In this document: positions 1-20,000 of the stretch, one piece after another
How positions within the stretch are numbered: the first letter of the stretch is position 1
Layout of the letters: every line of letters starts with the position of its first letter
The notes under the pieces: generated by a model
Database searches by the model: none
What the model saw: the letters and a program-made list of their open reading frames with translations, nothing else
What the model was told of the DNA's origin: nothing
Translations under genes and position numbers: made by a program
Origin: an uncultured virus (IMG/VR IMGVR_UViG_3300025009_000076)
Taxonomy: Duplodnaviria > Heunggongvirae > Uroviricota > Caudoviricetes
Reading direction: 5' to 3' (one strand)
IMG/VR virus record: IMGVR_UViG_3300025009_000076
Coordinates: 58,298-78,297 of that record
Length of the DNA stretch: 20,000 nt

Positions 1-267
1 TATTTTAGGTTTATTAGATTCAATTCAACGCAAAATAAGGAAGTACACTTCGTAACCTACGATCACACGATTGAGCAAAATTTAATGGCCTTATTAATGG
101 CGAAAGAAAGAATTAATGAGTATATCAAAACATTAGATTTTCAAGACCAAGAGGAAATTTATGAGGAATTTGACGTAGATTTGGGCATACTCGACGCACT
201 AATAGAAAAGGGAGAAGATGAGAATGGACATGTAAAGTTGACATGGGGAGAACAAAAGATAGTATAA
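1..267 (+). CDS. 5'-truncated CDS; C-terminus of a probable SNF2-like/SF2 helicase-domain protein
   Basis: Frame +1 is open from base 1, upstream of the listed ATG at 85: YFRFIRFNSTQNKEVHFVTYDHTIEQNLMALLMAKERIN... This resembles the SNF2 motif-VI tail (R..R....K.V.V...V...TIE......L..K). Followed by a terminator. Confidence 0.5.
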   Translation, partial: YFRFIRFNSTQNKEVHFVTYDHTIEQNLMALLMAKERINEYIKTLDFQDQEEIYEEFDVDLGILDALIEKGEDENGHVKLTWGEQKIV

Positions 268-272
268 GGCAT

Positions 273-312
273 AGAGGAAATGAACTAAAATGGTTTGTTT
301 CCTCTCTTTGTT
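273..312 (+). terminator. Rho-independent terminator
   Basis: AGAGGAAATGAACT (273-286) pairs with GGTTTGTTTCCTCT (292-305), including G-U pairs, followed by CTTTGTT; lies right after the stop at 267. Confidence 0.75.
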
Positions 313-346
313 CCCTATTATAAAGTAAAAAATAATTATTTATCTA

Positions 347-375
347 TTGCAATTTGTTTAGTTTTCATATAAAAT
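347..375 (+). promoter_or_regulatory. sigmaA-type promoter
   Basis: TTGCAA (347-352), 17 bp, TAAAAT (370-375); AT-rich UP-like tract upstream. Confidence 0.65.
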
Positions 376-412
376 AAGCAATAAGAAGCAAACTAGAAGG
401 AGCGTGTAACTT

Positions 413-769
413 ATGTCTAAATTAGCAGTACATAATGATGGTGTTTGCTCAGTGGTTGACCCATTCATAACAACTAATGAAAGATGTTTAACTTTTAAGT
501 ATGCAGGAAATGACAAAGTAGAGAAAGCAAAAAATCTTTCAAACTTATTAGATCAAAACAAAATAGATTATGTTTGCTATCTTGAAACAGGGAATTATTA
601 CCCTTGTCAATTTATCCTTAGAAGAAGTGGCAGAAAGTGGAATGATATAATGAAGTTGGTTAACAGTGTTCAATCTCCAAAATACGATTATGCTAAGATT
701 GACTTCTATATAACTGACGAAGTAAAGAAAAATGTTTTAGGTAAAATTCAAGTAATTCAATATTGTTAG
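413..769 (+). CDS. hypothetical protein, 118 aa
   Basis: ORF with SD AGAAGGAG upstream. Confidence 0.85.
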   Translation: MSKLAVHNDGVCSVVDPFITTNERCLTFKYAGNDKVEKAKNLSNLLDQNKIDYVCYLETGNYYPCQFILRRSGRKWNDIMKLVNSVQSPKYDYAKIDFYITDEVKKNVLGKIQVIQYC

Positions 770-780
770 TCCAATAAACC

Positions 781-809
781 TTACATTTCCAATACTAAAA
801 TGGTATAAT
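781..809 (+). promoter_or_regulatory. extended -10 sigmaA-type promoter
   Basis: TGgTATAAT (801-809); weak -35 TTACAT 17 bp upstream. Confidence 0.55.
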
Positions 810-845
810 ATGTATAACAAAATCAACTAGAAAGAGGGAATTAAA

Positions 846-1004
846 ATGGAAATTACTTTTGAACAACTGAAGAAAACTATGCTAAATGGATTAGAAGGAG
901 AATTTAAAAGATCAATTGAAGGGATTATTGATTGCAGTGAGAAAATCGGAAAAACAGTTCCAGAAACAATGGATAAAATTACTAAGATATTATTAGGACA
1001 ATAG
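846..1004 (+). CDS. small hypothetical protein, 52 aa (below the ORF-track cutoff)
   Basis: SD GAAAGAGGG, ATG 846, MEITFEQLKKTMLNGLEGEF...KILLGQ, TAG 1002-1004. Confidence 0.8.
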   Translation: MEITFEQLKKTMLNGLEGEFKRSIEGIIDCSEKIGKTVPETMDKITKILLGQ

Positions 1005-1015
1005 GTTGATTGAAG

Positions 1016-1054
1016 GTTACACACCAATAATTCTATAACAAATTGGCGTGTGAC
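1016..1054 (+). ncRNA. AUAACA-loop intergenic hairpin A
   Basis: GTTACAC-A-CCAAT (1016-1028) / ATTGG-C-GTGTGAC (1042-1054); loop carries ATAACA (1035-1040). Confidence 0.55.
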
Positions 1055-1089
1055 ATTGAACCAAAATATTGTAGAAAGAAGGAATTATA

Positions 1090-1443
1090 ATGAATTTATC
1101 AGAAATTACTCAAGATGCTTTTCAGATAATCAAAGATTTTAAACATGGTCATGGTCGTTATTCTTTGATTGTATCAAGTGAGTCAAAATATGGAGATTTT
1201 TCAATTGAATATCGAATGTTAAATAATGAAATTAATCAAATTTTGGTATCTGAGAGAATAGCACCTAATCATAGTTCTAAATTCGTGGTTACTCCAAATA
1301 ATTTCCGTACTATCACAGAACAAGGATTCGAAGCAGACAAATTCTTTGATAAAATCATAAAGGAAATGAATTTTGATGCTGTAGAGGTTCGTTGTTTTCC
1401 AGCCGATATGGAAGAAATATATTGTCAAGAATTTAATATCTAG
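1090..1443 (+). CDS. hypothetical protein, 117 aa
   Basis: ORF with SD AGAAAGAAGGA. Confidence 0.85.
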   Translation: MNLSEITQDAFQIIKDFKHGHGRYSLIVSSESKYGDFSIEYRMLNNEINQILVSERIAPNHSSKFVVTPNNFRTITEQGFEADKFFDKIIKEMNFDAVEVRCFPADMEEIYCQEFNI

Positions 1444-1500
1444 GTTGAAATCTGAGGTATTAGTATAACAATAACGATATGATCCCTCGACTTGAGTCTA
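1441..1500 (+). ncRNA. AUAACA-loop intergenic hairpin B (imperfect)
   Basis: TAGGT/GTCTA and GAGG (1454-1457)/CCTC (1485-1488) enclose ATAACAATAACG (1465-1476). Confidence 0.4.
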
Positions 1501-1528
1501 TAAATTAATTAGAAAGAGGGAATATATT

Positions 1529-1792
1529 ATGGGTATGATTAAAGAAAATGCAATGGAATTAAAGGCTAAAATCGAGAACCGTCACACCTTCGAACCAATT
1601 AATTTAAAATGTAATGGCGGTACGTTCTATGGAAGAGGTTGCCTTAATTATGTAGATTCTGGTGATAATGTAAATGGAATTTGGTGGTTTTCTAATGGTA
1701 GTGTAGGTGGTAGTTTTGAGGCCAGTGAAGAATTTGTGCTAACCACTATCGGAATTAATTACCAAGAAATTAAGGAGTATTTTGAAGGATAA
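1529..1792 (+). CDS. hypothetical protein, 87 aa
   Basis: ORF with SD GAAAGAGGG. Confidence 0.85.
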   Translation: MGMIKENAMELKAKIENRHTFEPINLKCNGGTFYGRGCLNYVDSGDNVNGIWWFSNGSVGGSFEASEEFVLTTIGINYQEIKEYFEG

Positions 1793-1818
1793 ATCAATTA
1801 AGAAAGAAGGAATTATTT

Positions 1819-2004
1819 ATGTCTGAAATTTCAATTTGGCAATTAAACAGAACTGATAATCAAGGCAATATCATTTCAGGTTATCAAGACATTTCCAAAA
1901 ACGTAACACGCGAACAGGCAATAACAGATTATCTTTACTACTTGGAGACCTCAGAAGGGATTGAAAATCCTAAGTGTGAGTGCATTGAAATTGATTGGGA
2001 ATAA
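1819..2004 (+). CDS. acidic hypothetical protein, 61 aa
   Basis: ORF with SD AGAAAGAAGGA. Confidence 0.8.
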   Translation: MSEISIWQLNRTDNQGNIISGYQDISKNVTREQAITDYLYYLETSEGIENPKCECIEIDWE

Positions 2005-2024
2005 ATTAATTGCATATGGAGAAT

Positions 2025-2074
2025 AGGCAATAACAATAGTACCATAACAGAACCGTTATAACAGGTTGTTGCCT
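2025..2074 (+). ncRNA. AUAACAG-loop intergenic hairpin C
   Basis: AGGCAATAAC (2025-2034) / GTTGTTGCCT (2065-2074); loop has ATAACAG twice (2044, 2058). Confidence 0.6.
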
Positions 2075-2117
2075 TCCTTTCGAGGTAAAGTTGACTAAAT
2101 ATGAAGGAGTGGAAATT

Positions 2118-2279
2118 ATGGAGAAAATTGACTCTATTAATATTCATTGTAGATGGTTTGATAGCAATACAGAAAGGGAGCGTATTCAAAGATTAATACT
2201 CAAAGGTAAAGTAGAAGGGGAAATAATCCAACATAACGAAACTGGAGAAGATTATTGGGGATGGTGGAAAAGATCCTAG
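2118..2279 (+). CDS. small hypothetical protein, 53 aa
   Basis: Start moved to ATG 2118, downstream of SD AAGGAGTG. Confidence 0.75.
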   Translation: MEKIDSINIHCRWFDSNTERERIQRLILKGKVEGEIIQHNETGEDYWGWWKRS

Positions 2280-2313
2280 TAAACAATAATTTTAAATGAA
2301 AAGGAGAAAAATT

Positions 2314-2505
2314 ATGAAAAACTATTTAGTAGAATTAATACTTGAACCGAGACTACCACAAGGAAAATATATTGGGCGTAGGTATATAACTATTAAATTA
2401 CCTGCTGATAATGAAATTGACGCAGGTAATTTTGCAAAAGAATCAATAGAAGTGTTATTGATTTCTAATGTATTGGTTATAGTAAATAAAGTATTGGAAA
2501 GTTAA
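2314..2505 (+). CDS. hypothetical protein, 63 aa
   Basis: Start moved to ATG 2314, downstream of SD AAAGGAG. Confidence 0.8.
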   Translation: MKNYLVELILEPRLPQGKYIGRRYITIKLPADNEIDAGNFAKESIEVLLISNVLVIVNKVLES

Positions 2506-2526
2506 TGTCTAGGGGCATTTAAAGCC

Positions 2527-2595
2527 CTTCTGAGCGTCAATAATGCTATAACAGTCATATATATCCATAACAGCAGAGTAAGGGACGTTCAGAAG
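2527..2595 (+). ncRNA. AUAACAG-loop intergenic hairpin D
   Basis: CTTCTGAGCGTC (2527-2538) / GACGTTCAGAAG (2584-2595), one G-U pair; ATAACAG at 2548 and 2567 inside. Confidence 0.65.
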
Positions 2596-2636
2596 AGTTC
2601 TGAAGACTCTAAAAATAAATTGTTGGAGGTTATTTT

Positions 2637-2975
2637 ATGAAAATATTGCAATTTGATTATCTTCAGGCAGAATATGATGGAGAAGTGCTAAAAGATTTTC
2701 TTATCGAACAGTTACCACGCTTTATAAATTGTGAACAAATGCAAACATACATAAAATCATCCGATGGATTTTGGCAAGATGTTAGAAATGAAATAACAAA
2801 GCAAAAAAGAGTTAAAAGGTTCAGTGAATTAGAAGATTATAAATGGATATTAGATTACCTTAATTTTTTAGCTGACAGAGATTTAGCAAAGGCAATAAAC
2901 AAAGGATTGAACACAAGAAATAAAAAGTATGCGGATCTTGAAAAATTCTTTATTAAATATTCAAAGGCAGCATGA
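2637..2975 (+). CDS. hypothetical protein, 112 aa
   Basis: ORF with SD GGAGGT; ends -KAA. Confidence 0.85.
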   Translation: MKILQFDYLQAEYDGEVLKDFLIEQLPRFINCEQMQTYIKSSDGFWQDVRNEITKQKRVKRFSELEDYKWILDYLNFLADRDLAKAINKGLNTRNKKYADLEKFFIKYSKAA

Positions 2976-3015
2976 ATGTACCATTTGCTCAGGTTAACAA
3001 AAGGAGGAATAACAA

Positions 3016-3222
3016 TTGATTATTAATATTGATCCTTATCAAAATACCTTTTATTCTCGTAAAATCAATAATAATCTATACAGACATGAGGGCAGACAGA
3101 ATACAATTGAATTTGTGATTGATAGTAAAACTCCAAAGACTCAAGAAGAAATTCTCGATTTTTTAGAATCAAAGTCAATAGATTATCTATTAAATAGAGA
3201 AGGAACTATCATAGATATTTAA
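3016..3222 (+). CDS. hypothetical protein, 68 aa
   Basis: TTG start with SD AAAGGAGG. Confidence 0.8.
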   Translation: MIINIDPYQNTFYSRKINNNLYRHEGRQNTIEFVIDSKTPKTQEEILDFLESKSIDYLLNREGTIIDI

Positions 3223-3234
3223 AGAGTTTATGCT

Positions 3235-3293
3235 CTTTATCTTAAATCTATCATAACAGAAGCCCTATATAGGTTGATGGATTTAAGATAAAG
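3235..3293 (+). ncRNA. AUAACAG-loop intergenic hairpin E (19-bp stem)
   Basis: CTTTATCTTAAATCTATCA (3235-3253) / TGATGGATTTAAGATAAAG (3275-3293), one G-U pair; ATAACAG (3253-3259) at the stem-loop boundary. Confidence 0.75.
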
Positions 3294-3344
3294 GATATAA
3301 ATCTAATCATTATATCCTAAAATAAAATCAAAGGAGGTAACAAA

Positions 3345-3452
3345 ATGAGCAAATTAAAATTACTCCAAGAATTCAAAAACATTTGCGATACTCATTCTAT
3401 TCCATTCACTTTTAAGTCATTTGACATGTTTCTTACTCATATTTCTAAATAA
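3345..3452 (+). CDS. small protein, 35 aa (below the ORF-track cutoff)
   Basis: Perfect SD AAAGGAGGT; MSKLKLLQEFKNICDTHSIPFTFKSFDMFLTHISK. Confidence 0.75.
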   Translation: MSKLKLLQEFKNICDTHSIPFTFKSFDMFLTHISK

Positions 3453-3512
3453 TCTTACATATTCTATATCAACTATAAACCAAAAATAAAATTATTGAAA
3501 GAAGGTAATCAA

Positions 3513-3803
3513 ATGCAAAAACCTAAAAATATCAAAAACTTAACCCATTCTGCTTCAAAACTTAATATCTTATACTTAGGCAAAGAAATTGTTTACACAG
3601 GCACAGGACACTCCTTAAGACCTTATCGTGGAGAAATCATTAACATTGCTTATTACTCAGACCTTGAACCTGTTCCATATGCAGAAATCAAGTTAAAGAT
3701 ATGGAACAGCCGGACAGTAACTAAAATTCTTCCATTATCTGATGTTGTTTTGGTATCTTCTTTGAAGAAAACTAAAACTAAGAAATCTAAGATAGCAGCA
3801 TAA
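3513..3803 (+). CDS. basic hypothetical protein, 96 aa, possible SH3-like beta-barrel
   Basis: Start moved to ATG 3513 after AAGAAGGT; Lys-rich tail ending KSKIAA. Confidence 0.8.
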   Translation: MQKPKNIKNLTHSASKLNILYLGKEIVYTGTGHSLRPYRGEIINIAYYSDLEPVPYAEIKLKIWNSRTVTKILPLSDVVLVSSLKKTKTKKSKIAA

Positions 3804-3806
3804 TTC

Positions 3807-3894
3807 AATATCTTTTCTATGGACACTGTAAAGCGTAAAATAATTATAACAATTGATTCCCATACGTTGTACAGTGTAATTCTTAAAAGGTATT
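3807..3894 (+). ncRNA. AUAACA-loop intergenic hairpin F (long, interrupted)
   Basis: AATATCTTTT/AAAAGGTATT, ACACTGTA (3823-3830)/TACAGTGT (3870-3877) and AGCGTA/TACGTT; apical ATAACA at 3846-3851. Confidence 0.7.
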
Positions 3895-3959
3895 AGTTAA
3901 ACTCAATGCTAATATCTCAACTATTGTATAACAAAATCAAAAGGAGGACAGGAGATATC

Positions 3960-4289
3960 ATGTCAAAATTATCTAATGTAGAAATCATTGCAATTGAAGC
4001 ATCTAAAAAAGAATATATTTATAATGGTGAGAATATTTTTACTTTTGCTCAGTGGGAAAAGAGAGGATTCGGAGTTAAGAATGGGCAAAAAGCATTTATC
4101 AAGACTAGATTAATGAGTCAGGGAGAAAATCCAAGATCGATCCCAGTATCGCTTTATACCATCGAACAGGTAAAATATAACGAAGACTTATGGAATGGCA
4201 GACCTCGCAAACCACGACAAATAAAAGATGAAATTGGTTATTATCTTGTAAACAAGCAACGTACTCAGAGGGAAGTTATTATGGTATAA
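3960..4289 (+). CDS. ArdC-like ssDNA-binding-domain protein (ArdC N-terminal/DUF1738-like), 109 aa
   Basis: TFAQWEKRGFGVKNGQKA matches the TF.QW...G..V.KG.K motif of the ArdC N-terminal domain; start moved to ATG 3960 after AGGAG. Confidence 0.65.
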   Translation: MSKLSNVEIIAIEASKKEYIYNGENIFTFAQWEKRGFGVKNGQKAFIKTRLMSQGENPRSIPVSLYTIEQVKYNEDLWNGRPRKPRQIKDEIGYYLVNKQRTQREVIMV

Positions 4290-4330
4290 TCTTGTAAATG
4301 TCATAACAGCCATAACACGGACGTTCGAGA
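4290..4330 (+). ncRNA. AUAACAG-loop intergenic hairpin G
   Basis: TCTTG..AATGTC / GACGTT.CGAGA; loop ATAACAGCCATAACACG. The 3' arm is similar in sequence to hairpin D. Confidence 0.55.
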
Positions 4331-4369
4331 GGTTCAGAAGATATTTTTAAATTATTAGGAGGAATTATT

Positions 4370-4621
4370 ATGCAAAGTGGTTTACAGTCTAAAAATGAGT
4401 ATATTCTATATCGTTCTATGTATAACAATGAACTTCACAATGCTATAATGGATAAGGATGTTCAAGCGATTGAAATATTATTAGATGGATTAACAAAAGC
4501 ACATTTGAAGAATTATGATTTTAGCCTATATGATTCAAATACTTTTATTGATATTGATTATGTTTACAATGAGCATGTAAAACAAATTGAAGAATTGGAG
4601 GCATATTGTCGTGGTTTATAA
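4370..4621 (+). CDS. hypothetical protein, 83 aa
   Basis: ORF with SD AGGAGG. Confidence 0.85.
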   Translation: MQSGLQSKNEYILYRSMYNNELHNAIMDKDVQAIEILLDGLTKAHLKNYDFSLYDSNTFIDIDYVYNEHVKQIEELEAYCRGL

Positions 4622-4743
4622 ATTCAAGCAAGCAATTGTAAATGGTGATCAATATATTTATGGATTTGGATTTTATTTGAGTATTGTGAAGTGGTATAAG
4701 TAATCCCATTAATTCATTAATAACAAGAAAGGTTGTGTAGTTG

Positions 4744-4902
4744 ATGGAATTAGGTGATAAAGTTAAAATCAGAAATGGTATGCTTAGAGGAGTAATTGTC
4801 GAGATACAAAAATCCATGAAAGGTAGAAAGATATTTGTAGTTCAAATTACTAAAAATGTTAGTAATGGATATTGGGAAGAGGAATTAGAGAAAATTATTT
4901 GA
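4744..4902 (+). CDS. small KOW/SH3-like protein, 52 aa (below the ORF-track cutoff)
   Basis: SD AGAAAGG; MELGDKVKIRNGMLRGVIVEIQKSMKGRKIFVVQITKNVSNGYWEEELEKII. The GD.V.I..G...G.I.EI pattern is KOW-like. Confidence 0.7.
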   Translation: MELGDKVKIRNGMLRGVIVEIQKSMKGRKIFVVQITKNVSNGYWEEELEKII

Positions 4903-4942
4903 CCCAACGAAACTATTAATTTATACCATATTATGGATTTAG

Positions 4943-4973
4943 AAACCCTTATAACAGTAGTGTTTCAGGGTTT
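4943..4973 (+). ncRNA. AUAACAG-loop intergenic hairpin H
   Basis: AAACCCT (4943-4949) / AGGGTTT (4967-4973); ATAACAG at 4951-4957. Confidence 0.55.
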
Positions 4974-5010
4974 GACGAATTTAAAAATTAGAAGAAAGAA
5001 GGAAATTATT

Positions 5011-5322
5011 ATGAAAAAGTCAGATTTGAAAACGGGAATGAGATTTAAAACTAGAGATGGCGAATTATATTTGGTTTTAAAAGATTGTGAAACATATTTA
5101 GGAAATCACACTTGTTTTGTAAATTTTAATGGAAGAGGATTTAATTTTGATGATAATTATACCGAGGAATTAACACTTGTACAACTAAATGAAGTAGAAG
5201 AAGATGGTTATGGCGATGTCATGGAAATTTATACTACGGAAAGAGGATTTGTTAATGGTTGCACATTAGATCCTAAAGATTTAAAGTTAATTTGGAAAAG
5301 AAATGAAGCTGAATCTAAGTAG
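5011..5322 (+). CDS. phage-type hypothetical protein, 103 aa
   Basis: Start moved to ATG 5011 after AAGAAGGA; begins MKKSDLKTGMRFKTRDG and ends LKLIWKR. Confidence 0.85.
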   Translation: MKKSDLKTGMRFKTRDGELYLVLKDCETYLGNHTCFVNFNGRGFNFDDNYTEELTLVQLNEVEEDGYGDVMEIYTTERGFVNGCTLDPKDLKLIWKRNEAESK

Positions 5323-5372
5323 CACGAAAAGCAAGTTTAATTGATTTAAAACAAGAAAGGAAATGATAAATT

Positions 5373-5717
5373 ATGAAAACTATTTTAAAAGAAGGAACAG
5401 ATTTTAAATGGATTAAGGTAAAAAATAGGCATGGTTATGAATTCCCTTGTCCTAAGTTATTAGATGGGAATAAATTACTACGTATAAGTGATCCATCTTT
5501 TAATTCAGTGGTTTATCACAGAGATAATGAAAATACACTAAAATTGGTATTGATTAAAAATGGACAATATGAAGTCAATGGAAGACTATCAAACTTTTGG
5601 TATTGGTACGAATTAGATGAAAATCTTCAAATAACAGAAGAGAAAAATGGTTATGGTAATTTCTTCGAACCTTTAAAACCTTTTGATGTTAAAATTAAAT
5701 ATGAAATAAGTCAATGA
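5373..5717 (+). CDS. hypothetical protein, 114 aa
   Basis: ORF with SD GAAAGGA. Confidence 0.85.
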   Translation: MKTILKEGTDFKWIKVKNRHGYEFPCPKLLDGNKLLRISDPSFNSVVYHRDNENTLKLVLIKNGQYEVNGRLSNFWYWYELDENLQITEEKNGYGNFFEPLKPFDVKIKYEISQ

Positions 5718-5768
5718 AAGCAAAACTTAAATGTATTCTAAATCAAAAAGAGAAAGAGGTAATTAATT

Positions 5769-6074
5769 ATGGAAAATATTAATAAAGCATTAGTAGATAT
5801 TAAAAGCCAAACTGGTCTGGAAATTAAGAACGAAAGCAGAGAAGGTATTCCCTTATTCAATGTTCCAAACAGACAACCATTTAAATTTAATTTAGAAATT
5901 AGTTATAATTCAATTAGAGGACAAGGAAGTTTTGAACTGCATTTTCCATCTCTATATGTCAAAGCAAATGACGTAAGAGAATTTTCTAACCAAGTAAATT
6001 TACTAACTTTCTTGATTGAGGATTTAAACAAAGCACTTAAAAAAGATTTCAGTAATGAATGGGTATTGCAATAA
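5769..6074 (+). CDS. hypothetical protein, 101 aa
   Basis: ORF with SD AAAGAGGT. Confidence 0.85.
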   Translation: MENINKALVDIKSQTGLEIKNESREGIPLFNVPNRQPFKFNLEISYNSIRGQGSFELHFPSLYVKANDVREFSNQVNLLTFLIEDLNKALKKDFSNEWVLQ

Positions 6075-6075
6075 C

Positions 6076-6150
6076 ACTGGTCTGAGCCAGTATAAAACGC
6101 CTTAAGCTCAGAGCGTTAGCAGGGTTGATAATAATCCTGCTAGGTGGTAT
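6076..6150 (+). ncRNA. pistol self-cleaving ribozyme
   Basis: P1 ACTGG (6076-80)/CCAGT (6087-91). Its loop TCTGAG forms a pseudoknot with CTCAGA (6107-12). ATAAA linker; P2 GCC (6099-6101)/GGT (6146-48); conserved TTAAG and GCGT segments; P3 TAGCAGGGTT (6117-26)/AATCCTGCTA (6133-42); GGT junction. Same order and spacing as the pistol consensus; predicted cut G6144/U6145. Confidence 0.9.
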
Positions 6151-6172
6151 CAAAAAAGAAAGGATGATTAAA

Positions 6173-6412
6173 ATGTATTATAAAAACGAGTGGAAAATGA
6201 TTTTATTAACAGGAGCAGGGAAGGAGGAACAAGAAGAACAAATAGTTGAAGGAGAATTAGTTCAAGAAGGAAATGATATTTTATTTAAAAGCAGAGAACT
6301 TAATATTGTCTATGATAAAAATATATGGCATAAACTTAATGAAGTATCTAATGAATGGAATAAGTTTATTTATCTATATGTTGAAAAGGATAATTATAGA
6401 CAGTTCCATTAA
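6173..6412 (+). CDS. hypothetical protein, 79 aa
   Basis: Start moved to ATG 6173 after GAAAGGATGA; the listed TTG at 6125 lies inside the ribozyme. Confidence 0.8.
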   Translation: MYYKNEWKMILLTGAGKEEQEEQIVEGELVQEGNDILFKSRELNIVYDKNIWHKLNEVSNEWNKFIYLYVEKDNYRQFH

Positions 6413-6443
6413 AAAGTAAAACTTATGGGAAAAATAATTTTAT

Positions 6444-6472
6444 TTGATTTTGTTCTTAGAATACATTACAAT
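6444..6472 (+). promoter_or_regulatory. possible sigmaA promoter for the HNH gene, overlapped by an inverted repeat
   Basis: TTGATT (6444-49), 17 bp, TACAAT (6467-72); inverted repeat TAGAATACATTA (6457-68)/TGGTGTATTCTA (6476-87). Confidence 0.45.
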
Positions 6473-6579
6473 ATTTGGTGTATTCTATAGAGTGAGAACT
6501 CTAAAATTATAAAGGAGGGTAGAGAGGAAAACTTAATATAGTTAAATAATAATAAATAAAAGAGGAGAGATATTAGAAA

Positions 6580-7479
6580 TTGGCAACAATAAAACAATTG
6601 GAAGCAATAGATAGACTAAGAAAAGAAAAGTTTGCAAGAGAACATAAAATTATAAACGGAGTTGACCATAAATTTTGTAATAAACATCACATTTATTTTC
6701 CAGAAGAAGATATATGGTTTCCATCAACATTAGAATTTTTTCATAACAGCAACAAAAATAAAACGGATGGTTTGCATCCTTGGTGTAAAAGATGTGCAAG
6801 CGACAAATCTAGCATTAATTATCTAGAAAATAGAGAAAGAAGTGATTTAGCTCATAAAAAATATGAAGGGTCTGAAAAACATAAAGCATGGTCTGCTAGA
6901 AATTATCAAATGTTTAAAGATAAGCAATCACAATGGAGAAAAGATAATCCAGAAAAATGTAGGGAATATTCTAAACAACATAGAATACATGATATTACAG
7001 AGGCTGAATGGAAGAAAGAATTAGAAGTATTTAATTATGAATGTGCATATTGTGGAATCAGTGAAGAAGAAAGTATAAAAATACTAAAACAAAGACTTCA
7101 TAAAGATCATGGAGACCATCTAGGAGCAAATGATTTAAGAAATAGCATCCCTGCATGTAGAAGTTGTAATAGTAAAAAACATCAGGATGACATAGATGAT
7201 TGGTATAAGAATAGAAAATTTTATACCGAAGAAAGATATAATAAAATTATCTGGTGGCTCACAGAAGGATATAAAGATTACATAGAAGACAAACCACCGT
7301 ATAGAATAATTAGGAAACAAAATGAGGGTAGAAAAGATTTTCATTGGGAGTTATGGACTGTTGATGAAATGAGGAATATGATGGAATGTATTGATATTAA
7401 AGGTAAAAGAAAAGAAATAATAAAAGATATTGAAGGAGGTATTTTAGATGAATACTTAATGCAAGAAACGGCTAAATAA
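6580..7479 (+). CDS. HNH (beta-beta-alpha-metal) endonuclease with Zn-binding motifs, 299 aa
   Basis: CAYCG...LHKDH...NDLRNSIPACRSCNSKK (CxxC, DH, N, CxxCN). N-terminal CNKH...F....KTDGLHPWCKRC Zn-ribbon-like domain. TTG start, SD GAGGAG. Confidence 0.85.
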   Translation: MATIKQLEAIDRLRKEKFAREHKIINGVDHKFCNKHHIYFPEEDIWFPSTLEFFHNSNKNKTDGLHPWCKRCASDKSSINYLENRERSDLAHKKYEGSEKHKAWSARNYQMFKDKQSQWRKDNPEKCREYSKQHRIHDITEAEWKKELEVFNYECAYCGISEEESIKILKQRLHKDHGDHLGANDLRNSIPACRSCNSKKHQDDIDDWYKNRKFYTEERYNKIIWWLTEGYKDYIEDKPPYRIIRKQNEGRKDFHWELWTVDEMRNMMECIDIKGKRKEIIKDIEGGILDEYLMQETAK

Positions 7480-7483
7480 TAAA

Positions 7484-7846
7484 AACCTTGATCACATATA
7501 ATAATAGTAGTGGTTAAGGTTGGGTAGTTTTAAGGCATGAAAATCCATTGCCACGACTACATGGTCAGAACATTTATAACAGAACTCAATATTATTTACA
7601 TGAGATTTTCAAACGACCGAATAACGGACATTAGAGCGTTACGCAATTATGCGAAATGAGATTAAGTATTCCCCGTATTTGGTGAAAAACGTTGCTATAA
7701 CCTAACTGTACGTTATTCGTATAGTTAGAGTCCTAAGTAACAGTCTGTGACTTTAAAGACGCAGGGAGCGACTTTTAACGCTACCCAATATTGGGGAACG
7801 TCTTTAATAATTTAATAAATGCTTCGTATGTATTACAGATGAAGTA
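7484..7846 (+). ncRNA. candidate large structured ncRNA (about 360 nt), class not recognised
   Basis: Longest gene-free gap, GC-richer than its surroundings, with at least 7 consecutive helices and a long-range pairing TTCCCCGTATTTGG (7669-82)/CCAATATTGGGGAA (7785-98). Confidence 0.6.
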
Positions 7847-7873
7847 AAATAAAATCAAAGGATGTGAATAACA

Positions 7874-8014
7874 ATGACAAAAGAACAAATCAAACATTCT
7901 TGTTGGAATTGCTTGCTCCTTAACCTAGATAAAGCAGAATACAAATCCTGTATCAAAGGCCACAAACTAAAATTAATCTTCAATGTAAACGAATGCTCAG
8001 ATTGGGATGGTTAA
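7874..8014 (+). CDS. small Cys-containing protein, 46 aa (below the ORF-track cutoff)
   Basis: SD AAAGGATGTG; MTKEQIKHSCWNCLLLNLDKAEYKSCIKGHKLKLIFNVNECSDWDG (CxxC...C...C). Confidence 0.7.
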   Translation: MTKEQIKHSCWNCLLLNLDKAEYKSCIKGHKLKLIFNVNECSDWDG

Positions 8015-8054
8015 TATCGATACCCAAAATATGGTATAACAGTCGCACCATCCT
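8004..8054 (+). ncRNA. AUAACAG-bulge hairpin J, possibly also a terminator
   Basis: GGGATGGT (8004-11)/ACCATCCT (8047-54), with inner CGA/TCG and TACC/GGTA; ATAACAG (8036-42) bulged on the 3' side; T-rich downstream. Confidence 0.55.
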
Positions 8055-8091
8055 TTATCTAACTTTATTTTTATATTTATACTAAACTCTA

Positions 8092-8120
8092 TTGTAATCT
8101 TGTTCCAATATTGATATACT
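8092..8120 (+). promoter_or_regulatory. sigmaA-type promoter (extended -10)
   Basis: TTGTAA (8092-97), 17 bp, TATACT (8115-20) preceded by TGn. Confidence 0.7.
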
Positions 8121-8160
8121 AGTATTAATAAAGAAATAAAAATAAAAAGGAAGTGATAAA

Positions 8161-8364
8161 ATGGAAGTTGAAGAGAGAATTAAAAACAGTATCAACATTG
8201 AGTTCAGAGATTTTAATGGAAACAAACATCTTTATTACAATGAAGAAACGCCGTCTGAACAAATTAACTTTATTGGTTTTAGTATTGGAAACTTCATAAA
8301 ATCATTAGGTTGGCCTAATGACACTGTAAAAGAAATATTGAAAAGTATTGATGAAAATAGTTAA
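8161..8364 (+). CDS. hypothetical protein, 67 aa (monocistronic unit)
   Basis: SD AAAGGAAGTGA; flanked by its own promoter and terminator. Confidence 0.8.
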   Translation: MEVEERIKNSINIEFRDFNGNKHLYYNEETPSEQINFIGFSIGNFIKSLGWPNDTVKEILKSIDENS

Positions 8365-8378
8365 GGGATTGGATTTTT

Positions 8379-8403
8379 AGGGGAAGCAATTCCCTTTCTT
8401 CTT
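8379..8403 (+). terminator. Rho-independent terminator
   Basis: AGGGGAA-GCAA-TTCCCTT hairpin with a GNRA loop, followed by TCTTCTT. Confidence 0.7.
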
Positions 8404-8466
8404 AAAAATTTGTATATTGCATAAATTAGATCATAAATAAATTTTAAATAAAAGGAGAAAATACAT

Positions 8467-8712
8467 ATGAAAATCGGAACAAACGTCACAATCAAATTAA
8501 ATCTAATTCCTAATCAAATCTACGGAGGAGCAATATTTGTGCCTGAAATGGAAGAATTTTGTGGTAGAAGTGCAGTTATCACAGAGATATTATTTCCTGT
8601 TGTAAATGAAGGTGAAAGTAAATTTAGTTATGGATTAGGTATTGATATGAACAAGGAATTTGAATTTACTGATGAGATGTTGGATGTTGTGGAATTGGGT
8701 AAAGTAGCATAG
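8467..8712 (+). CDS. hypothetical protein, 81 aa, SH3-like
   Basis: SD AAAGGAG; MKIGTNVTIK...EMEEFCGRSAVITEI...FTDEML pattern. Confidence 0.85.
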   Translation: MKIGTNVTIKLNLIPNQIYGGAIFVPEMEEFCGRSAVITEILFPVVNEGESKFSYGLGIDMNKEFEFTDEMLDVVELGKVA

Positions 8713-8741
8713 AGATTAGTTATTTGAAGGAGGAATATATA

Positions 8742-8927
8742 ATGAAAAAAGTTGATCCAATGACAGCTTTAAATGCAATATTCTTTGAAAACAAAAGAGT
8801 ATACGTAGAACACAATGTAAACTGTCTTAATTACTCAAGAGAATTTAAATTAGGTAAAAATATTGGAATAATGTCTGAGATACCAGTAACGGTTTTAATT
8901 CATGGTAATTGGTTTATTGTAGGATAA
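8742..8927 (+). CDS. hypothetical protein, 61 aa
   Basis: Start moved to ATG 8742 after AAGGAGG. Confidence 0.8.
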   Translation: MKKVDPMTALNAIFFENKRVYVEHNVNCLNYSREFKLGKNIGIMSEIPVTVLIHGNWFIVG

Positions 8928-8979
8928 TTTAAAAGGCAGATTTCCTAGTATTGTAAGAAAGAAAGAAAGGATGATTAAA

Positions 8980-9204
8980 ATGGAAAATTACACTCCTGAA
9001 AAACACGGAATAGTAACAGCAATTAGACTTTTCTATGAAAATGACAGACAACCAATGGCAGAATTAGCTTTTTGTTTTGGTGGTACGGATATTATCGAAT
9101 GGACAAATGTTAGTCAAAGAGAAAAATATAGTAAAGGAATTAACGGTTATACTTTTTTCTTTGATGAAAGACAGCAGAATAGTTTTGAAAGTTTTAAAAA
9201 ATAA
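8980..9204 (+). CDS. hypothetical protein, 74 aa
   Basis: Start moved to ATG 8980 after GAAAGGATGA. Confidence 0.8.
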   Translation: MENYTPEKHGIVTAIRLFYENDRQPMAELAFCFGGTDIIEWTNVSQREKYSKGINGYTFFFDERQQNSFESFKK

Positions 9205-9230
9205 TTAAAATTTGAAAGGATGGATTAAAA

Positions 9231-9533
9231 ATGAAAATTTATAAATTATATAGAATTGATGGATTTTCAGGTGATTCATATTATTGTATTCCTAATGAAA
9301 TAACATTAGGTTATTATGTTTCAAGAGAAAAAGCAGAAGCACATCCAGAATATCAACTATGGCTTAAAAAAGAGCAAGAGCAAAATAAGCTATATGAGAA
9401 GATTAAAGGACTATCAGATGAACAAATTGAAAATACATTATCGTCTGAAGAATTAGATATACTCAACGAAAATGACAGTTATCATAGTGAACCAAATTAT
9501 GTTGGAATAATAGAGATTGATGTTATAGATTAG
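9231..9533 (+). CDS. hypothetical protein, 100 aa
   Basis: ORF with SD GAAAGGA. Confidence 0.85.
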   Translation: MKIYKLYRIDGFSGDSYYCIPNEITLGYYVSREKAEAHPEYQLWLKKEQEQNKLYEKIKGLSDEQIENTLSSEELDILNENDSYHSEPNYVGIIEIDVID

Positions 9534-9592
9534 AATTACTTTAAAATATAACTTTTATCTGAAATTATTATAAACAAGAAAGGATGATTAAA

Positions 9593-10000
9593 ATGTCAGT
9601 ATTAATTTGTAGTACAATTTATGGTGGTTGTGGGTATGTTGGCAGTAATAGAGATTTTTCAAGTAGTGATGATGGAGATTTTGTATTTTGCCCTGCTTGT
9701 GGCGAAGACCATGCTTTTCAAATTCTCAAACAAAATATTAATGGATTGACAAATGAAAATAATTATGAAAAAGCAAAAGAATTAATGATAGGTTATTATA
9801 AAGAAACTCCAAGAAAAATATTTAATACTGCTCTAGAAGTTTCGGTTGCCGGATACAACGAAATACTTTATGAAAATGAGTTTTATCAAATAGTTGGTGG
9901 AAGAGATACTACTTTATTTGTAAGAGGAGAAGGTAGTAGAAGTGAACCAAGTGAAATTGATGTTAGTAAAGTAGAACAGTTTATAAGTTCAATACGTTAA
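9593..10000 (+). CDS. Zn-ribbon-containing hypothetical protein, 135 aa
   Basis: CSTIYGGCG...CPACG; start moved to ATG 9593 after GAAAGGATGA. Confidence 0.8.
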   Translation: MSVLICSTIYGGCGYVGSNRDFSSSDDGDFVFCPACGEDHAFQILKQNINGLTNENNYEKAKELMIGYYKETPRKIFNTALEVSVAGYNEILYENEFYQIVGGRDTTLFVRGEGSRSEPSEIDVSKVEQFISSIR

Positions 10001-10017
10001 AAGAAGGAAGATTAAAT

Positions 10018-10194
10018 ATGAAAAACATTGATGAACTAAGTGAAGAATATCGCAGAGCATGTAAACAAGAAATGATGAATGATTTAGTCAAAGAGTTTAA
10101 TCTACTATTAGTTAATGAAAATGTTTCTGGAGAAAAGATAAGTTTGACTTTTCAAATGTTAATGAATACTATTAAAATTTCTCAAATGAGTTAA
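10018..10194 (+). CDS. small hypothetical protein, 58 aa (below the ORF-track cutoff)
   Basis: SD AAGAAGGA; MKNIDELSEEYRRACKQEMMNDLVKEF...ISQMS. Confidence 0.75.
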   Translation: MKNIDELSEEYRRACKQEMMNDLVKEFNLLLVNENVSGEKISLTFQMLMNTIKISQMS

Positions 10195-10230
10195 ATTATA
10201 ATTTTAAAAAAGAAAGGATTGATAATCTAA

Positions 10231-10488
10231 ATGTATAAAGAAAATGATAAAGTTATGGTCACATGTAAAGAGATTAGTAGTAAAGATGAGTTGGCCTATA
10301 TTGCTTCAAGAACTCCCTTTGGTGCATATGAAGTGACATTACTAATGGATCATAAGCCTAGTAGTGGATTTGATCCTGTTAGAGTTTTTAGCATAGAACA
10401 AATGCGCTTTGCTACTAAGCAGGAAGTTACTGATAATGTAAGAGAGTGGGAAGTGAGACATAATTATAAGTTAGGAGGAATGATTTAA
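10231..10488 (+). CDS. hypothetical protein, 85 aa, SH3-like
   Basis: ORF with SD GAAAGGA. Confidence 0.8.
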   Translation: MYKENDKVMVTCKEISSKDELAYIASRTPFGAYEVTLLMDHKPSSGFDPVRVFSIEQMRFATKQEVTDNVREWEVRHNYKLGGMI

Positions 10489-10489
10489 G

Positions 10490-10711
10490 ATGTCAAAATG
10501 TAAATACTGTGTGATTTTACCATTAAGAATAGGTAAAGCAAAAGAAGTTCTAGGGGATAGGGTTTTTCATTGTATTGTCAATAATGACAAAGTAGAAATT
10601 TTAGATGATAATTCAGAAAGAAAAATTCATGAGATGGAATTAAATGAAGTTAAGTTTGTGGATTATACTGATGTCTACTATAAAGATGATGTAACTATGT
10701 GGTTAAGATAG
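10490..10711 (+). CDS. hypothetical protein, 73 aa
   Basis: SD AGGAGG inside the upstream gene's end; translationally coupled. Confidence 0.8.
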   Translation: MSKCKYCVILPLRIGKAKEVLGDRVFHCIVNNDKVEILDDNSERKIHEMELNEVKFVDYTDVYYKDDVTMWLR

Positions 10712-10763
10712 GCATTAAAATCACTCTTTGGTCGGATTACAAATTAAGAAAGAAGGAATAAAA

Positions 10764-11090
10764 ATGAACAACAAAAATTTTAAATATCTATATATCATAT
10801 CTTCTTATGCTGGTGATAGAGGAAACGTTGAGCAAGGTATATATAAAATGAATTTAAATACTGAAGAGATGAGAAAAGCATGTGATGAAGATTTTCAAAA
10901 AAATTATCCTGAAGTAATAGTTGGTATGCATTTGTGTTCATCGATAGTTATTGAAATAAAAGATATCGGAATTGATGCGTTCATTAAAAATGGAGATGAA
11001 TGCTGTAACAAATACCAACAAGAGCAAAAGGATATTGAAAAACGTGAATTAGCCGAACTTGAAAGATTACAAAAGAAATACAACCAATAA
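10764..11090 (+). CDS. hypothetical protein, 108 aa
   Basis: Start moved to ATG 10764 after AAGAAGGA; helical C-terminus ELAELERLQKKY. Confidence 0.85.
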   Translation: MNNKNFKYLYIISSYAGDRGNVEQGIYKMNLNTEEMRKACDEDFQKNYPEVIVGMHLCSSIVIEIKDIGIDAFIKNGDECCNKYQQEQKDIEKRELAELERLQKKYNQ

Positions 11091-11100
11091 TAGAGAACTA

Positions 11101-11159
11101 TATTTCCCCACTAAATCCATAAAAATAAATGGATATTTGTGAGGGAAATATTTATTTTT
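11101..11159 (+). terminator. Rho-independent terminator
   Basis: TATTTCCC/GGGAAATA and ATCCAT/ATGGAT stems, followed by TTTATTTTT. Confidence 0.7.
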
Positions 11160-11162
11160 ATA

Positions 11163-11191
11163 TTGTATTACATACAGCACTATGATATAAT
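11163..11191 (+). promoter_or_regulatory. strong sigmaA-type promoter (extended -10)
   Basis: TTGTAT (11163-68), 17 bp, TATAAT (11186-91) preceded by TGn. Confidence 0.75.
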
Positions 11192-11223
11192 TATATCAAT
11201 CAATACAAAAGGAGTTGTTACAT

Positions 11224-11409
11224 ATGAGTGAAAATCCATATCAAGCAAATGGTTATGAAAGCCGTAAACATTATTTGCAATGTATGTCTGAAGACTACGC
11301 AGTACCTTTAGAAATTGTTTATTCCCTTGCAGATATGCTTGGGCCTAGCGAAGATTTTGATGGCTTGGTCAATGCTTTAGAAGATGCTGAAGGAGAATTT
11401 GAAGAGTAG
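11224..11409 (+). CDS. small, highly acidic protein, 61 aa
   Basis: Start ATG 11224 after AAAGGAG; 15 D/E versus 2 K/R. Confidence 0.85.
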   Translation: MSENPYQANGYESRKHYLQCMSEDYAVPLEIVYSLADMLGPSEDFDGLVNALEDAEGEFEE

Positions 11410-11422
11410 GTAAGCTAAAACA

Positions 11423-11447
11423 TAAGGGAGTTTAACAAACTCCCTTA
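11423..11447 (+). terminator. perfect 11-bp hairpin (terminator or stabiliser)
   Basis: TAAGGGAGTTT-AAC-AAACTCCCTTA; only a weak U-tract follows. Confidence 0.55.
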
Positions 11448-11479
11448 ATATTAAAATAAATTTAAAGGAGTCGATCTAA

Positions 11480-12829
11480 ATGTCAAACTTTAATTTCAAA
11501 AATCTATTCTCTGAAACAGTAATACATAACGATGAATATGTCTCAAACAAACATTTTTTAATCAAAAAATCTCTTCTAAAGAAATCTCAACTTGAATTCA
11601 TAAACCAATTTCCTCTCGACACTCAATTAATTAATTCCTTATCTCAGACTCTTAAAAATGAATCCAGAAAACCAATAATTACTGAATTTATCCCTCAATC
11701 AATCCTAGAAGATACCGAATATAACATACTCATAATGGAGTTAGACAGAGGATATAAGCCTTATAATGAGTCTACATCTAAAATATATCCTGCAATCAAA
11801 GAAGAATATTATAACTTCATTCAATCTCTCAATTGTAAAATATGCATTGTTAACAATTATCAAGTAAATACTTTAGCAATTTATAATAATCAAAATGAAT
11901 TTGTTGGAATATTATTACCAATCAAAGTAAAAGATTCAAACATTACAAATGCTCAGAATTACAATGATTATCTCAACAATCTAAAATCAGAACAAGAATC
12001 TAAGAAATTATCAAAATTAAACTCCAAGAAATGTTTATATATCAAAGATAATAAGGCAGTAGTTAGAAATAAAGAATTAACCTGCATTGCTGATATTATC
12101 AATGATGAGGCATATAAAAACCTTTACATTGAGAAAACTACTAAACAAGATGCAGGAGTTTATATTGATCTTGGAATTGTTCATGTTTATATCAGATCAA
12201 TTACAGGAGATGCTTCTCATGAAGATATTAAATATTATTTAAACAATGTCACCAATTATAATTTAGAAATGGCATTGTCAAATATTAATGAACGTAAAAA
12301 CAACAATCAATTCATCAATGTTGCAGATATTAAACTCATTGAACTATCTGGAGCCATTAAACAAGAAGTGCAAGGACTAATTGATTATCGCCAAGAGTGG
12401 TGTGACAGAAAAACTAAAGAAGAACAAGAAAAGAAATCTAAGCAAGAACAGGAGGATAGGGAGTATACTAATTCTAAAAACAAGATTGTTAATGAATTAG
12501 TATCTCAAGCAGAACAAACAATCATTAATAATCAGAAAGTTAATAACAAAGAGATCACTGTTTATAAGTCAAGATATGAGAGTAATGATACCAGTTTAAT
12601 TCTTCATATGATGAAATTATATGATATCAAAGTGCCATTAAAAACTCAGGGATGGATTAATAAAGTGTTAGCAAGTATATTTTATGATGTAGAAGAGGGC
12701 AATGTTAGTTATTCATATTATAAATCTTCTGCTAATAGCAATGTGTTTAGGAAATATTTGAATGAGTTTGTTGGTAAGATTCAGGATAAGTATGATTATA
12801 AATCAAGAAAGAAGGAATCGTTATGTTAA
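11480..12829 (+). CDS. hypothetical protein, 449 aa
   Basis: Long ORF with SD AAAGGAG; no family recognised. Confidence 0.9.
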   Translation: MSNFNFKNLFSETVIHNDEYVSNKHFLIKKSLLKKSQLEFINQFPLDTQLINSLSQTLKNESRKPIITEFIPQSILEDTEYNILIMELDRGYKPYNESTSKIYPAIKEEYYNFIQSLNCKICIVNNYQVNTLAIYNNQNEFVGILLPIKVKDSNITNAQNYNDYLNNLKSEQESKKLSKLNSKKCLYIKDNKAVVRNKELTCIADIINDEAYKNLYIEKTTKQDAGVYIDLGIVHVYIRSITGDASHEDIKYYLNNVTNYNLEMALSNINERKNNNQFINVADIKLIELSGAIKQEVQGLIDYRQEWCDRKTKEEQEKKSKQEQEDREYTNSKNKIVNELVSQAEQTIINNQKVNNKEITVYKSRYESNDTSLILHMMKLYDIKVPLKTQGWINKVLASIFYDVEEGNVSYSYYKSSANSNVFRKYLNEFVGKIQDKYDYKSRKKESLC

Positions 12830-13020
12830 ATTTACAAGAGGTTCTTATTCATCTAGTTAAAAATTCAATTACTTATAAGGACATAACAAATGAAATTGAA
12901 GTCAGAGAATTTTCAAAAGGTATGAAAAAGGTTGATGCCAGATTATCAAAATATACTAAATCTGAACTCCATGAAATTGCATACGCTACAAATACACATG
13001 CGTTTAATATGCGTTATTGA
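12823..13020 (+). CDS. hypothetical protein, 65 aa
   Basis: SD AAGAAGGA; overlaps the upstream stop. Confidence 0.8.
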   Translation: MLNLQEVLIHLVKNSITYKDITNEIEVREFSKGMKKVDARLSKYTKSELHEIAYATNTHAFNMRY

Positions 13021-13088
13021 TCCTAAGAAGATTTAAGCCACTTCTGACAGGTCATCATAAGCAAATTAAAATTTAGGAGGAATAAAAA

Positions 13089-13259
13089 ATGAATAGAGAA
13101 CAAGAAATACTTGAACAATTAACAAAGTTGACAGATGAATTTAATATGTTGTCATGTGGAGTTAACAGTGGGAAAGGTTGTGACAATTGCCAGAAGAAAA
13201 AAATATGTGATGCTATTACAGAATTAGGTGATGCTATTATGGATTTTAAATATAAATAA
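13089..13259 (+). CDS. small Cys-rich protein, 56 aa (below the ORF-track cutoff)
   Basis: SD AGGAGG; MNREQEILEQL...SCGVNSGKGCDNCQKKKIC...FKYK. Confidence 0.75.
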   Translation: MNREQEILEQLTKLTDEFNMLSCGVNSGKGCDNCQKKKICDAITELGDAIMDFKYK

Positions 13260-13290
13260 GACTGGTATTTAATTGAGAAAGGAGTTATAC

Positions 13291-13380
13291 ATGACAAAGA
13301 AAGAAAATAGTGATTGCTTAATTATAGCTATTGGTGCGGTATCTTTATTTTTTATTATTGGAATATTAATATACTATTAA
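13291..13380 (+). CDS. 29-aa single-pass membrane peptide (below the ORF-track cutoff)
   Basis: SD GAAAGGAG; MTKKENSDCLIIAIGAVSLFFIIGILIYY. Confidence 0.65.
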   Translation: MTKKENSDCLIIAIGAVSLFFIIGILIYY

Positions 13381-13438
13381 ATCTTTAAAACTAGTGTTTT
13401 AAATGCTTAAAATTTAAGAATGAAAGAAGGAAAATAAA

Positions 13439-14446
13439 ATGTTAGAAATTCAAAGATTTGAATCAAGTATATCCTCAAAATTCGGAGATCGTGTCCACCT
13501 AAATTTAAATGATTATGCTGAACCAAATAGCATCAAATGCAAAATGGCAAACATTGGAGAAGAAATTATTCCAGATATGTTCGCTTATGATGGAAGTCCT
13601 TATTTTCCTTATGAAACTTTTATGAAGTATTCTAATGGAAATCACTATGCTAGGGTCTATGTTGAGGTAGAATATAAATCTAAAGAACTTGATTTAGATT
13701 CTACTATTTTTAATACTGCAAATGGCATAAACAGTTATATCACAAATTTAGAAACTTTACATCGTATTATGGATATCAGGTATATAGCAAAAAACAAGAA
13801 AAATATAAAATTAAATGAATTTGTTTGGAGAGGAACTTTAAAATTTGATCAATTTGGTCAGACAATGTTTATATATGATCAAGAATTTTCTAAAGATACT
13901 CCTGATTGGGTTAAGAATGGAACGGTAGATCCAGAAACTTTTGGTTGTTATTGCGAAAGACGGTCAGGAACTTTTAAGAATATACCGGATCAAGATGATA
14001 TTTGTCCTGAGTGTGGAAACAAATGGACTATAGGCAATATTGTTGATTATGTAACTATTGAACAAAAAGATTATAAACAAATACCATACCATAAATATTG
14101 CTTAAAAATTCACAACAATAAGAAACAATTGAAAGAGTTTCAAGATGTCTTTAAAGATGCATATAACTTAAATGAATTAAAATTCAATGCAATACCAAAT
14201 GAATATTGTTCATGTGATAAATGTGCATCTTGGTTTATTGTATCAACTCCAGACGGTGACATAAAAATTGGTTGGAGAAAAAGAGTTATTAATATTGAAT
14301 GGATGGATAGTTATAAAAAGTTTAAGGAGACTTTTAACTCTGAAGAGACTACTACATTTATTGGATATGTTCAAAGAGGTATTCACGCATGGGGTGTAGA
14401 AAAGGCAAAGGAATATTTAAAAAGAGCAAAAGAATCTATAGTTTAA
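13439..14446 (+). CDS. hypothetical protein, 335 aa, with Zn-binding motifs
   Basis: SD AAGAAGGA; CPECG, HKYC and CSCDKC motifs; IKIGWRKRVINIEW. Confidence 0.9.
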   Translation: MLEIQRFESSISSKFGDRVHLNLNDYAEPNSIKCKMANIGEEIIPDMFAYDGSPYFPYETFMKYSNGNHYARVYVEVEYKSKELDLDSTIFNTANGINSYITNLETLHRIMDIRYIAKNKKNIKLNEFVWRGTLKFDQFGQTMFIYDQEFSKDTPDWVKNGTVDPETFGCYCERRSGTFKNIPDQDDICPECGNKWTIGNIVDYVTIEQKDYKQIPYHKYCLKIHNNKKQLKEFQDVFKDAYNLNELKFNAIPNEYCSCDKCASWFIVSTPDGDIKIGWRKRVINIEWMDSYKKFKETFNSEETTTFIGYVQRGIHAWGVEKAKEYLKRAKESIV

Positions 14447-14473
14447 ATAAAATTTGAAAGGATTGATTAAATA

Positions 14474-14749
14474 ATGAAAATTCAAGACTTCATTAACAGA
14501 GGAATAAGGGTTATAAATGATATGAATGAACTTAGAATCCCAAGCAGAGCCTCAATTCCATTTTCTAATGGATGGGTAGCAAGTATTGTAACAACAGATA
14601 ATGGTTATTCGGTAGCAGTATGTGATTATAATGGTTATTTCAATTGGGGTATTTTAAACAGTTATGGAGCAGAGCGAGGAAAATTTCAATGCAAAACAGA
14701 AGATGAAGTTTGTAATGCGTTAGCAATTATAGAATCTTTACCAAATTAA
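14474..14749 (+). CDS. hypothetical protein, 91 aa
   Basis: ORF with SD GAAAGGA. Confidence 0.85.
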   Translation: MKIQDFINRGIRVINDMNELRIPSRASIPFSNGWVASIVTTDNGYSVAVCDYNGYFNWGILNSYGAERGKFQCKTEDEVCNALAIIESLPN

Positions 14750-14814
14750 AAGGTATTGAGATAATGAGTGGCGAATTATGTATTTGGATTATTTAACTAC
14801 AAAGGAGTCAAATA

Positions 14815-15012
14815 ATGCATTGGAAATCCGGCATAACATCATGGAAAGATCCTTATACTAATGAATTTGTCACTCGAAAAGAATATGGAAAACTATCTAA
14901 AAGAGCGTCAGTTAATGGATTCTCTGCTCCTGAATATTTAATCTCTAAGGGTTATTTTAAAGATAGGTATCATTATTATAGACTTAAAGATAAAATTTTT
15001 TTAGATAGGTAA
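14815..15012 (+). CDS. basic hypothetical protein, 65 aa
   Basis: ORF with SD AAAGGAG. Confidence 0.75.
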   Translation: MHWKSGITSWKDPYTNEFVTRKEYGKLSKRASVNGFSAPEYLISKGYFKDRYHYYRLKDKIFLDR

Positions 15013-15032
15013 AATTGAAAGGAATGATTAAA

Positions 15033-15452
15033 ATGTCAAGACAATTAGTTATTATTGAAAATGAAGGAAGACCAGACATAGTGAATGATGCTAAAAATAT
15101 AGTAATTTGCACAAACAATACTAAGGATGGTAAGTTTAAGAGATATACTATTTATATTGATGAAAATGGTGTGGCTCAATTAGAATGTTTAGGCAATTAC
15201 GAACAAGACGAAGAAGAAGATAATGAGTATCGTGAAGAATTTTCTAAACAACATAAAGACGTAACATTTTACGTTGTTAATTATAAATTAAAGCAATTTA
15301 TAGAATCAAAAGGTTTATTTCCAATAATAGATGATAAATCCGAAGATGATGGTACTTGTCATAATCTTAGAACTGAAAACTGTTTTTGGAGATATATTAA
15401 GAATCAAGAATTAGATATTGTAATAAATGAGTGGAAGTCATTATATTATTAA
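15033..15452 (+). CDS. hypothetical protein, 139 aa
   Basis: Start moved to ATG 15033 after GAAAGGA. Confidence 0.85.
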   Translation: MSRQLVIIENEGRPDIVNDAKNIVICTNNTKDGKFKRYTIYIDENGVAQLECLGNYEQDEEEDNEYREEFSKQHKDVTFYVVNYKLKQFIESKGLFPIIDDKSEDDGTCHNLRTENCFWRYIKNQELDIVINEWKSLYY

Positions 15453-15538
15453 ATAAAATGAGTTAAAATAACAAAGGGATATAATCCTTGGAACCATGCA
15501 ACTTATCCTATTATTAAATTAAAAGGAGTGTTTATAAA

Positions 15539-15820
15539 ATGAAAGCAGATGATTATTGCGGAGCTAAAAATTGTAAGTGCAGAGCAGATGAATATGATAT
15601 TGATTATTATGATCGTGTTAGAAAAACAGAAACCAATATTCCTATATACAACATTAGTGTTATGGAATGGAATTCAATGTCTTCCGAACAGCAAGAGGAG
15701 TACATAATAACCAATGACATAGAAGTAGAATATTCTACTGATATCTCTGATACTTTATCAAGAGGTTTCGGACATTTGGATCAATGGGGATTCTGGGAAT
15801 ATCAATGTAAACGTATTTAA
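15539..15820 (+). CDS. hypothetical protein, 93 aa
   Basis: SD AAAGGAGTG; C-terminal GFGHLDQWGFWEYQC. Confidence 0.85.
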   Translation: MKADDYCGAKNCKCRADEYDIDYYDRVRKTETNIPIYNISVMEWNSMSSEQQEEYIITNDIEVEYSTDISDTLSRGFGHLDQWGFWEYQCKRI

Positions 15821-15841
15821 TAATTATTGGGAGGCGCATCT

Positions 15842-16021
15842 ATGGCACGAGGTGGAATAAGAGAATTAATGTATAAATCCCCAGAAGAACAAAAGGCAGA
15901 AGATGAATATATTCAGAAATATCTTAAAGATGATTGGTTTTATCAATACTTTCCTTTTATTGTAGGTGTGGTGGGAATTGGATTTATATTGCTTATGGCA
16001 TATCTAAAAAGAAATTTTTAA
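15842..16021 (+). CDS. small membrane protein, 59 aa
   Basis: Start ATG 15842 after GGAGG; C-terminal hydrophobic helix FPFIVGVVGIGFILLMAYL. Confidence 0.75.
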   Translation: MARGGIRELMYKSPEEQKAEDEYIQKYLKDDWFYQYFPFIVGVVGIGFILLMAYLKRNF

Positions 16022-16071
16022 ATTAAAATGACGATTTCATACCTATTTTGTAGTGAAAGGATGATGTTAAA

Positions 16072-16398
16072 ATGGCAAAATGGAATTATAAACTCGAAGA
16101 AGAAGGATTGAAATTACGAGAATTAACATTTGCGTCAAAAGAAGCAGAAACAATTGAACAAATTGAGGTATGTTGTAGATCATTATTGAAACAATTAACC
16201 AATAAAGATAAGGAGTATCATGAAGAGAAAATTGAAGACTTATTAAACTTAATTGCAGGAGAAGCAGATATTATTAGAAATAATCCAGATGAAATTACTA
16301 AGGAATGGGATTTTAAAGATATAGAGGAATTAGTTAATTCGAGACTATCTGAATTCTATGATATTTGTGACGATTGTAGATGTTGGGTGCAAATGTAG
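16072..16398 (+). CDS. acidic hypothetical protein, 108 aa
   Basis: ORF with SD GAAAGGA. Confidence 0.85.
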   Translation: MAKWNYKLEEEGLKLRELTFASKEAETIEQIEVCCRSLLKQLTNKDKEYHEEKIEDLLNLIAGEADIIRNNPDEITKEWDFKDIEELVNSRLSEFYDICDDCRCWVQM

Positions 16399-16444
16399 TT
16401 TAAATCAAAGATAGATTTTGAGGGAAATAAAGGAGGATTAACTT

Positions 16445-16612
16445 ATGGATAAGAAAGATGTTGTGAATGCTTTTATAAACCGAATGTTTTCAAAAGGTAA
16501 TCTCGACCTAGATGAATTTGTATGTGTGAATGATTTTGGATTTAGAGTTAAATGTGATGGATCAGTATCTTGTGAAGACTGTTGGAATAAAATTGTTGAA
16601 GATTGGAAATAA
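16445..16612 (+). CDS. small Cys-containing protein, 55 aa (below the ORF-track cutoff)
   Basis: SD AAAGGAGG; MDKKDVVNAFINRMF...C...C....CEDCWNKIVEDWK. Confidence 0.8.
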   Translation: MDKKDVVNAFINRMFSKGNLDLDEFVCVNDFGFRVKCDGSVSCEDCWNKIVEDWK

Positions 16613-16636
16613 CATCAAACAGGAATTTGATGTTAT
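16609..16636 (+). repeat. perfect 11-bp inverted repeat with a 6-nt spacer
   Basis: ATAACATCAAA-CAGGAA-TTTGATGTTAT. Confidence 0.8.
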
Positions 16637-16661
16637 AAAATATGAGGAGGGAATTTAAATT

Positions 16662-17039
16662 ATGGCAAAAGAATGTCCATTTAAAACAATAACATCTATG
16701 GATTACACTAAAGACAGTGGCGGTAGTAAAAATGGTGAATATACTAAAATGTATTTTAGTTCTTGTATAGAAGAAGAATGTATGGCATGGAATTCTAAAG
16801 ACGGAACTTGTAAAAGACTAGAACCGAATTATATTGTTGTCAACACCAAGGAAATTGAAAACTCCATAATTAAAGAAGAGTTACCTGAAGATAATATGTT
16901 AGTAAACCCTCCATGTGGAGCAGAAACATGTAATGGATGTTCCGATTACAATAGTGGTGATGAAGACGAACTTCCTTGTCCTGATTGGTGTAAAAAAGAA
17001 ATTGAATTTAGAAAAGTAAATAGAATTCGTAGGAATTAA
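16662..17039 (+). CDS. Cys-rich hypothetical protein, 125 aa
   Basis: SD GAGGAGG; CPF...CIEEECMAW...C plus a second Cys cluster. Confidence 0.85.
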   Translation: MAKECPFKTITSMDYTKDSGGSKNGEYTKMYFSSCIEEECMAWNSKDGTCKRLEPNYIVVNTKEIENSIIKEELPEDNMLVNPPCGAETCNGCSDYNSGDEDELPCPDWCKKEIEFRKVNRIRRN

Positions 17040-17091
17040 TATTTTAAAGCAGGGAATTCAAGCGACAAATTAAGGAAAGAGGTGATTTATA

Positions 17092-17499
17092 ATGAGCAAC
17101 AATTACTATTTTAAAGTTAAAAACATTGATCAAATTGTAAAACAATTCAAAGCCTTGAGTCCAATTATTACACAAGAGATGGTTGATAAAGTTATAAAAC
17201 AATTAGGAGAAATTCACATATCTCAAACAAATGGACATTGGAAACCACTATTTGAGTCTCAAGAACACTTTAAGAGTATGAAAGCATTAGAGAGATTTTA
17301 TAAAACATATGAAGATCAATTAACTATTGTGAGTGAAGACGGCATTGAATTTACTTGGAAAGAATTTAAAGAGTATATGGTTTCAGACAATGATATTAGT
17401 AAAAGTCGTAAGGAAATGCACGATGAGTATGTAGACTTAACTAATAAGTTTTATATTGATGATGACGGATTTGAATGGTTGATTGGTGAGTTTTGCTAA
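17092..17499 (+). CDS. hypothetical protein, 135 aa
   Basis: ORF with SD AAAGAGGTGA. Confidence 0.85.
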   Translation: MSNNYYFKVKNIDQIVKQFKALSPIITQEMVDKVIKQLGEIHISQTNGHWKPLFESQEHFKSMKALERFYKTYEDQLTIVSEDGIEFTWKEFKEYMVSDNDISKSRKEMHDEYVDLTNKFYIDDDGFEWLIGEFC

Positions 17500-17599
17500 T
17501 TATCAAAAACTAAAACTGTTGCAGGAATAAGGATATAGGGGTTGCTATATCCTTCGAAAGACTCATTTTAAACGATGAAAATGAAAGAAGGTATTTATT

Positions 17600-17899
17600 A
17601 TGAAAAAATATACAAATGATGAATTAAAGCAACTTATAGGCAATATTAACGAAGAAATAATACAGAAAAAGAATGAATTAAGTTTATTACATGACAATGT
17701 AAAACTATATAAAAACTTATGCAATCATAGTGATTTAACTATTAATGATTGGGGATCTGCTGATTGTAAAATATGTGGGAAACATCTTAGTTGGTATTGC
17801 CCTACTTCCCCAACTTTAGAATGCAATTATGAACAAGAAGATGGAAGTTATAACGAAGATTCTTGCAGATATTGCGGAGATCCAGAAGAAAGGAAGTAA
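17600..17899 (+). CDS. coiled-coil plus Zn-finger hypothetical protein, 99 aa
   Basis: SD AAGAAGGT; CNH...CKICG...WYCP...C...CRYCG. Confidence 0.85.
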   Translation: MKKYTNDELKQLIGNINEEIIQKKNELSLLHDNVKLYKNLCNHSDLTINDWGSADCKICGKHLSWYCPTSPTLECNYEQEDGSYNEDSCRYCGDPEERK

Positions 17900-17904
17900 T
17901 AAAA

Positions 17905-18246
17905 ATGTCTAAATGTTTAAGATGTGGTCATTGTTGTAAAGGTTATCTATGCTTTGTGCCAAAACACAAAATCAGTAACTTATCTCCTGATTTTCTAGAA
18001 ACTTTAAATGAAGATAATTTAGATGATTATATCAATGAAAATATTGAAGAACAAGGTTCTATTTGTAAATGGTTAATTGTAGATGAGCAAGGGCTACATA
18101 GTTGTTCTGCTTATGAAAGAAGATCAAGTATGTGTAGGGATTATAATTCTTTGATTGGAGTATGTCGTATTGGTCAGGCATATTGGAAAGATAAAAATGA
18201 TATTCCTGAAGAAATCAAAAGTATATTAGGAGGTAAATCAAAATGA
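17905..18246 (+). CDS. YkgJ-family CxxCxxCC (putative Zn/Fe-S chelating) protein, 113 aa
   Basis: CLRCGHCC...CKWL......CSAYERRSSMCRDY matches the CxxCxxCC...C..L...C.IY..RP..CR.Y signature; start moved to ATG 17905. Confidence 0.8.
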   Translation: MSKCLRCGHCCKGYLCFVPKHKISNLSPDFLETLNEDNLDDYINENIEEQGSICKWLIVDEQGLHSCSAYERRSSMCRDYNSLIGVCRIGQAYWKDKNDIPEEIKSILGGKSK

Positions 18247-18521
18247 GAAGCGTTGTAGATATTGTGGAAACCAGAAACAAATTGAAGGACTCAGTTGATA
18301 AAATCAATATAAGATTGAAAGAAATTGAAAATGGAAGAAAATTTCCTGAGTTAAACCAAAAAGAACAAGATTTAGTAGGAAAACTTTTTAATTTGATGTG
18401 CCACTATAAAGACCAAGCAACTGCATTGAGTTTTGTTTTAAACGAAGATAATAAAATTAATGATTATAAGTGGCATCCTATTTTTAAAGAATTTGAAGAA
18501 TTTTTAGTAAAATTAAATTAA
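18243..18521 (+). CDS. hypothetical protein, 92 aa
   Basis: SD AGGAGGT; ATGA overlap with the upstream stop. Confidence 0.8.
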   Translation: MRSVVDIVETRNKLKDSVDKINIRLKEIENGRKFPELNQKEQDLVGKLFNLMCHYKDQATALSFVLNEDNKINDYKWHPIFKEFEEFLVKLN

Positions 18522-18573
18522 TACTATAAGTTACTTATTTTATATTACTATAAATTTAAAAGGAAGTGTATAA

Positions 18574-20000
18574 ATGAATAATCTTGAAATTTTAGATAAA
18601 TGGGCTAAATATACAGATTATGATCCAGAACAAAAATCTTTCAATCTTCTTAATTATACTTATGAACTTCATGATATTAATAAAAGAATTGAACGCATCA
18701 TAAAAATATATGATAAAACTGGTGGATTAGCAGTTATACAAGCAAAAATCATGTTTAAAAGAATATTGAAAAAAGCATCATACAATGCTTTTGAATATAT
18801 GAAAAATCCAAATATGGTAAATGAAGATAAAGAAATTTGGGATATATTTCATTGTAAAGAAGTTATTAGTATAGAAAATTCATATATTGATGCTATTAAC
18901 AAATTGTCGGAAGAGATAATTGGAAAATATCTTATTGGTGAAAGAAACAATGAGGAAATATTAGAAGATTTATTTGAAGCAATTGATACAGTTATGGAAT
19001 CATTGGAGAAATGCAATGTGAATTTATTTATTAAGAACGGTCAAATATTACCCATAAACAAAATTTCTACGCATATTCATTTATTTGAAACATTGGCAGA
19101 ATGCTTGATTGCACTAGAAACCACCAATGATGGTTTGTATTTATGTTATATTAATTGTGGAGGTACGGCAGACGGTTATTTTGGATTTTTCTTAAAGAAT
19201 AATGGAAATTTACTCTCTATAAGTGAGAGGATTGATGAGGCCTATTCTGGACAACACAGTCATTGTAGAAATGCTAGATGGGCAGAAAATAAGAAATATG
19301 ACTTATTTCCTTACGATTATATCTTCAATTATACTGAGCATGACTATAAAGGATGTGCTACAAAGCATTTAATTGATAATGAGAAACTTGCCTTCTTTGA
19401 GTTAGGAGCAAAAGCATACTTGCCTATTATAGTTGCTATGCTTATGATAGATAAACAGTATGTTGGTCAAATACTTGATATGGATATTAATTATGTAGAT
19501 TCGTTATTACCTAGTAATATCAAAATGATTACTGAATCGTCAAATAATGAACTTATAGTAATGGAAAGTAGCAGTCTTGTTTTATCACATAAGTCACTTG
19601 ATTTATCATTTGATTTAGAAAAGATAATCAATGGCGACTATGCAAAAGAGTTTAATTACGATAGTAGTAAAAACTACAAAGAAACAGGTTGTTTCACAAA
19701 CAGCAACCAATTGTTTGTAGATTTATGGGCAGAAGGGTTCTCGTATGATCCTTTTAAAATTTATGAAACTAGTTCTCTTTTAAAGATAACTGATGGCAAT
19801 TCAACCTTAAGTAATACCCCACCGGAATTTGTTGGTTCAAAAAATAGAATACGTTTGCAAGGATATTATGAAATAAGGAAACAACTTGCGGATTACATCC
19901 GAGATAAAATTCATGATGAATGGGTTACTTATGGAAAAACATCAGCGATTAAAAATTGGTATATTAATTGTATTCAAAACAATTTGGCTAAAATTGAGGA
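18574..20000 (+). CDS. large hypothetical protein, at least 475 aa, 3'-truncated (absent from the ORF track)
   Basis: SD AAAGGAAGTG, ATG 18574 (MNNLEILDKWAKYTDYDPEQ...); frame open to the window end; no family recognised. Confidence 0.85.
   Translation, partial: MNNLEILDKWAKYTDYDPEQKSFNLLNYTYELHDINKRIERIIKIYDKTGGLAVIQAKIMFKRILKKASYNAFEYMKNPNMVNEDKEIWDIFHCKEVISIENSYIDAINKLSEEIIGKYLIGERNNEEILEDLFEAIDTVMESLEKCNVNLFIKNGQILPINKISTHIHLFETLAECLIALETTNDGLYLCYINCGGTADGYFGFFLKNNGNLLSISERIDEAYSGQHSHCRNARWAENKKYDLFPYDYIFNYTEHDYKGCATKHLIDNEKLAFFELGAKAYLPIIVAMLMIDKQYVGQILDMDINYVDSLLPSNIKMITESSNNELIVMESSSLVLSHKSLDLSFDLEKIINGDYAKEFNYDSSKNYKETGCFTNSNQLFVDLWAEGFSYDPFKIYETSSLLKITDGNSTLSNTPPEFVGSKNRIRLQGYYEIRKQLADYIRDKIHDEWVTYGKTSAIKNWYINCIQNNLAKIE

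Follow-up and report, generated by a model that had tools for sequence, protein, structure and literature searches.

ATAACA, a short word displayed in gene-junction hairpins, marks one block of an uncultured phage genome and points to an undescribed control system

The window, a stretch of 20,000 nucleotides from a roughly 166-kb uncultured phage of plasmid-prophage-like character, raises the question of why so many of its gene junctions hold a stem-loop displaying ATAACA, and of what might read this word. A sequence-only reading had proposed that these stem-loops are repeated recognition sites, read on mRNA, for one RNA-binding protein or RNase. Its observation was confirmed and turned out to be larger in extent than reported: the motif-rich block covers contig positions 47,405-66,457 (about 19 kb), comprising window positions 1-8,160 and 11 kb further upstream. 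Across phages the block spans 16-20 kb, lies on the + strand and is multi-gene and accessory; its content is about 40 genes, including one for a DarB-like helicase-methylase. The window's own phage (G004) was compared with a complete relative (G001) and, at individual junctions, with relatives L008, L009 and L010. The region is served by canonical TTGACA/TATAAT and TGnTATAAT sites, and in the window's phage the upstream border of the block coincides with a promoter-like site near 46.85 kb. Terminator-like hairpins were located as follows, the second being likely the 3' border of the motif-rich unit:

273..305, + strand: terminator-like hairpin inside the block, after the helicase gene
8379..8396, + strand: terminator-like hairpin with a T-rich tail, directly after the last motif copy

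The window has 12 copies of ATAACAG on its + strand and none on its - strand, with 3.96 copies expected on both strands together and 12 reached in 1/200 shuffles. The nine intergenic positions given by the sequence-only reading were all correct, and to its two coding copies a third must be added:

1921..1927, + strand: coding ATAACAG, with further coding copies at 5631 and, as the third, 6743

The enrichment over shuffled intergenic DNA that it had anticipated was found. Within contig 47,405-66,457 (3,479 intergenic nt), 29 intergenic ATAACA were seen against 2.56 expected, a number reached by 0/300 dinucleotide shuffles, and 12 ATAACAG against 0.39; the word is present in 19 of the 29 intergenic intervals listed there. 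ATAACA and ATAACAG rank first among the 6-mers and 7-mers, respectively, of the intergenic DNA of the block, ahead of Shine-Dalgarno (SD) words. Outside the block (contig 66.5-78.3 kb), 8 ATAACA were seen against 9.1 expected. ATAACA forms the core; the next base is A or G in 84/94 intergenic copies, and G never precedes it (0/94). In 11.5 kb of intergenic DNA from four phages ATAACA occurs 89 times; among its single-base variants, the A/T-rich ATAAAA and ATAATA occur 34 and 19 times, and all others at most 10 times. Tandem copies are spaced by 0-22 nt. A second short word, TTCGAG, recurs 3' of several stems (4 seen, 0.29 expected).

Each block holds about 50 copies, many of them coding, so that the word cannot be regarded as an intergenic element only. 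Block coding sequence is enriched about 2.4-fold, and comparison with synonymous shuffles gave seen/expected values of 22/9.0, 23/6.3, 12/4.2 and 21/5.9, each reached in 0/200 shuffles; the coding copies fall in two reading frames (36 and 42).

Intergenic copies lie mostly in the loops of hairpins that occupy the gaps between a stop codon and the next SD. The following sites were characterized in the window:

814..819, + strand: ATAACA without a hairpin, directly 3' of an extended -10-like TGGTATAAT (z 0.34)
1016..1054, + strand: junction hairpin with a 13-bp stem and a 13-nt loop carrying UAUAACAA (dG -12.5, z -4.41); including its lower stem, it reaches from the stop codon (1002-1004) to the SD
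1441..1500, + strand: junction element with AUAACAAUAACG and then UCGAC, a weak hairpin in the window's phage (z 0.15)
2025..2074, + strand: B/F-type hairpin with three ATAACA, then UCCUUUCGAG (z -3.88)
2527..2595, + strand: hairpin with a 12-bp stem and a large loop carrying two AUAACAG (z -4.03)
3235..3293, + strand: long hairpin with CAUAACAG on the 5' side of the loop (z -6.38)
3807..3894, + strand: long composite hairpin with UAUAACAA at its apex (z -5.30)
4290..4330, + strand: weak 6-bp hairpin with AUAACAG and AUAACAC, then UUCGAG (z -0.36); a promoter-like TGGTATAAT lies directly 5'
4943..4973, + strand: short hairpin (z -2.48)
7576..7582, + strand: ATAACAG without a convincing hairpin, in a 394-nt non-coding stretch 3' of an HNH gene (z -0.01)
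8004..8054, + strand: final motif hairpin of the block, loop with UAUAACAG (z -2.92)
15459..15505, + strand: one ATAACA in a fold that is not significant, outside the block (z -1.01)

Eleven hairpins had been claimed; seven of them folded much better than shuffles and four (1441, 4290, 7562 and 15459) did not, and the last, described as a weaker outlier, is not counted as a member of the family. Hairpins enclosing intergenic copies had a mean z of -2.16 (z < -2 in 14/31), and those enclosing coding copies one of -0.29 (z <= -2 in 3/22), in agreement with a word that is preferentially unpaired. The asymmetry of G-T deviations, from which selection on the sense strand had been deduced, was also recovered: the + strand fold was the more stable in 29/40 hairpins and the - strand fold in 9/40, with 104 and 55 G-U pairs, respectively (Wilcoxon p = 3e-5; the 40 hairpins include homologues and are hence not independent).

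At homologous junctions the word is kept while stems turn over with complementarity retained, as seen in alignments of the 1441, 3235 and 3807 junctions and of the 2025 element. The counterparts of 1441..1500 in L010 (3790-3875) and L008 (17532-17614) have strong, unrelated stems around a retained UAUAACAA, and compensated stem changes separate both 3235..3293 and 3807..3894 from their L008 counterparts, L009 being without the motif at the former. The 2025..2074 hairpin belongs to a dispersed family of elements of about 90 nt, conserved despite differing flanking genes, whose comparison showed 19 pairs, 2 of them compensatory. Hairpin elements are in fact kept even where both neighbouring genes differ, and some sites are missing from close relatives (A and M2 in L008, J in L009). 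Loops range from 7 to more than 30 nt and carry one to three copies; the minimal forms, in L010, consist of nothing more than a stem and a 7-nt loop, AUAACAA or AUAACAC, the latter on a 7-bp stem at the junction equivalent to 4943..4973. The stems are mostly unrelated and lack U-tails, as had been noted from the letters: this is a sense-strand stem-loop family sharing one short unpaired word, in which no motif hairpin scored as a T-tailed terminator and none matched an Rfam family.

Pistol and twister ribozymes were found at junctions equivalent to those of the hairpins, one of them in the window:

6076..6149, + strand: pistol self-cleaving ribozyme (RF02679, 60.1 bits against a gathering cut-off of 34.5, E 6e-9), filling the junction from the stop codon (6072-6074) to the SD before ATG 6173, which elsewhere is the hairpins' position

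The hairpins as such, like these ribozymes, probably act in stabilizing RNA, in coupling translation or as insulators. This shared position, together with the recurrence of TTCGAG, could suggest that the hairpins are a new class of self-cleaving ribozymes or factor-independent terminators. That idea has hardly any probability, since the minimal form is only a plain stem and a 7-nt loop, loop size and copy number vary, T tails are absent, and the word itself is placed on known ribozymes: in L009 it is carried in the variable (spare) loops of one twister and one pistol. It is also very improbable that the word is a -10-like promoter element (YATAAC) for a phage-specific transcription factor. ATAACA resembles TATAAT, word-to-start distances cluster (53-70 nt in 29/87), and selection would remove directional signals from places where they misfire; however, no second conserved element was found to accompany the word, canonical promoters are already present, leftward copies are tolerated, copies lie within ribozyme loops and coding sequence, and sense-strand G-U complementarity would be useless to a duplex promoter. 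Of the 95 ORFs of at least 150 aa that were scanned in the complete relative, none was identified as a phage RNA polymerase or sigma factor; several were without any match, and five more ORFs of such size, spanning two loci, lay outside the scan. Promoter, terminator and new-ribozyme readings are accordingly considered unlikely.

Outside the block, pooled sense strands (319 kb) contain 43 ATAACA against 147.8 expected (z -8.6, avoidance rank 2 of 3,237 hexamers), and the early block contains 0 against 12.1. This avoidance tracks the DNA strand rather than the transcript. In the 68-132 kb region of G001, with genes on the - strand, the + (antisense) strand held 8 copies against 36.5 expected and the sense strand 34 against 52.5; with synonymous shuffles of these genes, the values were 6 against 19.9 (0/100) for antisense and 23 against 30.1 (5/100) for sense. 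Of 2,130 hexamers, none is more strongly avoided than ATAACA on the + strand of this region; on its - strand the word ranks 110. In 13/13 segments outside the G001 and G004 blocks the seen/expected ratio on the + strand was 0.00-0.39, whichever strand codes; on the - strand, the ratio was 0.40-1.33. An internal control word, TACATA, does track gene orientation. Confinement to the block combined with same-strand avoidance is not predicted by a purely mRNA-level reading, and this part of the original interpretation was not sustained, while one reader specific for the sequence, an RNase or an RNA-binding protein, is still the best idea. Since avoidance follows the DNA strand, an RNA reading would require that the late genes are covered by functional + strand transcripts; near-consensus promoters in that region are at chance level (5 found, about 3.7 expected by our own rough estimate).

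These strand ratios, the top avoidance rank and the synonymous shuffles favour a serious rival, which we nevertheless regard as rather doubtful: that a machine travelling the whole genome with one polarity reads ATAACA directly in the + DNA strand, probably in single-stranded form. Such a machine could belong to replication of the rolling-circle or unidirectional type (acting on the displaced or the lagging-template strand), to genome entry or to packaging, or it could be a recombinase or nickase that depends on hairpins. On this view the block would concentrate signals such as those for priming, pausing or cassette recombination, and ectopic copies would be purged from the + strand everywhere. 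G-T-tolerant + strand hairpins suit single-stranded DNA equally with RNA, and MazF-fold proteins can bind single-stranded DNA analogues without cutting. The block is mosaic when relatives are compared, with hairpins conserved between differing genes, reminiscent of cassette-boundary sites, and an ori-like non-coding region with a switch in strand composition, adjoining genes for an O-like initiator and a helicase, lies a few kb 5' of it. Against this, the proteins seen include no Rep/HUH enzyme and no relaxase, and the single recombinase tested fits Xer; with the integron integrase model TIGR02249 it reached 112 bits where the cut-off is 265. To our knowledge no system unites genome-wide avoidance on one strand with a 4-fold local excess. 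Moreover, the hairpins match gene junctions exactly, from stop codon to SD, a role common to RNA ribozymes, and the block borders in the window's phage coincide with transcription signals.

We tentatively favour the view that AUAACA plus A or G marks the block and is recognized in single-stranded form by one trans-acting factor specific for this sequence, with RNA cleavage or binding as the most likely activity. The reader would act on RNA and may be the clade's conserved long-form MazF/PemK-type endoribonuclease; cutting or binding at the word would process, time or shut off the polycistronic mRNAs of the block, and transcripts without the word would escape. If the factor cleaves, the enrichment in coding sequence would be self-destructive, which counts against this reading, as does the absence of some sites from close relatives. 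Analogues for the proposed step are RegB, described as acting on GGAG in early mRNAs of phage T4 (PMC1702504), and Kid, described as reducing copB mRNA of plasmid R1 (PMC4344636).

The candidate (PF02452, E 2.8e-18) has PemK 4hke and Bacillus subtilis EndoA as its best solved relatives and an N-terminal extension of about 125 aa, possibly an Xre-type HTH (a weak lead). An Arg and a Thr align at positions that we take to be catalytic. Long-form homologues (54-65% identity) occur in G004, G006, G007, G008 and G009, and motif-poor or motif-less relatives have only short forms of 128-150 aa; no antitoxin gene was identified adjacent to the candidate. The case that this RNase reads AUAACA is circumstantial. 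Short MazF homologues are present in motif-less relatives too, and the required word would differ from U^ACAUA, given as the strict 6-nt word of Bacillota MazF that is avoided in rRNA (bioRxiv 10.64898/2026.08.06.743204); MazF cleavage words are given as 3-7 nt (PMC10864209).

The reader might instead be a non-nucleolytic RNA-binding regulator, phage- or host-encoded, the word serving nut-like antitermination or a translational or stability factor. Loop display, word specificity and tandem copies at spacings suiting a dimer or oligomer speak for it, and a binding tag would fit the copies found on ribozyme loops. Its probability is low: no RNA-binding domain was found among the contig's 112 proteins, titration alone does not explain the empty early block, and the strand problem is common to all RNA readings. 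Nut sites occur once or twice per operon; the copy number here and the coding copies exceed the nut-type need of one per operon and do not resemble the nut-like sites suggested earlier. A slim chance remains for a decoy or sensor of a host sequence-specific endoribonuclease (MazF-like defence), the phage having cleared the word from its genes and gathered exposed copies in one expendable transcript. This would combine genome-wide avoidance with exposed loop copies, and Bacillus phages are reported to activate, repress and sense host MazF (bioRxiv 10.64898/2026.08.06.743204); however, cuts at coding copies would destroy the block, helicase-methylase included, and the sense strand of late genes only mildly avoids the word (23 against 30.1).

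Compared with known systems, the preferred reading, a word for one sequence-specific factor, resembles T4 RegB/GGAG, in which, as described in PMC1702504, a short word concentrated in one phage transcript class, mostly intergenic, is read as single-stranded RNA and the class is inactivated or processed. Here, the word has 6-7 nt instead of 4, lies in hairpin loops 5' of the SD rather than within it, shows an excess in coding sequence as well, and its avoidance tracks the DNA strand. MazF, PemK and Kid are likewise strict in the single-stranded words that they read, which are up to 6-7 nt long and selected against in protected RNAs, a mobile element may direct a toxin RNase that it encodes at its own polycistronic mRNA, as with Kid, and the clade encodes a family member with the aligned Arg and Thr; AUAACA, the putative cleavage word of the phage enzyme, is not the U^ACAUA of B. 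subtilis MazF, and the candidate bears the N-terminal extension. RNase III hairpins without terminator tails occupy nearly every junction of the long T7 early operon, and also occur in SP82/SPO1. This parallel, drawn earlier, fits in position alone; here stems are often 6-13 bp, loops are large, and what is conserved is a word in the loop, not an internal loop. PeSL cassettes of T4-type hyperplastic regions, as presented in PMC2839356 and PMC4122927, share repeated regulatory elements bordering small fast-changing ORFs in a mosaic region, and the neighbouring early block (33.8-46.7 kb) of the window's phage closely resembles this organisation; the motif hairpins, in contrast, have no promoter or terminator, and their shared word is too short for homologous recombination. 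Finally, integron attC sites also separate small same-direction ORFs by imperfect hairpins with variable stems, one-strand folding and a very short conserved core (RYYYAAC/GTTRRRY), but an integron integrase is absent here, that core lies in the stem and the present word in the loop, and the genes of the block carry SD and promoters of their own.

The window holds 12 copies of the heptamer ATAACAG on its + strand and none on its - strand, and across the whole contig there are 21 copies on the + strand versus 2 on the - strand. All 21 lie within 47.5-66.4 kb, inside a word-rich + strand stretch of about 19 kb (contig 47,405-66,457, comprising window 1-8,160 and 11 kb upstream) that is referred to here as the block. 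In the intergenic DNA of the block (3,479 nt), ATAACA was seen 29 times against 2.56 expected, a value reached in 0 of 300 shuffles; the enrichment over shuffled intergenic DNA that the sequence-only reading had anticipated for ATAACAG was thereby borne out for the core hexamer. ATAACA ranked first among the intergenic 6-mers of the block, above AAGGAG, and was present in 19 of 29 intergenic intervals. The intergenic DNA of the blocks of four phages (11.5 kb) held 89 copies, and among the single-base variants the A/T-rich ATAAAA (34) and ATAATA (19) were the most frequent, all others having at most 10. The preceding base was G in 0 of 94 copies, and the following base was A or G in 84 of 94. 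The informative core of the motif is the hexamer ATAACA. Two copies of ATAACAG had been noticed earlier in coding sequence; coding copies do exist, and a third, at window 6743, had been overlooked. Compared with synonymous-codon shuffles, ATAACA was in excess in coding sequence of the block (22 vs 9.0, 23 vs 6.3, 12 vs 4.2, and 21 vs 5.9; each 0/200), with copies in both possible frames (36 and 42) and evenly spread along genes. A recurrent extended ribosome-binding site, AAGGAGCGTGT, precedes several genes (window 400-412, 10436-10451 of the contig stretch L003, and other starts); GAGCGT was seen 6 times in block intergenic DNA against 0.16 expected. Window 7480-7873, 3' of a free-standing HNH gene, is a 394-nt non-coding stretch with no Rfam match and no homologue beyond the same phage.

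The contig (78,297 nt, 29% G+C), of which the window is the final 20 kb, derives from groundwater metagenomes, and IMG/VR holds near-identical and related contigs. Among these, G001 (166,652 bp, with terminal repeats, rated complete) supplies the full genome map. Its + strand carries replication and maintenance genes, including those for a ligase, a primase, a Pol III alpha-like polymerase, NrdD, a partition protein, integrases and an IS607-like element; the - strand holds the structural and lysis genes, at 68-132 kb. Genes for a helicase and an O-like initiator are the neighbors of an ori-like non-coding region at about 133-135.5 kb. A scan of 95 G001 ORFs of at least 150 aa revealed no phage RNA polymerase and no sigma factor. 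Two known RNAs were also found in stretch L025 of G001: a HEARO RNA (13601-13819, 141 bits) that precedes an HNH-type ORF and, adjoining IS607-like transposase genes, a RAGATH-18 RNA (18086-18153). On the + strand of the contig, an early block (33.8-46.7 kb, L002 13800 to L003 6700) is followed by the motif block (about 47.4-66.5 kb, ending near window 8,160) and then by tightly packed genes with few hairpins. In the early block, which resembles PeSL cassettes, nearly every small gene has its own TTGACA-17-TATAAT promoter and T-tailed terminator, and ATAACA is absent from the + strand. The motif block is preceded by a 703-nt ORF-free leader (contig 46702-47404, L003 6702-7404), which separates its first gene from a promoter-like site and in which no Rfam family reached threshold. 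Upstream of the early block, some 2.8 kb without ORFs (contig 31.0-33.8 kb, L002 11000-13800) switch abruptly from G/T-rich to A/C-rich where gene orientation diverges, and are probably an origin or control region. The contig also encodes several GIY-YIG and HNH endonuclease genes. On its - strand (contig 14505-17675, L001) a gene matching phrog_8308 is divided into two ORFs that flank a NUMOD3 homing-endonuclease ORF, an arrangement that looks like an intron or a mobile insertion; its G001 counterpart is a single 888-aa ORF. Megablast against a collection of named phages returned no close relatives, and the best protein-level relative of the helicase in that collection was Clostridium phage D-1873 (45% identity), at whose helicase locus the word shows no strand bias (27:21). 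A metagenome scan with an alignment of the DUF262 protein yielded one record already in the comparison set and one distant match, and nothing else.

The intergenic copies are displayed on hairpins that typically extend from, or from next to, the upstream stop codon to or into the next Shine-Dalgarno sequence. Of the 11 hairpins described earlier, 7 folded with a z of -2.5 or lower, and those at 1441, 4290, 7562, and 15459 did not. The enclosing hairpin had a mean z of -2.16 for intergenic copies versus -0.29 for coding copies. The + fold was the stabler one in 29 of 40 cases and the - fold in 9 of 40, with about twice as many G-U pairs on the +, in agreement with the earlier remark that G-T deviations favor the mRNA-sense strand. 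Loops range from exactly 7 nt (AUAACAA and AUAACAC in L010, a locus of a relative) to more than 30 nt and hold one to three copies of the word, at times in tandem (AUAACAAUAACA). A second short word, UUCGAG, stands 3' of several stems (4 seen vs 0.29 expected), and in a subfamily of hairpin elements that includes window 2025-2074 it forms a lower stem (GAGA/UUUC) that is conserved and contains a G-G mismatch. Such subfamilies of elements of about 90 nt are found at various junctions and keep 72-76% identity between phages even if the genes on both sides are unrelated. At three homologous junctions (E, J, and K) the stem was wholly replaced, with complementarity kept and UAUAACAA retained; close relatives have lost the word at some sites (at A and M2 in locus L008, at J in locus L009).

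Several known classes of element were compared with these hairpins. Rfam 15, which the sequence-only reading had named as a check, gave for the whole window (E<=1) the pistol ribozyme discussed below and one chance miRNA match, and no family for the hairpins; in the upstream block (E<=10) it gave 12 weak matches, mostly miRNA-like, the best with an E of 0.11 and none near the gathering score. A scan for GC-rich stems followed by a T run (window 1-9000, + strand) scored 273-305 and 8379-8396 alone, so none of the motif hairpins is terminator-like, as their lack of U-tails had led one to expect. Sigma-70/sigma-A promoters, scanned as -35/-10 hexamers 16-18 nt apart with T as the last base of the -10 (a setting under which YATAAC without a final T cannot score as a -10), gave 47 promoter-like sites vs 53.8 in shuffles and none at motif hairpins. 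There was no conserved element upstream of the word, and an AR9-type late promoter (AACA-N6-TW) was rejected on finding positions +12 and +13 unconserved. The nut-like antitermination role proposed earlier looks unlikely: lambda-type nut/boxB sites number one or two per operon and have a short stem, a 5-nt GNRA-like loop, and boxA nearby, while there are about 50 copies of the word per block, coding sequence included, and loops run from 7 to more than 30 nt. RNase III processing sites have a duplex of about 20 bp or more and follow the proximal and distal box rules of the enzyme; some of the extended stems here have at least 30 paired positions and others 6-8 bp. An anticodon-loop mimic, tRNA-Asn pairing, and Hfq ARN binding, prompted by the 7-nt loops and tandem copies, were set aside.

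One junction of the window, which the sequence-only reading had passed over, is exactly filled from stop codon to Shine-Dalgarno sequence by a predicted pistol self-cleaving ribozyme. It matches RF02679 with 60.1 bits (gathering score 34.5) over the full model (positions 1-68 of 68). Rfam models identified a pistol and three twisters in the blocks of two relatives, in the same type of junction.

Ribozymes predicted in gene junctions of the block
Window 6076-6149, + strand: pistol
L009 15057-15121, 11561-11622, and 19073-19146: one pistol and two type-P5 twisters
L008 16564-16629: one twister

In L009, the word is found in the variable terminal loops of two ribozymes, a twister (UUAUAACAAUCA) and the pistol (GUUUAUAACAAU), and the latter is followed by AUAACAAUAACAG. 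Since the word sits on variable loops of ribozymes, it is a modular single-strand tag and not a catalyst. The promoter, terminator, and new-ribozyme readings of the motif each fail specific tests.

Outside the block the word is avoided, and the avoidance is bound to one DNA strand.

Copies of ATAACA, seen vs expected, by region and strand
Early block of the contig, + strand: 0 vs 12.1
L008, early region, + strand: 1 vs 7.4
L009, early region, + strand: 0 vs 8.0
G001, block, 137-155 kb, + strand: 69 vs 16.1
G001, 0-68 kb (genes on +), + strand: 8 vs 52.6
G001, 68-132 kb (genes on -), + strand: 8 vs 36.5
G001, 0-68 kb, - strand: 32 vs 37.8
G001, 68-132 kb, - strand: 34 vs 52.5

The ratio of seen to expected copies on the + strand was 0.00-0.39 in all 13 tested non-block segments of G001 and of G004, the record of the phage of the window. 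Ranked by avoidance under an order-3 Markov model, ATAACA came second of 2,099 hexamers on the + strand of G001 0-68 kb and first of 2,130 on the + strand of its - gene region, but on the - strand only 70th and 110th, respectively. The pooled + gene regions (319 kb from four records, not all of them independent, as G004 and G007 represent the phage of the window or one almost identical to it) held 43 copies vs 147.8 (z -8.6, rank 2 of 3,237). Synonymous shuffles of + genes gave 5 vs 18.2 for the sense and 22 vs 21.3 for the antisense strand, and those of - genes 23 vs 30.1 and 6 vs 19.9, respectively. The control word TACATA was enriched on the sense strand in both gene orientations; the pipeline therefore detects transcript-bound signals, and the avoidance of ATAACA is not one. 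A strictly specified word of 6-7 nt, displayed in single-stranded form on the + strand, sets one hyperplastic block apart from the rest of the genome, where it is purged. In whole records (G001, G004, G006, and G009), the sense strand is about 2-fold enriched in TACATA (the word U^ACAUA of Bacillota MazF) irrespective of which strand codes, often in the form of TACATAATG at start codons, and the palindromes AGATCT and AGTACT are strongly avoided. Evasion of type III restriction fits the one-strand depletion but is contradicted by the 69 + strand block copies facing about 77 - strand copies elsewhere in G001. A Chi-like signal was rejected too, avoidance elsewhere being unexpected for such a word.

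That the antisense strand of the late genes avoids the word requires either functional + strand RNA there or a reader acting on DNA. Near-consensus + promoters in the late region were at chance level (5 found vs about 3.7 expected, a rough estimate). A DNA-level reader would recognise + single-stranded hairpins as the genome replicates (by a rolling circle or unidirectionally), enters the cell, is packaged, or recombines its cassettes. It stands as a serious rival, though a less probable one than the RNA reading; against it, the hairpins fit gene junctions, the borders of the block are transcription-unit-like in the phage of the window, and no Rep/HUH or integron-type enzyme was found in the G001 scans. 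Recombination of the integron type (attC and IntI) was rejected because, of three G001 recombinases scanned, the best fits Xer (NF040815, 234 bits) and scored 112 with the integron-type model TIGR02249 (cut-off 265). No terminator was found on the + strand at the end of the G001 block.

A candidate reader of RNA is encoded by these phages. Pfam matched almost none of the contig's 112 proteins. A 279-aa protein encoded on the + strand of G001 (L025:8995-9831) has a C-terminal PemK_toxin domain (PF02452, residues 127-234, E 2.8e-18), whose 66.6 bits (cut-off 23.1) place it in the MazF/PemK family. Its best PDB matches were 4hke, 7bxy, 1ne8, and 4mdx, its closest solved relatives being PemK and the MazF proteins of B. 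subtilis and S. aureus, and an Arg and a Thr align at what are presumably the MazF catalytic positions. MazF/PemK toxins cleave single-stranded RNA sequence-specifically and are neutralised by a cognate antitoxin; none was identified for the G001 protein. The N-terminal part of this long form, about 125 aa, is conserved and had no Pfam match; in the Atlas, Xre-type HTH clusters at 0.83-0.85 are a weak lead, and the predicted structure (pLDDT 38.7) was too poor for use. Long-form homologues (54-65% identity) occur in the phage of the window (G004) and in G006-G009; short forms of 128-150 aa alone are found in G005, which has one clear motif hairpin, and in the clade G011-G014, which lacks the motif, and G015 has no MazF-like form. 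Directly downstream of the G001 gene lies that of an AgrB-like protein (L025 9862-10503, PF04647, E 1e-36), and a DUF5317 protein is encoded upstream; these neighbors suggest a Bacillota-type host and a phage-borne quorum-sensing part.

On these grounds we tentatively propose, giving it somewhat less than an even chance, that a sequence-specific reader, most likely the long MazF-type RNase, acts on RNA, cutting or binding the polycistronic transcripts of the block. It would do so at the junction loops, copies in coding sequence being less accessible. In this way the expression of accessory and anti-defence genes (among them those for a DarB-like methylase-helicase and the DUF262 protein) might be timed or shut off, or their transcripts processed; word-free transcripts would be spared. 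The hairpins, like the ribozymes, may insulate cistrons and couple translation. A broader and less probable alternative is a genome-wide system absolute to one DNA strand, in which ATAACA is forbidden and is tolerated and loop-displayed solely in one hyperplastic cassette block. The reader would then be a machine crossing the whole genome with one polarity, on + single-stranded DNA (replication, entry, or packaging) or pervasive + RNA; the long-form MazF-fold protein might serve it as the sequence-specific binder of single strands. The word would then be a novel cis code that divides a viral genome in two, a core purged of it and an accessory compartment marked by it. If the word is instead the target of a phage-borne MazF-type enzyme, the virus would sort its own transcripts through a strict-specificity RNase and a genome-wide site code legible from sequence alone, and the hairpin with its 6-nt loop word would be an RNA tag, natural and modular, that works alongside self-cleaving ribozymes in insulating operons. 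The role of pistol and twister ribozymes in phages could be clarified as well, because here they occupy a defined series of equivalent junctions. Were the code read on DNA, the strand-absolute avoidance would point to an unrecognised polar process in large temperate phages. Under either reading, other viral genomes can be screened computationally for the contrast between block and rest, which is a simple signature.

Literature searches on phage pistol and twister ribozymes and on phage-encoded MazF yielded no description of such a motif, and none of the listed papers that contain the string AUAACAG was relevant. Published work reports that MazF words have 3-7 nt (PMC10864209), that the Bacillota word is strictly U^ACAUA and avoided by rRNA (bioRxiv 10.64898/2026.08.06.743204), that Kid of plasmid R1 lowers its own copB mRNA (PMC4344636), and that T4 RegB inactivates early mRNAs at GGAG (PMC1702504). 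RegB/GGAG and the MazF regulons are nearest to the present system in logic, the early RNase III sites of T7 in position, the T4-type PeSL cassettes in genome context (PMC2839356 and PMC4122927), and integron attC hairpins in form. None of these combines a loop-displayed word with strand-absolute, genome-wide avoidance. The motif system is filed here with the site-coded RNase or RNA-binding regulons, with an appreciable chance, well below even, that it is something categorically new.

Follow-up and report, generated by a model that had tools for sequence, protein, structure and literature searches.

A pistol self-cleaving ribozyme at a phage gene junction, apparently constant together with its leader while the neighbouring genes change

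The role of pistol ribozymes, like that of most small ribozymes of bacteria and phages, remains an open question, and the element described here raises it in a concrete form: what would a self-cleaving RNA do when it fills the 98-nt gap between two small co-directional genes of an uncultured phage? The locus lies on the plus strand of a 20,000-nt stretch of DNA (hereafter the window), which forms the end of a 78-kb IMG/VR record (estimated 47% complete, 29% G+C) present in groundwater and soil metagenomes. Positions 6076–6149 of the window are a genuine pistol of the known class in an ordinary placement. The reading that we favour, with a probability of about 0.78, is that an active pistol, set in a run of small, same-strand and mostly orphan genes, cuts read-through RNA between G6144 and U6145.

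Class membership could be settled with the Rfam model. The cmscan of the window returned a full-length match to Pistol (RF02679) at 6076–6149 (+), with a score of 60.1 bits against a gathering cut-off of 34.5 and an E-value of 6.1e-9, the latter being 5.6e-12 in an RF02679 search of the record alone. All model positions (1–68 of 68) are covered by the match, whose score stands 25 bits over the cut-off. The initial annotation, drawn from the sequence alone, had named the element a pistol and proposed this model search as a check, and the significant, full-model match bears it out. At the gathering score no second Rfam family appeared beside Pistol in the whole 20-kb window, and when the cmscan of the window was relaxed to E ≤ 5 the sole extra was a chance miRNA match, with no other ribozyme or non-coding RNA. 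Likewise, the remaining 58 kb of the record and 106 kb of a sister contig gave no Rfam match at gathering score, Pistol being the sole Rfam family over the ~184 kb of both contigs, and a search of 14 control genomes with RF02679 was also devoid of matches.

The fold can be followed along the plus strand letter by letter. P1 is a hairpin at 6076–6091 whose strands ACUGG (6076–6080) and CCAGU (6087–6091) form 5 bp closed by a 6-nt loop, with 5/5 pairs kept in 4/4 relatives aligned. This loop, UCUGAG (6081–6086), is the exact complement of CUCAGA (6107–6112), which gives a 6-bp pseudoknot paired in 23 of 24 cells across the four relatives, one pair being broken in the relative G002. The linker AUAAAA (6092–6097) corresponds to the conserved AUAAA(A) and is 1 nt short of the Rfam consensus. 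It is followed by the 5′ strand of P2, CGCC (6098–6101), and, by direct reading, by UUAAG (6102–6106) and GCGU (6113–6116), on either side of the second pseudoknot strand. The P3 stem-loop occupies 6116–6143 (6116–6127 against 6132–6143) and allows 8–12 bp to be drawn, 8 of them in the CM annotation and 11 in the MFE fold, with a loop that varies among relatives. P2 is completed by GGUA (6146–6149) and consists of two G-C pairs, one G·U pair and an outer C·A mismatch, which is flagged in the CM alignment and is found, never paired, in 4/4 aligned relatives. Between the end of P3 at 6143 and the start of P2 at 6146, the CM alignment places the predicted cut, G6144/U6145; in the excerpt of Harris et al. 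2015 (PMC4604425) the P3–P2 junction is described as a strictly conserved length of 2 nt, usually GU, that contains the cut site. The upper-case single-stranded letters of the Rfam consensus (AUAAA, UUA, GC, GAGCGU and GGU), taken as a proxy for the 10 highly conserved nucleotides of the class, are all matched, with one linker position absent or shifted. Folding without pseudoknots yields the P3 stem as well as the pseudoknot helix (z = −2.9 relative to shuffled sequences). Direct reading of the sequence recovered every element that had been listed for this pistol, each in its proposed position, including a 10-bp P3, which falls inside the range of 8–12 drawable pairs, and a GU cut junction, which is typical of the class and is put at G6144–U6145 by the CM alignment. 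P3 was also considered as a terminator and ruled out, because a U tract is missing 3′ of the stem.

Other viral pistols provide a scale for this copy. Survey loci (at least 80, with 1.2-kb flanks) were picked from IMG/VR by matching the pistol core at the DNA level, which makes them a convenience sample; the records were then checked with the Rfam model, which gave, among the matches listed, 57 matches in 39 of 49 records and, in a second batch, 18 matches in 17 of 22 records. The 75 viral pistols validated among these listed matches were all over the cut-off (39.8–77.4 bits), and the 60.1 bits of the window's copy are mid-range. For gene geometry we kept the 64 of the 75 listed pistols whose loci extended 150 nt or more beyond the ribozyme on both sides, the other 11 being left out. 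Among these 64 listed matches the GU junction was present in 55, an SD-led start lay 20–50 nt past the cut in 21, and the ribozyme started within ±10 nt of a co-directional stop in 42 (ORFs of at least 45 aa) and from −2 to +4 nt of one in 31. After clustering of the listed matches at 88% identity the corresponding figures were 38 of 56 and 27 of 56, to be compared with 6.8% and 1.9% for random positions in the same loci, a control that is blind to the exclusion of intergenic elements from genes. As for the fold, P2 had three of four canonical pairs in 26 and four of four in 25 of the 60 parsed pistols among the matches listed, and the short linker class of the window was found in 7 of them. 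Since three canonical pairs are the commonest state of P2 among the matches listed, the short P2 is no warning sign, which eases the concern, voiced with the initial annotation, that a 3-bp P2 could impair activity. The geometry of the window's pistol is thus typical of its class. On stop-codon abutment or constant-cassette behaviour no statement was found in the literature searched, outside which the original discovery paper lies.

Some phage contigs carry several pistols, which stand at successive gene junctions. Four of them (G023, G048, G019 and G026; loci L024, L053/L054, L019/L020 and L027) have 3–5 Rfam-validated copies a few hundred bases apart, and in G023 a near-identical SD leader, AACCAAGGGAGAGAACATG, follows three of its pistols. 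In contigs of the G023 type, pistol plus leader would act as a repeated junction module.

At the junction under study, the upstream ORF (5769–6074, +; 101 aa) ends in a TAA stop at 6072–6074 and a single base, C6075, separates this stop from the start of P1, so that the earlier remark that the pistol starts 2 nt after the stop holds in the sense of one intervening base. The downstream ORF (6173–6412, +; 79 aa) begins at ATG 6173, and neither flanking ORF gave a Pfam or PHROG family. The predicted cut is 28 nt 5′ of this ATG, which would leave the 3′ product with a leader at 6145–6172 (+; 28 nt), and 13–16 nt 5′ of the purine-rich SD GAAAGGA (6158–6164, +). The SD module of ATG 6173, GAAAGGAUGAUUAAA, is also found 5′ of the ORFs at 8980 and 9593, and a near-identical ribosome-binding module, GAAAGGATGATTAAAATG, occurs at 6155–6175, 8962–8982 and 9575–9595, the ORFs at 6173, 8980 and 9593 being unrelated. 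TTG 6125 was considered as the start of the downstream ORF and dropped, given that ATG 6173 has the SD module; it is further disfavoured by the starts of the relatives, which lie at the position equivalent to ATG 6173.

The window as a whole is an array of small plus-strand ORFs with strong SDs, nearly all of them orphans. Twenty ORFs scanned against Pfam and PHROG gave matches only to an HNH endonuclease (6580–7479), a CxxCxxCC domain protein (17905–18246) and two function-unknown PHROGs, and window 5000–8000 had no blastn match among 50,697 GenBank phage records. No terminator-like site was found on the plus strand between 305 and 8379, and a transcript reading through the junction is therefore plausible. 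Promoter-like hexamers were not enriched (70 found, 72.8 expected from shuffles) and, being at shuffle level, do not allow transcription units to be drawn. The HNH ORF is bordered by non-coding stretches of 167 and 394 nt, and the resulting block (6413–7873), together with ORF 6173–6412, lacks an equivalent in the syntenic relatives, in which homology is back at 7887. The block looks like an inserted homing-endonuclease module; a group I intron around the HNH gene was also considered and dropped, nothing credible appearing in 6380–8200 at E ≤ 10. The rest of the record encodes a YonO-type RdRP-domain protein, PhoH/PIN, ClpP and GIY-YIG endonucleases. A 551-aa ORF at 16482–18137 (−) of the record (G000, equal to L135) matches Pfam RdRP PF05183 (E 1.5e-9), the domain found in single-chain RNA polymerases of the YonO type; part of the phage genome may therefore be transcribed by the phage's own enzyme.

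Comparison with relatives sets the ribozyme apart from the genes that surround it. Three further IMG/VR records (G002–G004), which are syntenic mosaics of the window's phage, have one pistol each at the syntenic junction, with scores of 53.8–55.3 bits, above the cut-off. In these records the pistol is an island of 88–96% identity whose flanking ORFs show no homology, those of the four records giving no blastp relation to one another (best E 0.14). G002 is 99.96% identical to the window's record over 11 kb, as far as window position 4704, beyond which only the pistol island at 6076–6157 (96%) matches before homology returns at 7887. A stricter subfamily pattern, run on IMG/VR and JGI metagenome contigs for further copies, placed the pistol plus leader, at 88–96% identity, in at least eight distinct junctions, and the 15 flanking ORFs gave no blastp pair at E ≤ 0.01. 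In 7 of 8 subfamily contexts P1 is preceded, at −1 to +4 nt, by a TAA stop. Likewise, 7 of 8 have a leader of 28–34 nt between the cut and the start codon; the start of L153 was called at 20 nt, which we judge to be a mis-call, taking the next ATG as the real one. DNA contigs from four further metagenome runs match the pistol alone, with unlike sequence on both sides. As ribozyme and leader appear constant and both neighbours variable, the role of the element would be positional and not tied to a given gene.

Within the four aligned sequences, standard pairs fill 95.4% of the pair cells and four one-sided changes keep pairing. Compensatory double changes were seen in 0 of 27 pairs, in an alignment of four close sequences that are too close to show any; covariation is therefore uninformative here, and not negative, and the shuffle control for pairing is equally uninformative at four sequences. 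The pattern of conservation would fit selection on the fold, of which four close sequences are no proof, and the conservation of the island could also stem from recombination at a shared junction and not from selection on catalysis. Two metagenome variants of the subfamily have a weaker P1 or P2. Besides, a divergent pistol in three metagenome runs resembles window 6100–6150 in its 3′ half, with P1 mismatched and letters of the AUAAA linker missing, and may represent a decaying or variant copy.

If the pistol is active, RNA polymerase would pass from ORF 5769–6074 into the ribozyme, where P1 would form first, its loop would then pair with 6107–6112 to make the pseudoknot, and P3 would form; P2 would close once 6146–6149 emerges, whereupon the 2′-OH of G6144 would attack the G6144–U6145 phosphate. 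The class leaves 2′,3′-cyclic phosphate and 5′-OH ends, according to the excerpt of Harris et al. 2015 (PMC4604425). The upstream message would accordingly be expected to end with its stop codon, one base and the 69-nt folded ribozyme body with a 2′,3′-cyclic phosphate on G6144, and the downstream message would begin with a 5′-OH on U6145, followed by an unstructured 28-nt leader and, 13–16 nt from the new end, the SD. In this way the two flanking genes would probably be uncoupled from each other in decay and translation, and any gene placed downstream would be likely to get the same short leader. Cleavage of polycistronic mRNA is the role usually suggested in print for ribozymes of bacteria and phages; for this junction we infer from the sequence that transcription reads through, that the RNA is cut in vivo and that stability or translation is affected. 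A search for RNA runs containing window 4000–9000 returned none.

The same part of the genome is marked by another motif, ATAACAG, which is present 12 times on the plus strand and 0 times on the minus strand of the window, with copies spanning 1921–8042 (+); 3.96 copies would be expected over both strands, and 1 of 200 shuffles reached 12. The 78-kb record contains 21 plus-strand and 2 minus-strand copies, all those of the plus strand being located within 19 kb (47564–66333), and another 106 kb, from the sister contig, contain 1 on the plus and 5 on the minus strand. Plus/minus counts in the relatives L133 and L134 were 16/0 and 4/0, and L132 has 14/0, with 10 of these copies in a portion that it shares with the window's record. 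Of the 12 copies in the window, nine are intergenic, intergenic DNA making up ~26% of bases 1–8400, and at five junctions ATAACAG occupies the loop of a clear hairpin. Examples of such hairpins, the stems of which differ in sequence from site to site, are those at 2044/2058, 2548/2567, 3253, 4951 and 8036. The intergenic regions harbouring these hairpins are 73–85% identical between related phages (window 2004–2099, 4273–4372 and 4896–5008 compared with L133 6294–6380, 7760–7861 and 8650–8763, the last pair at 85%), and the ORFs in between are replaced, as occurs with the pistol. An extended promoter was discarded, no flanking position being conserved in 46 instances; a phage promoter, an RNase site and a protein-binding loop are candidate roles that we leave open.

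It had been suggested that junctions of the same kind are served by either the pistol or an AUAACAG-loop hairpin, the two being interchangeable RNA-processing devices, a view encouraged by an ATAACA immediately before the ribozyme. The letters are indeed present at 6071–6076, where they are made up of the stop codon, C and the first base of P1, but they are not conserved, being absent in 3/3 relatives. The motif itself is real, strand- and region-specific and mostly intergenic, and its place in hairpin loops at five junctions would suit such a device. However, none of the junctions in four syntenic records shows one element replacing the other, and cleavage of the ATAACAG hairpins is purely hypothetical. 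Moreover, 6 of 8 subfamily contexts have (AUAACA)AUAACAG/A in tandem with the pistol, 3′ of it at the same junction and between the 3′ strand of P2 and the SD; in the window and in the G002 type this place is taken by AUCAAAAAA. The P3 loop reads AUAACAAU in 4 of 8. The presence of ATAACAG/A next to the pistol in 6 of 8 contexts therefore indicates that the two elements are associated and not alternative, and the idea of a swap is hardly tenable. The loss of cleavage behind a preserved pistol appearance, through the three pairs of P2 and the short linker, might be read into the C·A mismatch and the G·U pair of P2, into the 1-nt linker deletion relative to the model and into the subfamily variants in which P1 or P2 is weaker still. 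An inactive relic is nevertheless very improbable because of the score, 25 bits over the gathering cut-off, and of the conservation of the sequence in relatives though the neighbouring DNA is replaced; in addition, the same P2 state and linker class are shared by 26 and 7, respectively, of the 60 validated pistols parsed among the matches listed.

Another reading is that pistol and leader are kept mainly as shared DNA at which related phages recombine and swap neighbouring gene cassettes, self-cleavage being perhaps real but secondary. A conserved stretch of 80–105 nt is found between non-homologous genes in three syntenic relatives and in eight contexts overall, the ATAACAG intergenic regions are similar islands (such as L133 8650–8763 against window 4896–5008, 85%), and some phages possess 3–5 pistols at successive junctions. 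A recombination site has no need of a fold, yet all conserved core bases are retained, most substitutions either lie in the P3 loop or keep pairs, and the boundary of the island coincides exactly with the 5′ edge of the ribozyme; we consider this explanation possible though unlikely. The closeness of the stop codon raises another possibility, namely that cleavage reports whether upstream ORF 5769–6074 is translated. As P1 starts 1 nt after the stop, a terminating ribosome would cover P1 and the pseudoknot strand, and this abutment is the mode of the class (27 of 56 dereplicated pistols among the matches listed, against 1.9% of random positions) and of the subfamily (7 of 8 contexts). On the other hand, compact phage genomes are short of spacer anyway, the random control ignores the exclusion between genes and intergenic elements, and the class cuts in seconds (~10 per min in the excerpt of Harris et al. 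2015, PMC4604425), probably ahead of any ribosome, which makes gating by translation improbable. An active pistol that cuts read-through RNA at G6144/U6145 remains our preferred reading.

Additional clues on the possible fate of the cleaved ends come from the sister contig (G001), which is 100% identical to the window over 4449–16418 (~12 kb, pistol included) and then diverges, and whose gene content is therefore ascribed to the sister contig only. AgrB, Thg1, a fusion of a Pnk-like kinase with an HD domain and two MazF/PemK-like ORFs are found on it, the RNA-end gene set being located, as listed jointly, at L140:2509–3441, L139:19153–19935, L139:17900–18583, L140:12517–13320 and L146. A metallophosphoesterase is also encoded there, the Pnk-like kinase/HD fusion matches the kinase part of TIGR04075, and a MazF/PemK-like homologue, 37% identical, occurs in the relative G004. 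The MazF/PemK-like family makes 2′,3′-cyclic-phosphate and 5′-OH ends, the same as the pistol. Judging from its predicted members, the gene set of the sister contig would be able both to make and to heal 5′-OH and cyclic-phosphate RNA ends. We might then speculate, with little expectation of being right, that the pistol and its 28–34-nt leader are a portable junction cassette and form, together with the ATAACAG elements, one phage-specific system of mRNA punctuation. In the boldest form of this proposal, the ATAACAG loops would be sites of the MazF/PemK-like endoribonuclease, whose gene is on the sister contig, and the ends so formed could be handled by the Pnk-like kinase/HD protein of that contig.

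The pistol adds no new chemistry to its class. What is new is that both neighbours vary around a ribozyme and leader that appear to be constant. Found at no fewer than eight junctions, after a stop and before an SD, with all neighbours different, this pair offers a clean natural experiment, and the natural-variation data set attached to this pistol is useful in itself. Likewise, the class-wide abutment to stop codons makes the function of pistols testable in concrete designs.

Several known systems resemble this junction in part. The hyperplastic regions of T4-type phages contain promoter-early stem-loop (PeSL) cassettes between small, rapidly exchanged genes, and, like them, the elements described here are short conserved intergenic sequences amid arrays of swapped small genes. 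Unlike the pistol, a PeSL is a promoter plus a hairpin and not a catalytic RNA. The glmS ribozyme is ligand-dependent and placed in a 5′ UTR, and its 5′-OH cleavage product is degraded by RNase J1 in Bacillus. The pistol of the window shares with glmS the predicted end chemistry of the cleavage product and probably a Firmicutes-type host; in contrast to glmS, it is a junction element, and the 5′-OH generated here may either stabilise or destabilise the downstream message. With the pistol class itself (RF02679), as outlined in the excerpt of Harris et al. 2015 (PMC4604425), which cites Weinberg et al. 2015, the window's copy has in common P1, P2, P3 and the P1-loop pseudoknot, the core letters AUAAA, UUA, GC and GAGCGU, and the 2-nt GU junction as cut site. 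It also shares an intergenic site near phage genes in an AT-rich, SD-using genome, the occurrence of pistols near phage genes in AT-rich genomes being already well known, as is their association with phages and Firmicutes, from the same excerpt (PMC4604425). There is no categorical difference from the class: the copy has a 1-nt-shorter linker and the outer P2 C·A mismatch, both of which are found in other validated pistols. Finally, that self-cleaving ribozymes of bacteria and phages may process polycistronic transcripts is put forward, as a suggestion without proof, in the excerpt of PMC6765202. Our locus resembles that proposal in that a pistol lies between co-directional genes and its cut would give two RNAs with different ends, and it goes beyond what that excerpt (PMC6765202) proposes in that ribozyme and leader appear fixed here while both neighbouring genes change.

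Follow-up and report, generated by a model that had tools for sequence, protein, structure and literature searches.

What is the strongly folding sequence that lies between a free-standing HNH endonuclease gene and a small Cys-rich gene of an uncultured virus, and to which of its two neighbors does it belong? The window analyzed is a stretch of 20,000 nt that closes a virus record of 78,297 bp, whose completeness is estimated at 47%; the window has a G+C content of 29% and dense small ORFs on the + strand. The spacer between the HNH gene (ending at 7479) and the 46-aa gene (starting at 7874) is 394 nt long. The original prediction read positions 7484-7846 as one continuous, pseudoknotted large ncRNA of a new kind, either a partner of the HNH protein or a multivalent sponge for a factor that binds AUAACAG. 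The features of the locus and the matches to the spacer in related loci are collected in Table 1.

Table 1. Features of the window and extent of the spacer element in related loci (window coordinates unless a locus is named).
Feature	Position	Strand	Basis
Pistol self-cleaving ribozyme RF02679, full model, 60.1 bits	6076-6149	+	Rfam
HNH endonuclease gene, free-standing, 299 aa, part of a mobile cassette	6580-7479	+	Pfam, PHROG
Hairpin 1, 12+3-bp stem-loop, 5 nt past HNH stop	7484-7521	+	-13.9 kcal/mol, z -5.4
Hairpin 2 (GTAGT/ACTAC around GGCA/TGCC), outside conserved unit	7524-7560	+	z -2.6
TATAACAG, start of conservation with L053 and L060, one copy of the phage-wide spacer motif	7575-7582	+	Alignment, BLAST bounds
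Middle module (TATAACAG ... GAAUAAC GGAC AUUAGAG), shared with L053 and L060 type	7575-7640	+
Revised four-way junction: UUAG/CUAA closer with hairpins 7637-7658, 7669-7686, 7702-7728	7631-7736	+	RNAalifold
Three-way junction: AAGACG/CGUCUU closing a variable hairpin and a CCCA/UGGG hairpin (7784-7795)	7756-7804	+	MFE of 7736-7812
Terminal hairpin, 8+3 bp, 11 nt before Shine-Dalgarno	7820-7846	+	z -3.95
A-rich spacer, Shine-Dalgarno AAGGA (7858-7862), GAAUAAC (7866-7872), before AUG	7847-7873	+	Sequence
Conserved Cys-rich 46-aa gene, syntenic anchor of all RNA relatives	7874-8014	+	Protein matches in relatives
phrog_3377 gene, labelled HNH endonuclease, before the 46-aa gene	L055:343-1098; L058:376-1095; L060:212-970; L068:270-1097
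L039, identical copy			BLAST
L053	7575-7876 at 80%		BLAST
L056, L057	7704-7876 at 82%		BLAST
L060, L061, L062, L074	7575-7640 at 82% (66 nt) and ribosome-binding site		BLAST
L075	33 nt of hairpin 2		BLAST
L040-L042, L059	Last 18 nt only (ribosome-binding site)		BLAST
24 other loci of 37	Nothing matching		BLAST

PF01844 is the sole Pfam match of the HNH protein (E = 1.4e-5), and its PHROG matches are endonuclease VII/HNH families (E = 4.8e-17). Pfam finds the HNH domain only, in agreement with the earlier statement that the protein lacks RuvC motifs. The 46-aa protein is 69-100% identical in 33 full-length matches among 37 metagenome loci, 68-81% identical in the four truncated matches from these loci, and 72-100% identical in 7 viral loci; a family match is absent in Pfam, PHROGs, and Atlas. 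In all 37 + 7 relatives the gene has its own ribosome-binding site and AUG. Related phage records measure 55-227 kb; among those carrying the locus or the A5 hairpin element described below, three are rated 100% complete, at 101, 178, and 227 kb.

Folding of 7484-7846 on the + strand gives an MFE of -96.0 kcal/mol compared with -72.1 ± 5.4 for shuffles (z = -4.43, 0 of 100 shuffles equal). This outcome favors the original prediction, which had named folding no better than shuffled sequence as its own refutation. The z of the minus strand is -2.32. Of 220 windows of 363 nt taken across the 20 kb (mean MFE -60.7, sd 8.9), the region has the lowest MFE, and regression on G+C leaves it at -3.1 sd; shuffle z values of 34 background windows range from -2.47 to +3.19. 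All of the helices listed in the prediction were found where it had placed them, and the fold strength is spread unevenly among the pieces: z = -5.4 for 7484-7521, -2.6 for 7522-7561, -0.01 for 7562-7619 (TGGTC/GACCG with CTCA/TGAG), which is chance level, -3.5 for 7620-7735, -2.3 for 7736-7812, and -3.95 for 7813-7850. The conserved part alone has a z of -4.03 in the window (7575-7850), -3.49 in L053, and -2.82 in L056. The window and L053 favor partly different folds in 7635-7700.

A search of 5800-8600 with Rfam 15 at E ≤ 10 gave no family at the spacer, nor did the whole window at the gathering score, so 7484-7846 matches no Rfam family. Matches to mir-728, sau-6072, and mir-3910 were far under the gathering scores and were taken as chance. 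A group I or group II intron carrying a homing endonuclease was rejected because no intron family matches at E ≤ 10 in 5800-8600 and the 46-aa gene downstream has an AUG and a ribosome-binding site of its own. A coding ORF was also rejected: the sole ORF is 40 aa long (7537-7659), changes relative to L053 fall 4, 9, and 4 times at codon positions 1, 2, and 3, and codon periodicity is absent. The predicted new large ncRNA is thus borne out as an uncatalogued, strongly folding, noncoding sequence, and is not borne out as one RNA of 360 nt.

Homologs of the nuclease were compared with homologs of the RNA. The HNH-protein search returned nine loci: an identical copy that probably comes from the same phage, two full-length relatives (L003 and L004, 47-49% identity), and others that match only partially or distantly. 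In L003 the HNH cassette shows DNA homology over 6512-7386, starting ~68 nt before the start codon; in L004 it does so over 6643-7430, within the ORF. The homology therefore ends inside the ORF and nothing is shared downstream: the RNA is present in neither of the two full-length relatives with downstream DNA in view, and the downstream DNA of HNH relatives has no similarity to the spacer except in the identical copy. Conversely, the genes upstream of the RNA relatives are a 65-aa ORF (L053), a 63-aa ORF (L056/L013), and an endonuclease that belongs to a different family (in L060; phrog_3377, with a BLASTP E of 0.35 to the HNH protein of the window), so three of four RNA-bearing lineages lack this HNH gene. 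The proposal that the RNA guides or partners the HNH protein beside it, as omega-RNA does IscB, draws on an adjacency found in the window only; it is opposed by this distribution, by the missing RuvC domain, and by the position of the least conserved part, hairpins 1 and 2, nearest the gene. On these sequence comparisons co-occurrence already refutes the partnership, whose probability we put at next to nothing. The locus is a caution that adjacency alone is no ground for pairing a gene with a neighboring structured RNA. Upstream of the HNH relatives (L003:2860-2900 and L004:2880-2960), sigma-70-type promoters were seen by eye, with TTGACA, 17 nt, and TATAAT or TACAAT, which implies that these phages use host-type promoters elsewhere. 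The promoter in L004 is preceded by a canonical terminator.

Positions 7480-7876 were compared by BLAST with the upstream flanks of the 37 metagenome loci anchored on the 46-aa gene. Twenty-four loci have no match; five of these show <200 nt of upstream flank, and the visible part is of the short spacer type. The usual spacer in relatives is ~110 nt and is made of other elements. Where the element is present, the relatives keep parts only, and its predicted continuity as a single unit does not hold. L053 retains ~80% identity over 300 nt without coding constraint, and L056 resembles L053 minus ~100 nt between GGAC-UUUU and the 7702 hairpin. The mosaic junctions lie at 7575 and ~7700. Among 13 related virus records the element is absent or single and always in the same place, and only G001 (identical), G004 (3' part), and G006 (middle part, E = 3.5e-11) carry it. 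In L040-L042, whose 46-aa protein is the most similar (85-89% identity), the spacer measures 18 nt and the leader is absent, which means that the role of the leader, whatever its kind, is dispensable.

The wider distribution is narrow. The sequence is present in DNA runs whose labels are groundwater, soil, or freshwater metagenome, and no RNA run is among those listed. The GenBank phage collection had no match to 7400-7900 in distant mode or to the whole window in near mode. No new variant was found in contigs from four DNA runs; a 151-nt contig from a 2025 freshwater run matches 7488-7637 with 2 differences and one inserted A, and a further contig piece from the four runs is of the L056 type. 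Pattern scans of 185,579 species genomes with the two most conserved stretches of the element gave 0 matches each. A viral-contig scan with the middle motif found only two known contigs; the same scan with a 16-mer of the terminal hairpin gave 41 matches, 2 of them the known contigs and the other 39 taken as chance.

The gene directly upstream of the spacer varies by lineage. It is the PF01844 HNH gene in the window, a phrog_3377 endonuclease in L060/61, which have the middle module, and in L055, L058, and L068, which have none of the RNA, an anti-repressor-like ORF6N gene in L075, and a small ORF in L053, L056, and most other loci. These differences mark the spacer as an insertion hot spot for accessory and endonuclease genes. 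Repair or recombination at the hot spot may explain why the lineages differ in the modules that they retain. The locus would then show a spacer turning into a patchwork after being targeted by unrelated free-standing endonuclease genes.

Hairpins 1 and 2 belong to a different part of this patchwork than the sequence that follows. Aligned with L053, the window loses all similarity upstream of a sharp break at TATAACAG (7575), which places both hairpins outside the conserved unit; the first 90 nt of 7484-7846 lie beyond the conserved part. Hairpin 1 is missing from L053, L056, and L060. Each of the HNH relatives has its own strong hairpin right past the stop. Because they directly follow the HNH stop and HNH relatives carry counterparts in that position, hairpins 1 and 2 are read as the probable 3' end of the inserted cassette, hairpin 1 being of terminator type. 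Hairpin 1 went unflagged in the terminator scan because its U run is 7 nt away. In L075 an analogue of hairpins 1 + 2 stands alone behind the anti-repressor-like gene.

The predicted pairings were scored in three sequences, the window, L053, and L056. Over these, 81.5% of the cells of the predicted helices are paired. Several key elements fare poorly: AGCGTT/AACGTT pairs in 8 of 12 cells, the multiloop closer GGAC/GTCC loses 2 of 4 pairs in L053, and the long pseudoknot 7669-82/7785-98 pairs at 11 of 14 positions in the window and 9 of 14 in L053, where a new mismatch and a bulge fall inside its 6-bp G-C core. In L056 the 3' strand of the pseudoknot is letter-identical and the 5' strand is wholly absent. 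Run on the window and L053, RNAalifold proposes 29 pairs; 0 of them are broken, and three G.U<->A-U changes occur among them. In the revised model the four-way junction replaces AGCGTT/AACGTT and the 5' strand of the pseudoknot, which is used by the 7669-7686 hairpin. Two other long-range pairings, 7520-33/7775-88 and 7450-60/7661-71, found no support, one partner of each being missing in relatives.

The revised model has 94.4% of its cells paired, the shortfall coming from a 2-nt shift in the alignment and from a single U-U in L053; these pair counts are biased, as the structure was fitted to the same sequences. Helices 1-3 pair at 100% and helix 4 at 96.6%, and the alignment shift accounts for the low count of helix 5. 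The AAGACG/CGUCUU arms and CCCA/UGGG of the three-way junction are unchanged in the window, L053, and L056, and the latter two have a competing local hairpin, GACG-AAUAU-CGUC. In 3 of 3 sequences the terminal hairpin holds 11 of 11 pairs, and the changes that it carries are three one-sided wobbles (G.U<->G-C twice and U-A<->U.G); no U tract follows it, so it is not a terminator. Apart from the U-U, every change in the revised helices is one-sided and wobble-compatible, six in all (G.U to A-U or G-C), and since these would be A-C mismatches on the opposite strand, they point to an RNA of the + strand. Compensatory double changes number 0 among 48 revised pairs, a count from three sequences, too few for statistical power, in which shuffles equal the observed values. 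With three sequences, a fitted model, and 0 double changes, the structure is plausible and conserved in outline, not proven. The layout at the start site, a hairpin followed by the identical 18-nt UAAAAUAAAAUCAAAGGA and the start codon, is seen at both 7820-7876 and 3290-3345.

The same data bear on the possibility that the spacer is functionless recombination debris in the insertion hot spot, its hairpins being leftover terminators or spacer elements of former neighbors. This reading accounts for the patchy distribution, with the element wholly absent in the closest relatives, for the unrelated genes inserted at the spacer, for the 0 compensatory changes, and for the helices broken in L053. 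It fits poorly with a fold far above shuffles in three diverged versions, with substitutions in the kept hairpins that are nearly all wobble-compatible in a strand-specific way, and with ~80% identity across 300 nt in the absence of coding constraint. We regard debris as unlikely.

The explanation that we prefer, at about an even chance, is a composite spacer, in which the 3' hairpins of the HNH cassette (7484-7560) would be followed by an optional, modular, ~285-nt 5' leader of the 46-aa gene that acts in cis. Judged from sequence, the leader would run from TATAACAG (7575) to the ribosome-binding site and fold on the + strand into the four-way junction at 7631-7736, the three-way junction at 7756-7804, and the terminal hairpin at 7820-7846. 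Between the last hairpin and the Shine-Dalgarno there is an A-rich spacer alone. No terminator intervenes, so the leader is predicted to be read through into the 46-aa gene. Both ends of the RNA are putative. A sigma-70 promoter scan gave 8 sites in 6000-8600 and none within 7480-7873. The hairpins may act in cis on a polycistronic early message through protection of processed ends, processing, or translation control, and the AUAAC(AG) copies may serve a factor that is active at the many other AUAACAG spacers as well. The structured leader is seen in few related groundwater phages and is unlinked to the nuclease.

A free-standing, trans-acting ncRNA of ~280-360 nt, with its own promoter or cut from the operon transcript, would share with the composite spacer the strong fold in three lineages and the lack of an Rfam family. 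It would also suit a locus with a pistol ribozyme 1.4 kb upstream, where operon transcripts are cut. Such an RNA is distinctly unlikely given a 3' end without a terminator or U tract, no promoter match, and a position always directly before the same gene and nowhere else in the 13 related records. That lineages retain different halves is hard to square with a single folded unit.

The leader begins with a motif that is not peculiar to it. TATAACAG is the commonest 8-mer other than all-A/T words in spacers of related loci (30 of 286 distinct spacers); the motif is as frequent in spacers as the Shine-Dalgarno word, is often tandem, and occurs 5 times in the window versus 1.1 expected. In the record of the window there are 21 ATAACAG on the + strand, all within 47.6-66.3 kb, and 2 on the other. 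The distance from TATAACAG to the next start codon is 11-305 nt in uninterrupted spacers, with two outliers of 641 and 657 nt. Flanks of 66 motif instances fold better than shuffles (-22.4 versus -15.4 kcal/mol). The motif itself is unpaired at 4.35 of 7 nt in the MFE folds of these instances compared with 3.95 with shuffled flanks, which is no excess, and a preferred place of the motif in hairpin loops finds no support in the same figures. TATAACAG is doubtful as a -10 box: some copies are TGn-prefixed by eye, but there is no -35, the conserved final T is missing, and the distance to the next start codon varies as given above.

The AUAAC variants that had been placed at four helix junctions are conserved at 7576 and 7621 and not at 7697 and 7737, where L053 reads ATTAAG and GTCACAG and L056 likewise lacks the copies. 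With two of four copies conserved, the proposed multivalent platform or sponge for a putative AUAAC(AG)-recognizing factor is weakened. It gains from TATAACAG in 30/286 spacers, the + strand bias of 21 versus 2, the frequent tandem arrangement, the conservation of the 7575 and 7621 copies, and a third GAAUAAC between the Shine-Dalgarno and the AUG; it loses from the copies at 7697 and 7737 missing in L053 or L056 and from a motif not more unpaired than with shuffled flanks. We consider a sponge improbable. AUAACAG is nonetheless possibly a shared recognition site for a putative processing or regulatory factor. We know of no factor that binds AUAAC(AG). Among the literature matches listed for TATAACAG and AUAACAG there were primers, siRNAs, and similar, none of them relevant. 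Among candidate readers of TATAACAG, phage RNA polymerase gave 0 of 5 records with PF00940, a figure that carries no information because the control matched nowhere either, and 0 of 5 with PF00562 and a working control; a sigma factor was found only in G009.

Other AUAACAG spacers, often with two copies between the arms of long stems, lie at 2005-2090, 2506-2636, 3223-3343, 4290-4369, and 8015-8060 of the window and likewise at record positions 48591 and 51745. AUAAC...GGAC(G/A)UU is common to three spacers (2567, 4303, and 7621). The A5 element is a nested hairpin of ~100 nt that starts with CTGTGCTAGTGATTTAA and lies directly before the ribosome-binding site (L040-L074, e.g. L042:551-650). 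Its 18 distinct versions have 19 well-kept consensus pairs, one of them with four pair types (GU 9, AU 5, UA 3, and GC 1), and two AUAACAG copies in the apical part. It is single-copy in 9 viral contigs, has no Rfam match, and was not found by a pattern search of the record of the window. A further sequence, AAAATGTTATTTT(T/C)ATTTGG, recurs at spacer starts before different genes in relatives (e.g. L041:925-950 and L053:620-645); the ATG that it contains opens a mini-ORF only.

These spacers can be drawn together into an RNA-level control system of 180-230-kb groundwater phages, in which one factor would read AUAAC(AG) on spacer hairpins and cut, protect, or silence early messages. A5 would be one element of the system, the leader at 7575-7873 its most elaborate target, and GUUAUUC/GAAUAAC a three-part translational switch. 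We hold this extension to be unlikely. The GUUAUUC apex (7712-7718) of hairpin 7702-7728, the best kept of the hairpins, is complementary to GAAUAAC at both 7619-25 and 7866-72; the switch finds no support in relatives, as L053 reads GGCAUUC, which breaks both pairings, and L056 has no upstream copy. The switch idea is therefore given little weight, the complementarity not being kept in L053. Should the leader and the AUAACAG hairpins prove functional, they would represent an uncatalogued cis-acting RNA family in the early operons of large uncultivated phages, and the pistol ribozyme in the same operon would point to an RNA-level organization of polycistronic early messages. The general importance is modest because the distribution is narrow and the leader is dispensable in close relatives.

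The pistol ribozyme is the known RNA closest at hand. It sits in the spacer after ORF 5769-6074, and in L021, L023, and L046 the pistol 3' end is directly followed by AUAACAG and a Shine-Dalgarno. A pistol is recognized by its P1-loop pseudoknot and G-U cleavage junction. The spacer element occupies a spacer of the same operon and has a local likeness in linker, stem, and core (AUAA-N, a 4-bp stem, UUAG, and AGCGUUA), which raises the possibility of a degenerate or rearranged self-cleaving ribozyme derived from pistol. Positions 7620-7641 (AAUAAC-GGAC-AUUAG-AGCGUUA) resemble the pistol core of the window (AUAAAA-CGCC-UUAAG-CUCAG-AGCGUUA), and in L060 a 9-nt loop before GAAUAAC is complementary at 8 of 9 positions to the stretch after AUUAGA, the place of the pseudoknot strand in pistol. 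However, the helix layout differs, with three hairpins in place of the single P3, neither the window nor L053 has the pseudoknot strand, and the pistol model has no match in the region at E ≤ 10 or in L053, L056, and L060 at E ≤ 1. The shared 9-mer is estimated to arise by chance ~1 time in 10. A pistol origin is very improbable.

HEARO/omega-RNA with IscB resembles the locus in having a large structured RNA beside an HNH-domain gene. An IscB partner has a split RuvC domain plus HNH, whereas the protein here has one HNH domain and no RuvC, the spacer has no HEARO match (Rfam, E ≤ 10 in 5800-8600), and the RNA and the gene do not co-occur in relatives. The T7 RNase III sites and lambda boxB are hairpins in the spacers of phage early operons, where they mark sites of processing or of protein binding. 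The present hairpins likewise lie between genes of what would be a polycistronic early transcript, and the short conserved motif that recurs in many spacers can be likened to these sites. The two systems differ in that no sequence or structure match exists between them and the spacer, which is known from sequence alone.

The promoter-early stem-loop (PeSL) cassettes of T4-type phages appear to be the nearest described parallel (Arbiol et al. 2010, PMC2839356). They are short conserved spacer elements with stem-loops, located among small non-essential early genes at insertion, deletion, or replacement junctions between close relatives, and are defined there by a strong sigma-70-like promoter and a terminator stem-loop (PMC2839356). 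A Gp23 search of related records gave 0 of 5 without a working control. The present element differs in that a promoter match is missing in 7480-7873, its length is 3 to 4 times greater, and it forms multi-helix junctions. As for the terminator, the scan did not call hairpin 1, which directly follows the HNH stop and lacks an adjoining U run. What the PeSL cassettes and the present spacer appear to share is stem-loop elements placed in spacers at the mosaic junctions between related phages.
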